Below are positions 1-64,000 of a stretch of 64,000 nt of DNA, in pieces (positions within the stretch are counted from its first letter, which is position 1; each line of letters begins with the position of its first letter). The notes under the pieces are model-generated. The model did not search any database. It saw only the letters and a list, made by a program, of their open reading frames with translations, and was not told the DNA's origin. Both the position numbers and the translations under genes were made by a program. Origin of the DNA: Candidatus Omnitrophota bacterium (GTDB taxonomy: Bacteria; Omnitrophota; Gorgyraeia; Zapsychrales; JAHFFX01); the NCBI GenBank assembly GCA_023247725.1, contig JAHFFW010000004.1, positions 19,921 to 83,920 of the forward strand, read 5' to 3'.

Positions 1-246
1 TTGGTCATCTCGATTAATACCATTCATAATCTCCCGTTCGAAGAATGCAAGCAGGCGTTGCGGGAAATTGGGCGGGTCACGCGCCAGGATGCGTTTATTA
101 CCATCGATGCTTTTCGTACTCCCCAAGAGAAACGGTTGATGGATATGTGGAATCTAACCGCCAAAACCTATATGTCCGTCGATGATTGGATCAGTCTCTT
201 TAAAGTGGTGGGATACAAGGGTGATTACTACTGGTTTATTCCTTAA
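1..246 (+). CDS. C-terminal fragment of an unknown protein whose 5' end lies outside the window
   Basis: Open frame from the window edge to a stop at 244-246. No diagnostic motif recognised. Confidence 0.35.
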   Translation: MVISINTIHNLPFEECKQALREIGRVTRQDAFITIDAFRTPQEKRLMDMWNLTAKTYMSVDDWISLFKVVGYKGDYYWFIP

Positions 247-249
247 TCG

Positions 250-1287
250 ATGAAGACGCGTGCGGCCATCTTATATCAGCTAAATGCCCCCTTGGTCATT
301 GATGACATTGAGATCCCGGCTTTGCAGAAAGGGCAAGTCTTGGTCCGGATTTTGTACAGCGGGATCTGCCGGGCGCAGTGGAACGAAATGATCGGCCTTA
401 AAGGCCCGGATCGGTATTTGCCGCATTTGTTGGGACATGAGGGAGCGGCGATCGTGGAAGATTCAGGCCCCGGTGTGCATAAAGTCAAACCCGGAGATTA
501 CATCGCCTTGTCATGGATTAAAGGCGATGGGTTGGAAGCCCCGCGTTCTTTTTATCGACGGGGAAAAGAAGTCATTAATGCCGGAGCGGTTACGACCTTT
601 AGCGACTACGCGGTTGTTGCGGAAAACCGTTTAACTAAAATCTCGAAAAAAATCCCACCCAAGGTCGCGGCCATCATCGGTTGTGCCATTGTCACGGGTT
701 TTGGCATTGTTCATCATACCTTGCAGGTTAAAAAGGGAAACGCCATCGTGGTTTTGGGGGCCGGCGGAATTGGCGCGAGCGTCATCATGGCGGCGAGGCT
801 GGCTGGCTGTGCACAAATTCTTGCCCTCGATCCCGAGCCATGGAAACTCCAATTTGCCAAAAAGGTAGGCGCAACGCATGGAATTTTGTTTCGAGACAAT
901 AATCTTTTGGAAAAAATTCAAAAAATTGTTCCGCGGGGAGCGGATTACGCCATCGATGCATCCGGCAATAAAGCCGCCATGGAGCTGGGATTTGCCTGCA
1001 TTCATTCTCACGGCGTCATGGTCATTGCTGGAAATTTGGGAAAGGATGAAAAAATTTGTCTTCATCCTTTCGAATTGATCAAAGGCAAACGGATCGTCGG
1101 GACATGGGGAGGAGAAGCAATCCCGCAAAAGGATATTCCCTTTTATGTCAAAGAATATTGCGCCGGCCGACTTGCGCTTGGAAAACTCATCACCCATGAA
1201 TTTGATTTGGATCAAATCAATCAGGCCTTTAAGGTTCTTTGCGGCGGGAAGGCCGGCCGCATCGTTTTAAGAAACTCTGGGAGCTAG
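250..1287 (+). CDS. Zn-dependent medium-chain dehydrogenase/reductase (alcohol dehydrogenase family)
   Basis: GHEGAAIVE catalytic-zinc region and GAGGIGASV Rossmann loop; about 345 aa, typical for MDR enzymes. Confidence 0.8.
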   Translation: MKTRAAILYQLNAPLVIDDIEIPALQKGQVLVRILYSGICRAQWNEMIGLKGPDRYLPHLLGHEGAAIVEDSGPGVHKVKPGDYIALSWIKGDGLEAPRSFYRRGKEVINAGAVTTFSDYAVVAENRLTKISKKIPPKVAAIIGCAIVTGFGIVHHTLQVKKGNAIVVLGAGGIGASVIMAARLAGCAQILALDPEPWKLQFAKKVGATHGILFRDNNLLEKIQKIVPRGADYAIDASGNKAAMELGFACIHSHGVMVIAGNLGKDEKICLHPFELIKGKRIVGTWGGEAIPQKDIPFYVKEYCAGRLALGKLITHEFDLDQINQAFKVLCGGKAGRIVLRNSGS

Positions 1288-1298
1288 GCTCAACGTCT

Positions 1299-2270
1299 AT
1301 GGCGGAAAAATTATTAACCCATTCGCTTAAAAAAGATTTATTGGCCCAGATGATCCGCATCCGCCAGCTCGAGGAAAAGATTGTGGAGGTTTACGGCGAA
1401 GGCCACATGCGCACGCCTTCGCACCTTTCGATCGGACAGGAGGCCGTATCCGTTGGGGTTTGCCAGGTGCTCAAAGAGGGTGATCAAATCTTTGCATCCC
1501 ACCGCTGTCATGCGGCGTTTTTGGCCAGGGGCGGAACGACCGAAAGTTTTTTTGCCGAATTATGCGGCCGAGCCGCCGGCAGCAATAACGGTCGCGGCGG
1601 TTCGGCCCATTTGGCCTTTGCTTCGGGGGGAATGTATGCATCTCCTATTCTGGGCGCGATGATTCCCGTCGCTGTCGGCGCGGCTTTGGCTGCGGCCATG
1701 GATCACTCGAAACAGATCTCGGTCGCCTTTTTAGGGGATGCGGCTATTGAAGAAGGCGTCTTTGCCGAAAGCCTCAATTTTGCCATCATCAAAAAGCTTC
1801 CTGTTTTCTTTGTCTGTGAAAACAATCTGTATTCGACCCATGCGCATATCCGCGACCGTCAACCGGCCTGCGCCATTTACCGTCGGGTGGCCGGGCAGGG
1901 GATTGCAACCAAACAGCTCGACGGCAATGATGTGGAAAAGGTTTATACCAGTGCGCTCGCCGCAATACAGGCCTGCCGCAGGGGCACGGGGCCGGTTTTT
2001 TTGGAATATCTGACCTATCGCTATCGGGAGCACGTTGGTCCTTTGTATGATTACGACAAGGGGTACCGCACGAAAAAGGAAGTGGAGGCTTGGCAAAAAA
2101 AATGCCCGATTGAAGCTTATCGAAAAAAATTGATTAGACAGAAAATATCGACGGAACAAGAATTTATCAGACTACAACAACAATTTTCACAAGAAGCCGA
2201 ACGAGCTTATCGGAAGGCCTTAGAAAGTCCATTCCCCGAGCCGGCCACCCTTTTGGATCACGTTTATTAG
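1299..2270 (+). CDS. ThDP-dependent 2-oxoacid dehydrogenase E1 alpha-subunit homolog (PDH/acetoin-DH E1-alpha-like)
   Basis: SIGQEAVSVG and FLGDAAIEEG (GDG ThDP-binding) motifs. The track ORF begins at 1239, but the ATG at 1299 lies just after the upstream stop. Confidence 0.8.
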   Translation: MAEKLLTHSLKKDLLAQMIRIRQLEEKIVEVYGEGHMRTPSHLSIGQEAVSVGVCQVLKEGDQIFASHRCHAAFLARGGTTESFFAELCGRAAGSNNGRGGSAHLAFASGGMYASPILGAMIPVAVGAALAAAMDHSKQISVAFLGDAAIEEGVFAESLNFAIIKKLPVFFVCENNLYSTHAHIRDRQPACAIYRRVAGQGIATKQLDGNDVEKVYTSALAAIQACRRGTGPVFLEYLTYRYREHVGPLYDYDKGYRTKKEVEAWQKKCPIEAYRKKLIRQKISTEQEFIRLQQQFSQEAERAYRKALESPFPEPATLLDHVY

Positions 2271-2278
2271 GAACACGA

Positions 2279-3058
2279 ATGCCCCAAGCCCCCCAAATTG
2301 AATGGCACGAACAATGGAGCCTGTTCAGAAAGCCAGAGATTCCTTTCCTTTTTGAGGAATGGATTTTTCCTAATAAACTGGAGGATTTTAGGGGTAAATC
2401 GGTTTTGGAATGCGGCTGCGGGGGAGGACAACACACCGCCTTAATGGCTCCGTTTGCCAATAAAATCGTCGCGGTTGATCTCAATACGATCGATCTGGCC
2501 AAAGATCTCAATCGTGATGCCCAGAATATAGTTTTTCGGCAAGAAAATATCCTGGATATGAATTTAGGCGAAGAGTTTGACATTGTGCTTTCGATCGGTG
2601 TGATCCACCACACGGATCATCCGGAAAAAGCCGTTGAAAACCTAAAAAGGCACCTTTCCAGAGGCGGCAGGATTATATTGTGGGTTTATAGTCAAAAGGG
2701 AAACTTCCTGATGAAGCATTTGGTTGAACCAGCGAGAAGGCTTATCTTTAAAAAATTAAGTCGGAGAAACCTAAAATTTTTTTCCCAAGGGATCACCTTA
2801 CTACTGTATGTGCCGGTTTATTCCCTTTATCTTTTCCCTTTGCCTTTCTTGCCTTATTTTGGATATTTTAAAAATTTTAGAAGATTACCTTTTTATCGTA
2901 ATACCTTGAACATTTTTGATAAACTCAATGCGCCTCAGGTCGATTTTATTAGCAAGAAGCGAATTCAAACATGGTTTAGTGAAGCCGAATTTAAAGATAT
3001 CCATGTGAGTCCTTATGTTGGCGTCAGCTGGAGAATCAGCGCCACCAGAAAAATTTAA
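2279..3058 (+). CDS. Class I SAM-dependent methyltransferase
   Basis: VLECGCGGG glycine-rich SAM motif I followed by acidic motif II (VAVDL); hydrophobic C-terminus. Confidence 0.75.
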   Translation: MPQAPQIEWHEQWSLFRKPEIPFLFEEWIFPNKLEDFRGKSVLECGCGGGQHTALMAPFANKIVAVDLNTIDLAKDLNRDAQNIVFRQENILDMNLGEEFDIVLSIGVIHHTDHPEKAVENLKRHLSRGGRIILWVYSQKGNFLMKHLVEPARRLIFKKLSRRNLKFFSQGITLLLYVPVYSLYLFPLPFLPYFGYFKNFRRLPFYRNTLNIFDKLNAPQVDFISKKRIQTWFSEAEFKDIHVSPYVGVSWRISATRKI

Positions 3059-5823
3059 TGTCCGTCCTCATTCACTCCTATTACGGCAAATTCAAATCTT
3101 CATCCAGCCTAAAATCCTGCCTGTTTATTCTGTTGTCAGCGACGGTGTCTTATGTGGTGATGGGCTTTGTCTATCCTGAGCTTTTGTTTCGGCATGAATT
3201 GAGTTTCCTTTGGCAAAACGACGGCGGCATTCTCAAGGAGAGCCTTTTCACGTTCGTGTCTAATGCTCTTCACGGCGGTGTTCAGCTGTGGAATCGCTAC
3301 GATGAGATGAATTATGCCTATCTGTATCTCAGTCATGGAATTCAAACACTGGTCAACATCTTGACGGGTTGGACGTACCTATTGTTGTCGCCTTTTTTCG
3401 CCGAGCCGGGAAAGGCCCTGCATATTTTTTATTGCAGCGTTTTTCATTTCTTTCTCATCCTGATTCGGACTGCCGGCGGGTATCTGCTGCTGAGAAAATT
3501 TCGTTGCCATCCTTTGGTGATCTTTGTATCCTTGCTCATCCTCAATACCCTTTTGACCAGCCATATGTACGTGGGCTACACCCCGTCTAATCTATACAGT
3601 TATTTTTTGCTGCTGGCTTATTTTCTGTTGCGCTTCTTTGACCGTTTTCATTTGAAAGATTTCTTATGTTCCTTGCTGGTGATGGCGATGGCTTGCGCCA
3701 ATTCTTTATTATTGGCCTTAGGGTATTTTTATCAGGTCGTGCATTTTTTTATGGTTGGATGTTTTGTATTCAATTTTGGCCAGTTCAAGGCCACCATGAG
3801 CAAATTCAAACAGGGTTTCACCCAATCCAACTTATGGCGGGTCCTGGGCGTCCTGTCGGTGTGCATTCTTCTCACGCTGCCTTGTTTATACTTGGCCCGG
3901 TCTTTAAAAAAGGATTTTTACATTCCGAATTCCGGACTGGGGGATACCAAAGGGAGGATGAAGATGGGATTGAATCCTTTGGAATATTTTAAGCCCGCCG
4001 GGAAATCCTTTGCCAATCCCTGGGACTGGCCGGTTAAAGCCGTGGATTTTGAACACAACGACTGGGCGGGGTCCTGGTTATTTCTGGGGGCCAGTGTGTT
4101 ATGGTTTTCCTTGATCGGTCTTGTCTTCTCAAAACATCGGGAAAAACATATCTTTCTTTGGTCCGCGATTGGTATTCTCTCGGTGAATTTTCCGCAAGAC
4201 CCCCATTCATTTTTTTCCCTTGGCCATTGGCTCAACGCCTTAACGAATCCTTTTCGGTTTTTGCTGCGAAGTTTTCACATGTCGAGTTTACTCATGCCCT
4301 TGTTGTTCTTTCCGTTGGTCGCCTTCGGATTACAGGCCTTAAAGGAATTACTGAGTCAAAATTCTGAATCAACTTATGCGGATCGGGTTCCGGTCGCCAT
4401 GGTCACTGTCATGGCGATCGTCGTTGCCTTTAGCTTTTTGCTCCCCTTTACCGCAAAGGTCCATACGATCCTGAGCGGAATCATCTTCTTGGCGATCTTG
4501 GTCTTCATCCACCATCGACCCCTGATCACGGCGCAAAAGCCATTTTTAAAAATTTTAAACACGAATCTGATTTTGGTTTTTTTGATTATCTCGACGGTCG
4601 CAGTGGACTTAAAGGCCCTTTGTATTTATATGCACCAGGAGTATTATCAAGGCCGAACGTTAACCCCTATGCATTACGTCGGTTTAGATGATCCCGACCC
4701 CGTTCTCCTGGAATACCAAAATCCGTTCCTCTTGCCGTTCCGGGAGTATTATTCCTTCAGCAAAAAAGACGTGAAGCCCTTTGCCATCTTTCAAATAGGA
4801 AATCTTTTTTACCAAGAGCATTCCGCAAAGGGCCTGGTCGCCTATGGGCTTTTGATCGGTTGTCCGGGACTTTTTTTCCAGTACACGCCCTTGGAAAGAT
4901 ATACCCGCACGGTTATGATTTATAACCCCTTTCATTGGTCTTACCGAAATATTTATGATGATCCCGAAATCGAAGAATACCTCGCTCGGGATAAACGATT
5001 CCTGTATCTAGCCGATTATGCCATCGATGCTGAACATGGTAGCCTCGGTGAAATCCTGAATCGGAATTTGGATAGAAAGGTGATCCTGGTCGAAGGCCAG
5101 GGGGGGGAACGATGGGTCAAGCATTTGCAAAACCTGGCCGATTTAAGTCAAAACATGTTGAAGGGTCCGGAAGAAGAACCGGTTTATCGGTCCTGGGAGT
5201 TTCCTTTTTCGCCATCCCGCGTTCGGCAGCAGGGCGATTTTAAAAAATACATTTTTGACCTGCCAAAGGATTTTCCGTCGTACCTTTCGACCACTATTTT
5301 TACTGATGATCGGCTTAGCTGGCAGTTAAAGATCGGCGATCATGAACTCCTTCCCGTGCAAGGAAGTCTTAACCCTTGGACGTTCGATGTTCAAAATGTT
5401 CGGCAGGGCAAGCTAGCGATTCTTCTTCCTAAGGATTTTAATACTTCGGGGATAACCGCTATGCTGAAGGTCAAATTGCCAGAGGGAATATCTGATATTT
5501 GGCGCAATGCCTACGATGATTTTGGGTTCAACTACCGGGCGCCGCGTGACGGATGGTTGGTCGTGCATTATCCATTCGATTCTAAATGGAGTTTATCCGT
5601 CGATGGAAAACCCTCGCCAATTGCTAAAGTCAACGGGTACTTTATCGGGACCCCCCTCTCCAAAGGGGAACACAGAATTCTTTTGCGTTACTGGCCCGGT
5701 ACGCCTTTGCGGATCATGATTTTTATTTCGATCATCCTAACGGTCCTCGTCTTTTTTGGTTTGATCATTAAGGGGATTCGTTGGGAGAATGACTTGTTAA
5801 GGGAAGCCATTATCCGTCGATGA
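3058..5823 (+). CDS. YfhO-like / GT-C-like polytopic membrane glycosyltransferase candidate
   Basis: About 450 aa of multi-TM N-terminal region, a soluble domain and a C-terminal TM. The C-terminal segment (WLVVHYPFDSKWSLSVDGKPSPIAKVNGYFIGTPLSKGEHRILLRYWPG + TM) resembles the conserved YfhO C-terminus and that of ORF 25851. ATG overlaps the upstream stop (TAATG). Confidence 0.5.
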   Translation: MSVLIHSYYGKFKSSSSLKSCLFILLSATVSYVVMGFVYPELLFRHELSFLWQNDGGILKESLFTFVSNALHGGVQLWNRYDEMNYAYLYLSHGIQTLVNILTGWTYLLLSPFFAEPGKALHIFYCSVFHFFLILIRTAGGYLLLRKFRCHPLVIFVSLLILNTLLTSHMYVGYTPSNLYSYFLLLAYFLLRFFDRFHLKDFLCSLLVMAMACANSLLLALGYFYQVVHFFMVGCFVFNFGQFKATMSKFKQGFTQSNLWRVLGVLSVCILLTLPCLYLARSLKKDFYIPNSGLGDTKGRMKMGLNPLEYFKPAGKSFANPWDWPVKAVDFEHNDWAGSWLFLGASVLWFSLIGLVFSKHREKHIFLWSAIGILSVNFPQDPHSFFSLGHWLNALTNPFRFLLRSFHMSSLLMPLLFFPLVAFGLQALKELLSQNSESTYADRVPVAMVTVMAIVVAFSFLLPFTAKVHTILSGIIFLAILVFIHHRPLITAQKPFLKILNTNLILVFLIISTVAVDLKALCIYMHQEYYQGRTLTPMHYVGLDDPDPVLLEYQNPFLLPFREYYSFSKKDVKPFAIFQIGNLFYQEHSAKGLVAYGLLIGCPGLFFQYTPLERYTRTVMIYNPFHWSYRNIYDDPEIEEYLARDKRFLYLADYAIDAEHGSLGEILNRNLDRKVILVEGQGGERWVKHLQNLADLSQNMLKGPEEEPVYRSWEFPFSPSRVRQQGDFKKYIFDLPKDFPSYLSTTIFTDDRLSWQLKIGDHELLPVQGSLNPWTFDVQNVRQGKLAILLPKDFNTSGITAMLKVKLPEGISDIWRNAYDDFGFNYRAPRDGWLVVHYPFDSKWSLSVDGKPSPIAKVNGYFIGTPLSKGEHRILLRYWPGTPLRIMIFISIILTVLVFFGLIIKGIRWENDLLREAIIRR

Positions 5824-7223
5824 ATAGTTCTTACGATTACTGTGTAGTAGGCGCCGGACCCAGCGGATTAACCGCGGCCTACCAGTTGCTTAAGGCCGGA
5901 CATTCTGTGATTCTTTTGGAGCGGGACAGCCGAATCGGCGGCCTGGCCAAAAGTTATAACTATGACGGTCATGTTTTTGACACGGGACCGAAGCGTTTCC
6001 ATACCGAGGACCCCATCGTTCTTGATTTTATTAAGGAAATCATCCAGGATTCCGTCCTGCAGATTTCCCGCTCGACGGAGGTTTATTTCCTTAAGAAATA
6101 TTTCGAATGGCCTTTGAAAACCCGCGAGTTGTTCAAAATGCCCTGGCCGGTCATTGGGCGTTGCGCCGTTGATTTGATCAAAGCGAAAAAAATACAGGAT
6201 CCTCATTCCTTCCGGGAATTTATCATCTCCAAATATGGTCCAACTCTGTACGAAATCTTTTTCGCTCCTTACACGGGAAAGTTCCTGCGCTGGGATCCTA
6301 AGGATATTCATTCCGACTGGGCTTCGACGGGAATCAACCGGACGGTCATCGACAAACGGATCAAAACCAACACCTTATTGGATATTCTCAAGGTCCTCGT
6401 TTTGCCCGAGAAGGTCGACACGCATTTTCTTTATCCCATGCAAGGAGGATTCGGCGGGTTTTATGAGCGCCTGCTCGCGCGGTGTCAAGAGTATCCGCAG
6501 TTTTCGCTTTTGCTCAATAACTCCGTCGGCCAATTGACGAAGGAGGAGGAGAGCTTGGGCATTCGGACCAAAGACGGAAAATCCATTTCTTGCACTCACC
6601 TCATCTGGAGCGGAAACCTCAATTATTTGGCCAATCTTATTGCTTCGCAGCAGAATGTCCACTACCTCAATACGATTTTTTATAATTTGATCTGCCGTCA
6701 GGAGGGGATCAGTCATCAGCGTTCGCAGTGGATTTACGTCAGCCGCGGCGACAGCTTGATCAGCCGCATCACGTGTATGAAAGAATTTGCTCCCTACACC
6801 TGCAAAAATGGCTACTATAACGTGATCTGTGAATTGACCGATTCGCAGGCAAAACCTTTTTATTTTCTTAATCCCGAACGGTATAAAGACAAAATCCTGG
6901 AGGAACTCAAAGGCATGGCCTTCTTAAAAGATTCCCGGTTTGTTGAAGGCGTTCAGATCAATCCTGTCGTTGATACGTATCCGGTTTACCACCGTCACTA
7001 CACCCGGGATTTTGCCTCGATCGCCGGTCAGGTGAAGAAATTTTCTCCCCGGATTCATCTCTTAGGCCGTTGCGGGGCCTTCTGGTATAATAATTCCGAT
7101 CATTCCATTCGGTTTGCAATTGAGCTGACCCATAAATTGCTGGGCAAAAAAGAACAGGAATTTGCCTACCGGGATTATTTTGGCGGAACCAGCCTCCGCG
7201 CCGCTCATCCCCAAGGAGAATAA
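5820..7223 (+). CDS. FAD-dependent oxidoreductase, UDP-galactopyranose-mutase-like / amine-oxidase-like
   Basis: N-terminal YDYCVVGAGPSGLTAA dinucleotide-binding motif, IGGLAKSY and DTGPKRFHT motifs resembling Glf. Confidence 0.55.
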   Translation: MNSSYDYCVVGAGPSGLTAAYQLLKAGHSVILLERDSRIGGLAKSYNYDGHVFDTGPKRFHTEDPIVLDFIKEIIQDSVLQISRSTEVYFLKKYFEWPLKTRELFKMPWPVIGRCAVDLIKAKKIQDPHSFREFIISKYGPTLYEIFFAPYTGKFLRWDPKDIHSDWASTGINRTVIDKRIKTNTLLDILKVLVLPEKVDTHFLYPMQGGFGGFYERLLARCQEYPQFSLLLNNSVGQLTKEEESLGIRTKDGKSISCTHLIWSGNLNYLANLIASQQNVHYLNTIFYNLICRQEGISHQRSQWIYVSRGDSLISRITCMKEFAPYTCKNGYYNVICELTDSQAKPFYFLNPERYKDKILEELKGMAFLKDSRFVEGVQINPVVDTYPVYHRHYTRDFASIAGQVKKFSPRIHLLGRCGAFWYNNSDHSIRFAIELTHKLLGKKEQEFAYRDYFGGTSLRAAHPQGE

Positions 7224-7261
7224 TAATTGATAAGGTGGATGATTTCCTCAGCGTTTTGTAG

Positions 7262-7460
7262 TACATTGAAGTCAGCCCTTCGACTTCGCTCAGGGTTGAT
7301 GCTAATAGGGAAGTCGAAGCATCAACCCTTCGATGCTCCCTGGCCTGAAAGGCCGTCTCTCGCACCCCGGGGGTGAGAGACGGGCATAAAGATCCTCTCA
7401 CCCCCGGGGTGCGAGGGTGGGCTATCGCCGGTAACGGCGGGCCGGGGAAGCGTCAAGGCC
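7262..7460. repeat. Cluster of consecutive inverted repeats/hairpins in the intergenic region (possible structured RNA or REP-like element)
   Basis: GGGTTGATGCT-N15-AGCATCAACCC (perfect 11-bp arms), GGCCTGAAAGGCC, a CCGTCTCTCGCACCCCGGGGGTGAGAGACGG hairpin of about 15 bp, and CGCCGGTAACGGCG with a GTAA loop. The 19-nt core CTCGCACCCCGGGGGTGAG recurs as its reverse complement 17 nt downstream. Confidence 0.6.
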
Positions 7461-7482
7461 TTTATTCGTAAGGATCAGATCA

Positions 7483-8991
7483 ATGAACATTCTTTTTATT
7501 CAAAATAATGGGATCCAGGAATCCGTCGGCGTTGCCAATCTCTCCGGTATGCTCAAGGCTTATGGGCATAAAACCGATCTCTTATTGACCTCCCACACGC
7601 CCAATTTAGAGAAGGCGATTTCCGAATTTGGTCCGCATCTCATTGCCCTTTCCGGCTTGACGGGCGTCCATCATTCCCTGACCTCATTGGCCCAAAGAAT
7701 CAAAACGAAATTCCCCATTCCTGTCGTGATGGGGGGACCGCATCCAACTTACTCTCCGGAGGTCATTGAACACCCGGGCATTGATTTTATTTGCCGGGGA
7801 GAAGGCGAGCACGCGATGCTGGAATTGGCCAATAGCTTAGAAGCCGATCGCGATGTGACCAAAATCCAAAACCTTTGGGTCAAAACCAAGGAGGGAACGA
7901 TCCACAAAAATGACATGCGGGCTCCGGCTGTCTTGGATGAATTGCCTTTTTCCGACCGGGAGATGTATTACAAGTATCCTTTTTTGCGGGACGTGCCGAT
8001 GAAACGGTTCATCGCCAGCATGGGCTGTCCTTATCCTTGTACCTTTTGCCATGAACCGGTTATCCGCGGAATGTACCGCGGCAAAGGCAATTATGTCCGG
8101 CGCAAATCCGTGGCCCGCGCCATCGCTGAGATCAAATACATCCAGGACCGCTACCCTCTCAAACATGTGCATTTTTCCGACGATCTATTTTTTATCCGCA
8201 ATGCCTATGAATGGCTCGAAGAATTCGCCGAGGTTTATCCCAAAGAAATTGGCCTGCCCTTTTCCTGCAACATCCGTTATGATTCCGTCGTTGAGCACTC
8301 GGCGAATCTGCTCAAAAAAGCCGGCGCTTATGGCGTCGCCATCGGGCTCGAATCCGGCAGCGAACAACTGCGCCAGGTCGTCATTAAGAAAATGGTGAAG
8401 AATGAGCATATGGTCGAAGGGGCAAGATTGCTGCGGGAACGCGGCATTAAGATGCTCACGACCAATATGATTGGCCTGCCCGGAGAAACGCTGGATCAGG
8501 CCTTTGAAACGGTGGAGCTCAACATGAAGCTCAAATCGAACTTCACCCGGGCGAATACCTTTTTGCTTTTTCCAGGATTGCCCATGGTGGATTACGCCAT
8601 GCGCAATGGTTTTGTGGATCCCAACTTCGATATTCAAAAGCATGTGGCCGAGGCGACGGAGATTAACCTCAAGACCCCCTTTGCCAAGGAATTTCGTAAT
8701 CTCGCGTCCTTATTCTGGGTTTTTGTCAAATTCCCTCCCCCATTCATTCCGCTCTTTAAAAAAATCGTGCGCTGGCCGGATAATGTTTTCTTTCGCATGA
8801 TTGGCTCGATGAATATGATCCAGGAACTGTTGTTTTACCGGATCCGCCCCATTTCGGGATTCAAATTTTTTAAAAACACGGTCCTGATCTCCAAAGAGAT
8901 GACCTTGCGCAACATCCCCAGCTTGTTTAAGCCGAAGAAAATCTCGCCCGAAGAGAAACTTATTTTTGATAGCGACCGAGGATATTTATAG
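7483..8991 (+). CDS. B12-binding-domain radical SAM enzyme (class B radical SAM)
   Basis: N-terminal B12-binding-like domain (ILFIQNNGIQ...VVMGGPHPT) and CPYPCTFC CxxxCxxC radical SAM cluster motif. Confidence 0.8.
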   Translation: MNILFIQNNGIQESVGVANLSGMLKAYGHKTDLLLTSHTPNLEKAISEFGPHLIALSGLTGVHHSLTSLAQRIKTKFPIPVVMGGPHPTYSPEVIEHPGIDFICRGEGEHAMLELANSLEADRDVTKIQNLWVKTKEGTIHKNDMRAPAVLDELPFSDREMYYKYPFLRDVPMKRFIASMGCPYPCTFCHEPVIRGMYRGKGNYVRRKSVARAIAEIKYIQDRYPLKHVHFSDDLFFIRNAYEWLEEFAEVYPKEIGLPFSCNIRYDSVVEHSANLLKKAGAYGVAIGLESGSEQLRQVVIKKMVKNEHMVEGARLLRERGIKMLTTNMIGLPGETLDQAFETVELNMKLKSNFTRANTFLLFPGLPMVDYAMRNGFVDPNFDIQKHVAEATEINLKTPFAKEFRNLASLFWVFVKFPPPFIPLFKKIVRWPDNVFFRMIGSMNMIQELLFYRIRPISGFKFFKNTVLISKEMTLRNIPSLFKPKKISPEEKLIFDSDRGYL

Positions 8992-9036
8992 GTCTTGCTC
9001 ACGTTTTATCGATAACGAGCCTAAGCCGGCCGACCG

Positions 9037-11076
9037 ATGAAAAAACGTCTCATTTATCTTGCGGATTTGACCCATACCGGAGCGGGCATTGCCTCCAACG
9101 TTTTTCCTCTGGCCATCGGGCTTGTGGCTTCTTATGTTCAAGAAATTTACCAAGAAAAGTACGGAATTGAGCTTTTCAAATATCCCGATGACTTGAATCA
9201 AGCCTTGAAAAGGGAAACCCCGGATATCGTCGGATTCTCCAATTACTCGTGGAATTGCCATTTGTCCTATCAATTCGCGAAAGCGATCAAGGAACAATTT
9301 CCGCAAACGATCGTTGTCTTTGGCGGGCCGAATTATGGATTGACGGATCCGGAAGTTCGAGAGTTTTGGTCCCGTTTCCCGCGGTTGGATTTCTACCTGG
9401 TCAAAGAGGGCGAACTGGCATTCGTAAAATTGCTCGAGCAGCTGGAGCGTTATGGTTTTGATGCCCCGGCGTTAAAGAACTCTGACGAATGCATTTCGAA
9501 TGCCCATTATGTCGGTGAGAACGGGTTGACGAAAGGTGAGGTCCTGCCGCGGCTCGCCGATTTGCAGGTTTTGGGATCGCCTTACTTAAAGGGGTTCATG
9601 GACAAATTTTTTGACTCGGTCCTCATCCCCATGATTCATACGACCAGAGGCTGCCCCTTTACGTGCACCTTCTGCACCGAAGGCAATCTCTATTACAATA
9701 AGGTCGCCCAGCGCCTGGATCTTAAGGAGGAATTGGAATACATTGCCCAACGAAGAAAAGGAGTGCAGGATTTACTGATCACCGACGCGAATTTTGGCAT
9801 GTACGCCGAAGACATCGCCAAGGCTCAGGTGATCCACAAGGTTCAGGAGAAATATGATTGGCCTCGTCGGATCATTGTTTCGACGGGAAAAAATAAAAAG
9901 GAACGGATTATTGAAGTCGCCTCGATCGTTGGGGGGGCCTTGAGTTTCGCGGCCTCTTTACAATCGACCAACAAGGAAATCCTCAAAAATATCAGCCGGC
10001 AGAATATTTCTTTGGAGGTGCTCAACGAGATTGTGGAAAAAGCCCAGCATATCGGAACGACCACTTATACAGAATTGATTTTGTGCCTTCCCGGAGATAC
10101 GCTTCAAACCCATCTGCAGAGTTTAAAAGATGTCGTCGATTCCAATCTGGACAACATCCGCATGTATCAGCTGATCTTGCTACCCCAGACCGAGATGAAT
10201 ACTCCGCAAAGCCGGCAAATTTATGGATTCATCACCAAATTCCGCATTAATCCGCGCAGTTTCGGAAGGTATGAAGTCCTCAATCGAAACGTTGCTTCTA
10301 TTGAAAGCGAAGAGATTGTTGTCGCCAACAACACGTTGTCGGCGGGAGATTACCTGATGTGCCGGGAGATGGATTTTACCGTTGAGGTGGTCCACAATAC
10401 CCAGCTTTTTACAGAACTCTGTGGCCTTTGCAAATATTTTAGGATCTCATGGTTCGATTTTCTTTTGCGATTTTACCAGAAGGCGCGGCAACCGAATTCG
10501 GGACTCCAGGAACTTTACGACACCTTTAAAACGGACACCCTCAGAGGCCTTTGGGCTTCCTGGCAAGTGTTGGAAGAAGCCTCGGAATCCCTGATCGATG
10601 GTCTACTCTTTGATAGCGAGGGCACCAATGAAATGGCCAAAGGCAAGGCGCTGGCGTTTTTTCGGTATTTTTCGCAAATCAATGAACTGGTTTCCGGGGA
10701 GTTTAAAACATACCTCGACGATCAAAGGTTGGGGAATGGGTGTTTGGCGCTTTATCTGGAACAGTTGAAACAGTTGAATTATGCCAGAAAACAAGACTTT
10801 CTTGAGATCACGTCGCAAAGAAAAGCCTTGTCCCTAAATTTTGATTTCGAGCAATTGGCGCGATGCAACTACCGCGCCGATCCGCAGACTTATTTTAGTG
10901 CCCAACCGCTGATGCTCGAGATTTACCATGATCATCGCCAGATTGAAAAAATCGACGCTTACGTTCAACAATATGGCAAGAAGGTCGATGGTCTGGGTCG
11001 AATCATGATGCGGGCACCCGTTGGGAAGTTATTTAGGACCATGAAGACCAGAACATATTCCCTCAGTCGTGGATAA
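9037..11076 (+). CDS. B12-binding-domain radical SAM enzyme (second, longer paralog type)
   Basis: VVFGGPNY B12-domain-like region and GCPFTCTFCTEG CxxxCxxC motif; about 680 aa with a long C-terminal extension. Confidence 0.8.
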   Translation: MKKRLIYLADLTHTGAGIASNVFPLAIGLVASYVQEIYQEKYGIELFKYPDDLNQALKRETPDIVGFSNYSWNCHLSYQFAKAIKEQFPQTIVVFGGPNYGLTDPEVREFWSRFPRLDFYLVKEGELAFVKLLEQLERYGFDAPALKNSDECISNAHYVGENGLTKGEVLPRLADLQVLGSPYLKGFMDKFFDSVLIPMIHTTRGCPFTCTFCTEGNLYYNKVAQRLDLKEELEYIAQRRKGVQDLLITDANFGMYAEDIAKAQVIHKVQEKYDWPRRIIVSTGKNKKERIIEVASIVGGALSFAASLQSTNKEILKNISRQNISLEVLNEIVEKAQHIGTTTYTELILCLPGDTLQTHLQSLKDVVDSNLDNIRMYQLILLPQTEMNTPQSRQIYGFITKFRINPRSFGRYEVLNRNVASIESEEIVVANNTLSAGDYLMCREMDFTVEVVHNTQLFTELCGLCKYFRISWFDFLLRFYQKARQPNSGLQELYDTFKTDTLRGLWASWQVLEEASESLIDGLLFDSEGTNEMAKGKALAFFRYFSQINELVSGEFKTYLDDQRLGNGCLALYLEQLKQLNYARKQDFLEITSQRKALSLNFDFEQLARCNYRADPQTYFSAQPLMLEIYHDHRQIEKIDAYVQQYGKKVDGLGRIMMRAPVGKLFRTMKTRTYSLSRG

Positions 11077-11887
11077 AGGATTGAAGGGCAAGCGAATTCT
11101 TGTGCTGGGCGCGGCCAATGGCATAGGGCGAAGCCTCGCCTTGGATTTGGCCCGCCGTAAGGCCGATCTTTTTTTATTGGATATTGATAAAAAATTGACT
11201 GTCTTTTGTCAACGGCTCAACCGATACACTCGCTGCCAGGGCTATGTCTGCGATTTGGCGGATCACGCTCAGGTTGCGGACCGTCTGGTTTTTTTGCTGG
11301 CGAAAGGGGGACTGGATGGAATCGTTTATGTCGTTCGCGGTCGGCAAAAATATCCTTATTCCGACCTGGATGAGAAGAAGTGGAAAAAAGATCTGGGCCT
11401 GACCGTGGAGGCCATCCTTTACATCATCCAGCGGTTGTGGAAAGAAAAGAAAATCAATTCTTATGCGAGCATTGTGCTTTTGTCCTCTGTTTTGTCACAG
11501 TATGCGGGAGCCGAAAGCATTTCTTATCATATGTCGAAGTCGGCTCTGGAGTCGATGTGCCGGTACCTGACGGTCGAAATGGGAATTCATCACATCCGCA
11601 CAAATATTTTACAGCTTGGCCATTTTGTAAAGGATGAATTTAAGGAACGGTTCTATTCAAAAGAGAATACGGCCTATCGGTTTTGGCTGGAACGGGTCCA
11701 GCCTTTACGACGCGTGGGGCATAATGTCGACGCGGTGGGACCGATCACGTTTCTTTTATCCGATCAATCCGCTTTTATGACCGGTCAGACCATGTGCGTG
11801 GACGGGGGTCTGACGATTCAGGAACCTTCCAAACTTGTTCGGGATTTTTTATTGGAGCCAAGGGTAAAACTTGACGGAAAAAAATAA
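11069..11887 (+). CDS. SDR-family oxidoreductase
   Basis: VLGAANGIGRSLA TGxxxGxG-type motif, YHMSK catalytic YxxxK; start overlaps the upstream gene. Confidence 0.7.
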   Translation: MDKGLKGKRILVLGAANGIGRSLALDLARRKADLFLLDIDKKLTVFCQRLNRYTRCQGYVCDLADHAQVADRLVFLLAKGGLDGIVYVVRGRQKYPYSDLDEKKWKKDLGLTVEAILYIIQRLWKEKKINSYASIVLLSSVLSQYAGAESISYHMSKSALESMCRYLTVEMGIHHIRTNILQLGHFVKDEFKERFYSKENTAYRFWLERVQPLRRVGHNVDAVGPITFLLSDQSAFMTGQTMCVDGGLTIQEPSKLVRDFLLEPRVKLDGKK

Positions 11888-12662
11888 AGTTGTCTTGGTC
11901 ACGGGATCTTCGCAGGGTATCGGTAAGGCCACCGCGCTTTCCTTTTATCGCTCCGGGGACAGAGTTGTTTTTACCGGACGATCCTCCCAGAAAATAAAAA
12001 GGATCAAAAAAGACCTTAAAGATCCAGCGAGGGCTTTCATGCAAACGGCCGATTTGCGTTCTGCCAATTCTTGCCGTCGCCTGGTTGAGAAAATCGTACG
12101 AAAATGGGGCCGGATTGACATCCTGGTCAATAATTGTGGTGGCCTACCTGCCCGGGGTCGATTTCTTGACCTGGCGGAAAAAGCCTGGCGCGATTCTTTT
12201 GAATTGAATTTGTTGACGGCCGTGACGATGTCTCGGCGCGTTATTCCCTTCATGCAAAAGCACGGAGGAGGCCGCATTATCTTTGTTTCCTCATTTGTGG
12301 CGCTTCAGCCCGGGAGTTTTAACCCGCATTATTCGGCGATGAAAATGGCCCTGCTCAATCTGACCAAGCATCTGTCCTTGCAATTTGCCCAGGACAACAT
12401 CCTGGTCAATGCGGTCTTGCCGGGAAACATTCACACCGAAGGCTGGGAAACCTACCTGCTGGATAAATCGCGGCAGGAGCGCCGCGATTTATCCAGCGTG
12501 CAAAATGAAGAACATGAAAGGGTGGTGAAGGCTGTTCCCTTAAAGAGATTTGGCCGGCCGGAAGAAGTGGCTGAATTAATAAGATTTCTTTGCTCTGAGA
12601 CAGGAAGCTTTGTGACCGGCGCAAGTCTCATGATCGATGGAGGAATCCTGAAGGGCGTCTAA
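11871..12662 (+). CDS. SDR-family oxidoreductase (3-oxoacyl-ACP-reductase-like)
   Basis: VLVTGSSQGIGKA, NNCG, YSAMK motifs. Confidence 0.8.
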   Translation: MTEKNKVVLVTGSSQGIGKATALSFYRSGDRVVFTGRSSQKIKRIKKDLKDPARAFMQTADLRSANSCRRLVEKIVRKWGRIDILVNNCGGLPARGRFLDLAEKAWRDSFELNLLTAVTMSRRVIPFMQKHGGGRIIFVSSFVALQPGSFNPHYSAMKMALLNLTKHLSLQFAQDNILVNAVLPGNIHTEGWETYLLDKSRQERRDLSSVQNEEHERVVKAVPLKRFGRPEEVAELIRFLCSETGSFVTGASLMIDGGILKGV

Positions 12663-12715
12663 AACCGGCGGTGGGATTCTTTTTCGATCAAGATTCGAAT
12701 CGGGAGGCATTTGAG

Positions 12716-12832
12716 ATGTTTACCCTTGAGGAGTCGAAATTACTCATTCGTTTGATCCGTTATGCCAAATGGCTCATCATCACCCTGATGCTCGCGGGAA
12801 CGGCCGTGTATCTCTGGAAACATTTTGGATGA
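12716..12832 (+). CDS. Small (38 aa) single-TM membrane protein, not in the ORF track
   Basis: ATG at 12716 preceded by GGGAGG 8 nt upstream. Translates to MFTLEESKLLIRLIRYAKWLIITLMLAGTAVYLWKHFG with a hydrophobic helix. Its TGA (12830-32) overlaps the ATG at 12829 of the next SDR (ATGA coupling). Confidence 0.4.
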   Translation: MFTLEESKLLIRLIRYAKWLIITLMLAGTAVYLWKHFG

Positions 12833-13662
12833 ATGTGGGTCAGGATTCTAAAATTGTATTGATCGTCGGCGGTGCGGGAGGCATCGGCAAAAGGACCGCC
12901 GAATTATTATGGGAGCGAGACGATCACCTGATTGTTGCCGATCGGGATCAAAAGCGTTTGGATCAATTCAAAACCCAACATGACCATGCCGATAAAAAAC
13001 TATCTTGCCTGCTTTTTGATTTAACCGTTCCTGCCTCAAGGCAAGAGCTCATTTCATGGATCCGGGAAAAATTTGGAGTTTTGGATGTTTTGGTTGTCAC
13101 CGCAGCGGTTCATTCCACCTTTCCGGTTGAGTTTATGACCGATGAAACGATTGACCGCGTTTTAAATGTCAATCTCAACAGCCACATGAAGCTCGTCCGG
13201 GATTGCCTGCCACTGATTCGTGACGGCGGCAGGATCGTGGGAGTGAGCTCGATCGCCGCTCAAATTGGAATCCCCATGTCTTCGCTGTATTCCGCTTCCA
13301 AAGCCGGATTGGAAATGTTTTATGAATCATTGTCGGTCGAGGTCATGCACCGCCGGATCAAATGCATTGTCATCCAAATCGGAAATGTCAATACCGGGTT
13401 TAATGAAACCGGAAATGATTATCAACCGGTGGGAGACAGATCCATTGACGCCGGATATTCCAGGGTCGTCCGCAAGATTGACAGCCGTTATGGCATGGAT
13501 CCGGCGATCGTTGCTCAAACCATCCTTTCGGCGATGGAATCACGATCGCCGAAATTTTGTTATGTGGTGGGAGCCAATGCCAAAAAAGCGCATTGGGCCA
13601 AACGCCTTTTGGGACGGGACTGGGGCATTCGTTTGACGGCGAAATATTTTGGGTTTAAATAG
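12829..13662 (+). CDS. SDR-family oxidoreductase
   Basis: VLIVGGAGGIGKRTA, YSASK motifs. The track ORF starts at 12769; the ATG at 12829 (MNVGQDSKIV) is a more plausible start. Confidence 0.7.
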   Translation: MNVGQDSKIVLIVGGAGGIGKRTAELLWERDDHLIVADRDQKRLDQFKTQHDHADKKLSCLLFDLTVPASRQELISWIREKFGVLDVLVVTAAVHSTFPVEFMTDETIDRVLNVNLNSHMKLVRDCLPLIRDGGRIVGVSSIAAQIGIPMSSLYSASKAGLEMFYESLSVEVMHRRIKCIVIQIGNVNTGFNETGNDYQPVGDRSIDAGYSRVVRKIDSRYGMDPAIVAQTILSAMESRSPKFCYVVGANAKKAHWAKRLLGRDWGIRLTAKYFGFK

Positions 13663-13678
13663 ATAGGATCATTTTACC

Positions 13679-15586
13679 ATGTGTGGCATCCTCGCGCATG
13701 TCGCCTTCCAGCCGGGAGCAAAAATTTCGCAACCCCATTTAAAGGCCCTCAATGAGCTTCAGTGGCATCGGGGGCCGGATTCCGGCGGCGTTTACCTTCA
13801 GGGACCCGTCGGGCTGGCGGTGCGGCGATTATCCATCATCGATTTGGAAAAAGGGGACCAGCCCATCACCTCGGCGGATGGTCGGTACACGATTGTCTTT
13901 AACGGAGAGATTTATAACCACGACGAGCTGCGCCGGAATTTGCTCAACCAAGGTTATCCCCTCAAAACCCGCAGCGACACCGAAACCCTGCTGTATTCCT
14001 ACATCGATCAGGGACCGGCTTGTTTGAAGTCTTTAAACGGCATGTTTGCCTTTGCCATTTGGGATGAGAATCAACAGCAACTTTTTGTGGCCAGAGACCG
14101 GCTGGGAATCAAGCCGCTTTACTATGCCCAAAACCAAGAACGAATCTTGTTCTCTTCGGAATTGACGCCGATCTATGCGAGCGGTTTTTTTGATTTGCGG
14201 TTCGATCTTAAGGCGATTTCCGACTATTTGGCCTACTGGTATATCTGCGAACCCCGAACCATTTTCCAGGATGTTTATCAATTGACTCCGGGAACTTATG
14301 CCATCCTTGGCGACGGGGAGCTTAAGAAATTCTGCTACTGGCAAGTTCCAGCTGAAAAAGAAGCAGACATCTCGTTTACTTCGGCCCGGGAACAATTGCA
14401 GGCGCTCATCCAGGATTCGGTCAAACTCCGAATGAAGGTGGATGTCCCCATTGGAACCTTTTTAAGCGGCGGCATTGATTCGGGAATCATCACCGCCTTG
14501 GCCGGCCAAGACCGTAAAGAAGAGCTCACGGCGTTTTGTATCGGCTTCCCGCAAGAAACGTATTCCGAGGTCAAGGAAGCGACGCTCACTGCGCGTCGTT
14601 ATGGTGTGAACCTGCGCGTTTGTCAACTCGAGGAGATGACAGCCCAGAGGGTTCAGAAGGTTTTGACTGCCTTCGATGAGCCACTGGGCAATGCCAGTTA
14701 TGTCCCAACTTTTTTTTTGGCGGAAGCGGCGCGAAAGGAATTGAAAGTTGTTTTGACTGGCGACGGTGGAGATGAACTGTTCGGAGGTTATCCCACTTAC
14801 CAGGCACCGTATTACCAAACCATGTATCAGCAGACACCGCGATTTCTCCGGCGGATAGGGAGGGATTTTGTCAACCATCTTCCCGTCTCCCATAACCGGA
14901 TCAGTTTAGATTACCGGCTTAAACAACTGTGGAAAGGTTTGGACCATCCTTTCGACCGGGCGCATTATACCTGGAGAGAAGTGGCTTCGCTTCATCTTCA
15001 GCACCGTTTGTTCCGGCCGGAATACCGGGAAGAATTGGAGGGCTATGATCCTTTTTCCGTTGCCGAGTTCTATTTTAAAAAAGGAAAGGCCTTGAGCGTG
15101 AAAAACCAGCTGATGTATGCGGATCTTCACACTTATTTGCTCAATGATCATCTGCGCAAAATCGACCGGATGACCATGGCGCATTCTTTGGAAGCCCGGC
15201 TTCCATACCTTGATTACCGAATTGTGGAATTGGCCATGCGGATGCCGGCGGATTTTAAAGTCACCTTCCGGCAAACCAAACGGATTCTCAAGGACCTGGC
15301 CAGGGATTATTTGCCGACGAAGATTATCAAAGGCACAAAGAAGGGGCTTACATCCCCGATAGCCCATTGGATTTCTTCTGATTTGAAAAGTTACGTGACC
15401 GAGGAATTGCAGGGAGGATTATTGGCCCAGTTCTTCGATCGAGAATTCATTCAAACCCTGATGGCCGAGCATGCAGAGAAAACATTTGATCATAGCCGGA
15501 CGATCTGGGCCCTGTTGACCTTGCAGGTTTGGGGGAAAAAGTTTCGACTTTTAAGCCGCAGCCTTAAAGAAAAATCATTTGTTTAA
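13679..15586 (+). CDS. asnB: Asparagine synthetase (glutamine-hydrolysing) family amidotransferase
   Basis: N-terminal MCGI nucleophile Cys2, RGPDSGG, SGGIDS PP-loop; about 635 aa. Confidence 0.85.
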   Translation: MCGILAHVAFQPGAKISQPHLKALNELQWHRGPDSGGVYLQGPVGLAVRRLSIIDLEKGDQPITSADGRYTIVFNGEIYNHDELRRNLLNQGYPLKTRSDTETLLYSYIDQGPACLKSLNGMFAFAIWDENQQQLFVARDRLGIKPLYYAQNQERILFSSELTPIYASGFFDLRFDLKAISDYLAYWYICEPRTIFQDVYQLTPGTYAILGDGELKKFCYWQVPAEKEADISFTSAREQLQALIQDSVKLRMKVDVPIGTFLSGGIDSGIITALAGQDRKEELTAFCIGFPQETYSEVKEATLTARRYGVNLRVCQLEEMTAQRVQKVLTAFDEPLGNASYVPTFFLAEAARKELKVVLTGDGGDELFGGYPTYQAPYYQTMYQQTPRFLRRIGRDFVNHLPVSHNRISLDYRLKQLWKGLDHPFDRAHYTWREVASLHLQHRLFRPEYREELEGYDPFSVAEFYFKKGKALSVKNQLMYADLHTYLLNDHLRKIDRMTMAHSLEARLPYLDYRIVELAMRMPADFKVTFRQTKRILKDLARDYLPTKIIKGTKKGLTSPIAHWISSDLKSYVTEELQGGLLAQFFDREFIQTLMAEHAEKTFDHSRTIWALLTLQVWGKKFRLLSRSLKEKSFV

Positions 15587-15603
15587 AAAATCCGGGAGGC
15601 TTT

Positions 15604-15963
15604 ATGAATCATCGATGGTCGGGATGGGTCGATTTTATGGCAAGATGTTTTATCATCGCGTTCATGGTTTATTTGGCCTTGTCCGCTTTTTTTATTTCGG
15701 ATTTTAAAAAGCTCTCCCGGCTTTTGGATTCGGTGGAAAAAGAAATGCAGACCTTCACTCAGCAGAACAAAATCTATTCGACCTTTTTTACCACTGGAAA
15801 TCCAGAAATCCTTTATGTCATTGCCTTGCAAGATGAACAGAACGGCGATCTCGGTGGGGCCGCAAAGAAACTGTTGACGGCCATTCAAGTTTCGGATTTG
15901 AACAGCCAAAAATACCGCGCGAAGCTACAGGCACTTCTGGGAAAGTCCGGGCAGAATCCCTAA
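15604..15963 (+). CDS. Hypothetical small membrane protein
   Basis: One hydrophobic helix (FIIAFMVYLALSAFFI); no recognisable motif. Confidence 0.4.
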   Translation: MNHRWSGWVDFMARCFIIAFMVYLALSAFFISDFKKLSRLLDSVEKEMQTFTQQNKIYSTFFTTGNPEILYVIALQDEQNGDLGGAAKKLLTAIQVSDLNSQKYRAKLQALLGKSGQNP

Positions 15964-15974
15964 GTCTTCATTCC

Positions 15975-16316
15975 ATGTCATCCAGTTATGACGCGGTGAT
16001 TTCTTCTCTGGTCAAGGGTTTGCTTGATGATCAGGCGAATCCGGTCCTTGTTGAGCAAACCGCCCAACAGATGAGGAAAACTGTTCGACACATGCCGAGG
16101 CATCTGTCCCTGCCCATTATTTTTCTAACCCTTTGTTTTGATTGGGCGGGAATCTTGCGTGGAGGTCGAATCTTTCGATGTCAATCCGCTGTTTCTCAGC
16201 GGGCACAGATTGAAGATTGGAAAAAAAGTTTTTTATCGCCTTGTCGGGAGTTGATCCGTTTTCATGAAAAAATGAGCGGATTTATCTATTACTCCTATTC
16301 CCCGACGAAGAATTGA
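15975..16316 (+). CDS. Hypothetical protein
   Basis: ORF of 113 aa in an operon gap upstream of the GMC oxidoreductase; no motif recognised. Confidence 0.35.
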   Translation: MSSSYDAVISSLVKGLLDDQANPVLVEQTAQQMRKTVRHMPRHLSLPIIFLTLCFDWAGILRGGRIFRCQSAVSQRAQIEDWKKSFLSPCRELIRFHEKMSGFIYYSYSPTKN

Positions 16317-16341
16317 AAATGGCTTAAGGCTCTTTATTCCC

Positions 16342-17784
16342 ATGCTGCAGAATCGTTTAGATTGTGAGGTGCTCGTCGTCGGTTCCGGACCCGGCGGGGC
16401 CAATACCGCCTATCTATTGGCGCAAGCGGGCAAGGATGTAATCCTTGCCGAAGAAGGGGAGAATTTGACGGTTGAGCAAACCCCGGCCTATTCGCTGGAA
16501 GAAATGAAATCAAAATACCGTCATGGCGGTATGACGGTGGCCTTGGGCAAACCGAGCGTAGCCTATCTCGAGGGCTGCTGTGTCGGCGGAGGCAGTGAGA
16601 TCAATGCCGGTTTATACCACTATCCTTCACCGGAAGTTTTAGAAGAGTGGGTTAAAGATTTTGCTATTCGTGATTTTGGATTTGGGAAGCTGGAGCCTTT
16701 TTTCAAATCCTGTGAGCAAGATATTTCGGTTTCTTCCATGCCTGGTCAGGTGGGCTCAGCCTCTTTGAAGCTGCAGGAAGGAGCCCGCAAGCTCAATTGG
16801 AAAACTGCACAGATCCCTCGCTGCTGGAAATATGAATGTTTATCCGACGGAACCTGGCATTCTTCCCGGCAGTCGATGACCGAAACCATCATCCCCAAGG
16901 CCTTGCGTCATGGCTGCCGATTGCTGACGCGAGCTAAGGTCAAAAGACTTTGTTTGAAAAATCATCGAGCCGATCACGCCTTGGTGAGTTCCGTTACGAA
17001 AGCTGGTGAACAAAGTTTGACCACGATTAATTTTCGCCAGGTTTTCGTCTGTGGGGGCGCCGTGCAAACTCCGGCCCTTTTGAGGCGCAGCGGAATTAAG
17101 AAGAATATTGGCAATTCGCTGCGGATGCACCCGGCCATCCGGATGGTGGCAAAATTTTCCGAAGCAGTCAACGAAGAGCAAGAAGGCGTTCCGGTCGTTC
17201 AGGTGGAAGAATTCAAACCCCGTTTGACCCTGGGTGGATCTTACAGCGCCCTACCGCATCTGGCGTTGTGGTTAGGTCCACAGCGCATACAGAAGCTTCT
17301 TCCGGTTTGGAAAAATTTGGCCATGTTTTATGCGCTCATTGTCGGTCAAGGAGCTGGAACCGTAAGAAATATTCCCTGGACGGATGAGCCCTGGGTTCGC
17401 ATGCCTCTGACCAGGACGGATGCCAGTTCTTTCCGGGAAGGTTTAGAACTCTTGGGCCGTTTGCTATTTGCCGCTGGAGCGACGGAAATATTTCCACCGA
17501 TGCAGGGGTTGGAAATCTTAAAAACCCCAGACGATTTAAAAATATTCTTGGGCAACTTATCTTTGAATAAAATGGATATCTCGACGATTCATTTATTTAG
17601 CAGCTGTCCGATGGGAGAAAAGACAGAACTCTGCGCCGTGGATTCCTACGGAAAATTGCATGGCTTTAAGAATATTTATCTTAATGACGCGAGCATTTTG
17701 CCCAGCGCCCCCAGGGTGAACCCCCAGGCGCTCATCATGGCGATTGCCCGGCGAAATACAGCGAAATTTTTAGAAAATATTTGA
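16342..17784 (+). CDS. GMC-family FAD-dependent oxidoreductase
   Basis: VLVVGSGPGGANTA FAD-binding motif; GMC-like C-terminal region (PQALIMAIARR). Confidence 0.75.
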   Translation: MLQNRLDCEVLVVGSGPGGANTAYLLAQAGKDVILAEEGENLTVEQTPAYSLEEMKSKYRHGGMTVALGKPSVAYLEGCCVGGGSEINAGLYHYPSPEVLEEWVKDFAIRDFGFGKLEPFFKSCEQDISVSSMPGQVGSASLKLQEGARKLNWKTAQIPRCWKYECLSDGTWHSSRQSMTETIIPKALRHGCRLLTRAKVKRLCLKNHRADHALVSSVTKAGEQSLTTINFRQVFVCGGAVQTPALLRRSGIKKNIGNSLRMHPAIRMVAKFSEAVNEEQEGVPVVQVEEFKPRLTLGGSYSALPHLALWLGPQRIQKLLPVWKNLAMFYALIVGQGAGTVRNIPWTDEPWVRMPLTRTDASSFREGLELLGRLLFAAGATEIFPPMQGLEILKTPDDLKIFLGNLSLNKMDISTIHLFSSCPMGEKTELCAVDSYGKLHGFKNIYLNDASILPSAPRVNPQALIMAIARRNTAKFLENI

Positions 17785-17793
17785 AGGGCTTCT

Positions 17794-17821
17794 TTGCAAA
17801 GCCTTGCCCCAACGATATAAT
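17794..17821 (+). promoter_or_regulatory. Sigma70-like promoter upstream of the E1-beta gene
   Basis: TTGCAA (17794-17799), 16-nt spacer, TATAAT (17816-17821); a short hairpin (GGCTT...AAGCC) lies just upstream, after the GMC stop. Confidence 0.45.
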
Positions 17822-17870
17822 GAACCAATTCCACCTGCAATGATCGCGCATTCAATCAGAATCTAAGTTC

Positions 17871-18908
17871 ATGGCAAGTCGAATGATTAGCTACGCGCAG
17901 GCCATCTCGGAAGCCACGGTTCAAGCCATGGAGGCTGATCCGAATGTTTTTGTGTTCGGCCTGGGGGTGGATGATTTTAAAGGAATTTTTAACACCACCA
18001 GAGAAGCCTTTGCGAAGTTTGGATCCTCCCGCGTCGTCGGAACTCCCGCAAGTGAAAATGCATTAACCGGCATCGCCATTGGAGCGGCCTTAAATGGGAA
18101 AAGGCCGATTCTGGTTCACGCCCGCAATGACTTTATGTTTCTGGCGCTCGACCAGATGCTCAATAATGCGGCCAAATGGAAATATTCTTATGCCGGACAA
18201 TCGAGCGTTCCGATCGTCGTGCGCGGGATCATCGGCAAGGGCTGGGGGCAGGGACCGACGCATTCCCAGAGCATTCAATCCATCTTTGCGCATTTTCCGG
18301 GGCTTTATGTCGCCATGCCGTCGGGCGCGTATGTGGCCAAAGGATTGCTGATAAAAAGCCTGCAGATCGATACGCCGGTTGTGCTCCTCGAGCACCGGGC
18401 TCTTTATGATCTCAAGGAAGCAGTTCCGGAAAAATCCTACACTTTGGATTTTGGCAAGGCACGGGTTGTTCGCCTTGGGAGAGACATCACGATCGTTGCG
18501 ACATCCTTCATGGTTCCGGAGGCGGTTAAGGCGGCTGACATTCTTCAATCCCAAGGGATTGATCCGGAGATCATCGATCCGGTCAGTCTTAATCCGCTGG
18601 ATGAAGAAACCATTCTCAACTCAGTTGCTAAAACCGGACGGTTGCTGTGCGCCGACACGAGCTGGCGGCGTTGCGGCTTCGCCGCGGAAGTCGCGGCCAT
18701 CGTCGCCGAGAAAAGTTTTGGTTCGCTCAAGGGACCGGTCAAAAGGATCACCCTTGCGGATTGCCCGTGTCCGGTTTCACAAAAACTAGAAGCAGAATTC
18801 TATCCCAGCTTCCAAACGATCGTGAATTCGGTTTATGCCATGTTGGACCGAAAAGAAAAATTTCAAATGGAAAGTCCCAAAGCCGACGTGTTTATTGGAC
18901 CCTATTGA
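17871..18908 (+). CDS. ThDP-dependent 2-oxoacid dehydrogenase E1 beta-subunit homolog (transketolase-like pyrimidine-binding and C-terminal domains)
   Basis: MEADPNVFVFGLGVDD, GIAIGAALNGKRP, typical PDH-E1-beta layout; about 345 aa. Confidence 0.85.
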   Translation: MASRMISYAQAISEATVQAMEADPNVFVFGLGVDDFKGIFNTTREAFAKFGSSRVVGTPASENALTGIAIGAALNGKRPILVHARNDFMFLALDQMLNNAAKWKYSYAGQSSVPIVVRGIIGKGWGQGPTHSQSIQSIFAHFPGLYVAMPSGAYVAKGLLIKSLQIDTPVVLLEHRALYDLKEAVPEKSYTLDFGKARVVRLGRDITIVATSFMVPEAVKAADILQSQGIDPEIIDPVSLNPLDEETILNSVAKTGRLLCADTSWRRCGFAAEVAAIVAEKSFGSLKGPVKRITLADCPCPVSQKLEAEFYPSFQTIVNSVYAMLDRKEKFQMESPKADVFIGPY

Positions 18909-18947
18909 TCGCACGAACTTTATTACCGCAAAATTGAACTCATCAAA

Positions 18948-19625
18948 ATGCCTAAGCGTCCATTGACTCAAAAGGAGGCTTATAAAGCGGGAACAGACCA
19001 CCAGTTTGTTGACTCCATTGAGCTGGGTCCATGGACATCGTACAGTCTTTTGCATGACCCCAAACATATGTGCTTTGCCCTGTCCCGGTACAAATTTTGT
19101 GCAAAGGTATTGGAGGGAAAGGCCAACGTTCTGGAGGTGGGCTGCGGGGATGCCTTTGGGATTCCCATCGTGGCCCAGGCGGTGCAGCGGGTGGTGGCGG
19201 TGGACCCGGAGGACCGGCTGATCCGTTCCAATAAAAAAAGATTGAGGGGCATAAAGAACATTGAATTTCAAAGGCTTGATATCTGTGAAGAAGTTCCTAA
19301 AGAAATTTTTGCTGCTACGTTTTCCGTGGACGTCATTGAGCATCTGGATGCTCATTTGAACGGTGCTTTTATGCGCCATCAGTGTGAGTGTCTGCATCCC
19401 GACGGCATTTGCATCGTGGGGACCCCCAACATCACCGCCGGAAAATATGCCACGCCCCGCAGTCGGATCGAACACATCAATCTCAAAAGTCATGAGGCCC
19501 TGCGCGAGCAGATGGGAACATACTTTAAGAATGTCTTTATGTTTTCCATGAATGATGAAGTCGTGCATACCGGATTTGCGCCCATGGCGCATTATCTCTT
19601 TGGTGTCGGGATGGGTCTGAAATGA
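18948..19625 (+). CDS. Class I SAM-dependent methyltransferase (paralog A)
   Basis: VLEVGCGDAFG motif I; about 60% identical by eye to the ORF at 23346. Confidence 0.7.
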   Translation: MPKRPLTQKEAYKAGTDHQFVDSIELGPWTSYSLLHDPKHMCFALSRYKFCAKVLEGKANVLEVGCGDAFGIPIVAQAVQRVVAVDPEDRLIRSNKKRLRGIKNIEFQRLDICEEVPKEIFAATFSVDVIEHLDAHLNGAFMRHQCECLHPDGICIVGTPNITAGKYATPRSRIEHINLKSHEALREQMGTYFKNVFMFSMNDEVVHTGFAPMAHYLFGVGMGLK

Positions 19626-20833
19626 AAAGCCAGACCAAGGCAGAATACAAAGTTGTGGCCAGGCGCGAATCCTGCGCAATCTGTCATTCGTCGGACCTTG
19701 CGGTTTTGCTGGATCATCCCGGGCTCCCTTTGACGGGAATTTTTTCCCAGAAACCGATGGAGGAACAGCCCAGCGGCATCGACCAGCAATTCCTATTTTG
19801 TTCAGCCTGCGGCCATGGGCAATTGGCCTTTGCCGTGGATCCATCCCACCTTTATGACGAGACTTATATTTTTCGCACCTCCTTAAGTGCCACGGCCCGG
19901 GCCGGGACAGATTTTTTTCTGAATTTTTTGAAATCCATCCGGCCGCAATTGGATTTTCAATGCGCCCTCGATATCGGGTGCAATGACCTGTATTTGTTAA
20001 AACAATTGCAGGATAAAGTCCCAATCCGCGTCGGGATCGATCCCATGTGGGCGGCGCAGCCCCTTCCGGATCACACCGAAGGGATTGGGCTCATCGGCGG
20101 GACGCTAGAGGAAGCCGATGTGATGGGGGCCACTCACCGACGGCCTGACCTCGTGGTCTGCCGTCACACCCTCGAACATATTTTTGATCCCCGGCAAATG
20201 CTGGAAAAACTCGTCTCCATAACCTCCGATCAAACCCTTTTTGTTTTTGAATTGCCGGGATTGGACACGCTCATGGAGCGTTCGCGATTTGACCAGATTT
20301 TTCACCAGCATTTGCAATATTTCTCTTTGCACTCGCTTTGCGGGCTGATGCGGCTGTTCAATTTGCATCTGATCGATTACCAAATCCATTATCATGACTG
20401 GGGAGCCATGGCGGTGGCCTTTTCCAAACAAGGACGATCTGCCAGGGAACAAGATCCCCCTTTTCGGTTCGATATCCGCGTCATGAAGGATCGGTTTAAA
20501 ATTTTTCAGCAGCATCTGCAACGCGTGGGCCGGATTCTCGATTCCTTTAAGGATTCGGTGATCTATGGGTATGGGGCCTCTGCCATGTTGCCGATCCTCG
20601 CTTACCATATGCAGCACGATCTCGGTCTTTTGCAGGCTGTCCTTGATGATGATATCCGTCGGGCTGGACTTTATTATGCGAATCTACCGCTCAGGATTCA
20701 CCACCCCAGCGAAGTCAAAAATTTCACTGAAACCAATATTTTTCTAACCGCCGTTGATTCGGTGGAGCCGATTTTGACGAAGTTAATGGCCAGCCGGCCC
20801 AAAAATATTATCTTTCCTTTGGAGGCGATGTGA
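19622..20833 (+). CDS. NDP-sugar C-methyltransferase, TcaB9/TylCIII-like, with N-terminal zinc-ribbon domain
   Basis: CAICHS...CSACGHG four-Cys N-terminal domain, DIGCNDLYLL methyltransferase motif, C-terminal extension typical of this C-methyltransferase family. Confidence 0.65.
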   Translation: MKSQTKAEYKVVARRESCAICHSSDLAVLLDHPGLPLTGIFSQKPMEEQPSGIDQQFLFCSACGHGQLAFAVDPSHLYDETYIFRTSLSATARAGTDFFLNFLKSIRPQLDFQCALDIGCNDLYLLKQLQDKVPIRVGIDPMWAAQPLPDHTEGIGLIGGTLEEADVMGATHRRPDLVVCRHTLEHIFDPRQMLEKLVSITSDQTLFVFELPGLDTLMERSRFDQIFHQHLQYFSLHSLCGLMRLFNLHLIDYQIHYHDWGAMAVAFSKQGRSAREQDPPFRFDIRVMKDRFKIFQQHLQRVGRILDSFKDSVIYGYGASAMLPILAYHMQHDLGLLQAVLDDDIRRAGLYYANLPLRIHHPSEVKNFTETNIFLTAVDSVEPILTKLMASRPKNIIFPLEAM

Positions 20834-21612
20834 TGGAATTGGGTATCCGCGGAAAAAAGGCTCTCGTGACCGGATCCGGGCGTGGCATCGGTCAGGCCAT
20901 TGCCTTGGCGCTGGCTCAGGAAGGCGCCAAGGTTGCGGTTGTGGCCCGCACAAAGAATGACATTGACCGGCTCATGCAACAGATGGCAGGAGGTAAGACC
21001 GGTCATTGTGGTGTGAGTTTGGATCTGACGGTCGAAGGTGCACCGAAAAAGTTGGTCCAGGTTTTGAAAACAAGGGATTTTCCTTCCTTTGATATCGTCG
21101 TACATAACCTGGGAAGTGCTCTCGACATTCGCGATCCATTCTGTTCGCTGGACCAATGGCGGCAGGTCATGCGGATCAATTTTGAAATCGCCGTGGAATT
21201 GAATCTTTTGTTAATCCCGGCCATGCAGAAAAAAAGGTGGGGACGGGTCGTCCATATTTCGTCCATTGCGGCCATGGAAAATCAGGGGCCGGTGACGTAT
21301 TGCGCGGCCAAGGCGGCCTTGACGGCTTACACGCGCAGTATGGGTGGTGTTGTTGCTCCCGACGGGGTTGTGATGTCCGCGGTTTTGCCCGGGGCTGTCT
21401 TTACGGAAAAAGGTTATTGGGATATCGCCTCCCGAACGAATCCGAACCATGTGAGAAAATTCCTCACTGAACGCCAGCGCATTGGGCGCTTTGGCGAGCC
21501 GCAGGAGATTGCCCATTTTGTCACCTTTTTGTGTTCGGACTTGGCCTCCTTCAACACCGGGGCGATTGTTCCCGTCGATGGGGGACAGGGGAGAGGTTAT
21601 TTTGGGCAATAG
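20830..21612 (+). CDS. SDR-family oxidoreductase
   Basis: ALVTGSGRGIGQAIA, YCAAK motifs. Confidence 0.8.
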   Translation: MMELGIRGKKALVTGSGRGIGQAIALALAQEGAKVAVVARTKNDIDRLMQQMAGGKTGHCGVSLDLTVEGAPKKLVQVLKTRDFPSFDIVVHNLGSALDIRDPFCSLDQWRQVMRINFEIAVELNLLLIPAMQKKRWGRVVHISSIAAMENQGPVTYCAAKAALTAYTRSMGGVVAPDGVVMSAVLPGAVFTEKGYWDIASRTNPNHVRKFLTERQRIGRFGEPQEIAHFVTFLCSDLASFNTGAIVPVDGGQGRGYFGQ

Positions 21613-22414
21613 GGTTGTTCCACCAAAAGAGGAATGGCAAATCCATAACGCGTATCGCCGCCGGATCGTGGACATGGTCTGCGAAGGAAAGGATGGCCAT
21701 ATCCCGAGCGCCTTCTCCATTATTGATATCATCGCCGTCCTTTATCAATATTATTTAAAATTTGATGCGAAGAATCCCGCCTGGGAAAAGCGGGATTATT
21801 TCATTTTGAGCAAGGGCCACGGGTGCCTGGCCCTTTACGTTGTCTTGAAAGAACATGGCTTTTTGACCGAAAACGATTTGAATGGATTCTGCCAGCCCGA
21901 CGGAATTTTGGGCGAACACCCCGATGCAACGAAGGTTCCGGGAGTGGAGCTCTCCACCGGTTCGCTGGGCCATGGCTTTTCCATGGCGGTGGGAATGGCC
22001 TTAGGTTTACGCATCCAAAATAGGAATAACCGGTTGTTTGTTTTGGTCGGCGACGGGGAATGTCACGAAGGAACCGTGTGGGAAGCGGCGAATGTCGCCA
22101 ATAATTTGCAGCTGGGAAATCTTTGTGTCGTCGTCGACTGGAATGGTTCGGCCGCACAACTCATGCCGCGCGATGATCTGCCGGCCAAATGGAAGGCCTT
22201 CGGCTGGGAAACCCACGTCATCGACGGCCATTCCGTGACCGAATTACGCCAGGCCTTGGACCGAATTGCTTTTAAAAGTGTGGGAACCCCGACCGTGATT
22301 GTCGCTAAGACGATCAAAGGAAAAGGCGTTCCCTTGTTAGAAGGTCACGGGACCTGGCATCACCGGATTCCTAAACCCGACGAGTACAAGATCATCATGG
22401 AGGCCTTGGCGTGA
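21602..22414 (+). CDS. Transketolase N-terminal (ThDP-binding) subunit of a split transketolase
   Basis: SKGHGCLALY, GSLGHGFSMAVGMA, VGDGECHEGTVWEA (GDG ThDP motif). No in-frame ATG near the 5' end. The TTG at 21602 preceded by GGGAGAGG is proposed; the track ORF starts at 21482 inside the SDR. Confidence 0.75.
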   Translation: MGNRVVPPKEEWQIHNAYRRRIVDMVCEGKDGHIPSAFSIIDIIAVLYQYYLKFDAKNPAWEKRDYFILSKGHGCLALYVVLKEHGFLTENDLNGFCQPDGILGEHPDATKVPGVELSTGSLGHGFSMAVGMALGLRIQNRNNRLFVLVGDGECHEGTVWEAANVANNLQLGNLCVVVDWNGSAAQLMPRDDLPAKWKAFGWETHVIDGHSVTELRQALDRIAFKSVGTPTVIVAKTIKGKGVPLLEGHGTWHHRIPKPDEYKIIMEALA

Positions 22415-23343
22415 GCGCCTCACCCATTCGTGATCAATTCGCCCAAACGATGCTGGAGGTCGGAGCCGCTGATTCGGATCTTGTGGTTTTGGTGGGTGAC
22501 ATCAGCCATTTCAAATTGCAGCCTTTTGCGCAAGCGTGCCCCGGGCGGTTTTATAACATCGGAATTTGTGAACCCACCATGGTCAGCATGGCCGCGGGCC
22601 TGGCCAAGGTCGGGCTTATTCCGGTCGCTCATACCATTGCCCCTTTTTTGTTGGAACGTTCCTTTGAGCAGATCAAACTGGATTTTGGGTATCACCAATT
22701 GGGAGGAAACCTCATCACCGTCGGAAGCGCCTTTGATTATGCGAATCTGGGATGCACCCATCACTGCTACGATGATTTTGCCTTACTGGGAAATCTTCCC
22801 GGAACCCAACTTTTTTATCCGGGAAGCGCTGTGGAATTTGATACCCTTTTTCGCCAAGTCTATCGCAGGGGCCGTCTCAATCTTTTTCGTCTTCCGGCCA
22901 TCGCGCATCAACAAACCTGGAACAACGATGACATTATCCCGGGAAAGGCCATCCTGGTTCAGGAGGGAAGTGATTTGACGATTATCACCACCGGCCCTCA
23001 TCTGACAACGGCCTTGGCTGCGCAAGATGAGTTGCGCCAAAAGGGATTTCATCCCGAAATCATTTATATTCACACCATCGTTCCTCTTGACCGGGATCAA
23101 TTGTTAGCCAGCGTGCAAAAGACGCGCCGCATTCTCGTCGTGGAGGAACACGTCTTTCATGGCGGGTTGTCCAGTCGGGTGTTGGAACTGGTCCGCGGCA
23201 TTCGGGATTTACAATTTTCAAGTTTATGTCTGTCCAACGAATTTGCCACCCACTATGGTTCGTACGAGGATCAATGCCGGCGCGTTGGTCTGACGAAGGA
23301 AGGGATCCTTCGTCATGTCTTGGAAAAATTTTCTAAAAACTAG
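22411..23343 (+). CDS. Transketolase C-terminal (pyrimidine-binding) subunit
   Basis: VGDISHFKL, GICEPTMVSMAAGLA motifs; the start overlaps the stop of the N-terminal subunit gene. Confidence 0.8.
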   Translation: MSASPIRDQFAQTMLEVGAADSDLVVLVGDISHFKLQPFAQACPGRFYNIGICEPTMVSMAAGLAKVGLIPVAHTIAPFLLERSFEQIKLDFGYHQLGGNLITVGSAFDYANLGCTHHCYDDFALLGNLPGTQLFYPGSAVEFDTLFRQVYRRGRLNLFRLPAIAHQQTWNNDDIIPGKAILVQEGSDLTIITTGPHLTTALAAQDELRQKGFHPEIIYIHTIVPLDRDQLLASVQKTRRILVVEEHVFHGGLSSRVLELVRGIRDLQFSSLCLSNEFATHYGSYEDQCRRVGLTKEGILRHVLEKFSKN

Positions 23344-23345
23344 CG

Positions 23346-24038
23346 ATGCCAAAACCAAAGACCAAAGAGGCGCAAAATCAATTCCAATTCGACCATTACC
23401 GTGGGAAGGGACCCGTCGGGCTTGGTCCCTGGAGCAGTCATAGCTGGCGGGACGATCCAAAGCACATTGGGTTTACGCTGGCCCGGTACAAGTTTTGCGC
23501 CAAAATGCTTCATGGCAAAAAAGAAGTTCTGGAAATCGGATGCGGCGATGCCTTTGGAACCCCCATCATTTTGGAATCCGCTCGAAGGATTCATGCCGTC
23601 GATTTTGAGCCGCTCATTGTGGCTGATGCCCGGGCCCGCTATCGAAAAGAAGGAATGGGCCCGATCACTTTTTCAGTTGAGGACCTCACGGTGCGGCCGG
23701 TTCCCGGAAGTTTTGATGCGGTCTATTCGCTCGATGTTCTGGAACACATTCCGCAAAGAAAAGAAAGTCGTTTTATGAACAATATCGTTGCGAGTTTGAA
23801 ACCTGATGCGGTTTGTATTCTAGGAACCCCGAATAAAGAGGCCCGACGATTTGCCAGCAAAGCGAGCCAAGAAGGCCACGTCAATTTAAAAACCGCCCAG
23901 ACCTTAAGAATGCTCCTGATGCGTTATTTTAAGAATGCCCTGATTTTTTCCATGAATGATGAAATCGTGCATACCGGTTATTACCCGATGGCTCATTATT
24001 TATTGGGAATGGGTGTTGGGTTAAGGGCGCTATCATGA
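23346..24038 (+). CDS. Class I SAM-dependent methyltransferase (paralog B of 18948..19625)
   Basis: VLEIGCGDAFG; shared DPKH, ARYKFCAK and C-terminal FSMNDE(I/V)VHTG...PMAHYL blocks. Confidence 0.7.
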   Translation: MPKPKTKEAQNQFQFDHYRGKGPVGLGPWSSHSWRDDPKHIGFTLARYKFCAKMLHGKKEVLEIGCGDAFGTPIILESARRIHAVDFEPLIVADARARYRKEGMGPITFSVEDLTVRPVPGSFDAVYSLDVLEHIPQRKESRFMNNIVASLKPDAVCILGTPNKEARRFASKASQEGHVNLKTAQTLRMLLMRYFKNALIFSMNDEIVHTGYYPMAHYLLGMGVGLRALS

Positions 24039-24790
24039 CGGCGATGGACAAAAGTCTAACGGTTGTTGTCCCTGCCTTTAACGAGGAACAAAATATCCTC
24101 TCGGCCATTGAAAATGTAAAGGGTGCTTTGGAAGGGATGGACTGGGAAATCATTGTGGTCAATGACGGAAGCTCGGATCAAACCGGTTCTTTGGCGGAAA
24201 AAAAGGCCAAGACCGATGCGCGGGTCCGGGTCGTCCATAATGAAAAAAATCTCGGCTACGGACACGCCTTTCAGCGGGGGGTGGGGTTGGCCACGCGTTC
24301 TTACATTGGAATATTCCCCGGCGATAACGATATGTCGGCAAAATCCCTGCTCGATTTGGTGGAAAACATCGGCGACGCGGACATGATCACGGCCTATATG
24401 TCCGATAGCAAGAGGCGACCTTGGGGCCGGCGATGTCTTTCGCGTTTATTTGTTTTCTTGTTGAGCGTGCTTTTCGGGTTGCCGCTCAAATATTACAACG
24501 GTCCGTTCATTTGCCGGCGGGGATTATTACAATCCTTAGCCATCAAATCGGAGGGGCTGACGGCTTTGGCGGAGTGCAAAATTCGCCTGCTGAAAATGGG
24601 ATGCACCTATAAAGAAATCCGTTTTGACCATACTGGCCGCCAGGCCGGGCGTTCCAGCGCGCTGCGATGGAAAAGCATCAAACAGACTTTAAGAAATGTT
24701 GCCATCCTTTTTAAAGACATTTATCTGACTCCTCGGGTTCTTCAACAAGAACCGGGCAGATCAACATGGAAGAACGCATTAAAACAATAA
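24035..24790 (+). CDS. GT2 polyprenyl-phosphate glycosyltransferase (DPM1/CsbB/GtrB-like)
   Basis: VVVPAFNEE, VVNDGSSD, GYGHAF and C-terminal amphipathic region; paralogous to 30804..31526. Confidence 0.8.
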   Translation: MTAMDKSLTVVVPAFNEEQNILSAIENVKGALEGMDWEIIVVNDGSSDQTGSLAEKKAKTDARVRVVHNEKNLGYGHAFQRGVGLATRSYIGIFPGDNDMSAKSLLDLVENIGDADMITAYMSDSKRRPWGRRCLSRLFVFLLSVLFGLPLKYYNGPFICRRGLLQSLAIKSEGLTALAECKIRLLKMGCTYKEIRFDHTGRQAGRSSALRWKSIKQTLRNVAILFKDIYLTPRVLQQEPGRSTWKNALKQ

Positions 24791-24802
24791 AACCGGAGTA
24801 TT

Positions 24803-25318
24803 GTGTTCTATCTTCTTGCCAGTTGGTTTTTTTTTAGTTTGGCGGTTATCGCTCATATTGTTTGGTCGCGGAAAACAAGAAATCCATCCCGCTGGCTTGC
24901 GATGTTTTGCTTCATTGCTCTCATCATGCTTTGCGGGGATGTCGTCTTCGCTGGAATTTTTAGCCACGTTGTCGGAAACAATAGCCCTGGAGTAGCCACA
25001 TTGCCCCTCTACGGAACGGCGATTGTTTTTTATGTGATGTTGGTGCCCGTCTATACCTTGTTATATTTTGCCATGCTGACGGACAGTCCCTCGAAAATGA
25101 TTCTCAAGAAACTGCAAGCCGAGGGAACTTCGACCTATGAAGATTTATTGAAGCTCCTGACTTATGAAGAGGTTATTTCGCCGCGGTTGCAGGATCTTGA
25201 GGCCGGTGGCTTCATTCGTCGGGAAAACGATCAATATTGGCTTTTGCGTCGAGGGCACGGGGTGGCGAAATTGATTTCGCTTTGCCAAAAAATTTGCAAC
25301 CGGGGATTGGGAGGATAG
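24803..25318 (+). CDS. Small membrane protein with a C-terminal winged-helix-like domain (paralog 1)
   Basis: Two or three N-terminal hydrophobic helices, then YEDLLKLLTYEEVISPRLQDLEAGGFIRRENDQYWLLRRGHG resembling a wHTH recognition helix plus wing. Confidence 0.5.
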   Translation: MFYLLASWFFFSLAVIAHIVWSRKTRNPSRWLAMFCFIALIMLCGDVVFAGIFSHVVGNNSPGVATLPLYGTAIVFYVMLVPVYTLLYFAMLTDSPSKMILKKLQAEGTSTYEDLLKLLTYEEVISPRLQDLEAGGFIRRENDQYWLLRRGHGVAKLISLCQKICNRGLGG

Positions 25319-25330
25319 TCAAAAAAGAAC

Positions 25331-25897
25331 ATGTTCAGTATTTTTGATCAATTCATTTTGGTGATGGCAGGGCTTTCTTGCCTTTTCTTCATTGCGATTC
25401 AAGTCCTGGTGTTTCGTTTTATCGGTGCTGCCGGGGTCTTAAAGTGGCTTATGAACGTTTATTGGATCAGCACGATTTTGGGAGAAGGATTGACCATCTT
25501 TTTTGCCCGGAACGTATCGGCCTTCCATGGACGAGGACCGGCAGAGCTCGTGATCGTCTTTTTGGTATCCTTTATCCTTTACAGTTTAATGGCTTTTTTG
25601 TATGTCTTATTTATTTTGGGTCCTTACGAATCATCGGTCCGGTTACGGATTGTTCAGGAGATGGATCGCTATTATCCCAAAGGCTGCTCATTGGCGGCGC
25701 TTTTGCAGGCGTATAATACGGAAATTATTTTAAAACGCCGTTTAGGTCGCTTAATGGAGGCAGGAGATATATCCTACGACGGGCATTTATATCATCTTAA
25801 AAAGGAAATCAATCTCTTTTTGGTGACCGATCGAATGGTCGCCCAACTGAATGAATTCATCAATGGTCCTAAGGGCGATCAAAAGCAGTCCTTGTGA
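25331..25897 (+). CDS. Small membrane protein with a C-terminal winged-helix-like domain (paralog 2)
   Basis: Same architecture as 24803..25318 (TM helices, then LAALLQAYNTEIILKRRLGRLMEAGDISYDGHLYHLKK). Confidence 0.5.
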   Translation: MFSIFDQFILVMAGLSCLFFIAIQVLVFRFIGAAGVLKWLMNVYWISTILGEGLTIFFARNVSAFHGRGPAELVIVFLVSFILYSLMAFLYVLFILGPYESSVRLRIVQEMDRYYPKGCSLAALLQAYNTEIILKRRLGRLMEAGDISYDGHLYHLKKEINLFLVTDRMVAQLNEFINGPKGDQKQSL

Positions 25898-27974
25898 GAG
25901 AACCCCGAACCGGTCTTCGCTAATGCTTTTTATCGTTCCGGTTGCCTTCTGGCTCTTTTTGTTCCGTGATCTGGTCACGGCCAGGGCCTTTATTATCGGG
26001 GATTCCTTTAGCGTCTATTGTGTCGTGAAATTTTTTCTCGATTCCTTGCAGGAAGCGGTTTTTCCCTTGTGGGATCCTTTCTTAAATTTCGGTGAACCCT
26101 ATATACGGCATTTCGGTGAATTCAACCCCATCCTTATCCTCGTCGGAATTCTTTCGAAAACGGGGCTTTCCTTTTATCCGTCATTCTTGACGGCGTTTAT
26201 TATTTATTTTCTGTTGGGTGTGGCTGGCTTTTATTGGTTAGCCCTGCGGATTTTCCAAGATAAGGCGGCGGCGTATTTTTGTTTTGTGCTGCTTTTATTT
26301 TCTTCACTGGGCATGAACATCTTCAACCAAATCACCATTGTCTTGATCTATGTCCCCGTTGTCTGGTTTTTTTATTTTCTTTTGTGCTTTTACGAAAGCC
26401 CCGGGCATCGGGATTTTATGGGATGCGTGTTGACTTTATCAATGATTATCACGACGTATATTCCTTTTTATTTCTTGACGGTTTTCTTATTCATGTTTTT
26501 GGGCGTCGTTATTCTTTATCCTGCGGATGTGTCGGATTTTATTCGGAAATTAGCGGATTTTTTCCGCCCAAAAGCGATCTTTTGTTTTATCGGAGCGATC
26601 GTCCTGGCAATATCCCTAATGAGCGCCTGGTTCAATTACCGGTTGCTCAATTCGGATTTGAATGTTCCGGTTTGGCACTCGGCCACCCAGGCTTCCGCGG
26701 GCCTAGCCTTTGATTATGAACAACAAGCCACCAACGGAGCCATTCAAATTCCCTTGGGCAGGGGAATCTTTTCAGCTTCATTAATAGATATTCCTTACAG
26801 CAACGAGCGATTTTTTTATGTCCCGTTCTTTGTTTATCTGACGGTTTTGGCATTTCCCTGGACCCGCGCCAACCGGCGTATGGTGCTCTTCACGGGCGCA
26901 GGATTATTGCTTTTTTTTATCTGTTTAACCAAGGCTACGCCAGTTTATCCATTTTTCTTCAGGCATGTCTTTTATTTCAAATTATTCCGAAATTTGCATT
27001 TGTTCATTCCTTTTATCAGCTCCCTGCTGATTCTTTTGGCGGCCGAGCAATTGTCGGCTTTTTTTCAAATGGTTCAAGTCCATGGTAAAAAGTTTTGGGG
27101 TTATGGGTGGATTATTTTCTTTCATGCTGCCATTTTCGTTTTTTTATTGCGGCAGGAAGAAATTCTTTTAACGACTTTTTTGACGCTCCTGGTCAGTTTG
27201 GTATTTTTTTTGTTGGCGTGGGGTCGGCTTTTAACCCTCCGGAATGCCTGGACGCCCTGGGTGCTTTTACTGGCGATCATTTTGCAGCCCGTCGAGGTTC
27301 TCTGGGCTTTTCAAGACAAGGCCAAAAGTCATCACACGCCCATTATTGCCCGCGGTCTGCAGGCAGAAACCCGGCGCAGTGTTTTTTCCTATACGAGGCC
27401 GATGCCGAACGTCGTTGCAACTGACGTTGAGGATTACAATCTGTATTACAGTTATTTGGCCTTACGTGAAAATTCGCCGGTTTCCCCTTATCGTTATGGT
27501 TATCCGCCGCGTTGGTCGTATGAGCTTTCGCAAAATCTTGATCCTTTGACAGCCAAACTTCTTAGAAACCGTTTGCTCATTTTTAATTCTTCTCAAGAAG
27601 CAAGGATTTTGGGACTCGGGGCAGGCAGGTCCATCTGGGAGGGGTCGCAGGAAGTGCGCATCCTTCGCTTTGATCCAAACAAATTGATTCTCCAAACCCA
27701 TTTCTTAACGGAACAATTTTTTGTTCTGACGGATAGCTATCATCCGTTTTGGCGGGCCTGGATCAACGAAAAAGAGGTCCCCATCGAGCGTGCCCTGGGA
27801 GCCTTCCGAGGAATCAGGCTTCCTTGCGGACCCCAGGTGCTGCGATTGAAATATCAACCATGGGGAGCGGAAATTTTTCCCTGGATCACGATGATGATTC
27901 TGTGGTTAACCTTTGCGGATCTCCTGTATCTTTCTTGGAAAGGATTTCGTGGACGCAACCTTCGATCAGCATGA
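25851..27974 (+). CDS. YfhO-like GT-C-type polytopic membrane glycosyltransferase candidate
   Basis: More than 10 predicted TM helices. C-terminus SYHPFWRAWINEKEVPIERALGAFRGIRLPCGPQVLRLKYQPWG + TM matches the YfhO C-terminal signature and ORF 3058. The start is uncertain (25851, 25863 or 25923). Confidence 0.55.
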   Translation: MNSSMVLRAIKSSPCERTPNRSSLMLFIVPVAFWLFLFRDLVTARAFIIGDSFSVYCVVKFFLDSLQEAVFPLWDPFLNFGEPYIRHFGEFNPILILVGILSKTGLSFYPSFLTAFIIYFLLGVAGFYWLALRIFQDKAAAYFCFVLLLFSSLGMNIFNQITIVLIYVPVVWFFYFLLCFYESPGHRDFMGCVLTLSMIITTYIPFYFLTVFLFMFLGVVILYPADVSDFIRKLADFFRPKAIFCFIGAIVLAISLMSAWFNYRLLNSDLNVPVWHSATQASAGLAFDYEQQATNGAIQIPLGRGIFSASLIDIPYSNERFFYVPFFVYLTVLAFPWTRANRRMVLFTGAGLLLFFICLTKATPVYPFFFRHVFYFKLFRNLHLFIPFISSLLILLAAEQLSAFFQMVQVHGKKFWGYGWIIFFHAAIFVFLLRQEEILLTTFLTLLVSLVFFLLAWGRLLTLRNAWTPWVLLLAIILQPVEVLWAFQDKAKSHHTPIIARGLQAETRRSVFSYTRPMPNVVATDVEDYNLYYSYLALRENSPVSPYRYGYPPRWSYELSQNLDPLTAKLLRNRLLIFNSSQEARILGLGAGRSIWEGSQEVRILRFDPNKLILQTHFLTEQFFVLTDSYHPFWRAWINEKEVPIERALGAFRGIRLPCGPQVLRLKYQPWGAEIFPWITMMILWLTFADLLYLSWKGFRGRNLRSA

Positions 27975-29010
27975 AGCGAAGAAGCGCCCTTTCGCGCAGG
28001 CGGGTCCTATCAAGCTCCCCCGCCCGCCTGCCGGCGAGGCAGGGACCCTGCCGGCGGGGCTCCATGGCTCAGCAGCTTTTCTCAAAAGAATTTTCGGGTC
28101 TTCCGGTGCGCTTCTGGGTTTTACCTTGTTTTTGTTGTTCTTTGGGATCAATTATGAATTTTTGAGAATCGCCCGTCTAAATTATTTGTATGATCCGGAT
28201 AACATCTTGGGGAAATTTGCCCAGAATCAGATCTCATTAACGCCTGATCAATTCAAAGAGCGCTTGATGGAAAGCCGGGAGACGGTGCGATATCTTCCCT
28301 ACAAGGCTTTGGCTTACGGGAATCTCGGATTTTGCTATTTTTATGCCAAGGACGTCCCGCGGGCCATTCATGCTTATCGTCGGGCTATTGCCGAGGAACC
28401 GAATTGGTATCATTTATATTTCGACCTGGCGTTGATTTATTATGATCGCCGGGATTATATCCAGGCGGCAAAATTTCTCGAACAAAGTCTCTCGATCATC
28501 CCCAAGACCCGCGGGTTATTCCGCGAGGTCACGCTTTTTTTAAATCAGAATCAAAATCCTTTTTTTATCGAGATGGTGCAATATTTGAATCGCATCGATC
28601 AGGATGAACCCACCCTTTGGCTGATTCTGGGGGAAACTTATTATCATCAGAAACGAATACAGGAATTCCTCAAGATTTCCCAGGAGGGCTCCAGGCTTTT
28701 TCCGGGCCAGGCAAGATTCCGATTCCATCTGGCGATCGGTTATTTCCTTTTGGAAAAATGGGCGGATGCCAAGGTCTCCATTGATGCCGCCATTGCCCAG
28801 TACCCCGGGCAGTCGGAATTTTATTCCCTGCGCGGAATGATCCAGCAAAAATTGACCGGGGAAAATTCTATCGAAGATTTTCAGAAGGCCTTTATTCTTT
28901 CTGGCCAAGGAAAGCACAGCACGGCATTTTTTCCTACCCCACCCAGGTTGCATTATTTTCCGGCTGACTGGCTTTTTAAGGTTTACAGCCAGACCGGATT
29001 CATTAAGTAA
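27913..29010 (+). CDS. Membrane-anchored TPR-repeat protein
   Basis: One TM (ALLGFTLFLLFFGI) then TPR-like repeats (AYGNLGFCYFYAKDVPRAIHAYRRAIAEEP; LYFDLALIYYDRRDYIQAAKFLEQSL). The start is uncertain: the only in-frame ATG (27913) overlaps the upstream gene by 62 nt and precedes a GC-rich low-complexity stretch. Confidence 0.55.
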   Translation: MRISCIFLGKDFVDATFDQHEAKKRPFAQAGPIKLPRPPAGEAGTLPAGLHGSAAFLKRIFGSSGALLGFTLFLLFFGINYEFLRIARLNYLYDPDNILGKFAQNQISLTPDQFKERLMESRETVRYLPYKALAYGNLGFCYFYAKDVPRAIHAYRRAIAEEPNWYHLYFDLALIYYDRRDYIQAAKFLEQSLSIIPKTRGLFREVTLFLNQNQNPFFIEMVQYLNRIDQDEPTLWLILGETYYHQKRIQEFLKISQEGSRLFPGQARFRFHLAIGYFLLEKWADAKVSIDAAIAQYPGQSEFYSLRGMIQQKLTGENSIEDFQKAFILSGQGKHSTAFFPTPPRLHYFPADWLFKVYSQTGFIK

Positions 29011-29068
29011 TAATCGACAAAATTTCTTCTTATGTTACTTTAGTGTTGTTTATTGAAGGGAAATTTTC

Positions 29069-29791
29069 ATGGATGAGTTGAGCGGAAAAACTGCCGTTGT
29101 GACCGGGGCTTCGAGCGGGATTGGCAAGGCTATTGCGCTTCGATTCGGCGCCTTGGGCATGAAGGTTATTTTGATCGCCCGGCGTAAAAATGAGCTAAAA
29201 AAAGTTCAACACGGGATCCAGGCACAGGGTGGCACGGCCTTTATCTATCCGCTTGATTTAACCCGGCCTGAGGCGATCGCAAAAGTATTTCGGCAAATCC
29301 ACCGAGAGAGAGGGCCTGTACAGGTCCTCGTCAACAACGCCGGGATCGGATCTTTTGGTAAACCGGTCGTTCATTGCAGCCTGCAAGAATATGAACAGAC
29401 CTTCGATGTGAATTTGCGCGCGGTTTTTTTGGTGACGAAGGCCGTTTTGCCGTCGATGCTCAAGGTCAAAGAAGGGACGATCATCAACATCGGCTCCACT
29501 TATGGAAAAAACGGAATTCCCCGTTCGGCATTTTATTGTGCCAGCAAATTTGCCTTGGAAGGTTTTTCGGAGGCCTTGTTGCATGAGGTTCGGGAATATA
29601 ACATCGGTGTTTGCCTGATTTCTCCCGAACGCGTACGGATTGAAGCCTTGGGCAAAGATAGGCCCATTAAGGGAAATCTGGATCACTATATCAGCGTCGA
29701 AGATGTCGCCCGGGCGGCCGTATTTTGTGCTCGCCACAGCACAACGGCCACCGTCAGGGAAGTGATCCTTTATACTCGCCGGCCGATTTAA
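29069..29791 (+). CDS. SDR-family oxidoreductase
   Basis: AVVTGASSGIGKAIA, NNAG, YCASK motifs. Confidence 0.85.
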   Translation: MDELSGKTAVVTGASSGIGKAIALRFGALGMKVILIARRKNELKKVQHGIQAQGGTAFIYPLDLTRPEAIAKVFRQIHRERGPVQVLVNNAGIGSFGKPVVHCSLQEYEQTFDVNLRAVFLVTKAVLPSMLKVKEGTIINIGSTYGKNGIPRSAFYCASKFALEGFSEALLHEVREYNIGVCLISPERVRIEALGKDRPIKGNLDHYISVEDVARAAVFCARHSTTATVREVILYTRRPI

Positions 29792-29797
29792 GAACCT

Positions 29798-30790
29798 ATG
29801 AAGCGTAAAATCCTGGTCATCGGCAGCAATTCTTTTTCGGGAAGCGATTTTATTGATTTGCTTCTAGAAAATTCCGGCAACGATGTTATTGGAATGAGCC
29901 GCTCACCGGAGAAGAGTGAGGTGTTTTTGCCTTATCGGCGCCATGCCAAACCCCAGTTTCAATTTTTTCGGTTGGATCTGAACAAAGACATGTCCCGGAT
30001 TAAGGAACTGGTGGATTCGTTTAAACCGCATTATGTCGTTAATTTCGCGGCTCAAAGTGAAGTGGGGCCAAGCTGGAAGTCTCCGTGGGATTGGTTCCAA
30101 ACCAATACGGTCGCCTTATCCCGCCTCATCGATCACCTCAAAGAAAAAAGCTTCCTCAAAAAATATATTCATATTTCCAGTCCGGAAATCTACGGGAACT
30201 GCCAGGGACTCGTCAAAGAGGATTATCGTTTAAATCCCAGCACCCCGTATGCCGTCTCCAAGGCGGGGGCCGATCTGCTTCTTCTCGCATATTTTAGGAA
30301 TTACCGGTTTCCATTGGTCATTATTCGTTCCACCAATGTTTACGGAGCCCACCAGCAGTTATTCAAAATTTTTCCACGCGCCGTGATCCGGATCAAGTCC
30401 GGACAAAAATTGGAATTGCATGGTGGCGGCCAGGCCGTGAAATCCTATATTCATGTCCGCGATATTTCCCGGGGAGAGCTTTTGGCCTTAGAAAAGGGCC
30501 GCGTCGGAGAAACCTATCATCTTTCGCCAAAAGAGGGAATGTTGGTCCGTGATCTTGTTCGCAGGATCTGCCAGCGGATGGGTGCGAATTTTGAGAGAGC
30601 GACCGTCCCTGTTTCAGAACGTCTGGGGCAGGATCAGGCCTATGTCATTGACTCCACCAAAGCCCACACCGAGCTGGGGTGGAGCCCGCAGGTGTCTTTA
30701 GACCAAGGGATTGATCAAGTGATCGCATGGGTCAACCAGTTCTGGAAGCAGATCCAAAAACTGCCCTTGGAATATCATCACAAACCCTGA
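29798..30790 (+). CDS. NAD-dependent epimerase/dehydratase family (extended SDR; NDP-sugar dehydratase/epimerase-like)
   Basis: ILVIGSNSFSGSD Rossmann motif, YAVSKAGAD catalytic YxxxK; about 330 aa. Confidence 0.8.
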   Translation: MKRKILVIGSNSFSGSDFIDLLLENSGNDVIGMSRSPEKSEVFLPYRRHAKPQFQFFRLDLNKDMSRIKELVDSFKPHYVVNFAAQSEVGPSWKSPWDWFQTNTVALSRLIDHLKEKSFLKKYIHISSPEIYGNCQGLVKEDYRLNPSTPYAVSKAGADLLLLAYFRNYRFPLVIIRSTNVYGAHQQLFKIFPRAVIRIKSGQKLELHGGGQAVKSYIHVRDISRGELLALEKGRVGETYHLSPKEGMLVRDLVRRICQRMGANFERATVPVSERLGQDQAYVIDSTKAHTELGWSPQVSLDQGIDQVIAWVNQFWKQIQKLPLEYHHKP

Positions 30791-30803
30791 CATCGTTTTT
30801 TTA

Positions 30804-31526
30804 ATGCCAACCCAAGATTTTTCCGTTTCCATCATTGTCCCCGCCTATAATGAGGAAGACAATATCGCTCAGGCCTTGCAGAATGTTCACAAAGCGATCC
30901 AGGGCCTGACGGATGATTATGAAATTTTGGTTTTTAGTGACGGTAGCCAAGATCGCACCGGCCGTATTGTTCAAGACCAGGCCAGGCTCCATCCTGGAAT
31001 CAAACTCATTGAATTCGAAGAAAATCAGGGATACGGGTATGTTTTTAAAGAAGGAATCCGTTTGGCCAGCAAAAAGTATTTTTTGATTTTCCATGGTGAC
31101 AACGACATGGCCTGGCAGTCGACCCGTGACCTTATTCTTAATGCCGGTCAGAGCGATCTGATTAGCTCTTATTTGACGGACATGAAAATCCGGTCTTTAT
31201 TCCGACGGATTATTTCCCAGACGTTTGTGATGGCGATGAATTGTCTTTTTGGGATGCAGCTGCGTTATTTCAATGGTCCCTTTATTTGTCGTTGTGAGCT
31301 ATTAAGTTCCCTGCCGCTGCGAAGTCCGGGTTTGACGGTCGTTGCCGAAACCAAGATTCGTTTGATCAAAAAAGGCCATAGCTACAAAGAGATTCCCTTC
31401 CAACATATCGGACGACGGGGCGGAAAATCAACGGCCCTGCGTTTTAAAAATGTGGTGACGGTGATATCGGTCGTCGCCGTTCTCTGGAAAGAGATTTATC
31501 TCACAAAGGATTCAGAGAAAAAATAA
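30804..31526 (+). CDS. GT2 polyprenyl-phosphate glycosyltransferase (DPM1/CsbB/GtrB-like), paralog of 24035
   Basis: SIIVPAYNEE, VFSDGSQD, GYGYVF; colinear similarity with 24035..24790 down to the C-terminal HIGRRGGKSTALRFKN block. Confidence 0.8.
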   Translation: MPTQDFSVSIIVPAYNEEDNIAQALQNVHKAIQGLTDDYEILVFSDGSQDRTGRIVQDQARLHPGIKLIEFEENQGYGYVFKEGIRLASKKYFLIFHGDNDMAWQSTRDLILNAGQSDLISSYLTDMKIRSLFRRIISQTFVMAMNCLFGMQLRYFNGPFICRCELLSSLPLRSPGLTVVAETKIRLIKKGHSYKEIPFQHIGRRGGKSTALRFKNVVTVISVVAVLWKEIYLTKDSEKK

Positions 31527-33652
31527 TGCCAAAGAAATTACCAGAGTTATTGTCCGCACTGGAAGGAAAAAATATTTTAAGCCTTTCCGGCCTGGCGGTT
31601 CTTTGGGGAATCCAGCTCCTGGCCTTTTTGAGCTGGGGGCTCAGCCTTTTCCCCGTTGATCAAAAGAGAGTTTGGGCCGATTTTTTTACCGTCGTTCACC
31701 CCGAGGTTCAGCCAGAGCGAGAAATCCTGTTATTCCGTTTCTTTGTTTTGGGAACAGTGGCTATTTTTGCCTTCTTGTTATTTCGTCGATTGAAAAACTT
31801 TCCGGAGAGCCTCCCGAGCCTGACCATGCGGTTAATGGCAGAAGGCTTGATAACGATTAGCCTGGTGAGCTCGGGGCTGGGATGGATTCTCGCTCCCGAG
31901 GCCAATGAACCTAAGGTGATGTTCTATCTGATGGCAGCTTTGGCGATGGCCGCCAAATTTCTTCCACACGCGAGTGAAAGTGTTATCCGGCAGATTGAAT
32001 TGGCGGGGGCTCGGTTCAAGGACGCGTTTAAGCGCTGGTACGGCGGCGATGTCCTATTTTTGCTTTGGATCTTTGCTGCCATTGCGATCGTCGATGTTGA
32101 ATCGGTGCTTGCCCTCAGCTATGTGCAGGACAAATTTCATCATTGGGACGGCTTTGTCATGGCGCCAGGCTGGGCTTATTTATCGGGATTGGTTCTCAAC
32201 CACGATTGTATCACCCAGTATGGGATTTTTTGTGTGGCGGTCCTCAGCCGAATGGCACAATGGCTCGGCGGGTTCAGTTATCAGCATGTCCTTGCCGTTA
32301 TCGCTGCCTCGACCATCATTTATTACATGGTCAGTTACTTATTCTTAAGATCTTGGTTAAAAGATTCGCTGTTAGCGGCCAGTGGCATTGTCTTAGGGTT
32401 GACTTGGCAGATGTTCCATTCCGGACTCGAAAGTGTGATTTGGCGTTTTCCTTCGGCAACCGTTATTCGCTATTTTTTTGATGTATTTATTTTTGTCCTT
32501 ATCCTGGCTCATATTCGTCGAGGAAAATTCATCTTTCTTTACTTCGCCGCCATCCTTGCCGGGGTATCGTTGGCCCATGTGACCGATACCGGAATATATG
32601 TGACGTTGACCTTATGGGCTTATTTGATTTTAGAAACGGTGCGGGAACTAAGCGGGAAGAATTTTTTTAAGTCCAGCTTGTACCGGATGATCGCCTGTGC
32701 CATCTTGCCTTTGATGGTGGCCGCCGCGATCCTTGGGTGGATGGAAGGCCCCTGGTTTTTCTCGGCGGAGTTTTGGAACAATTCAATTGAGAATATCCGA
32801 CTGTTCTTGCGTGGTTTTGGCAATTTGCCGATCTACACCAATTTGAAAGAAGGTTTTCCGGGACTTTTTCTCCTGGGATTGGCGATTCCCTTAATTTATG
32901 TTCTGAATCTCATGGTCATCGGTTCTTTATATATTTCTGGAAAACTCGGGAAAGAGCATGTGCTGGCGATCTTGCTGAGCATTTATGGGCTGGGCTTGTA
33001 TCATTACTATGTTTGCCGGTCTGCGATCATGAGTTATCTGGTCGTGAGTCTGCCTTTGGTCTTCATCCTGTGTTACTGGATGCAAGCCCTCTTGGAAAAT
33101 CTGGACCGCTTTCCCAGAAGAATCATGACAAGCGTTGTCTTGTTTCTTCTGTTAGTTCAGTTATTCTCTAATCCCATCTTTCAAAAGTATCCCAATATCT
33201 TTCATTCTAAAGCGCAGCTGTGGGCTGAGGAAAAGGCCCAGTTTGAAAAGGAATTTCATTTCCAATCGGACGAGGCCCTCATCAGAGAAATGACGAGGCC
33301 CGAAGAGCGCGTGGCTTTGATCAGCAGTTTTGAAACCCAGATCTTGATTGAGGCCCAGCGTCGCCCATATTTTTATTATTTTCCTCTCATCAATTCTGAA
33401 CGCATGGAGGTCAATAGTTTTCAGGGAACTTACCTTTGGGAAAAGAGCCGCTTGGATAAGACCTTAATGCAATTGCAGCAGCATTCTCCCCAATATATTT
33501 TTGTCGAAAAAAAACTTTTCGAAGGAAAACTTCCCCGGCCCTATTATGCTTATCATGAGACGCTGACGATCCTCATGCAATTTTTGTATGAGCATTACGA
33601 ACCAGTCAAGTCAGGGAAATACCTATTGGCACTCAAACGCAAACCCCTCTGA
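31526..33652 (+). CDS. Large polytopic membrane protein, GT-C-like glycosyltransferase candidate of unclear family
   Basis: About 13 hydrophobic helices over roughly 530 aa, then a soluble C-terminal domain; the start overlaps the GT2 stop (ATAATG). Confidence 0.45.
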   Translation: MPKKLPELLSALEGKNILSLSGLAVLWGIQLLAFLSWGLSLFPVDQKRVWADFFTVVHPEVQPEREILLFRFFVLGTVAIFAFLLFRRLKNFPESLPSLTMRLMAEGLITISLVSSGLGWILAPEANEPKVMFYLMAALAMAAKFLPHASESVIRQIELAGARFKDAFKRWYGGDVLFLLWIFAAIAIVDVESVLALSYVQDKFHHWDGFVMAPGWAYLSGLVLNHDCITQYGIFCVAVLSRMAQWLGGFSYQHVLAVIAASTIIYYMVSYLFLRSWLKDSLLAASGIVLGLTWQMFHSGLESVIWRFPSATVIRYFFDVFIFVLILAHIRRGKFIFLYFAAILAGVSLAHVTDTGIYVTLTLWAYLILETVRELSGKNFFKSSLYRMIACAILPLMVAAAILGWMEGPWFFSAEFWNNSIENIRLFLRGFGNLPIYTNLKEGFPGLFLLGLAIPLIYVLNLMVIGSLYISGKLGKEHVLAILLSIYGLGLYHYYVCRSAIMSYLVVSLPLVFILCYWMQALLENLDRFPRRIMTSVVLFLLLVQLFSNPIFQKYPNIFHSKAQLWAEEKAQFEKEFHFQSDEALIREMTRPEERVALISSFETQILIEAQRRPYFYYFPLINSERMEVNSFQGTYLWEKSRLDKTLMQLQQHSPQYIFVEKKLFEGKLPRPYYAYHETLTILMQFLYEHYEPVKSGKYLLALKRKPL

Positions 33653-33674
33653 ATGGATTTCCAAAATCCTAACG

Positions 33675-34388
33675 ATGGAAAAATATCTGGTCGGGATCTG
33701 TGCCTTTAATGAAGGAGCTAAAATTAAGAGGGTCATGACAAAGTTCGCTGATTATGGCCTTTACGAGGTGTTAGTCATTGATGATGGTTCGACGGATGGA
33801 TCTCTGAGTGTAGTTTTATCTCATGAGGCGGTCACGCTGATTCGTAATGAACAGAATCGCGGCGCCGGCTATGGGACAAGACAGATCGTGAATTATGCGA
33901 GACAGAATCATTATACAGCCGTCATTTTTGTCTCTGGAAATGATAAAGACTCTCCCGCTGATGTCGCTAAACTTAAAGACGCGATTGAGGCCGGATACGA
34001 TTTTGTGCAAGGCTCCCGATATTTACCGGGCGGCGGTCATGGAGGAATGCCATTGTATCGAATGCTCACAACTCAATATATCCATCCCTGGCTATTTTCT
34101 CTAATCACCGGAAAAAGGATTACGGATAGCACCAATGGATTTCGGGCGGTTCGGGTAAACATGTTCAATGATCGAAGAATCAACCTGAATCAGCCCTGGC
34201 TTGATCATTATGAACTCGAACCTTATTTGTTTTATAAGGCGATTACCTGCGGTTATAAAGTCAAAGAAGTGCCGGTTACAAAGATTTATCCGAAAAAAGC
34301 AGAGGGTTACACTAAGATGCGCCCATTCATCGACTGGTGGAGTATTTTAAGACCGCTGGTGTATTTAGGATTAAGGATCAAAAAATAA
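33675..34388 (+). CDS. GT2 glycosyltransferase (polyprenyl-phosphate sugar synthase-like)
   Basis: VLVIDDGSTDGS, NRGAGYG motifs. The track ORF begins at 33588, but the ATG at 33675 (MEKYLVGICAF) lies after the upstream stop. Confidence 0.75.
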   Translation: MEKYLVGICAFNEGAKIKRVMTKFADYGLYEVLVIDDGSTDGSLSVVLSHEAVTLIRNEQNRGAGYGTRQIVNYARQNHYTAVIFVSGNDKDSPADVAKLKDAIEAGYDFVQGSRYLPGGGHGGMPLYRMLTTQYIHPWLFSLITGKRITDSTNGFRAVRVNMFNDRRINLNQPWLDHYELEPYLFYKAITCGYKVKEVPVTKIYPKKAEGYTKMRPFIDWWSILRPLVYLGLRIKK

Positions 34389-35989
34389 TGGACTTTAAAA
34401 ATCGGTTGCCATGGCTTCATATCCTGGCGGGCCTGGCCGGGTTCATCATTGTCTTAGGAATCATTTTGCGCTTTTTTCGCATCACCGACGCGGATTTTAC
34501 TTTCTATGACGAAGGGCTTTACCTTAATCTCAGCCGACCGTTTTCGGATTTTGTGGCCAAGCACTTGCCCCTTAAAGGAGCGGATTTCTGGCAAGCGGTA
34601 TACACCTTACTGTTGATTTCTTTACCCCAAGGCAAGGCGCTGTGGCTTTTTCTTGTGGATTCGAGGGTATTTTGGGGGTTGTGGGAAGGGTGGTCGGTTC
34701 CTCGTGTCATTGCGGCGGTGTCAGGCACTTTAACCCTTGGTCTGGAATTTATTTTTGTCCAACGGTTTTTTCAGAATCGGCTCATCGCTTTTTTAAGTGT
34801 GGTTCTCTTGAGTATTTTACCCAGCCATGTGTTTTATTCCCGCCTGGCCTTGCAGGAAACTTTGAGTACACTTTTTTTCCTCGCCGGTTTCTATTTTTAT
34901 TTGTTTCCGGCAAAATTGAATTCAAGGACGTTCTTATCGGCGGTCTTTTTCATCGGCGCCTATTTTACCAATTACCGCCTCATCATTATTCCTTTACTGG
35001 TTCTTTGGGCCGAAATCTGGATGTCATTATCCCTAGGCCAGAGACCCAATGTTCGTAAATATATCTGGCATGTACTGACTTTCCTCAGCCTGATGTTCAG
35101 TATTGGCGCCATTGATGAAGGGCAGAATACCGTCGTCACCTTTTCTTGGATGTTCCATCAGGCGCAGCTGGGCCAACACCAATTCGACTGGCTTAACTTT
35201 TTTTCCTTTCCCTATTATTTGTTTCGCTTGGAGCATCCATTCTTTGGATTGTTATTTTTCAGCGGGGCATATTTACTCTCTCGAAGGAGTTTCTATGATC
35301 TTTTGCCTTTGGGGTTAGTGCTTTTGCAGATGGCCATCTTTTCTTTCGCGGCGGATAAGGCCGCTCGCTATGTGTGTGTCGTGACTCCTTTTTTGGCGGC
35401 GTCCGTGGCGGTGACAATTGCCCGGTTATGGGACGATATCAAAAATCCCCGTCGGCAAGTTGTCCTGGGGATTCTGGTCTTCTTTCTTGTTGCGGGCATG
35501 ACACTCAAATCCGTGAGATTGGCTACGGCAGTTTCTGACTATCGCCCGTCGATGCAATACTTGGTCGGTCTTGATCCTGCGGTTAAAGTCATTTCCACAC
35601 AGCCTTTCGTCCAAAACCTATATGTTGAACCCAGAGAGCGCGTTCAAGAGTGTCCACTGGAATTCATCGGTCTGGTTGCCTTATACATGCAAGGATACCG
35701 ATACTTAGTTTTAGATCCCCAAGCCTATATCACTTATACCGCTGACCGAAATAAATTCACGCCCGTTCTTAAGGATTACCTTGGATTCATTTTAACCAAC
35801 GCCAAACCTGTTAAGGAATTCCCACATTTTAACCAGGATTTATTGGAGAGATTTGTTTTCGAACACAATGAAAATTTGCAGCGTTCGCTGGCTTTTTTGC
35901 GGATGAATGATGCCGGGATGGGGAGACTACGGATTTATGACATCAACGCGTGCTTGCTCGCCATTCAGCAACGTTTAGGATCGCGATGA
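34388..35989 (+). CDS. GT-C glycosyltransferase, PMT/ArnT-like (GT39/GT83-like)
   Basis: FTFYDEGLYLN first-loop DE motif characteristic of PMT/ArnT-family GT-C enzymes; more than 10 TM helices. ATG 34388 overlaps the upstream TAA (TAATG). Confidence 0.6.
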   Translation: MDFKNRLPWLHILAGLAGFIIVLGIILRFFRITDADFTFYDEGLYLNLSRPFSDFVAKHLPLKGADFWQAVYTLLLISLPQGKALWLFLVDSRVFWGLWEGWSVPRVIAAVSGTLTLGLEFIFVQRFFQNRLIAFLSVVLLSILPSHVFYSRLALQETLSTLFFLAGFYFYLFPAKLNSRTFLSAVFFIGAYFTNYRLIIIPLLVLWAEIWMSLSLGQRPNVRKYIWHVLTFLSLMFSIGAIDEGQNTVVTFSWMFHQAQLGQHQFDWLNFFSFPYYLFRLEHPFFGLLFFSGAYLLSRRSFYDLLPLGLVLLQMAIFSFAADKAARYVCVVTPFLAASVAVTIARLWDDIKNPRRQVVLGILVFFLVAGMTLKSVRLATAVSDYRPSMQYLVGLDPAVKVISTQPFVQNLYVEPRERVQECPLEFIGLVALYMQGYRYLVLDPQAYITYTADRNKFTPVLKDYLGFILTNAKPVKEFPHFNQDLLERFVFEHNENLQRSLAFLRMNDAGMGRLRIYDINACLLAIQQRLGSR

Positions 35990-37014
35990 CGGTGAAGACC
36001 TTACCTTTAAAGGACGCCTTGGCGAAACTAGCCTTGCCGGCTACCGACCGCAATCTTTTTTCTTCCCCCGAATGGATGAAGGTCATTGTATGCACTTATG
36101 GAACCAGAATTTTTGTCAAATACATCGAACGTGATGCAAAAGTTTCTAGTTATGTTTTTTATACGGTGGTAAAAAATTTTTTGGAATGGAAGATTTGCCT
36201 TTGTTCTTATTGCGATTATTGCGATGGATATGTCAACTGTGCCCAAGACTGGGAGGATTTTTTCCAAGATTTCCGGAGGGAGTACCCTTCCTACCGCATT
36301 GCCGTGCGCAATCTGCGTGACGATCTTGTGCGCGCCAACCCTCACTTTCAACTTCTAAGCCAGGAGTGGTTTCATTTGCTGAATCTTCAGGATAGTCTCG
36401 AAGCCATTTGGAACCGTACGCATGAATCATTTCGGTCCGCCGTTAAGCAAGGCAAAAAGAAAGAGATTTCTGTCCGTGTGTGTGAGAAAAAATATTTGGC
36501 GGATTTTTATCGGCTTCATTTGCGTTTGCGGAAAAATAAATATCGGGTATTTCCGCAGCCTTTGGCTTTTTTTGAGAATATTTGGAATGAGTATATGGAA
36601 AGGAAGAAAGGATTCATGCTGGGGGCTTTCTTTAGGGAACAGTTGGTCGCGGCCAATATCTATTTGGAGTGCGGGAATACGTTATACTATAAATTCAATA
36701 CCTCCGATTTATCGGCGACGCATCTACGGCCTAACAATGTGCTTTTTTGGGAAGGCATTGAGCTCGCTAAAAAGCGGGGACTCGAATATTTGGACTTAGG
36801 CTCGAGTGGTCTGGAACAAAAGGGCCTGATTTTATTTAAGGAACACGCTGGGGTAAAAGGGCAATATATCTTTCACTTGGGATTTGCCCCGCCGGGATTC
36901 AAATTCAGCAAAAAAAGAATCCTCAAGGCATTCACGACAATCTGCACCCGGCCCTGGATGCCCGAAGCCGCCGTCCGCTGGGGAAGCCAGATTATTTATC
37001 CATACTTAGCTTGA
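35986..37014 (+). CDS. FemAB-like / GNAT-fold acyltransferase (Acetyltransf_6-like)
   Basis: C-terminal NIYLECGNTLYYKFNTSDLSATHLRPNNVLFWEGIELAKKRGLEYLDLGSS resembles the FemAB/BioF2-like acyltransferase core. ATG 35986 overlaps the upstream TGA. Confidence 0.45.
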   Translation: MTVKTLPLKDALAKLALPATDRNLFSSPEWMKVIVCTYGTRIFVKYIERDAKVSSYVFYTVVKNFLEWKICLCSYCDYCDGYVNCAQDWEDFFQDFRREYPSYRIAVRNLRDDLVRANPHFQLLSQEWFHLLNLQDSLEAIWNRTHESFRSAVKQGKKKEISVRVCEKKYLADFYRLHLRLRKNKYRVFPQPLAFFENIWNEYMERKKGFMLGAFFREQLVAANIYLECGNTLYYKFNTSDLSATHLRPNNVLFWEGIELAKKRGLEYLDLGSSGLEQKGLILFKEHAGVKGQYIFHLGFAPPGFKFSKKRILKAFTTICTRPWMPEAAVRWGSQIIYPYLA

Positions 37015-37784
37015 AAGAAGGAATGACCAAATCTCAAAGAACCAAAATGGAATTAAAAGAAATTTTCAATCATTGGGCAAAAAGCGTTCATCCGGATTAT
37101 GCCCATCAGCAGTGGCTTTTGAGCAAATGGGAAGTATTTGAGGGAATTGAATGGTCTGCGGCAAAGATTGATTTGATGGTCAAAACAATTGCCCAAGGAT
37201 TGAGTTTAAAAATTTCGGATTGTCTGATCGATTTGGGATGCGGGGCTGGCTGGATTTTACAGGCCCTTTTGTCGCGCTGTGCAAAGGGAGTCGGCTTGGA
37301 TATTTCCTGGGAAATGCTCAAAATGGCGACTCGCAAAGCCCGCGTGAATTATCTTTGCGGCGAGATCGGCCAATTGCCTTTGCGATCTGAAAGTTTCGAT
37401 TGTGCCTTGGTTTACTATGTATTTTTGAATTTTCGGGACTATCGTTATGTCGAACAATCGCTCTTGGAGATCTTTCGCATTCTAAAACCTGGTGGTCGGG
37501 CCTTAATTGGACAACTGCCTGACCAAAATTGTTCGGCTGATTACGAGCTGGCAAAGGCCGACCATTTGCAATTTTGTCAACGGCATTATCTGCTGGGAAA
37601 GAATAATCGGGACCTTTATTTACCCCCGTTGCGATTGTTCGACCGGAATCGCTTAAAAGATTTTTTGGGAAAATACAACATGGACCATCGATTTCTGCCC
37701 TCCTTTAATCCTTTCTTCCGAGAAGGAAAGCCTGAAGTGATCGATTGGCGATTCGACCTGATTCTGGAAAAAAATCTAAAATGA
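37011..37784 (+). CDS. Class I SAM-dependent methyltransferase
   Basis: LIDLGCGAGW motif I, VGLDIS motif II, LKPGGRALIG post-II region. Confidence 0.8.
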   Translation: MKEGMTKSQRTKMELKEIFNHWAKSVHPDYAHQQWLLSKWEVFEGIEWSAAKIDLMVKTIAQGLSLKISDCLIDLGCGAGWILQALLSRCAKGVGLDISWEMLKMATRKARVNYLCGEIGQLPLRSESFDCALVYYVFLNFRDYRYVEQSLLEIFRILKPGGRALIGQLPDQNCSADYELAKADHLQFCQRHYLLGKNNRDLYLPPLRLFDRNRLKDFLGKYNMDHRFLPSFNPFFREGKPEVIDWRFDLILEKNLK

Positions 37785-38806
37785 CCAAGCGTTGGATTTT
37801 TTTTATCGTGTTGTCCCTATTGGCAGGCGGCTGTGCAACCGAAGGAAAGAGGCATTTGCGCAAATATCATGAATCCCGTTTCTTGATGTGGACGACGGTC
37901 CAATTGGATGTCTGCTATAACAGCGAACAACAAAAAGAATTGGAATTGGCCGTTGCTAAAGTCTGGGAACGGATGGGCGAGATTTCCTGGAAGCTCAATG
38001 TCTATGACGAGAAAAGCGATGTAGCGAAAATCAATCGGGCCTATCCGGCCGCCGTACCCGTAGAAAAGGAAACTTACCAAGTGCTGAAGGACGCCTTGCG
38101 CTATTATCAGTTAACCTCCGGACGCTTTGATGTGACCGTCTGGCCGCTCATTCAACTGTGGAGACAAAGTGAACAAGAGCACCATTTGCCTTCCGGTGAA
38201 GCAATGCAGCGGGTCCTGCAAATTTTGGGATCGGACAAGATCGAGCTTTTGCCGGATGAAAGCGTTCGGATGAAGAGTCCCAAAACCCAAATTGATTTGA
38301 GCAGTATCATTGACGGGTACGCGGCGGATGTGGCCAAACGGATTCTCCAGGCGGAAGGATTTTCCCAATTCCTTATTGATACCAGCGGTGAATTATACGC
38401 GGCCGGAAAAAATTGCGAAGGCCATGAGTGGAGGATCGGAATCCGGCACCCGCATAAACCCGATCAGATGATTGGCGTCATCGAAATCGAGAACCAGTCG
38501 GTCACGACCTCCGGCAACTATGAAAAATTTTATGAAATCGAGGGGAAGCGCTGGTCGCATATTTTGAATCCTTTAACCGGTTATCCGGAAAAAGGAATCG
38601 CCAGCGCCACCGTCATCGGCCCTAATACCGAAGATTCCGATGCCTTATCCACCGCCCTGTGCGTGTTGTCGCCGGAGAAAGGCATTGAACTCATCAATTC
38701 GTTAGGAGAGGATTGGGCGGCGGTTCTTTACCTCGAGGACGGCGAGAAGCTTCAGGAAGTGGAGAGTCGGAATTTTGCCAAGTACCGCCTGAGGGGAACT
38801 CGATAA
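37781..38806 (+). CDS. apbE: ApbE-family FAD:protein FMN transferase lipoprotein
   Basis: Signal peptide plus lipobox LLAGGC; FDVTVWP, IIDGYAAD, TSGNYEKF and SDALSTAL ApbE-like blocks. ATG 37781 overlaps the upstream TGA. Confidence 0.75.
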   Translation: MTKRWIFFIVLSLLAGGCATEGKRHLRKYHESRFLMWTTVQLDVCYNSEQQKELELAVAKVWERMGEISWKLNVYDEKSDVAKINRAYPAAVPVEKETYQVLKDALRYYQLTSGRFDVTVWPLIQLWRQSEQEHHLPSGEAMQRVLQILGSDKIELLPDESVRMKSPKTQIDLSSIIDGYAADVAKRILQAEGFSQFLIDTSGELYAAGKNCEGHEWRIGIRHPHKPDQMIGVIEIENQSVTTSGNYEKFYEIEGKRWSHILNPLTGYPEKGIASATVIGPNTEDSDALSTALCVLSPEKGIELINSLGEDWAAVLYLEDGEKLQEVESRNFAKYRLRGTR

Positions 38807-38847
38807 AAAATATTTGGAAATTTTTCGCAGCATTTTCAAATTGCGCT

Positions 38848-38874
38848 TTGAGCCAATAACCTTTTTGTTATAAT
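38848..38874 (+). promoter_or_regulatory. Promoter with extended -10 (TGTTATAAT) upstream of the glucan phosphorylase gene
   Basis: TG at 38866-67 and TATAAT at 38869-74; possible -35 TTGAGC at 38848-53 (short spacer). The same TTTTGTTATAAT motif occurs at 57011. Confidence 0.4.
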
Positions 38875-38917
38875 ATGACCTGCATCAAATCCGAAAATTC
38901 GAAAAAGGAGACAGATT

Positions 38918-40945
38918 TTGAAGGAAACTCTCGCCCAACAGGGTGCGACCTACGGCTATGAAGATTTTATTGGGTCCATTGATGATTTTGAGAACAGTTA
39001 TTCCCCGGATATCAATCCAAAGACCTATTTTGGATTCCCTTTAATTCCCATCCTGAACGCCGAAAAAGCTCTTTTGTCGACGGATGTCAAGTCCGTGGCC
39101 TATTTTTCCATGGAATACGGCATAGCCCCAAGCATTTATCATTCCTTTGGTCTCAGTCGACCCCTGGATGAAAAAAACCAGTTTTTCAACCATGAGGTTT
39201 TCTCGAATTATTGGCTGTGTGATTACATTTTTAAAATCCAGATTGATAAAACCTTGGATATCCCGTTGTATGGCGGCGGATTAGGAGTTCTGGCGGGCGA
39301 TGCCATCAAAAGTTCGGCGGATTTGGGATATTCCGTCGCGGGGATTGGCATTTTATGGAATAAGGGATACTTCAAACAAAATTTCTGGTACAAACATGGA
39401 CAAGTCCCGGAAGAAATGACCTGGAATCCCAGGCGCTATCCGGGCCTCATCCCTTTGAAAACTATGGTCACTGTCAAGACAAAAGAGGGAGAGTTGCATC
39501 TGCGCGTTTGGAAATACTATATTTATAGTTGGGATCAAGAAAGAGTCTGCCCGATTCTTCTGATTGATTCGAATCTGCCCCAGAACCCGGAACATTTCCG
39601 TAAGCTGAGCGATCAGCTTTACCGCAGCGATCATCCCTGGTGGAAGATTTTCCAGCGAATCATTCTAGGAATAGGAGGAGTGAAGGCTCTCGAATCCGTC
39701 GGATATTCGATTGATTGCTACCATCTGAACGAAGGCCATGCGGCCTTGTCCATATTGGAAAAATATATTTCTTCCGAAGAAAAAAATCATCCGGGGTCAG
39801 TCAGGAAAAATTTCGTGTATACCTGCCATACTCCCGTTGCGGCGGGGCATGACCGTTTTCCGGTCGGGGAGGTGGAGAAAATTCTATTGCCGGAATATGG
39901 GCAGGCGGCCCATCAATTTGGCAAGGAATTCCCGCATTCGGATCAAATCAATTTGACCTTCATGTCATTGAATACCTGCCCCAAGGTCAATGCAGTGGCC
40001 GTCAAGCATGGCGAAATCATGCGTATGCAGTTTCCGTTATTTGCACAGAAAATTATCTCGATCACCAACGGTGTGCACATTCATACCTGGATGTCCGAAA
40101 GTTTTAAAAAACTCTTGGACCAATATGAGTCCGTCTTTGGCGATTGGCGGCGAAGTCCGGAAAATTTATCCCGTATTAGAGATCTCCGCGACGATCAGCA
40201 CTTTCGCCAGAATCTTTTTGCCGCCCATCAAGTGAACAAACGCAATCTTATGACCCTCCTTAAACCCTGGGGGTTGGAAGAGGATGTTTTTACCTTGGCC
40301 TGGGCTCGAAGGATCGCCGGCTATAAAAGGCCGGCCCTTATTTTTCATAACTTTCAGCGAGTCGTCGATATGGCCTATCAATTAGGGAAGGTCCAATTGA
40401 TCCTGGCCGGAAAAGCTCATCCCAATGACAATATCGGTGCCGCCCATATCGACGAGATTTTAGAACATATCGATGCGGTCAATGAGCACGGCAAGGTGAT
40501 CAAGGTTCTTATCTTGGAAAATTATGATACATATTTTGGGAAACTTTTGACCAATTGTGTGGATGTCTGGCTCAATAACCCTCTGCCGCCCTTTGAAGCC
40601 TCGGGCACGAGCGGCATGAAGGCGATCCTGAACGGGGTTTTGCAATTGAGTACATTAGATGGCTGGGTGGTGGAGGCAGAACACGATGACATTGGCTGGA
40701 TCTTCGGTTATCGCCATCAGGGACCGGATATTGGCAGCGAGGCCGATCTCCGACTCGAGGAAGACTCGGCGGCGCTTTATCAAATTTTGGAATCGGTCAT
40801 CCGACTGTATTATGCCACCAATAGGCAGGGAACGATCAATGCCCAGAGTCCCTGGCTTGACAAAATGATCAATTGCGTTGCCCGGGGCGGTTACTTTAAT
40901 GCTCAGCGTATGATGCAGGAATATTTTGAAAAGATGTGGCATTAA
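38918..40945 (+). CDS. glgP: Alpha-glucan (glycogen) phosphorylase, GT35, short bacterial/archaeal type
   Basis: GGGLGVLAGD, EASGTSGMK PLP-lysine motif; TTG start as given by the track. Confidence 0.85.
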   Translation: MKETLAQQGATYGYEDFIGSIDDFENSYSPDINPKTYFGFPLIPILNAEKALLSTDVKSVAYFSMEYGIAPSIYHSFGLSRPLDEKNQFFNHEVFSNYWLCDYIFKIQIDKTLDIPLYGGGLGVLAGDAIKSSADLGYSVAGIGILWNKGYFKQNFWYKHGQVPEEMTWNPRRYPGLIPLKTMVTVKTKEGELHLRVWKYYIYSWDQERVCPILLIDSNLPQNPEHFRKLSDQLYRSDHPWWKIFQRIILGIGGVKALESVGYSIDCYHLNEGHAALSILEKYISSEEKNHPGSVRKNFVYTCHTPVAAGHDRFPVGEVEKILLPEYGQAAHQFGKEFPHSDQINLTFMSLNTCPKVNAVAVKHGEIMRMQFPLFAQKIISITNGVHIHTWMSESFKKLLDQYESVFGDWRRSPENLSRIRDLRDDQHFRQNLFAAHQVNKRNLMTLLKPWGLEEDVFTLAWARRIAGYKRPALIFHNFQRVVDMAYQLGKVQLILAGKAHPNDNIGAAHIDEILEHIDAVNEHGKVIKVLILENYDTYFGKLLTNCVDVWLNNPLPPFEASGTSGMKAILNGVLQLSTLDGWVVEAEHDDIGWIFGYRHQGPDIGSEADLRLEEDSAALYQILESVIRLYYATNRQGTINAQSPWLDKMINCVARGGYFNAQRMMQEYFEKMWH

Positions 40946-40948
40946 GTC

Positions 40949-41764
40949 ATGAAACAATATCTTGATTTGGTTAATTTCATTCTAAAAAACGGCAGCCCAA
41001 AACAGGATCGAACCGGTACGGGAACGCTCTCCATCTTTGGTTATCAGATGCGTTATGATTTGCGTGACGGATTTCCGCTTTTGACCACCAAAAAAGTTTT
41101 ATTTTCAGCGGTCGTCCGGGAATTGCTTTGGTTCCTGAAAGGATCCACCAACATCAACGATGATCTCAAAGCGCACACCCCTATCTGGAATGCCTGGGCC
41201 GATGAGCACGGGGAACTCGGTCCGGTTTACGGCTATCAATGGCGCAAGTGGGAGCAATTCATCTGGGATGAAAAAAATAAAACTTATCAAAAGAACCATA
41301 TTGATCAAATGGCCCATGCCATCGCTATGATTAAGGCTGAGCCGCAGTCACGCCGGATCATCGTCAGTGCCTGGAATGTCGCCGATCTTGATCAAATGGC
41401 CCTGCCTCCCTGCCATGCCTTTTTCCAATTTTATGTTGTGGATGGCCGTTTGGATTGTCAACTGTATCAGCGTTCGGCGGATGTTGCTTTGGGTGTCCCT
41501 TTTAATATCGCCAGTTATGCGCTGTTGATGAGCCTGGTCGCAAAGGAGTGCCGTTTGTCTCCCGGAATTTTTGTTCACACCTTGGGTGATGCCCATATCT
41601 ATCTGAATCATGTGGACGGATTGAAATTGCAACTCCAGCGCAAACCCTTACCTTTGCCCCGCCTGCAGCTGTCTGATAAAAAAGTTTTAGAGATGACCTT
41701 CGAAGACATCCATCTGCTCCATTATCAGCATCATGAGTTTATCAAGTTTCCCATTGCGGTTTAA
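40949..41764 (+). CDS. thyA: Thymidylate synthase
   Basis: [18 protein letters not shown] catalytic Cys region, RSADV. Confidence 0.9.
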
Positions 41765-41767
41765 TTC

Positions 41768-42316
41768 ATGAGGGCATTTTCCATCATTGTCGCCGTCGAT
41801 GCTCACTTAGGAATAGGGAAGGGCGGCCAGCTCCCCTGGCATTTGCCGACGGATTTAAAACACTTTAAAGACATTACGAACCGGACGCAGCATCCCGGTA
41901 AAATGAATGCGGTCATTATGGGCCGCAAAACTTGGCTAGCTTTGCCGGAAAGATTTCGGCCATTGCCAAAACGCTACAATGTTGTCTTGAGCCGCAGTCA
42001 GGATTCCACTCGCTTTGTTTCAGCTTCTTACCTAGCAAGAAATTTCAATGAAACGATGGAGTTTTTGGCGCAATCTCCTCAAGACCAGAAAATTGAAAAT
42101 ATCTTTATCATTGGAGGCGGACAGGTTTTTCAACAGACCGTAATCCTCCCGGCCTGCAACAAAATTTACCTCACCAAAATCCTTTTCGATTTCCAGTGTG
42201 ACACGTTCTTTCCGCCGATTCCTCCTGACTTCCAGGAAGTCTCCAAATCATCGTTACAAACAGAACAATCATTGAGTTTTTATTTCAGCGAGTGGCATCG
42301 CACGCCGATTTCTTAA
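41768..42316 (+). CDS. folA: Dihydrofolate reductase
   Basis: IVAVD...IGKGGQLPW, VIMGRKTW motifs; immediately downstream of thyA. Confidence 0.85.
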   Translation: MRAFSIIVAVDAHLGIGKGGQLPWHLPTDLKHFKDITNRTQHPGKMNAVIMGRKTWLALPERFRPLPKRYNVVLSRSQDSTRFVSASYLARNFNETMEFLAQSPQDQKIENIFIIGGGQVFQQTVILPACNKIYLTKILFDFQCDTFFPPIPPDFQEVSKSSLQTEQSLSFYFSEWHRTPIS

Positions 42317-42531
42317 CAATTTTTTGGCGATTTTTGGAAACGTTTCCTAAAAATCCGGGTTATTCGCTAAGTTATTATTACAGGCTGGTTTGTAGCAACT
42401 CAGGAAAAATCCCTGAAAAAATTTCCCAAAGTTCGCATGGTAGAATTTTTGTAAGTCATTTATACTTAAGATGATTCTGCAACATTATGTCTTCTGGAAT
42501 TCGGAACATAGTGGAGGGCTGTGTTTAGGAA

Positions 42532-43728
42532 TTGCTCTTCCAGGAACATATGATCATTCCTAAAAAAATTAGCAGCAAGAAGCAGATTCTGGTTGTTGAT
42601 GACGAAAAAAGCATCACGCAAATGTTGGCCATGCTCCTTGAAACCCGCGGGTATGAAGTCAACATCGCTTCTTGCGGAAAAGAAGCCATTGACAAAGCGC
42701 AGCACCACAACCTTGATCTGATCCTGCTTGATCTGATCCTTCCCGATGTAGAAGGGTTTGAAGTCTGCCGTCGTCTGAAAGAAGAAAAAAGCACTCAGCA
42801 TATCCCCATCATCATCCTTAGTTCCAAATACCTATACGAAGATAAAGTCGAGGGCCTTTACCTGGGGGCCGATGATTATTTAACGAAACCATTCGATCAT
42901 GAGGAGCTTTTTGCTCGGATGGAAGCGGTCATGCGGCGCGGGCTTTTTGGCGGCCTGGATATAGCTCACGACGGCGCGGAAGCGTTGATTATCGAGTTAC
43001 GGAAAATCATCGATCAAGAATTGATCGTTCCCTTCTACCAGCCGATTTATTCATTTTGGCAGAAGAAGGTCTTTGGACTGGAGGTCCTTAGCCGACCGCG
43101 AACTCAAAGCATCTTGGCAAATCCAGAATTACTTTTTAAAGCGGCTTTACAATTTGGTCTTTATCCCGATTTAGAGTTGTTGGCCTGGAGAAAGGCCATA
43201 GGTCCTATTGCCCCGCAGTTGCAAGGAAAAAAATTATTTTTGAATTGCAATCCCTATCTCATCGAAGGTCCCAAATTTCTCAAAGTCAGATCCATTTTTG
43301 AGGAGAATCAAATACGACCACAGGATGTAGTTTTGGAGCTCACGGAACGCTCGGCCATTTCGGATTTTAAGGCATTTTATGATTGCCTTAAGCACTATAA
43401 AGAATGCGGATTTAAGATTGCTGTCGATGATGTGGGCGGGGGTTATGCCAGTCTCGAGGCCATTGTGGAAATCCATCCGGAAGTGGTGAAAATTGATCGT
43501 CACATCGTTAATGAACTCAGATTAGATCCATTTAAGAAAAGCATTGTGAAATTTGTGGTGGCCTTCTGCAGGGAAAATAACATCATGGCCATTGCCGAAG
43601 GAATTGAAACAAGAGAAGACCTCCAATCGCTCTTGGAGATTGGAATCGAGGCAGGCCAGGGCTATTATCTTTTTAGACCCAGCCCCAGGGTCGATATGGT
43701 CGCTATGAATAAAAATCTCCCCTTTTAA
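42532..43728 (+). CDS. Response regulator with receiver and EAL (c-di-GMP phosphodiesterase) domains
   Basis: ILVVDDE...LILLDLILPD receiver with phospho-acceptor Asp; ELTER, DDVGGGYASL EAL motifs. Confidence 0.8.
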   Translation: MLFQEHMIIPKKISSKKQILVVDDEKSITQMLAMLLETRGYEVNIASCGKEAIDKAQHHNLDLILLDLILPDVEGFEVCRRLKEEKSTQHIPIIILSSKYLYEDKVEGLYLGADDYLTKPFDHEELFARMEAVMRRGLFGGLDIAHDGAEALIIELRKIIDQELIVPFYQPIYSFWQKKVFGLEVLSRPRTQSILANPELLFKAALQFGLYPDLELLAWRKAIGPIAPQLQGKKLFLNCNPYLIEGPKFLKVRSIFEENQIRPQDVVLELTERSAISDFKAFYDCLKHYKECGFKIAVDDVGGGYASLEAIVEIHPEVVKIDRHIVNELRLDPFKKSIVKFVVAFCRENNIMAIAEGIETREDLQSLLEIGIEAGQGYYLFRPSPRVDMVAMNKNLPF

Positions 43729-43782
43729 TCCTCCTTAAATCCGTTCGTTTTCAACTCGTTCCTGTCGAAAAGTAAGTTCTTT

Positions 43783-43810
43783 TTGCAAATTGTAATTTCC
43801 TCATTATAAT
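43783..43810 (+). promoter_or_regulatory. Sigma70-like promoter upstream of glgB
   Basis: TTGCAA (43783-88), 16-nt spacer, TATAAT (43805-10). Confidence 0.45.
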
Positions 43811-43913
43811 GATGATGTTTTCGCAGTTCCGTTGGATTCTTCATCTTACGTCCGTCCCTTTGAATTGATTTCATTCCTGTTCTTTCTGCAGTTCGAGTCA
43901 AAAAATTGAGTCT

Positions 43914-45818
43914 ATGCTTGTGACCAAAATCTACCAGCCCATGTCAGAATCGGATGTTTACCTTTTCAAAGAAGGGAATCATTTCCGTTTATACGAATTT
44001 TTAGGGGCTCACCCGATGGTTCAAGATGACCGGCTAGGAACGCATTTCGCCGTCTGGGCGCCTAATGCCCGGCAGGTTTCAGTGATCGCAGAGTTCAATG
44101 GGTGGAATCCGCACGCTCATAAGCTTTTTGCGCGTTGGGACGGCTCGGGTATTTGGGAGGGATTTGTCCCCGAGGCGCAAAAAGGCCATCTCTATAAATA
44201 TCAGATTGTTTCCAATTACAATAATTACAAGGTCGAAAAGAAAGATCCCTTTTCTTTTTGGGGCGAACGCCCGCCGCAGACCGCTTCCGTCATATGGGAT
44301 CTTGATTATGAATGGCATGATTCCCGCTGGATGCAGAATCGGCAAAACGTCAACAGCCTTGACAAGCCCTGGGCCATTTATGAAATGCATTTGGGATCCT
44401 GGCGCCGGAACGTCGAGGAACACAATCGATTTTTGACCTATCGCGAGATTGCGGATTATTTGATTCCTTATCTGAAAGATATGGGCTATACCCACGTGCA
44501 ATTGATGCCGGTCATGGAGCACCCGTTTTATGGTTCCTGGGGCTATCAGTCGGTGGGTTATTTTTGCGCCACCAGCCGTTACGGCACTCCGCAGGATTTG
44601 TTGTCTCTTATTGATCAACTGCATCAGAACGACATTGGGGTGATCCTCGATTGGGTGCCTTCCCATTTTCCGACGGATGCGCACGGCTTATCCTATTTTG
44701 ACGGGACTCATTTGTACGAGCATGCCGACCCGCGCAAAGGTTACCACCCAGACTGGAGCAGTTACATTTTTAATTATGGCCGCAATGAGGTCAAAGAGTT
44801 TCTCATTAGTTCCGCCTTATTCTGGCTGGATCAATATCATGCGGATGGATTGAGAGTGGATGGAGTGGCCTCTATGCTTTATCTGGATTATTCCCGCAAA
44901 GAGGGAGAGTGGAATCCCAACGAATACGGCGGAAGGGAAAATATTGAGGCCATCAATTTTATCAAGCGCTTGAATGAGGTCGTTTATGCCGATTATCCGG
45001 GAGTGCAAATGATTGCGGAAGAGTCGACGGCCTGGCCCATGGTTTCGCGTCCAATTTATTCCGGAGGACTTGGATTTGGCATGAAATGGAATATGGGATG
45101 GATGCACGATACCTTGGAATATTTCTCTAAGGATCCCATTTACCGAAAATTCCATCACCAAGAATTGACCTTTAGCATGCTTTATGCCTTCACGGAAAAT
45201 TTTGTCTTAGCCTTCTCCCATGACGAGGTTGTTCACGGCAAGGGATCGCTTCTGAACAAAATGCCTAACGATGACTGGCAGAAATTTGCGAATCTGCGGC
45301 TGTTGTATGGTTATATGTATGGCCATCCGGGAAAAAAATTGCTCTTTATGGGCGGAGAATTTGCCCAGCGCAACGAATGGTATCACGAACAGAGTCTGGA
45401 TTGGCATCTTTTGCAATATGGCCCGCACCAGGGGATCCAGCGCTGGGTGCGGGATCTCAACCATTTTTACACCCATGAACCGGTCTTGTTCCAAAGGGAT
45501 TTTTCCTCTGAGGGTTTTGAATGGATTGATTGCCAGGACTGGCAACAGGGGGTGATTAGCTTTATCCGCAAGTGCCCTGGTCACAAACCGCTCGTGGTTG
45601 TTTGCAATCTGACGCCGACGGTTCGCCAGGATTACCGGATTGGAGTTCCCGAAGGGGGTTTTTGGGAATTGGTTCTCAATAGCGATGCAGCGCCATACGG
45701 AGGAAGCGGCCTGATCCATGGCGGCCAATCGGCCCAGGCCATCAGCTTTCACCAGCGAAGATTTTCTTTAAACTTGACCTTGCCTTCCCTCTGCGCCCTT
45801 TTTCTTAAATTAACCTGA
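43914..45818 (+). CDS. glgB: 1,4-alpha-glucan branching enzyme (GH13)
   Basis: FAVWAPNA, GVILDWVPSHF, ADGLRVDGVASMLY; about 634 aa. Confidence 0.85.
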   Translation: MLVTKIYQPMSESDVYLFKEGNHFRLYEFLGAHPMVQDDRLGTHFAVWAPNARQVSVIAEFNGWNPHAHKLFARWDGSGIWEGFVPEAQKGHLYKYQIVSNYNNYKVEKKDPFSFWGERPPQTASVIWDLDYEWHDSRWMQNRQNVNSLDKPWAIYEMHLGSWRRNVEEHNRFLTYREIADYLIPYLKDMGYTHVQLMPVMEHPFYGSWGYQSVGYFCATSRYGTPQDLLSLIDQLHQNDIGVILDWVPSHFPTDAHGLSYFDGTHLYEHADPRKGYHPDWSSYIFNYGRNEVKEFLISSALFWLDQYHADGLRVDGVASMLYLDYSRKEGEWNPNEYGGRENIEAINFIKRLNEVVYADYPGVQMIAEESTAWPMVSRPIYSGGLGFGMKWNMGWMHDTLEYFSKDPIYRKFHHQELTFSMLYAFTENFVLAFSHDEVVHGKGSLLNKMPNDDWQKFANLRLLYGYMYGHPGKKLLFMGGEFAQRNEWYHEQSLDWHLLQYGPHQGIQRWVRDLNHFYTHEPVLFQRDFSSEGFEWIDCQDWQQGVISFIRKCPGHKPLVVVCNLTPTVRQDYRIGVPEGGFWELVLNSDAAPYGGSGLIHGGQSAQAISFHQRRFSLNLTLPSLCALFLKLT

Positions 45819-45849
45819 GCTCAATAATCTGAAATATTGTTTGAATTCC

Positions 45850-45878
45850 TTGACGGGTATTTCTTTCCGAATTAAGAT
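45850..45878 (+). promoter_or_regulatory. Sigma70-like promoter upstream of the small wHTH-like gene
   Basis: TTGACG (45850-55), 17-nt spacer, TAAGAT (45873-78). Confidence 0.4.
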
Positions 45879-45929
45879 ACTTTATATTTAAAACCATGCT
45901 TTTTCGCTAATCTTGAGAGGAGAATTGAT

Positions 45930-46250
45930 ATGAGTAAAGAAGAGGTCATTGAGACCGCCGGTAAAACTTGGAGGACTCTCGCTGAAAAAGGAGAGACCTC
46001 GATTGCCGATCTAGCCAAGATCCTGCAGCAAGAAGAAGAATTAGTTTGCCAAGCCATCGGCTGGCTTGCCCGCGAAGATAAAATCAATTACAACACCCGA
46101 AATAATAAGACGATGGTGTCGCTCGTTGAATCCGAAATACGGTCATTTGCGGGTTTGATGCAGCAAGCCCAGGCCGGTGAAGAAAATCCTGTCGCTCGAA
46201 AAAGCAATGCATTGACCGGCAAAACGAAAAATACACGCCGAATTTCATAA
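45930..46250 (+). CDS. Small winged-helix-like protein of unknown function
   Basis: 106-aa ORF with a helix-turn-helix-like segment (SIADLAKILQQEEELVCQAIGWLARE); sits between glgB and the GH57 gene. Confidence 0.4.
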   Translation: MSKEEVIETAGKTWRTLAEKGETSIADLAKILQQEEELVCQAIGWLAREDKINYNTRNNKTMVSLVESEIRSFAGLMQQAQAGEENPVARKSNALTGKTKNTRRIS

Positions 46251-46338
46251 ATTCCTAAAATAGAGCGCCACCAAGTCAAGAAACTGTCTTCTGCGATAAC
46301 CGATGGTATAAGTCCAAAGGAAGGAAGAAAGCAAGCAG

Positions 46339-48756
46339 TTGAAACACAATGTTTGTATCCACGGCCATTTTTATCAGCCACCCCGTGAAAATGCCTGGCT
46401 GGAAGAAATCGAAATACAGGAATCGGCCTATCCTTACCATGACTGGAATGAGCGGGTAACGGCGGAATGTTACGCCCCCAATACCGCCTCGCGCATTCTG
46501 GATTCCAAGAAAAAAATCGTCGACATTGTCAATAATTATCCGAAGATGAGCTTTGACTTCGGACCGACGCTATTGTCTTGGATGGAGCGCCATGCCCCCG
46601 GAATTTACCAAGCGATCCTTGTTTCTGATCGTCTCAGTCAAGAGCGCTTCTCTGGCCATGGTTCGGCGATCGCCCAGGCGTATAATCATATGATTATGCC
46701 GTTGGCCAATTCCCGCGACAAAATCACTCAGGTTATCTGGGGGATCAGAGATTTTCACTATCGTTTCGGCCGGGACCCTAAAGGGATGTGGTTGCCGGAG
46801 ACAGCGGTGGATTTAGAAACCCTTGACATTCTGGCCGAACACAAGATTCAATTCACCATCTTGGCTCCGCATCAGGCCAAGCGAGTGCGCGAACTGGGAG
46901 ACGAACAGTGGTCCGATGCCAGTGGCGAGAAGATCGATCCCAAATATCCCTATCTGTGCCGTTTGCCGTCGGGTCGTTCAATCGTTCTGTTTTTTTATGA
47001 CGGGCCGGTTTCTCAAGATGTCGCTTTCCGGGGCCTTTTGGGCAATGGTCAGGCCTTCGCCGAACGCTTGGTGGGAATCTTTCCGGAAAATTCGCACGAA
47101 GAGCTGTTGGAGCATATCGCCACGGATGGAGAAACCTATGGCCATCACCATCGTTTTGGGGATATGGCGCTCGCCTACTGCTTTCATTATCTGGAAAAAA
47201 ATAAACTCGCCCGAATTATGATTTACAGCGAATATTTGGAATATCATCCCCCAGAAAAAGAAGTCGAAATCATTGAACAAACCTCCTGGAGTTGCGCTCA
47301 TGGGGTGGAACGCTGGCGTTTCAACTGCGGTTGCAGTATTGGACGAACTCCCGGATGGACCCAAGCCTGGCGGGCCCCGCTTCGTCAGGCCTTGGATCTG
47401 GTTCGCGATGCACTCATCCCGATTTATGAAGACCGAATGAAGCAATTCTCCCCCGATCCTTGGAAGGCCAGAGATCATTATATCGAAGTTATCCTGGATC
47501 GATCGGTGGCCAATGTCGAGCGATTCCTTGCGGATTTTTGTCGTCCGGGTTTGGCGGCGGAAGAAAAAATTCAGTGTTTGAAACTTTTAGAAATGCAGCG
47601 TCAGGCCATGCTCATGTATACCAGTTGTGGCTGGTTCTTCGACGATATTTCCGGAGTGGAAGCCGTGCAGGTCATGCAATACGCGGCCCGGGCCATACAA
47701 CTCGCCAGAGATTTGGCGGGCATTGAACTCGAGGGGAAATTCAAAAAAATTTTACAAAAGGCTACGAGCAATGTGAAAGGATTAAAAGATGGCGCCCTCA
47801 TTTATGACTTTTATATTCGCCCCAAGGTGATTGGGCTCATGGACGTGGGAGCGCATTATGCGATGTCCTCGATTTTTGAGGATTATCCCGATTCCGTCAA
47901 ATTGTTTTGCTACGAAGTGAGTCGACAAGATTACGAAAAAAGGCAAAAGGATGATGAAAGGCTGATTTTGGGACGGGCCACGCTGCGTTCGCAGGTTACT
48001 TGGGAAGAGATCCGATTCAGCTTTGCGGTCATTTATGCCCAGGAACATAATTACCGCGGGTCGCTAAAGCTGGATATGGATGAACAACACTACGAACGAA
48101 TGAAACAAGATTTGTTGGAGGCTTTCGGCAAAGGGGAGACCGCCAAGGTCCTGGAGGAGATGACCGACCATTTCGGAAAGGAAATCTACTCGTTCTGGAA
48201 TTTATTTCCCAATCAGCAAGAGAAGGCCCTCAGTCATATCCTTAAACCTGCCCTGGAGAATATCCGTTTCCTTTTCCACAGTATCTTTGACCACCAATCC
48301 CCATTATTGGCATCACAGGAAAGTTTGCGGATTGCTTTACCGCGCACGCTGGCCATGACGGTTGAATTTGCCGTTAATCGAGATCTGCGCGAACTCTTAC
48401 TTTATCCCAACATCAATCTGGAAGAATTGCAGCGTCTGGTGGATGAGGTCAAAAGCTGGTCATTCCAATTGGATGATGCCTCCTTAAGTTTTGCAGCGAC
48501 CAAGAAGATTAATGACCTCATGCAGCAACTAGCCAAAGAACCGCTCAATAAAGAGCTTTTGTCTACGATTGAGACTGTTTTTAAAACTCTGAAAATTCTC
48601 CATTTGCCTTTGGAACGTTGGCGAGCTCAAAATATTTATTTTTCCATTGGGAAGGAACATCTCAAGATGATGCAAGAGCGTGCCGCAAAACAAGACGATG
48701 AAGCGAAAGCATGGTTGGAGCATTTCAACAATCTCGGAACCTATCTTGAAATTTGA
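46339..48756 (+). CDS. Glycoside hydrolase family 57 protein with long C-terminal extension
   Basis: HGHFYQPPRE GH57 signature at the N-terminus; about 805 aa; TTG start as in the track. Confidence 0.8.
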   Translation: MKHNVCIHGHFYQPPRENAWLEEIEIQESAYPYHDWNERVTAECYAPNTASRILDSKKKIVDIVNNYPKMSFDFGPTLLSWMERHAPGIYQAILVSDRLSQERFSGHGSAIAQAYNHMIMPLANSRDKITQVIWGIRDFHYRFGRDPKGMWLPETAVDLETLDILAEHKIQFTILAPHQAKRVRELGDEQWSDASGEKIDPKYPYLCRLPSGRSIVLFFYDGPVSQDVAFRGLLGNGQAFAERLVGIFPENSHEELLEHIATDGETYGHHHRFGDMALAYCFHYLEKNKLARIMIYSEYLEYHPPEKEVEIIEQTSWSCAHGVERWRFNCGCSIGRTPGWTQAWRAPLRQALDLVRDALIPIYEDRMKQFSPDPWKARDHYIEVILDRSVANVERFLADFCRPGLAAEEKIQCLKLLEMQRQAMLMYTSCGWFFDDISGVEAVQVMQYAARAIQLARDLAGIELEGKFKKILQKATSNVKGLKDGALIYDFYIRPKVIGLMDVGAHYAMSSIFEDYPDSVKLFCYEVSRQDYEKRQKDDERLILGRATLRSQVTWEEIRFSFAVIYAQEHNYRGSLKLDMDEQHYERMKQDLLEAFGKGETAKVLEEMTDHFGKEIYSFWNLFPNQQEKALSHILKPALENIRFLFHSIFDHQSPLLASQESLRIALPRTLAMTVEFAVNRDLRELLLYPNINLEELQRLVDEVKSWSFQLDDASLSFAATKKINDLMQQLAKEPLNKELLSTIETVFKTLKILHLPLERWRAQNIYFSIGKEHLKMMQERAAKQDDEAKAWLEHFNNLGTYLEI

Positions 48757-48888
48757 AAAAAGGGTTGGATATTTTTATTCTGCTACGCCAGCCGTGGGTG
48801 GGGCTTCGCAGCAATATTCTCGAGCAGAATAATTGCCTCGAAGCAAAAGCACCAGTTTTATGACTTTTGCGAAGGAGAATAATTGCTT

Positions 48889-50394
48889 ATGAAAAAGCGA
48901 GGAAGCGGAGTCCTGCTGCATATCACCTCGTTGCCTTCGGCCTTTGGAATCGGAGATCTGGGGCCCGAGGCCTTTGCCTTCGTGGATTTCCTTTTCCAAA
49001 CTCGGCAAACGTACTGGCAAATGCTGCCATTGAATCCGACGGATTTGATGTACGGCAATTCGCCTTACAGCAGCTCCTGCGCCTTTGCCTTAAGTCCCTT
49101 GATCGTCAGCCCTCAGGTTTTGTTCGAGGATGGTTGGTTGGAAAAGTCAGATCTCTCATCGGTCCCGCCCTTTCCGGCCTGGATGTGTGATTTCGCTGCC
49201 GTCGCTCAATATAAGGTCATGATCCTGACCAAGGCCTTCGAACATTTTCGCAAAGTTCGTGGGAAAAAAACAGCCTATGAGAAATTTTTACAAGACAACG
49301 CCTCCTGGTTGCAGGATTTTGTTTTATTTTCTGTCATCAAACAACATTTCCAAGGCCTGGCCTTCACCAGTTGGCCCAAGGAACTTCGGGACCGGGAGAG
49401 AGCCGCATTAAAAGTTTTTGAAAAAAATCATGCGGATCAGATTGAAAAGGAGAGCTTCATCCAATTTGTCGCTACAGAGCAATGGATGCGCCTTAAAGAA
49501 TATTGTCATCAGAAAGGGATCACGACCATCGGCGATATCCCGATTTATGTCAATGATGATAGCATCGATGTCTGGGCCCATCCGCATTTATTCAAATTGG
49601 GCCCTGACAAAAAACCGTCATTCGTGGCGGGTGTTCCTCCGGATTATTTCAGCGAAACCGGCCAGCGCTGGGGCAATCCCGTCTACAACTGGGAAAAACT
49701 GCATCAGTCGAAATACGTTTGGTGGAAGGATCGCATTCGGCAGAATTTGAAACTCTTTGATATGCTGCGCATCGACCATTTCCGTGGATTTGAATCATAT
49801 TGGGAAATTCCCGCCACCGAGTCAACGGCGGTCAATGGATCATGGGTCAAAGTTCCAGGGGAAGAATTTTTCATGAATATGGAAAAAGAGTTCCATCAAC
49901 TCCCTTTTATCGCTGAGGATTTGGGTTCCATCACTCCGGCGGTGACCGAACTGATGGATCGTTTCCAATTTCCGGGGATGAAGGTTCTGTTGTTTGCCTT
50001 CGGTGGAGATACGGAAACCCATCCCTACATCCCCAAAAATTATTTGACCAATTGCGTGGTGTATACCGGCACCCATGACAATAACACAGCCCGAGGCTGG
50101 TTTGATCACGAGGCCTCCGCTGAAGAAAAGGCCAATCTCACCCGCTATCTTGGTTATGAACCCAAGACGCAGGAGATCGCCTGGATCTTAATTTCCATGG
50201 CCATGGAATCAGTGGCGGACGGTTGCCTGATCCCTTTACAAGATGTGTTGAATCTGCCCACCGAGGCCCGCATGAATAAACCGGGAACGACCCAGGGGAA
50301 TTGGCGCTGGCGGTTTGCGGCCTCGGCTTTAAGCCCTCAGATCAAAGAAAAATTGTTATCGATCACAGAGTCAAGTCGGCGAAGCCGAAATTAA
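48889..50394 (+). CDS. malQ: 4-alpha-glucanotransferase (amylomaltase, GH77)
   Basis: GVLLHITSLPS...GDLG N-terminal signature, GDIP, DHFRGF; ATG 48889 with GAAGGAG RBS. Confidence 0.85.
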   Translation: MKKRGSGVLLHITSLPSAFGIGDLGPEAFAFVDFLFQTRQTYWQMLPLNPTDLMYGNSPYSSSCAFALSPLIVSPQVLFEDGWLEKSDLSSVPPFPAWMCDFAAVAQYKVMILTKAFEHFRKVRGKKTAYEKFLQDNASWLQDFVLFSVIKQHFQGLAFTSWPKELRDRERAALKVFEKNHADQIEKESFIQFVATEQWMRLKEYCHQKGITTIGDIPIYVNDDSIDVWAHPHLFKLGPDKKPSFVAGVPPDYFSETGQRWGNPVYNWEKLHQSKYVWWKDRIRQNLKLFDMLRIDHFRGFESYWEIPATESTAVNGSWVKVPGEEFFMNMEKEFHQLPFIAEDLGSITPAVTELMDRFQFPGMKVLLFAFGGDTETHPYIPKNYLTNCVVYTGTHDNNTARGWFDHEASAEEKANLTRYLGYEPKTQEIAWILISMAMESVADGCLIPLQDVLNLPTEARMNKPGTTQGNWRWRFAASALSPQIKEKLLSITESSRRSRN

Positions 50395-50720
50395 AGGAAA
50401 ACCTTGAGGCGTTTGGGAGTGTATGTTAGAATTTTTTCCAGTTATCCGCCTTCGCAGAAGACCATGGGTTTGTCCGTGGATTTCGCTGAATGTTCTTCGT
50501 TCAGCTTCGCAGGACCATCCTCCGAAGCTCAACCGGAAACATTGAACGAAGGAGGATGAATGCGGAGAGGTTCCCGCTTCGGCGGATGTCGCCGAGGGGC
50601 AAGCCCTTCCTTCGCAATCCTAGGGCGGATAACCCTGCGAAGCCAAACGCGGAGCAAAACGGAGCAATTTGGCGTAGCAGGGTAAATCAGAAAGGGACCA
50701 CGGGCTTGCCCGAGGGGCTC
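50395..50720 (+). other. GC-rich structured leader / possible ncRNA upstream of the lipoprotein gene
   Basis: 326-nt non-coding stretch, noticeably more GC-rich than its surroundings, with repeated CTTCG(C/T)AG/TTCGTTCA words and imperfect inverted repeats. The ORFs the track places here (50490+, 50529-) are Arg-rich and implausible. Confidence 0.35.
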
Positions 50721-51272
50721 ATGGAAAATTTCCTTTGGTGGGGCACATTGATGGCATGCCTCTTGGCATCGGGTTGTCATGGCGCCAGGCTGACAGAATC
50801 CTCGACGGTTGCGCAGCAACCCTGCAAAATCGTTGATGCCGAACGATTGAGGCAAGGAGGGAAACTCCTGATCATCCCTTTTTCCGCTAATGCCCAGGTC
50901 GAGGCCACCACCCAATCCGAGCAGATTTCTCTCATGATCGTCAAAGGAATCGCAGAAACCTTAAAAAAATCCGGCGGTCCTTTCGAAATCCTTTCCGCTG
51001 ACAACGCCTCAGCCGCACAGCTGCTCCTACAAGGCCACATTGAAGAGAAATCGGAAAAATCCCAAGTGAAAGAGTGGATTCATTTCGAAAATGTTTTGAA
51101 ACTCGCAGTTTCGCTGGAAATCAGGGAAACCGCTTCGCAAAGGCGGCTGGCGGTCATGGTGTATTCGTTGAGCGAACCTAGTCCTAAAAAGGATTTTCTT
51201 TCTCTCGGTTACCGTTTAGGAAAACAGATTGGTCAACGGCTCCTAACCGAAATTCAGCTTCCAGCCAGTTAA
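50721..51272 (+). CDS. Lipoprotein of unknown function
   Basis: MENFLWWGTLMACLLASGCHG signal plus lipobox. The track ORF extends upstream to 50490 but that part is Arg-rich low complexity. Confidence 0.55.
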   Translation: MENFLWWGTLMACLLASGCHGARLTESSTVAQQPCKIVDAERLRQGGKLLIIPFSANAQVEATTQSEQISLMIVKGIAETLKKSGGPFEILSADNASAAQLLLQGHIEEKSEKSQVKEWIHFENVLKLAVSLEIRETASQRRLAVMVYSLSEPSPKKDFLSLGYRLGKQIGQRLLTEIQLPAS

Positions 51273-51285
51273 AGAAAGGTTTGAC

Positions 51286-52254
51286 GTGATCGTCCTGACG
51301 GGGGGCGCGGGTTTCATCGGCAGCGGCATCCTCGCTCGCTTGAATTCCTCTAATATCAAAGACATCTGGATCGTCGACCATATCGTCAAAGACGATTTGA
51401 AGAAAAAGAATCTGGTCGGAAAAAAGTATCTGAAATACACCGATAAAACCGATTTTCTAAAATTGGTGCGCGCCCAAAAAATCGATCCCACGGTTGACTG
51501 CATCATCCATATGGGGGCTTGCAGTTCGACAACGTTGAATGATGCGGCGTATTTCCGGCGAAATAATTTTGAATATTCCCGGTCCCTGGCCCGGTGGGCG
51601 AGGGCCAAGAAGGTCAGATTCATTTACGCGAGTTCAGCGGCGACCTATGGCGATGGGGCAAGAGGTTACAAGGATGACGAGGCAACCGCGCTGCGGTTGC
51701 GACCTTTGAATTTGTACGGCAAATCAAAACAAGCCTTTGATCTGTGGGTCATCAAAAATGGTCTGACCGACAGGATGGTTGGACTGAAGTTCTTCAATAT
51801 TTTTGGCCCTAACGAATATCATAAAGGTGACATGCGCAGTGTCATCGCGAAGTCTTATCCCAAAGCGGTTAAAGAAGGAACGATCGGGCTTTTCAAATCC
51901 TACAAAGCCGAATATCCCCATGGTGAGCAAAAAAGAGATTTCCTTTATGTGAAAGATGCCGTCGATGTCGTGATGTTCTTTCTTGAGCATCCGGAAAAAT
52001 CCGGAATTTTTAACGTCGGTTCGGGCAAGGCCTGCAGTTGGAACGATGTGGCCAAGGCCATCTTCGCCGCTTTAAAGGAGCCGCCTAGAGTCACCTATTT
52101 CGACATGCCGGTGGAGCTGCGCGATCAGTATCAGTATTTCACTCAAGCGGATATGACCAGGCTTCGCGATACGGGTTATTCCAAATCCTTTATGGAACTG
52201 GAAGACGCGGTTGCGGATTACCTGAGTTATCTGAAAGAGAATCGTTACTGGTAA
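51286..52254 (+). CDS. hldD: ADP-L-glycero-D-manno-heptose 6-epimerase
   Basis: MIVLTGGAGFIGS, YASSAATYG (YxxxK-region), overall HldD/RfaD-like layout; GTG start. Confidence 0.75.
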   Translation: MIVLTGGAGFIGSGILARLNSSNIKDIWIVDHIVKDDLKKKNLVGKKYLKYTDKTDFLKLVRAQKIDPTVDCIIHMGACSSTTLNDAAYFRRNNFEYSRSLARWARAKKVRFIYASSAATYGDGARGYKDDEATALRLRPLNLYGKSKQAFDLWVIKNGLTDRMVGLKFFNIFGPNEYHKGDMRSVIAKSYPKAVKEGTIGLFKSYKAEYPHGEQKRDFLYVKDAVDVVMFFLEHPEKSGIFNVGSGKACSWNDVAKAIFAALKEPPRVTYFDMPVELRDQYQYFTQADMTRLRDTGYSKSFMELEDAVADYLSYLKENRYW

Positions 52255-52312
52255 AAGGACTCTTGCTGATGAAGTGGGTCGAGCCTTCGCCACAATTTGA
52301 CAGGGGGAAACA

Positions 52313-54553
52313 ATGATGTTAGTGCTTTTGGCCGTTGGAACTGCCCTCTTTGCCATTGGGGTGTGGTTTCTTCTCAAAGGTTACGCTACCTCTCCCAATG
52401 CCAATCTGGTCGTCCCCATTACGGAATCGAATCGGCTCAAAAGTGATCTGACCGCCACCCGTGATTCAGAGGCAAAACTTCGCGCGGAATTGCAAACCCT
52501 GCGACAAGAGTTTACTTTGAGCAAGGAGGCCCTGGACAAAGCCAAAAAGGAGGAACAGTCTGGGGCTGCCAAAACACAGCAGTTGGAAGCCGAGATCATG
52601 CGGGTCAATCAAAAGGCGGAATCGCAGGCAAAAGAAGCCTTGGAACTTGTCAACGCCTTAACGCGGGAAACTGAGGCGCTCAAAAAGACCCGCGATGATT
52701 TGAGCAAGATCAAGGATGTCGAAACCGCCATGGCCTTCGCCAATGAGCAGATCAAAAATGAGAATTTGACTCTGCAGACGGAGTTGCAAAAAAGGGCTGA
52801 GCGAATGGCTCAGATGGAGGAAGAGATTGGCCGCATCGGCACTCAAAAGGATGAACAGCATGCCGTTGCCCTCAAAGAACTCAATGCCACGATTGACAAA
52901 ATCAAGGCTGATTTGCAAAAGCGCGATGAACAGGTGGCGCAGTTGGAAAAAGAAAACAGCCGGTTCAAAGTCGAAGCTGATGAGCATCATGTGGCGATGG
53001 TCAATGATTTGAATGCCACAATCAATAAATTGGAAACTCATTCGCAAGCTCTGAGTTTGCAGTTGGAAGACAAAAATGCCCGGGTCCGGCAGTTGGAATT
53101 GCTCGTCGCTGATACCCAAAGCGAGATGGAAAATAAATTCGCTTCTCAAACCCATAATCTCCAATCCCTCACTTCCGAAAATGAACATCTGCAAAGAGAG
53201 CTCAATGAATTGATTTTTAAGACCAGAGAGATGGAAGAGGAAGTTTTGGCTTTGCGAAAAGAAAAGGAAAAATTCTCCTCGGTTATTGAACCGGCTTTCG
53301 AACGGGTTAAGGAAGAGGCACGTTTGTTGCGCGAACAAAACCAGGGTCAGGCCTCCCAGATCCGTCGCTTGGAAAATGAGTTCTCTGAGACGAATAAGGA
53401 GAAGGATCGCCAATTGGGGCTGACGACGGCTTTGACTGATCGGCTGAAATTGGAAAATGCGGAGCTTCTGAAACAGCTTGAGCAAAAAACCTCCGTCCTA
53501 AAAGACACAGAAGAATCTTTATTCTCATTGCGCCGCGATTATGAAAAACAGCTGGCGGTAGCGAATGGGTCTCTGGAAAGCATGAAATTGTCGCAGCAAT
53601 CTCTTCAGGACCAACTGCGCGAAAGTTTCAATAAGGTTCGTGATCTGGACGAAAACCAGTCGCAGGTCCAAAAAGAACATCAGCGTCAGGTGGCCTCCGC
53701 GAACGGCATGGTCGAACAATTGAACAACGAAAGGAAAAGCCTGCGGGTACAAATTGACCAGGGACTCGCCCGGATTCACCAGCTCGAATCCGAATATTCC
53801 CGCACGCTCAAGGATCGCGAGCAAAAATTGAGCGAGGCCGTCTCCGAACTGGAACGCCAGAAAATGACGAACCTCTCCCTGAAAGATTTAACCGAGGAGA
53901 GGGGTTCTCAAATTGAACGACTCAAAGGGGAATTCTCGCAGCAATTTCAAATCCTCAAAGAGCGGGAGCAAAAGATCAACGAGTTGCAAGCAAATTTGGA
54001 ACGGCAGAAAATCACCCATCAGTCGTTGAAGGAAATTGCCGACGAGAAAACTGCCGAAATCAACCGCTTTAAGAATGATTTGGTCCAGCTGTCCCAAAAG
54101 AACGACGAACAGTCGGCTCAGGCCAGGACAACCATCGATGCATTGCGACAGGATCGTGAGGCTTCGCTCCAGGCCAAGAGCGAACTTGAGCAGCATATCC
54201 AAAAGCACAAGGAGATCAATACGAGCCTCTTGGAAAAAGAGAAAACCATGCAGTACGAATTGGCCAAGGCCAAGGCCCAATCCATGGGATTGGAAAAAAT
54301 CTGCGCTGATTTCAAAACCCAAATGGAAAGATTGCTCAAAGAAATGGATGAGCTCAAGGCGCAGAATAAGAATTTACAAAAAAATGGACACCAGGCCCAA
54401 AAAGAATTGCAGGACCTGCGGGCTTTCGCCGAAGCGATTACGAGCAAGGAACAACAATCTCAGGTCGAACTGCAAAAAAGTCGCGAACAGTTGCGGGGTT
54501 TGGAAAAGATTTTCGCTGATTTTAAATCTCGATTAGAAGGCATTGGCCCTTAA
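52313..54553 (+). CDS. Membrane-anchored long coiled-coil protein with internal repeats
   Basis: N-terminal TM (LVLLAVGTALFAIGVWFLL), then about 700 aa rich in E/K/Q/L heptads. Internal repeats LERQKMTNLSLKDLTEE / LERQKITHQSLKEIADE and GLEKICADFKTQMERL / GLEKIFADFKSRLEG. Confidence 0.7.
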   Translation: MMLVLLAVGTALFAIGVWFLLKGYATSPNANLVVPITESNRLKSDLTATRDSEAKLRAELQTLRQEFTLSKEALDKAKKEEQSGAAKTQQLEAEIMRVNQKAESQAKEALELVNALTRETEALKKTRDDLSKIKDVETAMAFANEQIKNENLTLQTELQKRAERMAQMEEEIGRIGTQKDEQHAVALKELNATIDKIKADLQKRDEQVAQLEKENSRFKVEADEHHVAMVNDLNATINKLETHSQALSLQLEDKNARVRQLELLVADTQSEMENKFASQTHNLQSLTSENEHLQRELNELIFKTREMEEEVLALRKEKEKFSSVIEPAFERVKEEARLLREQNQGQASQIRRLENEFSETNKEKDRQLGLTTALTDRLKLENAELLKQLEQKTSVLKDTEESLFSLRRDYEKQLAVANGSLESMKLSQQSLQDQLRESFNKVRDLDENQSQVQKEHQRQVASANGMVEQLNNERKSLRVQIDQGLARIHQLESEYSRTLKDREQKLSEAVSELERQKMTNLSLKDLTEERGSQIERLKGEFSQQFQILKEREQKINELQANLERQKITHQSLKEIADEKTAEINRFKNDLVQLSQKNDEQSAQARTTIDALRQDREASLQAKSELEQHIQKHKEINTSLLEKEKTMQYELAKAKAQSMGLEKICADFKTQMERLLKEMDELKAQNKNLQKNGHQAQKELQDLRAFAEAITSKEQQSQVELQKSREQLRGLEKIFADFKSRLEGIGP

Positions 54554-54596
54554 CCCACCGCTATTTCAATCTTAAAACCAAGCCATTTTTTCCATC

Positions 54597-55625
54597 ATGC
54601 GCGCCGCAATGTATTACAGCAATTCCGATGTCCGCTTGGTTCAGTTGCCAGAACCGGCCATTGGAAAGGATGAAGCTTTGCTGCGAGTTGAGGCTAGCGG
54701 CATTTGCGGAACGGATTGTTTGGAGTGGTATCGTCGAGATAAGGTCCCTTTGGTTTTGGGGCACGAAGTTGCCGGCATTTTGGTTTCGGTTGGGAAAAAG
54801 GTAAAGAAATTCCGGGTTGGCGATCGGGTGGTGGCCACGCATCATGTGCCTTGTGAATGGTGTGCTTTCTGCCGCGACGGCCACGAAACAGTCTGCGATT
54901 TGCTGCGTCAGACCCATTTTGAACCGGGCGGATTTTGTGAATTCCTTCGATTGCCAGCCGTCAATCTTAAGAAGGGGACATTCAAGATTCCCGATCAGAT
55001 TTCATTCGCAGAGGCAACGTTCGTGGAACCGCTCGGTTGTGCCTTGCGAGGCCAGCGCCTGGCACGCATGCGTCCGGGAAAGAATGTTTTAGTCATCGGC
55101 AGTGGCATGGCAGGGCTTTTGCATATCAAAATCGCAAAATACCATCATGCCCGGCGAATTGTTACCACGGATGTTGATCCATTTCGATTGGAGGTGGCAC
55201 AAAAATGCGGGGCGCATGCCGTCATTCCAGCCCAGGAAAACGTCGTGGCCGAAGTCAAAAGAAATTTTCATGGCAAACTGGCGGATCTGGTGATTTTGTG
55301 CACCGGAGTGCAAACCGCCATTGAACAGGGATTACGCTCAGTCGAGCGGGGAGGCACGGTTCTGGTTTTTACGGCCGCTGCCAAAGATGCACTGTTACCA
55401 GTTTCTCTGAACGATTTGTTTTGGCGAAGTGAACTGACGATTTTGAGCTCTTATGCGGCGGCGCCGAAAGATTTAGCCCAAGCCTTGCGAGTGATCGCTA
55501 AAAAGAACATAAAGGTCAAAGACCTGATCACTCACCATTTGCCTTTGACTGACATTCAGAAAGGATTTGATTTAACGGTTCGGCCACAAAATTCGGTTAA
55601 GGTGATCATTTATCCGCAGCGATAG
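54597..55625 (+). CDS. Zn-dependent alcohol dehydrogenase family (threonine/sorbitol-dehydrogenase-like MDR)
   Basis: GICGTDC, GHEVAGIL, VIGSGMAGL Rossmann loop. Confidence 0.8.
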   Translation: MRAAMYYSNSDVRLVQLPEPAIGKDEALLRVEASGICGTDCLEWYRRDKVPLVLGHEVAGILVSVGKKVKKFRVGDRVVATHHVPCEWCAFCRDGHETVCDLLRQTHFEPGGFCEFLRLPAVNLKKGTFKIPDQISFAEATFVEPLGCALRGQRLARMRPGKNVLVIGSGMAGLLHIKIAKYHHARRIVTTDVDPFRLEVAQKCGAHAVIPAQENVVAEVKRNFHGKLADLVILCTGVQTAIEQGLRSVERGGTVLVFTAAAKDALLPVSLNDLFWRSELTILSSYAAAPKDLAQALRVIAKKNIKVKDLITHHLPLTDIQKGFDLTVRPQNSVKVIIYPQR

Positions 55626-55691
55626 ATGAGGGACACCTTAAAAAGATTGAAAGATAAGCCTTTTGGTTCATTTGGAGGAAGGGAGAACACG

Positions 55692-56483
55692 ATGGATTGG
55701 GGAATGAAAAATCGGATGGCGCGGATTATCCAGCCAAAAACCGGCAAGGCCCTCATGCTCGCCGTGGATCATGGATATTTTTTGGGACCAACCTCAGGCC
55801 TGGAAGATTTGGGCAAAACGGTAGCGCCGTTATTACCCTATACTGATTCTCTGATGTTGACCCGAGGTGCCTTGCGGCAATGCATCAATGCGGCCACCAA
55901 CACGCCGATCGTGCTAAGAGTTTCGGGTGGTAACTCCGTTCTCGAAGAGGATCTTTCCGATGAGGACTTGACCGTCGATATCGAGGACGCCATTCGGTTG
56001 AATGCTTCGGCGATCACCATGTCGATTTATGTCGGTTCACCGCATCAACATCAGACGATTGTGAATTTGGCGAAAGCGGTTGATTGGGGACAAAAATTTG
56101 GGATCCCCGTTTTAGCGGTCACGGCCGTCGGCAAAGAGATGGCCCGGGACGAACGCTATCTGAGTTTGGCCTGCCGGATTGCCGCGGAGACGGGAGCCCA
56201 CATGGTTAAAACCTATTACTGTGAAGATTTCTCTAGGCTGGTCAAAAAAGTTCCGATCCCGGTCGTCGTTGCCGGGGGAAAAAAGATTCCCGAGAAAGAG
56301 GCCTTTGAGCTGACCTTTAAATCCATTCGTGAGGGAGCCGTCGGTGTGGATATGGGACGTAATATTTTTCAAGCCGAATCACCCGTCGCTATGATCCAAG
56401 CGGTGCGCTCCATTGTTCATGAGAACCATTCGGTCAAAAAGGCCTTGGAACTTTATCACGATCTTTTGTCCAAGAAGAACTAA
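55692..56483 (+). CDS. Class I aldolase, DhnA/FbaB (DeoC/LacD superfamily) type
   Basis: LMLAVDHGYFLGP N-terminal signature and HMVKTYY probable Schiff-base Lys region. ATG 55692 with GGAGG RBS; the track ORF starts at 55626. Confidence 0.6.
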   Translation: MDWGMKNRMARIIQPKTGKALMLAVDHGYFLGPTSGLEDLGKTVAPLLPYTDSLMLTRGALRQCINAATNTPIVLRVSGGNSVLEEDLSDEDLTVDIEDAIRLNASAITMSIYVGSPHQHQTIVNLAKAVDWGQKFGIPVLAVTAVGKEMARDERYLSLACRIAAETGAHMVKTYYCEDFSRLVKKVPIPVVVAGGKKIPEKEAFELTFKSIREGAVGVDMGRNIFQAESPVAMIQAVRSIVHENHSVKKALELYHDLLSKKN

Positions 56484-56505
56484 GGGTGTGGTTTTTGGTC
56501 ATTCG

Positions 56506-56928
56506 ATGGATGATCCGCTTAAGGAATTCAGAGTCCGGCATCAGTCCATTATTGAGGCGATTGACCGGATCCAGTTGGCCATACGGGACTACAACAAGGT
56601 CAGGCCCTTGGTTTATGATCTGCAGATCAAATGGTTTCACCATTTGGGCAGACAGGATCAGCTATTTTTTGCGCCCATTGCGGAATTCCATCGTTTAGAT
56701 CCCAAGGCATTAAAAATGCTGGGATTTCTCCAAGATGATTTAAGGGATATGAAAATCAAATCCCTAGTTTTTTTTGACCGCCATCCCGGACAAATGGGAG
56801 ACCTCCGTCAAAAAACTTTTATCACGGATTTTTCCTTATTTTCTAAAGAGGTCTTGGCTCGGATCGAGATTGAAGAAACCCAATTGATACCTCTCTTGGC
56901 TCACTGTGTGGAAGGGAAAAGACGCTGA
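56506..56928 (+). CDS. Hypothetical protein (possibly hemerythrin-like, weak)
   Basis: 140 aa from ATG 56506 with several His/Glu-containing helices (WFHHLGRQDQ, DRHPGQ); assignment weak. Confidence 0.35.
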   Translation: MDDPLKEFRVRHQSIIEAIDRIQLAIRDYNKVRPLVYDLQIKWFHHLGRQDQLFFAPIAEFHRLDPKALKMLGFLQDDLRDMKIKSLVFFDRHPGQMGDLRQKTFITDFSLFSKEVLARIEIEETQLIPLLAHCVEGKRR

Positions 56929-57014
56929 TCATCATTAACTCGTTGGGGTCTGCGGAAATAACCAATCATTCATCATTCTCTGAGGGGTTGAGCGATTGAT
57001 TATTCTTGACATTT

Positions 57015-57023
57015 TGTTATAAT
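57015..57023 (+). promoter_or_regulatory. Extended -10 promoter element (TGTTATAAT) immediately upstream of the lipoprotein gene; candidate leaderless transcript
   Basis: TG 57015-16, TATAAT 57018-23; the start codon (57031/57034) lies only 8-11 nt downstream. Confidence 0.4.
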
Positions 57024-57030
57024 TGAGACC

Positions 57031-57450
57031 TTGATGTCCGGAACATTGCAAAAATTTTTTATTGGCCTCATGCTTTTGGTATTGGTCGGTTGTGGGCCTG
57101 CCATGGAAACCGCGAAAATCCTTTGGGGGTCCTCGACTCGCGCCTTGGAGGCTGCCCGGTCCAATGCTTTCCGACGGGATTTTTCTTGCGATCTTGATGC
57201 GTGTTATAAAGAAACCCTCAAAATTGCAGAATTAGAAAAATGGGAAATTTTTATTAAAAAAAGAAAAGAGCCAATGATCGTTGTGATGGGGATCAAAGGC
57301 GCGGTGGAAACAACGGAGGTGGGGATTTTCTTTAAGTCCATTTCTGCCGGCCGAGTGGAGATTGCGGTGACCTCTTTGAGTACGAATGCCAAGAGAACCG
57401 CAGCCGAAACTCTTTTTGCCGAATTAGCCAACACTTTTCCCGAACCCTAA
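57031..57450 (+). CDS. Lipoprotein of unknown function
   Basis: LLLVLVGCG lipobox after a signal peptide; 139 aa. Confidence 0.6.
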   Translation: MMSGTLQKFFIGLMLLVLVGCGPAMETAKILWGSSTRALEAARSNAFRRDFSCDLDACYKETLKIAELEKWEIFIKKRKEPMIVVMGIKGAVETTEVGIFFKSISAGRVEIAVTSLSTNAKRTAAETLFAELANTFPEP

Positions 57451-57453
57451 GCC

Positions 57454-57777
57454 ATGTCCTTCGAAAAAGGCCAGCCGGATTTTTTGTCTGATCGTAAAGA
57501 TGTCATCCAGGTGGTCATCTTGTATAAACCGGAGGAAAAATTCCGGGTGAACTCACTGCAACGAGCGCTCGAAATGGCGGGTCGGGCCCTTAAAGTGAAT
57601 CTAGAGATCACTCGGACCAATGATTTTCCTGTCTATTCGGGTTACAATTTCAATCCAACGAATACTCCGGTGGTTTTTATTAATGGGAATTTGGAGTTTG
57701 TGAGTGCGGTTCCTCAAGTCAATTTGTTGAAGAAAAAACTTAAAGAGATTAAAGAACGGGGAAGTTTCCTGCTTTAA
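57454..57777 (+). CDS. Glutaredoxin/thioredoxin-fold-like small protein lacking CxxC (paralog 1)
   Basis: TNDF...FNPTNTPVVFINGNLEFVSAVPQVNLLKKKL resembles the glutaredoxin C-terminal half (TVPxIFIxGxxIGG); no Cys present. Confidence 0.45.
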   Translation: MSFEKGQPDFLSDRKDVIQVVILYKPEEKFRVNSLQRALEMAGRALKVNLEITRTNDFPVYSGYNFNPTNTPVVFINGNLEFVSAVPQVNLLKKKLKEIKERGSFLL

Positions 57778-57783
57778 GGGAGA

Positions 57784-58068
57784 GTGCTCGTGGCTCTTAA
57801 GATTGAAATCCTTGCCAAAGCCGAAGAAAAACCAAAAATGGAAGCCATCGCCAGCGCCATTCAGCAGGGCGCCAAGAATGTGAATGTTTCCGTACAAATC
57901 ATATTCACCAACGATTTCGGTTCCTTTGCCGGCCACTCCTTTAATCCCGCCCAAACGCCCATTGTCTTTATCGCCGGAAAACTCGAATTTTATGGCGGTG
58001 TCCCTCCCCTGTTAGCCATCCAGAAAAAACTCGTTGAGCTTCGCGATAAGGCAAGCCAGGGTTTTTAA
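57784..58068 (+). CDS. Glutaredoxin/thioredoxin-fold-like small protein lacking CxxC (paralog 2)
   Basis: TNDF...FNPAQTPIVFIAGKLEFYGGVPPLLAIQKKL; tandem paralog of 57454..57777. Confidence 0.45.
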   Translation: MLVALKIEILAKAEEKPKMEAIASAIQQGAKNVNVSVQIIFTNDFGSFAGHSFNPAQTPIVFIAGKLEFYGGVPPLLAIQKKLVELRDKASQGF

Positions 58069-58095
58069 AAGCTCGTAACAATAAGTTAAATCGCG

Positions 58096-58611
58096 ATGAT
58101 CGAACATGAATTGTTATTTTTGGGTTTACTGAAAGATGGGCCAAAACATGGCTACGAAATCAAACGGCTCATTGAGGAGGAATTATTTCCCTTTGTTGGG
58201 TTGAAGATTAAGTCCATTTATTATCCTTTAAAAAAGATGGAGCGCTTAGGCCTGGTCAATAAGGATGTCGGCCGGGAAGGCAAATGGCCGGAGAAATATA
58301 TTTATAGCATCACCCCGAAAGGAGAAAAGATCTTTGAACACCTGATTACAGAAAATTTTTTAACGATTGAGCGGCCTTATTTCAATATCGATCTCTCGTT
58401 GTACTTTCTGCCCTTCGTGGAGAAAAAGATTGCGCGCCGCCGGCTGAAAGCCAGAATCATTTTTCTCAAACGAATCATGCGCGATCTAGAAGCGCTGGAA
58501 AAGAATATCAAACCAAATACCCAGCATTTGCGGATCATCCTCTCACATGACATTGCTCTGGTAAACGCCGAGATTAATTCCCTTTCCAGTCTGATTGAGA
58601 CCTTGATTTAA
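58096..58611 (+). CDS. PadR-family transcriptional regulator
   Basis: LLFLGLLKDGPKHGYEIKRLIEE N-terminal winged-helix signature of PadR. Confidence 0.8.
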   Translation: MIEHELLFLGLLKDGPKHGYEIKRLIEEELFPFVGLKIKSIYYPLKKMERLGLVNKDVGREGKWPEKYIYSITPKGEKIFEHLITENFLTIERPYFNIDLSLYFLPFVEKKIARRRLKARIIFLKRIMRDLEALEKNIKPNTQHLRIILSHDIALVNAEINSLSSLIETLI

Positions 58612-58650
58612 TCCTTCCATTGTTTCGTTCAAAATCCCCCAGAATACTTC

Positions 58651-58699
58651 TTGACAAGAGGGAGTGCTGTAATAAAATCTTACTAGTAAAATTTTACTA
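58651..58699 (+). promoter_or_regulatory. Sigma70-like promoter with an overlapping perfect 16-bp palindrome (candidate PadR operator)
   Basis: TTGACA 58651-56, 16-nt spacer, TAAAAT 58673-78; TAGTAAAATTTTACTA perfect palindrome at 58684-99, overlapping TTACTAGTAA (58680-89). Confidence 0.5.
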
Positions 58700-58781
58700 T
58701 TTGCCTTAATAAGACAAAAACAGTTCATTTCATTAGAGATAGAAAGATTCCATCGTTTTATTTCCGACGAGATAACGGGAC

Positions 58782-60299
58782 ATGGACATTCAAAAGATCC
58801 TTTTAGCTGCAGCCGAGCGTTTTCCTCAGAAAGCCGCCCTTATATATAGGGAAGAGACGGTTTCCTTCCAGCAATTGCAGGAAATGGTTTTACAGGTGGC
58901 TAACGCGCTTTTACTTGAAGGCATTCAGAAGTCGGAGAAGATAGGGATCTTTCTACCAAATTGTCCGGAATATCTCTATTCCTATCTCGCCATTTTTTGC
59001 CTGGGCGCTGTCGGCATCCCCTTGGATTATATGCTTAAAATGGATGAGCTTATTTCCTGCCTACGGCATTCCGAGGCCACGGTTCTTATTGCTCAAACGA
59101 ACCCCGCTGTTTCTCTCGATGAACTCAAAAAAGCCGTGCCTTCATTGAAAACAATCATCCTCCTTGGTCCGCATTCAGGAAACTTTCATTCCTTTACAAA
59201 TCTTACCCGCCGCGCTCCTGCCCATCCAATTTCTATCACCACGACCGAGACTGATCCTGCATTGATCATGTATACCTCCGGAACTACCGGGAAGCCCAAA
59301 GGAATTCTATTGAATTATCGGCACTTGGAAGGTTCTCCCAGGGCCATGGAATATTTTGTTGATTTAACCGAAAGGGATGTTAAACTTTGTGCTCTGCCTT
59401 TGAGTCATGTTGGCGGTTTTATCTATATTCAGAATTGCATCATGTTCGGGATCACACTGATCCTTATGGATCGATTTAATCCCTTCGAATTCCTGGGGCT
59501 CATTGCGCGTTACCGGGTGACGTGTTTTCATATTGTCCCCGCCATGTACACGGCCATTCTCACCTTAAAACAGATTGAGAAATTTGATTTGTCTTCGTTA
59601 CGCTGGGTCGTGGTTTTTGGAGCGCCGGGCTCGCCGGATATCTTACAAAGGTTTCATCAGTACTGTCCGAATGCCCAACTGCTCAATGGCTGGGGAATGA
59701 CCGAGACCTGTCCGCCCAACACCGTTACGCCTTTAGGAAGTAACCGAATTGAAAGTGTCGGCAAACCTTCGCCGCATTGTGAAATCAAAATTTTCGATGA
59801 GGAGGACAAGGAGATTCCCGTCGGAAAGATTGGGGAAATCGTGATCCGCGGCTGGGTTGTTATGGAAGGTTACTATAAAGATCCGGAGGCAACCGCCATG
59901 GCCAAGCGTCATGGGTGGTTTCATACGGGAGACCTGGGCCGGTTTGATCAAGAAGGATTTCTCTATATCGTCGGACGCAAAAAGGAAATGATTAAAGTGG
60001 GCGGTCAGATTGTTTACGCCCCCGAGGTTGAATCGGCGTTTTATAAACATGAAGCCGTCGCTGAAGCCGCGGTCATTGGCGTGCCGGATCAATTGCGGGG
60101 TGAGGCCGTGAAGGCCTTTGTGGTTTTAAAAGAGAAGGGAAGTATTGCCAGCGAAGACTTGCGGTATTTTCTTCGGGACCATCTGGCGCATTTCAAGGTG
60201 CCGCAGTCGGTGGAAATCCGCGAGGCCCTGCCTAAGAATCGAACCGGAAAGGTTGACAAAGAGCTCCTTAAACAAGAAGCCCAATCCGTGGGTCAATAA
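58782..60299 (+). CDS. AMP-dependent synthetase/ligase (acyl-CoA synthetase family)
   Basis: YTSGTTGKPKGI AMP-binding motif, TGDLG, KVGG. Confidence 0.85.
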   Translation: MDIQKILLAAAERFPQKAALIYREETVSFQQLQEMVLQVANALLLEGIQKSEKIGIFLPNCPEYLYSYLAIFCLGAVGIPLDYMLKMDELISCLRHSEATVLIAQTNPAVSLDELKKAVPSLKTIILLGPHSGNFHSFTNLTRRAPAHPISITTTETDPALIMYTSGTTGKPKGILLNYRHLEGSPRAMEYFVDLTERDVKLCALPLSHVGGFIYIQNCIMFGITLILMDRFNPFEFLGLIARYRVTCFHIVPAMYTAILTLKQIEKFDLSSLRWVVVFGAPGSPDILQRFHQYCPNAQLLNGWGMTETCPPNTVTPLGSNRIESVGKPSPHCEIKIFDEEDKEIPVGKIGEIVIRGWVVMEGYYKDPEATAMAKRHGWFHTGDLGRFDQEGFLYIVGRKKEMIKVGGQIVYAPEVESAFYKHEAVAEAAVIGVPDQLRGEAVKAFVVLKEKGSIASEDLRYFLRDHLAHFKVPQSVEIREALPKNRTGKVDKELLKQEAQSVGQ

Positions 60300-60313
60300 G
60301 AAAGGGAAAGGAC

Positions 60314-61078
60314 ATGACGAACAAAGTACAAAGAATGACGCGCGACATCCACATGACCGGACAGGATTTGACCAATATGGTGCAGTTAAGGCCGACGGAC
60401 CTTGGCAAATATGCCATCGTGCCTGGACCGAAGGAGCGGCTGGACAATCTGGTCAAGAAATTGGAAAACCCGATCAAAAATTTCACGTTTATGGAATATT
60501 CCATGTTCACCGGCATGTATCAGGGAATTAAGATGACCGCCATGAACGGGGGGCGGTTTTCGGCGGATACCGCGATCACGACGGAACTCCTGTGCAACGC
60601 CCAGGCCAGGCACATGATCCGGATCGGGAGCTGCGGGGCCTTGAGCGATGAGATCAACATCGGTGACATCATTGTGGTCAATGGGGCCATCGCCGGCGAA
60701 GGCGTGACCCCTTATTATGTCCATAAGGATTTCAAGATTGAAACCGATAAGGCCTTGACCGAGGCGATCTATGCGGTGGCGCAAAAAAGCGGTCATCAAA
60801 TCCATCTCGGGAAAGTCTGGTCTACCGATGCCATTTTGCGGGAGACCAAAGAAAACGTCAATAACGCCATCGATCAGGGTGCGATTGCCGTCGATATGGT
60901 GTCATCCGTCTTTTTGACCCTGTGCCAGCTTTATGAAATTCCGGCAACGGTCATTCTGGCCGTGAGTGACAATATCATCACCGGCGAAATGGGATTCCTT
61001 TCGCCGAATTATTATATGGCGGAGAGTTCGTTGGTGACGATTGCGTTGAACCTGATAAAGAAACTGGAAGAAAAGTAA
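60314..61078 (+). CDS. Nucleoside phosphorylase, PNP/UDP family I (DeoD-like; possible MTA phosphorylase)
   Basis: RIGSCGAL phosphate/ribose-binding motif, overall PNP_UDP_1 layout. Confidence 0.65.
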   Translation: MTNKVQRMTRDIHMTGQDLTNMVQLRPTDLGKYAIVPGPKERLDNLVKKLENPIKNFTFMEYSMFTGMYQGIKMTAMNGGRFSADTAITTELLCNAQARHMIRIGSCGALSDEINIGDIIVVNGAIAGEGVTPYYVHKDFKIETDKALTEAIYAVAQKSGHQIHLGKVWSTDAILRETKENVNNAIDQGAIAVDMVSSVFLTLCQLYEIPATVILAVSDNIITGEMGFLSPNYYMAESSLVTIALNLIKKLEEK

Positions 61079-61088
61079 ACGAGGGAGG

Positions 61089-61289
61089 ATGGCCATGAAA
61101 TTTCCGGTAACGGTGCATAAAAGTTCCTATGGCTACGATGTCCACTGTCCTCTTCTGCCGGGGTGTCATAGTCAGGGAGAAAGCATTGAAGAAGCCTTAG
61201 AGAATATCAAGGACGCCATTAAAACATATTTGGAAATGGTCGCTGACGAAGAAAAAGGCCAGCTTTATGAAGTTGAAGTAGGAGTCTGA
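61089..61289 (+). CDS. hicB: HicB-family antitoxin (UPF0150-like)
   Basis: 66 aa; HKSSYGYDVHCPLLPGCHSQGESIEEALENIKDAIKTYLE matches the HicB N-terminal fold signature. Confidence 0.65.
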   Translation: MAMKFPVTVHKSSYGYDVHCPLLPGCHSQGESIEEALENIKDAIKTYLEMVADEEKGQLYEVEVGV

Positions 61290-61498
61290 TGCTCTTTACG
61301 GATCTTTCTTCTGACCGTGTTGTTAAAGCTTTGACCAAAGCGGGTTTTAAAATTATTCGTCAGGGAAAACATATTGGCATGTCGAATGGCACTAAGTTCT
61401 TGGTGATCCCCCGTCATCCACGGATTAACCCTTATACATCGAAAGGGATTATTCGTGATGCCGGGTTAACGGAAGAACAGTTTAAGGAACTTATTTGA
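61289..61498 (+). CDS. hicA: HicA-family toxin (YcfA-like)
   Basis: 69 aa; VVKALTKAGFKIIRQGKHIGMSNGTKFLVIPRHP...KGIIRDAGL matches the HicA pattern; the start overlaps the hicB stop. Confidence 0.65.
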   Translation: MLFTDLSSDRVVKALTKAGFKIIRQGKHIGMSNGTKFLVIPRHPRINPYTSKGIIRDAGLTEEQFKELI

Positions 61499-61573
61499 AA
61501 AAATCCTACCGAAAAGATATCTACAGCACCGTTTTTGTGAGACCTATGAAAAGATGCTAAAGGATCCTCGATT

Positions 61574-62551
61574 ATGAAAGAATCCCCTTTATTCTGGCCG
61601 GCCCAATTAAAAGGCCGGACTCTACTGGTCCTCGATGAGACATTGATCCCCAAGAAAATTCATTACATCAAAGTCAAAGGGACCAATGATGCGGTCCGGG
61701 TTATCCGCCAGATGAAAACCCGGGCCTTTGGCCAGTTTTTGGTTGTCTTCAATACATTCCTTTTGACACTTAAAACCTCATCGGAAACGTCCCAGGTCTT
61801 GATGAAAGAGATCAAAAAAACCGCGCAGGCCCTGAATAACAGCCGACCGACGTTTCCTTTTGGAGAGGTCACTGCGGTCGTCGTGAATTGGGCGCAAATC
61901 GCTTTGGATCATGGACAAGAACTTCCAGCGATGAAAAGGTTTCTCGAAAAAAATATTCAAGGATACCTCCAAGGAATTCGCCATCGCCGCCTTGCGCGAG
62001 TGGCACAGATCGCGTCAGTGATCGAAGATGGAGACCGAATCTTGACCCATTGCAATGTCAGCGGCGAATTGGCCATGGCGGCTCAGATTTGTCAGCAATC
62101 GAACAAACGTGTGCATTTTTTTGCCACCGAAACCCGCCCCTTTTTTCAAGGCACGAAGCTCACTTGCTGGGAATTGCAAAAGCTCGGCGCGAATGTGACC
62201 CTTGTGGCAGACAATGCCGTTGGATCGCTTTTGCAAGATGGTTTGGTTGACAAGGTGATTGTTGGGTCAGACCGGTCTTGCGCCAATGGCGACATCGCCA
62301 ACAAGATCGGAACATATCAGATTGCGGTTTTGGCTAAAGAATTCGGCGTGCCTTTTTTTGCCCTGACGCAACCCTCCACCCGGATTGCCCGCGGAGAAGA
62401 CATCCCGATCGAGATCCGTGACCCCCATGAGCTTTTGCAGTTTGGAAAACGAAAAATCGTGGCTGGAGGTGTCCGGGGTTTTTATCCAGGATTCGATGTG
62501 ACTCCTCGGGAATTGATCGGAAAATCCATTGCCATCCATGTCCAATCCTAA
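61574..62551 (+). CDS. mtnA: eIF-2B/MtnA-family isomerase (methylthioribose-1-phosphate isomerase candidate)
   Basis: ILTHCNVSG, GSDRSCANGDIANKIGTYQIAVLAKEFGVPFFAL. Near-identical block architecture to MtnA; the N-terminal domain is degenerate. Confidence 0.65.
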   Translation: MKESPLFWPAQLKGRTLLVLDETLIPKKIHYIKVKGTNDAVRVIRQMKTRAFGQFLVVFNTFLLTLKTSSETSQVLMKEIKKTAQALNNSRPTFPFGEVTAVVVNWAQIALDHGQELPAMKRFLEKNIQGYLQGIRHRRLARVAQIASVIEDGDRILTHCNVSGELAMAAQICQQSNKRVHFFATETRPFFQGTKLTCWELQKLGANVTLVADNAVGSLLQDGLVDKVIVGSDRSCANGDIANKIGTYQIAVLAKEFGVPFFALTQPSTRIARGEDIPIEIRDPHELLQFGKRKIVAGGVRGFYPGFDVTPRELIGKSIAIHVQS

Positions 62552-63017
62552 GGAGCCGGTCCTTCTCATTCAAGGGGTTTTGGCGGAAAGATTTTTTGAC
62601 GAATTAAAAAAGCGTTCCACCGATCAGGTGTTTCTGATGGAAGGCCGTCCGACGCTGGAAGCGGCCACTCGAGGTTGCCGGCAACTTTTAAAACGACGGA
62701 TCACCCCGACCTTGATTTCCGACAATATGGCTGGTGTTCTTTTTTATAAAAATTTGGTGAAAGAAGTTTGGATGGCTTACCAGGATACGGATCAAGAGGG
62801 CGCGGTTTGCGATTCTGGGGCGCTCATTCTCGGCGTTTTGGCTAAGCGTCACGTCATTCCGGTTAAGCTTTTTCCGGCGCAGCGTAAGACGAGTTTTTTA
62901 GGAAGACCCGAGCAGCTTTTGTGTTTTCAAGGAACCCGCTTGGCGCCCAAAGGCATCAAGGCTTATGTGCCATTGGTAGAATGGGTGCCCGGAAAATACA
63001 TTTCGGAGATCCATTAG
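62529..63017 (+). CDS. Truncated eIF-2B/MtnA-like paralog (C-terminal domain only)
   Basis: VFLMEGRPTLEAATRGCRQLL...TLISDNMAGVL...GALILGVLAKRHVIPVKLF follows the eIF2B-family C-terminal Rossmann-like pattern but lacks the N-terminal domain and the THCN motif. Confidence 0.45.
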   Translation: MPSMSNPKEPVLLIQGVLAERFFDELKKRSTDQVFLMEGRPTLEAATRGCRQLLKRRITPTLISDNMAGVLFYKNLVKEVWMAYQDTDQEGAVCDSGALILGVLAKRHVIPVKLFPAQRKTSFLGRPEQLLCFQGTRLAPKGIKAYVPLVEWVPGKYISEIH

Positions 63018-64000
63018 ATGCAGGACCTAATCACTATTAAAACCTTTCGCCGTAATTTCGAGGCGGAGCAAGCCAAGGAATTGCTTAAGGCAAATCAAAT
63101 CGAGGCGATTGTTTCTATTCCCAACTGGGGCGGCATTCTAAAGAGAGGTCCCCGAAGGTTTAGGAAATGTTCAACTCTTGGTTCATCAAAGTGAGGCTCA
63201 AAAGGCCCTCGATCTTTTGGAGTCGACCGAAAGTGAAGTCGACAATTCGGTTTTGCAAGAGGCCGTAGAAAACAATACCATGCTGTCGTTTCAACCGGAG
63301 AAAAAAGCGGAGAAAACTTATCGTCTTGTCCCCATGATGTTAGTTGTCGTTGTAATTTTTTTTCTGTCTATCGCGGCGGTTAATTTTTTTAGACCCTGGA
63401 TTTTCGTTGAATATTATAAAGGTGCAAAAGGTAATATCCATAAAGCGGTGCGAAGTGAAGCCATTGTCAGCCGGGGCAAGGCTAATGGCCTTTTGAAAGA
63501 ATTCTATCAAAATGGAGTTCTGCGCCGCACCGGTAATTTCCGTAACGGTCGGGCCGAGGGGATTTTTCGGCACTATGACGATAAAGGACATTTAAAAAGT
63601 GAAGCGACTTATCAGGACGGTAAATTGTATGGACCAACAAAAAGTTATTATGAAAACGGACAATTGGAATCTGAATTCAATTTTTTTGATAATGAGTTCG
63701 ATGGAATCCAGAAAGTTTATTATCCCAGCGGGGAGATTTGGCGTGAATTCACCTATCAAGGGGGAACGCGGCTGGATAAATCTGGAAATCCGGTTTCCGG
63801 AATGTTAAAAGAGTATCATGACAATGGAATTTTGGTCCTTGAAGAAAATTATGTCGCTGGACGGTTGCAGGGTGCGGCCCAATATTATGATCGTGAGGGT
63901 CATTTGGCTAACATTCAAGTTTTTGACCACGGAATCCCATTAGTTTTTAAGGAATTTTATACGAACGGTCAAGTAAGACATGAAGCGTATTATTCTCAGT
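63018..64000 (+). pseudogene. DUF2007-like domain + TM helix + MORN/YwqK-like repeat protein, reading frame interrupted at a C4 run (63150-63153); 3' end outside window
   Basis: Frame A (63018-63194) encodes MQDLITIKTFRRNFEAEQAKELLKANQIEAIVSIPNWGG... A -1 shift at GGTCCCCGAAGG continues as EGLGNVQLLVHQSEAQKALDLLES (completing the DUF2007 pattern), then TM (LVPMMLVVVVIFFLSIAAV) and MORN-like repeats (YQNGVLRRTGNFRNGRAEG..., YENGQLESEFNF...). Confidence 0.45.
63280..64000 (+). CDS. Alternative reading: independent TM-anchored MORN-repeat (YwqK-like) protein, partial
   Basis: ATG 63280 follows an in-frame TAG. TM helix then at least five MORN-like repeats (G..Y..NG.L). Not listed in the track because it is open at the 3' end. 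Confidence 0.5.
   Translation, partial: MLSFQPEKKAEKTYRLVPMMLVVVVIFFLSIAAVNFFRPWIFVEYYKGAKGNIHKAVRSEAIVSRGKANGLLKEFYQNGVLRRTGNFRNGRAEGIFRHYDDKGHLKSEATYQDGKLYGPTKSYYENGQLESEFNFFDNEFDGIQKVYYPSGEIWREFTYQGGTRLDKSGNPVSGMLKEYHDNGILVLEENYVAGRLQGAAQYYDREGHLANIQVFDHGIPLVFKEFYTNGQVRHEAYYSQ

Follow-up and report, generated by a model that had tools for sequence, protein, structure and literature searches.

Two small open reading frames in the 64,000-nucleotide stretch of Candidatus Omnitrophota DNA analysed here (the window) are real, separate genes, designated P1 and P2, and represent two undescribed protein families, A and B. Each product is modelled as three membrane helices followed by a winged helix and a C-terminal helix, and the genes occupy a conserved slot between a GT2 glycosyltransferase gene and a gene for a large GT-C-like membrane protein. 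The pair is tentatively read, at somewhat less than even confidence, as a heterodimer that docks the GT2 synthases of the cluster at the membrane and activates them.

24803..25318, + strand: P1, family A small membrane protein (open reading frame, 171 aa)
25331..25897, + strand: P2, family B small membrane protein (open reading frame, 188 aa)

Two genes and two families

The coordinates and lengths given for the two frames in the preliminary description were confirmed. P1 starts with GTG, with GGAG located 5 nt upstream, and P2 starts with ATG. An exhaustive phmmer search returned 610 cluster representatives of the two families together at E ≤ 1e-3, and on this account both were accepted as real genes; word-indexed homologue searches recovered almost nothing. 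With a fused P1-P2 query carrying X in place of the stop, the best 150 matches included 50 homologues of family A and 101 of family B. A motif-limited locus scan based on a 20-sequence alignment gave 6 genome loci and 4 metagenome loci, and blastn of the region against plasmids gave no match.

A single frameshifted gene had been named at the outset as a possible undoing of the two-gene reading. P1 and P2 share a frame and are separated only by the TAG and four codons, as would be expected if a sequencing frameshift had split one gene or if the TAG stop were read through, but a shared frame is a one-in-three coincidence. The best 150 homologues are all 104-209 aa in length, each matching a single half of the fused query, and no fusion was present among them. 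At other loci the two genes are separated by TAA stops, by ATGA or TAATG overlaps in differing frames, or by intergenic DNA that carries a separate ribosome-binding site, and the identical two-gene arrangement was assembled independently from several samples. By homologue lengths and by the stop/start arrangements elsewhere, the one-gene explanation is refuted for practical purposes and its probability is negligible.

Pairwise BLASTP detected no similarity between P1 and P2, whereas the alignments of the two families matched in hhalign over 146 columns, covering membrane and soluble parts (98.5% probability, E 2.2e-15). The earlier term 'paralogous' is therefore right at the profile level only, where the two proteins appear as distant paralogs. 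Neither family is represented by a Pfam or NCBIfam model.

Predicted structure and topology

The domains of the two proteins were assigned as follows.

24806..25078, + strand: P1 membrane domain, three helices (residues 2-24, 28-53 and 67-92; AF2, conservation)
25088..25243, + strand: P1 cytoplasmic winged-helix domain (helices 96-107, 112-118 and 121-134, hairpin 138-147; AF2, profile matches)
25247..25315, + strand: P1 C-terminal helix (149-164) and tail ending in Gly-Gly (AF2, conservation)
25340..25633, + strand: P2 membrane domain, three helices (residues 4-28, 33-61 and 70-101; AF2, conservation, topology)
25637..25864, + strand: P2 cytoplasmic winged-helix domain (helices 103-112, 121-127 and 130-143, strands 147-149 and 154-156) and C-terminal helix 162-178 (AF2)

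AlphaFold models (pLDDT 91-92; P1, pLDDT 91.3 and pTM 0.76; P2, pLDDT 91.6 and pTM 0.78) gave both proteins the same layout: three membrane helices, a winged helix of the helix-helix-helix-hairpin type and a C-terminal helix. Of the 'two or three' membrane helices proposed previously, three therefore stands for each protein and two does not. The third helix is long and runs into the cytoplasmic domain. Positive-inside analysis of P1 placed loop 1 inside and the N-terminus outside, and by charge distribution the winged helix is cytoplasmic in P1 and in P2.

Conserved residues in the membrane domain of family A are H18, W21-C22-R23, P68-L69, Y77, Y84 and Y88, with P1 of the window itself carrying Ser at position 22; its winged-helix domain begins with an invariant S95-P96 cap. 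In family B the conserved positions are D6, F28-R29, Y84, Y91 and the junction G97-P-Y-E100-S-S102, followed in the winged helix by R104, R106, R137 and R140 (≥96%), with R137 invariant. The family A chain ends in Gly-Gly (G170 conserved at 98%, G171 at 100%). The downstream ribosome-binding site (GGAGG) was rejected as the sole cause of this ending because the terminal Gly codons differ among loci (GGA, GGC, GGT or GGG) and the motif persists in L007 without B following.

The C-terminal segments quoted in the preliminary description as winged-helix-like coincide in both proteins with helix 2, helix 3 and strand 1 of the predicted domain, and the H1-H2-H3-beta-hairpin order is present in the AF2 secondary structure of both at pLDDT >90. 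The same reading is backed by consistent sub-threshold matches to winged helix-turn-helix (wHTH) profiles and by Foldseek lists in which wHTH proteins predominate, the best matches of P1 and P2 being wHTH proteins at non-significant values (E ≥ 0.27). Against Pfam the family A consensus matched HVO_A0261_N (E 1.5e-5), HTH_45 (E 1.3e-4) and HTH_24 (E 8.5e-4), none of which reached its family threshold (25.2 bits against 35, 22.4 against 25.5 and 19.3 against 21.9, respectively). PDB profile matches of P1 fell in the HTH regions of Lrp/AsnC, MarR and HxlR proteins (E 0.013-0.5), the best Lrp-type match having E 0.013. The likeness to the wHTH of Lrp/AsnC, MarR, ArsR and HxlR proteins consists of the helix-helix-helix-hairpin and of a conserved 'R-L-x-x-L-x-x-x-G' at the end of helix 3; the domain of P1 and P2 differs in its place C-terminal to a three-helix membrane anchor and, in family A, in an acidic recognition helix.

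Such a fold would suit a membrane-tethered heterodimeric transcription factor, its membrane domains sensing the status of the lipid carrier or of the envelope and controlling the glycan operon. A heterodimer would provide two DNA-reading heads, the domain of family B has a mean net charge of +7, being basic, and carries invariant arginines in helices 1 and 3, and at one locus (L023) the family B gene is the first of its operon. Against this, the genes lie in mid-operon, translationally coupled to those for enzymes; in family A the 'recognition' helix opens with acidic or hydrophobic residues (consensus TDEELILPRL), in a domain with a charge of only about +3; the wHTH matches all stay below threshold; and strongly conserved membrane residues and a terminal Gly-Gly are atypical of tethered regulators. 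Regulation by DNA binding is accordingly regarded as improbable.

Genes of the cluster

P1 and P2 are located within a 37-kb sugar-coat biosynthesis cluster. They are flanked upstream by a short GT2 gene whose product lacks membrane helices and downstream by a gene for a YfhO-like membrane protein, and two further GT2-containing modules follow.

24035..24790, + strand: GT2 glycosyltransferase, 251 aa, polyprenyl-phosphate sugar synthase type (Pfam PF00535, E 6e-24)
25923..27974, + strand: large polytopic membrane protein, YfhO-like, candidate GT-C glycosyltransferase, 683-707 aa (gene call, YfhO C-terminal match)
27949..29010, + strand: TPR-repeat protein, after the GT-C-like gene (Pfam TPR families)
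30804..33652, + strand: second module, GT2 without transmembrane helices (240 aa) and 708-aa membrane protein (gene calls, profiles)
33675..35989, + strand: third module, GT2 without transmembrane helices (237 aa) and 533-aa membrane protein (gene calls)

The nearest solved relative of the GT2 at 24035..24790 is the dolichol-P-mannose synthase (DPMS) of P. furiosus (5mlz; residues 7-227 against 24-248). The window protein ends where this alignment ends, whereas the 374-residue 5mlz chain carries on past the aligned part. ArnC and GtrB chains were also among its solved relatives, and partial NCBIfam matches were to PpgS, dolichyl-P hexose transferase, AglJ and ArnC. It is thus a predicted polyprenyl-phosphate synthase, kin to DPMS, ArnC, GtrB and PpgS.

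The Pfam match of the 25923..27974 protein to the YfhO C-terminal family is sub-threshold (E 4e-5) and no PDB relative was found for it; its paralogue at 3058..5823 exceeds the YfhO threshold. The position of the TPR-repeat protein is likewise filled in L012/L015, L017 and L007. The second module has no small membrane proteins of its own, and the cluster as a whole contains a single A-B pair alongside three GT2 enzymes without transmembrane helices. Two small open reading frames at 15604-16316 were examined as flippase candidates and rejected, the translation of each containing at most one hydrophobic stretch.

Gene order in other loci

The slot between GT2 and GT-C noted in the preliminary description is conserved and recurs in independent loci. 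The genes for A and B, in that order, abut or overlap in 14 of 16 loci, mostly found in Omnitrophota-type genomes. A short GT2 gene stands at or near the upstream side of the pair in nine loci. In seven of these (the window, L008, L010, L011, L012, L014 and L017) the order is GT2, A, B with abutting or overlapping stop and start codons, while in L005 and L006 one methyltransferase gene intervenes. All nine GT2 genes encode 237-274 aa, and the products are taken to be without transmembrane helices because this length is too short for them.

On the other side, a large GT-C-like protein is encoded within a few bases of family B in 12 loci. These proteins belong to at least three families: homologues of the 25923..27974 protein (directly after family B in L005-L008, L010-L012 and L017), homologues of the 708-aa protein of the window, encoded at 31526 (directly after the pair in L018 and L009), and a protein with a PMT_2/GT22 match that holds the GT-C position in L014. 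Co-occurrence of the pair with both kinds of gene, which was to be checked for its homologues, is frequent but not constant: L018, L009, L021, L022 and L023 have no adjacent GT2, and within the DNA available the distant members L021, L022 and L023 have no GT-C. In L018 the minimal module is made up of the A-B pair and a GT-C-like protein only.

The nearness of family B to a large polytopic protein, and the minimal module of L018, would be expected if the pair were an accessory subunit of the large GT-C-type enzymes, stabilising these or supplying them, inside the membrane, with the lipid-linked donor. However, the most conserved soluble domain of the pair is cytoplasmic while the catalytic loops of GT-C enzymes are periplasmic, and a subunit specific to these enzymes would hardly be spread over three different GT-C families. 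GT-C2 and GT-C3 of the window, moreover, have no pair of their own, and the three distant loci show no GT-C at all in the available DNA. A role as accessory subunit of GT-C is judged unlikely.

Comparison with known small membrane components

GtrA/GtcA proteins (PF04138), the putative flippases of the three-component Gtr and CsbB/YfhO glycosylation systems, resemble P1 and P2 in being encoded by a small membrane-protein gene between or beside those of a GT2 synthase and a GT-C enzyme. They are about 120-140 aa in length with four transmembrane helices and no soluble domain, whereas P1 and P2 have 171 and 188 aa, three helices and a cytoplasmic domain of about 80-90 aa. Searches with P1 and P2 gave no match to PF04138 at E ≤ 1, and the family was absent from those listed for 50 A and 92 B members at E ≤ 10. 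Membership in GtrA, for which a profile search had been advised, was thus rejected by profile, helix number and the extra soluble domain.

The tandem paralogs ArnE/ArnF, which form the heterodimeric flippase for undecaprenyl-phosphate-aminoarabinose, are similar in a different respect, as two small membrane proteins beside a polyprenyl-phosphate GT2 (ArnC, one of the solved relatives of the window GT2) and a GT-C (ArnT). ArnE and ArnF are EamA/SMR-like proteins without cytoplasmic domains, having four helices per subunit as against three in P1 and P2, and no EamA/SMR profile of Pfam or NCBIfam matched the window proteins.

Some features nevertheless point to flipping by the pair itself, as a six-helix heterodimeric transporter of a new kind that would carry polyprenyl-phosphate sugars to the periplasmic face in place of a GtrA/GtcA, ArnE/ArnF or Wzx-type protein. 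The two genes lie between those for synthase and GT-C, and they keep a GT-C-like neighbour in L018 and L009, which lack an adjacent GT2; as small tandem paralogs the proteins recall ArnE/ArnF, and polar residues inside and at the ends of their helices are conserved. No GtrA, Wzx/MATE or ArnE/F-like gene was detected among the genes scanned in the 37-kb cluster, and three or four GT-C modules could share one pair, much as Gtr systems can exchange their GtrA. Yet neither protein matches any flippase family in Pfam or NCBIfam, and three helices per subunit in parallel topology with an 80-aa cytoplasmic domain are unlike the four-helix GtrA or SMR type. Two conserved cytoplasmic winged helices are not obviously needed for flipping, and a flippase gene can be encoded elsewhere, as is lactococcal CflA. 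For GtrA-type flippases themselves, direct proof of flipping has been reported for none. Flipping is considered a possible but rather doubtful function of P1 and P2.

The previously voiced expectation of a flippase in this slot is too narrow if taken as the only choice. In the 'four-component' systems (GacI/GacJ/GacK/GacL; WpsA/WpsB) the three-helix protein encoded directly downstream of a GT2 without transmembrane helices is an activator or anchor of that GT2, not a flippase, and the window GT2 likewise lacks such helices. GacJ, WpsB and Rv3632 (DUF2304, PF10066) are three-helix membrane activators of the GT2 polyprenyl-phosphate HexNAc synthases GacI, WpsA and PpgS, which have no transmembrane helices; a C-terminal cytoplasmic stretch of GacJ/WpsB is reported to contact the GT2. 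Together with eukaryotic DPM2/DPM3 they are probably the closest functional analogues of P1 and P2.

The likeness to the DUF2304 proteins extends to three transmembrane helices, of which the first two are joined by a short basic loop and the third leads into a C-terminal extension in the cytoplasm (compared by description), and to a gene directly downstream of that for a GT2 of about 230-250 aa without transmembrane helices, in clusters with a GT-C enzyme. This position is held by the A-B pair in the seven loci given above, with one gene between in two more, and in L020 a true DUF2304 homologue stands in the same place, directly downstream of such a GT2. There are also differences. GacJ-type activators are single proteins of about 113-127 aa ending in a simple helix, whereas P1 and P2 are two paralogs with a full winged helix and an extra helix, and in GacJ-type systems flipping is left to a separate protein of Wzx or GtrA type. 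At the sequence level the family A consensus aligned with PF10066 from residue 6 to 105 (profile positions 2-98 of 106) with 14.1 bits and E 0.057, below the gathering score of 25.5. Weak matches were given by 6 of 50 family A members and by none of the listed family B members. Comparison by hhalign with two DUF2304 sequences, one of them a part of Rv3632 rebuilt from a peptide-mapping paper, was not significant (P 0.095), nor was hmmsearch. The other sequence came from a tblastn search with the partial Rv3632, in which a single homologue turned up in a 'phage' contig and none in plasmids. The signals being sub-threshold, the relation to DUF2304 is treated as a likeness and not as established homology.

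DPM2 and DPM3 are, similarly, two small membrane proteins beside a catalytic GT2 without transmembrane helices (DPM1), and the nearest solved relative of the window GT2 is itself a DPM synthase. No sequence or profile similarity of DPM2/DPM3 to P1 or P2 was detected. The two have two helices each, show no mutual paralogy and contain no winged helix.

Proposed role

Under the docking and activation reading, P1 and P2 would be two subunits, most likely of a heterodimer, that partner polyprenyl-phosphate sugar synthases without transmembrane helices. Each would span the inner membrane with a bundle of three helices and expose a winged helix to the cytoplasm, where the paired domains may hold the catalytic domain of the soluble GT2 against the membrane surface. 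Conserved His, Arg and Tyr residues at the cytoplasmic helix ends might help to offer undecaprenyl phosphate to the GT2, and the lipid-linked sugar would then be consumed by the adjacent GT-C-type enzymes across the membrane. This would be the task that GacJ/WpsB/Rv3632 perform for GacI/WpsA/PpgS and DPM2/DPM3 for DPM1, taken over here by a protein that has been duplicated and in which the cytoplasmic extension has perhaps grown into a winged helix.

The layout of three helices with a long third helix leading into the cytoplasmic domain is that reported for GacJ/WpsB, the gene order GT2-A-B parallels gacI-gacJ, wpsA-wpsB and ppgS-Rv3632, and the DUF2304 signals, weak as they are, are collinear and run end to end. 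The adjacent GT2 stops with the DPMS alignment, and the neighbouring GT2s of all nine loci are too short for membrane helices. A large, strongly conserved cytoplasmic domain also calls for a cytoplasmic partner, the active sites of GT-C enzymes facing the periplasm, and a single pair could answer to the three such GT2 enzymes of the cluster. The docking reading is weakened by the non-significant DUF2304 homology and by the five loci without an adjacent GT2, among which L018, with a GT-C-like protein only, is better matched by a flippase or by a partner of GT-C. GacI and WpsA arrive at the membrane even when the partner is missing, so that an anchor is not strictly needed, and the reading gives no reason for the winged helix, the two paralogs or the invariant C-terminal Gly-Gly.

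Functions may also be combined. The pair could be a coupling device, a six-helix unit that translocates or escorts polyprenyl-phosphate sugars and whose winged helices recruit the synthase. The making of the lipid-linked sugar, its flipping and its transfer to several GT-Cs would then be physically linked, and the winged helices might in addition bind DNA and tie lipid-carrier status to transcription of the cluster. Such a combination is considered fairly unlikely. From among the flippase variant, tethered regulator and adaptor offered in the preliminary description, the adaptor is the best supported, with the GT2 no less than the GT-C as its candidate partner.

Small membrane components are the least understood part of periplasmic glycan decoration by way of polyprenyl-phosphate sugars, a widespread process. 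In families A and B a fold that serves protein interaction or ligand binding, and is normally tied to DNA binding, appears on a three-helix membrane anchor in the GT2/GT-C slot. If the pair docks or activates GT2 enzymes without transmembrane helices, it would be a bacterial counterpart of DPM1/2/3, and the winged helix would offer a tractable soluble handle on synthase recruitment; if it flips lipid-linked sugars, it would constitute a new flippase class. Both families merit family models, as the glycan clusters of Omnitrophota-type genomes now carry two central 'hypothetical proteins'.

The P1 and P2 genes and the families they define

P1 (171 aa) and P2 (188 aa) are encoded in the window in the following setting.

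24035..24790, GT2 glycosyltransferase, 251 aa, upstream of P1
24803..25318, + strand, P1, intact ORF with GTG start, 171 aa
25331..25897, + strand, P2, intact ORF with ATG start, 188 aa
25923..27974, polytopic membrane protein, ~683 aa, downstream of P2, matching the YfhO C-terminus below threshold

A TPR protein gene comes after 25923..27974. The two ORFs lie in the same reading frame, with TAG and four codons between them, and a single split gene was considered. It was rejected since each of the 150 best matches (104-209 aa) to the joined query in exhaustive HMMER searching covers one half only, other loci have an out-of-frame ATGA or TAATG overlap or a spacer of their own, and independent assemblies of several samples show the identical arrangement. 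The genes are separate, as first described, and the other loci show the shared frame to be coincidental.

No similarity between P1 and P2 was detected by BLASTP, neither protein matched Pfam or NCBIfam, and a word-indexed homologue search returned almost no matches. An exhaustive search with the joined P1 and P2 sequences yielded 610 cluster representatives at E<=1e-3, which split cleanly into P1-like proteins (family A, ~170 aa) and P2-like proteins (family B, ~180 aa). When their profiles were compared, the families aligned along 146 columns, including the membrane and soluble parts, with a probability of 98.5% and E 2.2e-15. Because this match spans both parts though BLASTP finds none, P1 and P2 are judged to be paralogs by an ancient duplication, which upholds the tandem paralogy proposed in the preliminary description. 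The few source names available read 'hypothetical protein', Candidatus Omnitrophota, and named records of loci with an A-B pair (adjacent genes, A then B) are Omnitrophota or 'uncultured Planctomycetales' MAGs. Both families are previously undescribed.

Architecture and topology

AlphaFold2 models built with the family alignments (P1, pLDDT 91.3, pTM 0.76; P2, pLDDT 91.6, pTM 0.78) share a common plan. Two transmembrane helices form a hairpin with a very short loop and are followed by an outer loop and a long helix 3; of the two or three helices originally allowed for each protein, three are thus modelled in both. The soluble part consists of three short helices and a beta-hairpin in winged-helix topology, then a further helix. 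The segments first read as winged-helix-like correspond to helices 2 and 3 and the first strand of this domain, so the modelled topology bears that reading out. The family-A profile matched Lrp/AsnC, MarR and HxlR structures in their HTH regions (E 0.013-0.5), and the family-A consensus gave sub-threshold matches to HVO_A0261_N (1.5e-5), HTH_45 (1.3e-4) and HTH_24 (8.5e-4). Foldseek found no significant match in the PDB for either model, the top rows being mostly winged-helix proteins; profile and Foldseek searches of the PDB found no solved structure resembling the whole of P1 or P2. Support for the predicted winged helix is consistent but weak.

Loop 1 has on average 3.0 (A) and 1.9 (B) lysines plus arginines, compared with about 0-0.7 for the N-terminus and for loop 2. 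By the positive-inside rule, the N-terminus is outside and the winged helix cytoplasmic; the orientation is the same in both proteins, so their topology is parallel.

Conserved residues and charge

In family A, H18 and W21-C22-R23 are conserved at the cytoplasmic end of helix 1 (P1 itself has Ser at 22). Also conserved are P68-L69, a tyrosine ladder (Y77, Y84, Y88) along helix 3, a helix cap at S95-P96, and R128/L132 in the third helix of the winged-helix domain. Conserved residues of family B are D6, F28-R29, Y84, Y91, the junction G97-P-Y-E-S-S and arginines 104, 106, 137 and 140. R128 (A) and R137 (B) share an alignment column and are invariant in both families. Conservation as strong as that seen in the membrane helices argues that they are more than an anchor.

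At the C-terminus of family A, a conserved Y-Q-x-x-x-G-R precedes a terminal Gly-Gly (P1 residues 170-171, window 25310-25315), which is invariant across the alignment except for Ser-Gly in the L004 copy and is modelled with low confidence. That it is merely the ribosome-binding site of the downstream gene was rejected: its codons vary between loci (GGA, GGC, GGT, GGG), so that the constraint acts at the protein level, and the motif is retained in locus L007, where family B does not follow.

The soluble domain has a mean net charge of +7 in family B and about +3 in family A. Two winged helices, one of them basic, would suit a membrane-tethered regulator, a role that we consider very unlikely: the genes are mid-operon and translationally coupled, and the 'recognition' helix of family A begins acidic or hydrophobic.

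The adjacent GT2 and known systems

Residues 7-227 of the GT2 at 24035..24790 align to residues 24-248 of the P. furiosus dolichol-phosphate-mannose synthase (5mlz), whose chain (374 residues) continues past the aligned part. The GT2 also aligns to the catalytic domains of ArnC and GtrB and has partial NCBIfam matches to PpgS, dolichyl-phosphate hexose transferase, AglJ and ArnC. It is accordingly assigned, by these alignments, to the polyprenyl-phosphate sugar synthase type, without membrane helices of its own.

The preliminary description took the slot beside such a GT2 to be that of a GtrA/GtcA flippase (PF04138). When membership was tested, P1 and P2 fell outside that family, and the slot has a second known occupant, the three-helix DUF2304 membrane protein (PF10066, ~113 aa), an activator of the GT2. 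In both the GacI/GacJ/GacK/GacL system of streptococci and the WpsA/WpsB system of lactococci, its gene immediately follows a GT2 without transmembrane helices. The two proteins form a detergent-stable complex, in which the Km for undecaprenyl phosphate falls from 18.7 to 1.1 uM and Vmax rises by orders of magnitude; Rv3632 of M. tuberculosis plays the same role for PpgS. In the AlphaFold model of WpsA/WpsB, a two-helix hairpin is joined by a long last helix that reaches into the cytoplasm and contacts the GT2, the layout of P1 and P2 ahead of their winged helix. Another analogue comes from eukaryotes, where DPM1, itself soluble, is accompanied by DPM2 and DPM3. The same gene order was seen with a bona fide DUF2304 homologue in L020 (MT835786.1, 'Bacteriophage sp.', human faeces), where a PpgS-like GT2 precedes an Rv3632-like gene (1684-2785); this high-GC contig also has ABC-transporter-like genes and looks less like phage than like actinobacterial cell-wall glycan DNA.

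PF10066 was matched by 6 of 50 family-A members, and the family-A consensus aligned to it end to end (6-105 to 2-98 of 106) with E 0.057 and a score of 14 bits, short of the 25.5 cut-off. Comparison with just two DUF2304 sequences by hhalign gave P 0.095. Homology to DUF2304 is suggestive only, and A and B were therefore not filed under it.

Gene neighbourhood across loci

Context was surveyed in 16 independent loci (the window, L004-L012, L014, L017, L018 and L021-L023). A lies directly upstream of B, abutting or overlapping, in 14; the genes are 3.7 kb apart in L007, and L023 has B without an adjacent A. A short GT2 (237-274 aa) directly precedes A in seven loci; in two more, a single methyltransferase gene stands between them. 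In 12 loci B is followed by a large polytopic membrane protein, drawn from at least three families.

Family 1, homologues of 25923..27974
Family 2, homologues of 31526..33652 (L018, L009)
Family 3, PMT_2/GT22-like (L014)

Co-occurrence with GT2 and YfhO-like pairs, raised in the preliminary description, is thus frequent (GT2 at or near the pair, 9/16; large membrane protein, 12/16) but not constant. The L014 protein (7556-9415) is of another GT-C type, with weak PMT_2 and Alg9-like GT22 matches, so the A-B pair is not tied to a single GT-C family. The tight linkage would fit a GT-C accessory subunit, which is nevertheless improbable given partners from several GT-C families and a cytoplasmic soluble domain.

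The L018 module comprises A, B and the membrane protein only. Beside it (359-5992) is a giant 1877-aa protein with several hydrophobic stretches and no Pfam match, and a protein near the L021 pair (4193-4879) has a similar N-terminus. In the more distant L021-L023, neighbours within short contigs are other sugar-metabolism or unrelated genes.

The glycan cluster

A single co-directional glycan cluster extends from ~250 to 37800 and carries only one A-B pair, three GT2s without transmembrane helices (24035, 30804, 33675) and four large GT-C-like proteins.

3058-5823, GT-C-like, 921 aa, C-terminus passing the Pfam YfhO threshold; after a methyltransferase, without adjacent GT2
25923-27974, GT-C-like
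31526-33652, GT-C-like
34388-35989, GT-C-like

Within 10 kb after the pair, the modules at 30804-33652 and 33675-35989 each combine such a GT2 with a large membrane protein and lack a small one; the three modules may be served together by the single pair. No gene of the GtrA, Wzx/MATE or ArnE/F type turned up among those cluster genes that were scanned, and two other small ORFs (15604-16316) have at most one hydrophobic stretch each in translation. This lack of another candidate, the pairing of the paralogs and the linkage to GT-C speak for a new flippase; we regard this as unlikely, since A and B resemble no known flippase and two cytoplasmic domains would be left unexplained.

The cluster holds many sugar-tailoring enzymes. 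Between 250 and 23343 are two B12-binding radical SAM enzymes (7483-8991, 9037-11076), split transketolase-like pairs (17871-18908, 21482-23343), an E1 dehydrogenase component, an FAD amine oxidase, a GMC oxidoreductase, an asparagine-synthase-like amidotransferase, and several methyltransferases and SDRs. Such an unusual set points to a sugar that is heavily modified and possibly branched-chain or C-methylated. The genes beyond the cluster (37745-43728) look like ordinary ones for housekeeping or signalling: an ApbE flavin transferase, a glycogen-phosphorylase-like gene, thyA-folA and a response regulator with an EAL domain.

Proposed role

We tentatively infer that A and B form a heterodimeric membrane dock and activator for GT2 synthases without transmembrane helices. 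In such a dock the GT2 would be bound by the cytoplasmic winged helices, and conserved His, Arg and Tyr at the inner membrane interface would assist in presenting the lipid phosphate. This role fits the cytoplasmic, strongly conserved soluble domains, adjacent GT2s that all lack transmembrane helices, and the gene order; against it count the absence of an adjacent GT2 in several loci and a linkage to GT-C-like genes that is at least as tight. The dock, flippase and GT-C accessory roles are compatible with one another, and A/B could conceivably be a scaffold coupling synthase, translocation and GT-C. The original observation is confirmed and extended, and its interpretation partly supported: the system would be a lipid-linked glycosylation module of three or four components, in which the new part is a pair of three-helix, winged-helix-bearing paralogs as the small membrane component.

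Follow-up and report, generated by a model that had tools for sequence, protein, structure and literature searches.

Members of the Pfam family DUF2007 (structure 2HFV, protein RPA1041) have an essentially empty literature. The gene described here lies at the end of the window, by which we mean the whole 64,000-nucleotide stretch of Candidatus Omnitrophota DNA that was analysed, and its protein shares with DUF2007 a small N-terminal domain of the predicted order beta-alpha-beta-beta-alpha. However, the window copy is a weak match to the Pfam family (13.7 bits), lacks the DD...RPHL loop motif of its subfamily and is frameshifted. With the MORN_2 or YwqK-like proteins (PF07661, COG2849) it has in common at least six repeats and a predicted beta-hairpin solenoid, but in the window protein these repeats are tethered by a transmembrane (TM) helix to the DUF2007-like domain. 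Intact DUF2007-TM-MORN proteins share both the domain order and the length (339-371 aa, compared with 348 aa for the corrected window protein). These proteins are uninterrupted, however, and the two that have an informative context are encoded upstream of rpsP-yajC-secD and not in an aldolase operon. For the frameshift itself, the described counterpart is the prfB-type +1 frameshift that serves RF2 autoregulation. The window site resembles it in the +1 direction, in a P-site codon that can re-pair and in a Shine-Dalgarno (SD)-like sequence just upstream, but its A site holds neither a stop nor a hungry codon, its SD spacing is non-canonical, and it is not conserved among homologues.

Interrupted at one position only, the gene is a single unit; the interruption is carried by the DNA itself, and the gene as a whole is an insertion. 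All coordinates are on the plus strand. Frame A begins at ATG 63018, 7 nt downstream of the SD-like GGAGA at 63006-63010, and ends with the TGA at 63192-63194, thus encoding 58 aa. Its coordinates and translation, which a sequence-only reading had given together with the assignment to part of a DUF2007-like domain, could be reproduced. Residues 1 to 41-46 correspond to the N-terminal half of the domain (beta1-alpha1-beta2 and the following loop), and the final 12-17 residues before the TGA are out of frame. The open stretch of frame B (register 63019) begins at 63142, directly after a TAA at 63139-63141, and reaches the window end at 64000, with its TGA 65 nt past that end; it contains the C-terminal half of DUF2007, a linker, the TM helix and the MORN repeats. 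Public gene calls start frame B at TTG 63178, which results in a 295-aa ORF (P0001) that is an ordinary CDS in the NCBI annotation; the next ATG is at 63280. The presence of an SD sequence was uninformative for choosing the start of frame B, and many genes of this DNA have no clear SD.

The change from frame A to frame B skips one base, and the DNA is therefore one base too long. Ribosomes would have to shift by +1 here, and the earlier label of -1 thus gives the wrong direction. Removal of one C from the CCCC run (63150-63153) gives the translation ...GGILKRGPEGLGNVQLLVHQSEAQKALDLLES..., and removal of any single base within 63139-63156 leads to a 348-aa product, which in its full length would carry the junction-spanning peptide ...GGILKRGPEGLGNVQ.... 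Against a family HMM that was built from 33 homologues with the query left out, the uncorrected frame-A product reached 51.2 bits, and the single-base deletions at 63139-63156 reached 93.6-95.7 bits, in agreement with the earlier view that one skipped base joins the frames and completes the domain. The scores fell progressively for deletions after 63157. Because of the equal plateau of scores for deletions across 63139-63156, the lesion is localised to these 18 nt, which contain AAA, GAGAG and CCCC. The CCCC run, to which the lesion had been assigned, is the longest homopolymer of the interval; it is read in frame A as CCC-CGA and has a GAGG 1 nt upstream. This assignment holds insofar as the run lies inside the interval and appears to be the most plausible mutational site, but it does not hold as an exclusive one, as any base of the interval is equivalent and CCCC is not the sole candidate. 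In terms of structure, the lesion falls into the DUF2007 loop that connects beta2 to beta3. The lesion is a single one; the start codon, the SD sequence, the remaining frame and the C-terminal motif E[FY]DxxGxLIF are all intact.

In the corrected protein, the DUF2007-like domain comprises residues 1-71 (63018-63231), with a beta-alpha-beta-beta-alpha order to which both frames contribute. The single TM helix LVPMMLVVVVIFFLSIAAV spans residues 103-121 (63325-63381) with a mean Kyte-Doolittle hydropathy of 2.96, and the MORN_2 or YwqK-like beta-hairpin repeats occupy 63397-64000. The proposed succession of a TM helix and at least five such repeats up to the window edge was thus recovered, with six stretches matching MORN_2 (PF07661) within the window at 90.5 bits (E = 9e-27; gathering threshold 29.6 bits). 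The match to Pfam DUF2007 (PF09413) is weak (13.7 bits, E = 0.071, below the gathering threshold of 25.7) and is obtained with the joined product only, as neither half alone matches this family. It crosses the junction and covers profile positions 8-65 of 66; the counter-case that had been named, a DUF2007 profile that fails to span the frameshift, was thus not observed, although so weak a match is hardly convincing by itself. The window copy would belong to DUF2007 by transitive homology only, as its own score lies below the curated threshold; the homologues P0060, P0071, P0055 and P0093, all of which also have MORN_2, pass that threshold with 26.1-36.0 bits versus 25.7.

The first 144 residues of the joined protein were searched exhaustively with HMMER against 1.84 billion representative proteins, which gave 45 hits. 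The best match outside this genome was P0055 (242 aa, E = 7e-16), which aligns in a single frame through the junction (query residues 1-134 to subject residues 1-137) and is similar to the window protein in the N-terminal part and again at the C-terminus. Homologues thus run uninterrupted through the junction in the comparison that had been recommended. A profile search added P0098, P0099 and P0100. When the whole joined protein was used as the query in a word-indexed search, only generic MORN proteins were found and the family was missed. The likewise suggested search for intact DUF2007-MORN fusions yielded eight proteins (P0057, P0093, P0060, P0086, P0071, P0098, P0099 and P0100) of 339-371 aa and 26-37% identity, which are collinear with the corrected 348-aa protein over its full length, starting at Met1 and including the motif E[FY]DxxGxLIF at the C-terminus. 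With these eight full-length members, DUF2007-TM-MORN is a small recurrent family, and the architecture is not unique, contrary to the initial impression that it was unusual. The closest homologue is only about 41% identical over the N-terminal 134 residues, with no close orthologue found in these searches, and a metagenome scan with the single protein gave no close relative and no strain variant.

The loop from GG to GNV in the corrected protein has 9 residues, which is the length found in most homologues and therefore fits exactly one extra base. Of the loop residues that are typical for the family, the window copy has neither the near-invariant DD (30/33 homologues) nor RPHL (20-22/33), which are located upstream of and around the lesion. 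AF2 predicted the joined N-terminus, using the family alignment, as beta1-alpha1-beta2-loop-beta3-alpha2, with mean pLDDT values of 87-96 per 10-residue block in residues 1-30 and 51-70, that is, on either side of the junction. As confident strands are predicted on both sides, the fold needs residues from both frames. A prediction for the 327-aa in-window version added a disordered linker, the TM helix (97-123) and, with a pLDDT above 90, the MORN repeats as a beta-hairpin solenoid. The first 86 aa gave zero sequence matches in the PDB even at E = 10. Foldseek against the PDB gave weak matches to small alpha/beta domains, none of them at E <= 1e-3, and the DUF2007 structure 2HFV ranked 11th (E = 0.11, probability 0.98, TM 0.51/0.46).

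As gene callers give two ORFs, it was in principle conceivable that a gene for a 58-aa peptide is followed by an independent TM-MORN gene and that the DUF2007 likeness at the junction is coincidental; the mere 13.7 bits of the joined product against Pfam DUF2007 would suit this idea, and a start at ATG 63280 would result in a typical signal-anchored MORN protein. However, the homologue alignment passes the junction in a single frame with E = 7e-16, the family-HMM score nearly doubles once the frame is corrected, the AF2 fold requires both halves, and the last 12-17 residues of the 58-aa ORF have no counterpart in the family. Two separate genes are hence hardly credible, and the similarity data argue that the two frames together encode one protein. 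The 58-aa and 295-aa ORFs of the public annotation are best seen as two pieces of one disrupted gene, which is of value for annotation.

Five contigs, which come from four samples, encode P0001. We compared three contigs (SRR14366766, SRR14366760 and ERZ27279563) with the window as DNA, and they showed 0 mismatches over 10.8, 2.9 and 1.4 kb, with the CCCC run included. The first two are Logan assemblies of two separate SRA runs, and the comparison was thus made on assembled contigs; the name of the ENA contig begins with 'k141_', which we take to be a MEGAHIT short-read label. As the identical sequence is present in three other assemblies, two separate runs among them, an assembly error is excluded as the source, and the sampled population carries the extra base in its genomic DNA. 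The earlier suggestion of a homopolymer sequencing error, according to which the true genome has CCC and an intact gene, could draw on the homopolymer within the lesion interval and on the fact that a single-base indel is a typical error of long-read assemblies. Yet all four sequences are identical through the site, and they stem from at least two SRA runs plus the 'k141_' contig; moreover, a run of 4 bases is not error-prone for short reads. An artefact is therefore very unlikely.

The same four sequences (the window, L001, L002 and L003) contain no variant in tract length, which bears on the proposal that the C tract is a phase-variable switch operated by slipped-strand mispairing. A homopolymer within the 5' part of a gene for a membrane or surface protein would be a fitting place for such a switch, but the tract has only 4 nt, whereas at least 7 nt is usual for known contingency tracts. 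With no length variation at all among the four sequences, we regard phase variation as extremely unlikely.

Experiments have established CCC-CG as a +1/+2 slippery sequence for tRNAPro (PMC4519876), and a leaky or programmed +1 frameshift was among the explanations offered for the locus. In this case, peptidyl-tRNAPro on CCC (63150-63152) would re-pair at 63151-63153 with the help of GAGG, and part of the translation would give the 348-aa protein and the rest would stop at 63194. Such recoding would be in line with the SD-like AGAGAGG directly upstream of CCCC, with the intactness of both domain halves, the start codon and the SD, and with the near-maximum score of a correction at CCCC against the family HMM. 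However, all eight full-length homologues are read without a shift (0/8 require one), which means that the shift lacks conservation. CGA, the codon in the A site, is used at 8.1 per 1000 and makes up 14% of the Arg codons, as computed from 45 window ORFs, and is thus not rare. The 0-frame stop follows 13 codons downstream of the slip site, the SD spacing is 1 nt (the spacing that is effective in prfB is 3 nt), and the lesion can be placed equally well at AAA or GAGAG. Rfam contained no element matching around the site, and local RNA folding was no more structured than that of shuffled controls (z = +1.1). We consider recoding improbable on these grounds. It is quite improbable that GAGG and CCC-CGA form a lineage-specific, newly arisen and moderately efficient +1 recoding site that yields full-length and truncated products; if this were true, the site would also maintain the supply of ribosomes to the downstream aldolase gene, which is translationally coupled. 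The idea of hungry codons at CGA/AGG was ruled out by the codon usage of the window, and a scan for promoters and terminators gave nothing above chance that bears on the frameshift site.

Because there is no split homologue, no RNA element and no rare A-site codon, a recent frameshift is the best reading. We attribute, with a probability of roughly 80%, the interrupted frame to a recent, fixed frameshift in an acquired, non-essential paralogue, which is either a case of domain loss or an early pseudogene; of the explanations initially listed, recent pseudogenisation, or truncation, is thus the one that survives. The gene is a member of a family of single-pass membrane proteins in which a disordered linker joins DUF2007 to one TM helix, with a MORN_2 solenoid at the C-terminus. 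A single cassette of about 1.05 kb would have entered the AMP-ligase/PNP/IF-2B(325)/IF-2B(159)/aldolase operon in this lineage, and the inserted copy would later have gained one nucleotide within 63139-63156, most plausibly in CCCC. Translation from ATG 63018 would now end at TGA 63194 and produce a 58-aa fragment that is presumably unable to fold as DUF2007, and frame B would be expressed only via re-initiation at TTG 63178 or ATG 63280, resulting in a TM-anchored MORN protein that would have no working DUF2007 domain. Alternatively, rare spontaneous +1 slippage at CCC-C might lead to a little full-length protein.

Some observations fit less well with a fixed mutation. The good conservation of the DUF2007 halves outside the loop would be equally expected if +1 slippage at CCC-C still provided some full-length protein. 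The earlier loss of the DD and RPHL motifs complicates the view that the gene was intact until recently, NCBI annotates the 295-aa ORF as an ordinary CDS, and a minority intact allele is possible, as the evidence consists of assembled contigs. Under the favoured explanation, the fixed frameshift is an ordinary gene-disrupting mutation in a gene with domains of known Pfam families; it involves no new decoding mechanism, and the current understanding of frameshifting is unchanged.

With respect to the genomic position, the upstream gene (62538-63017) encodes a half-size IF-2B/MtnA-like paralogue of 159 aa that is conserved in related Omnitrophota loci, and its stop codon TAG (63015-63017) abuts ATG 63018. 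This half-size paralogue matches the C-terminal half of the 325-aa IF-2B/MtnA-like protein of the same operon with 25-38% identity. The lineage-specific single-gene insertion covers 63018-64000 and ends 61 nt past the window, so that about 1045 nt lie between the stop codon of IF-2B(159) and the aldolase ATG. We retrieved 46 related loci with the downstream class II aldolase, all of them from Candidatus Omnitrophota MAGs and with 56-76% identity. Both genes are covered by 42 of the related loci; 41 of these keep the order AMP-ligase, PNP_UDP_1, IF-2B(325), IF-2B(159), aldolase, with 0-260 nt between the last two genes, and in the remaining locus, L009, a run of N (5901-6000) masks the junction of the two genes. 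tblastn detected no homologue of the interrupted gene in any of the 46 loci.

In the relatives, a GGAG inside the tail of IF-2B(159) precedes the aldolase start, and the inserted gene uses the equivalent GGAG; its stop codon overlaps the aldolase start in an ATGA, just as the stop codon of IF-2B(159) does in L004, the closest relative. The GC content of the insert is 0.36-0.45 versus 0.47-0.54 in the flanking operon genes. The locus is thus an example of one gene cleanly inserted into an operon that is conserved in the Omnitrophota, in the order AMP-dependent ligase, PNP_UDP_1 phosphorylase, IF-2B/MtnA-like protein (325 aa), IF-2B (159 aa) and class II aldolase, presumably of the type that salvages SAM by-products, as we take it to resemble a DHAP-shunt or early methionine-salvage module.

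The operon extends over 58782-63017 of the window and continues beyond the window end (L001 5605-11568), and, among the 46 loci, nearly all those with enough flanking sequence retain it. Between the PNP and IF-2B(325) genes, at 61089-61498, there is a HicB-HicA toxin-antitoxin pair (66 and 69 aa) with a GC content of 0.41-0.43; most relatives have a gap of only a few to about 180 nt at this position, and the pair is probably a second lineage-specific insertion in the same operon. The aldolase (L002 2965-3939, 373 aa) has a low-complexity linker rich in HKSQV/HRSQV and a C-terminal extension with a faint SCP2 match, and it is longer than typical enzymes of the MtnB/Ald2 type. In L041 (4323-5278; MAG MFD01476.bin.2.120), IF-2B(325) matches in two frames, with residues 1-204 in frame 3 and residues 208-322 in frame 2; this apparent frameshift may be an artefact, as the contig name suggests a long-read assembly.

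The gene context of other members of this hitherto uncharacterised small DUF2007-TM-MORN family, which is defined by the proteins described above, is different. The genes for P0100 and P0071 are located upstream of rpsP-yajC-secD(F) on unrelated contigs (L051 8001-11967 and L057 120-3636, respectively); P0100 comes from a MAG titled Omnitrophota, the same MAG that contains locus L035. In addition, the DUF2007-TM module occurs in P0059 as a fusion with a SecDF P1-head domain. Gene neighbourhood and fusion suggest that the DUF2007-TM module is linked to the Sec accessory machinery, and the adjacency to rpsP-yajC-secDF in the two members with informative context is a modest lead on the function of DUF2007. 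The window copy would then be a displaced or acquired paralogue.

Ten family members show a modest excess of K/R before versus after the TM helix (36 versus 26), and several members have Cys pairs after the helix. Because of this charge distribution and these Cys pairs, we propose a topology with the N-terminus in and the C-terminus out, in which DUF2007 would be cytoplasmic and the MORN part periplasmic. The label of a YwqK antitoxin, which some sources give to family members, is unsupported, as there is no adjacent YwqJ-type toxin; the neighbours are IF-2B-like and class II aldolase genes.

A tRNA scan detected no tRNA genes in the 64 kb, and 44 of the 45 window ORFs of at least 200 aa are on the plus strand, the exception overlapping plus-strand ORFs. 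Farther downstream, the 95.8-kb contig contains two HEPN/nucleotidyltransferase pairs and a MamF/MmsF-like gene.
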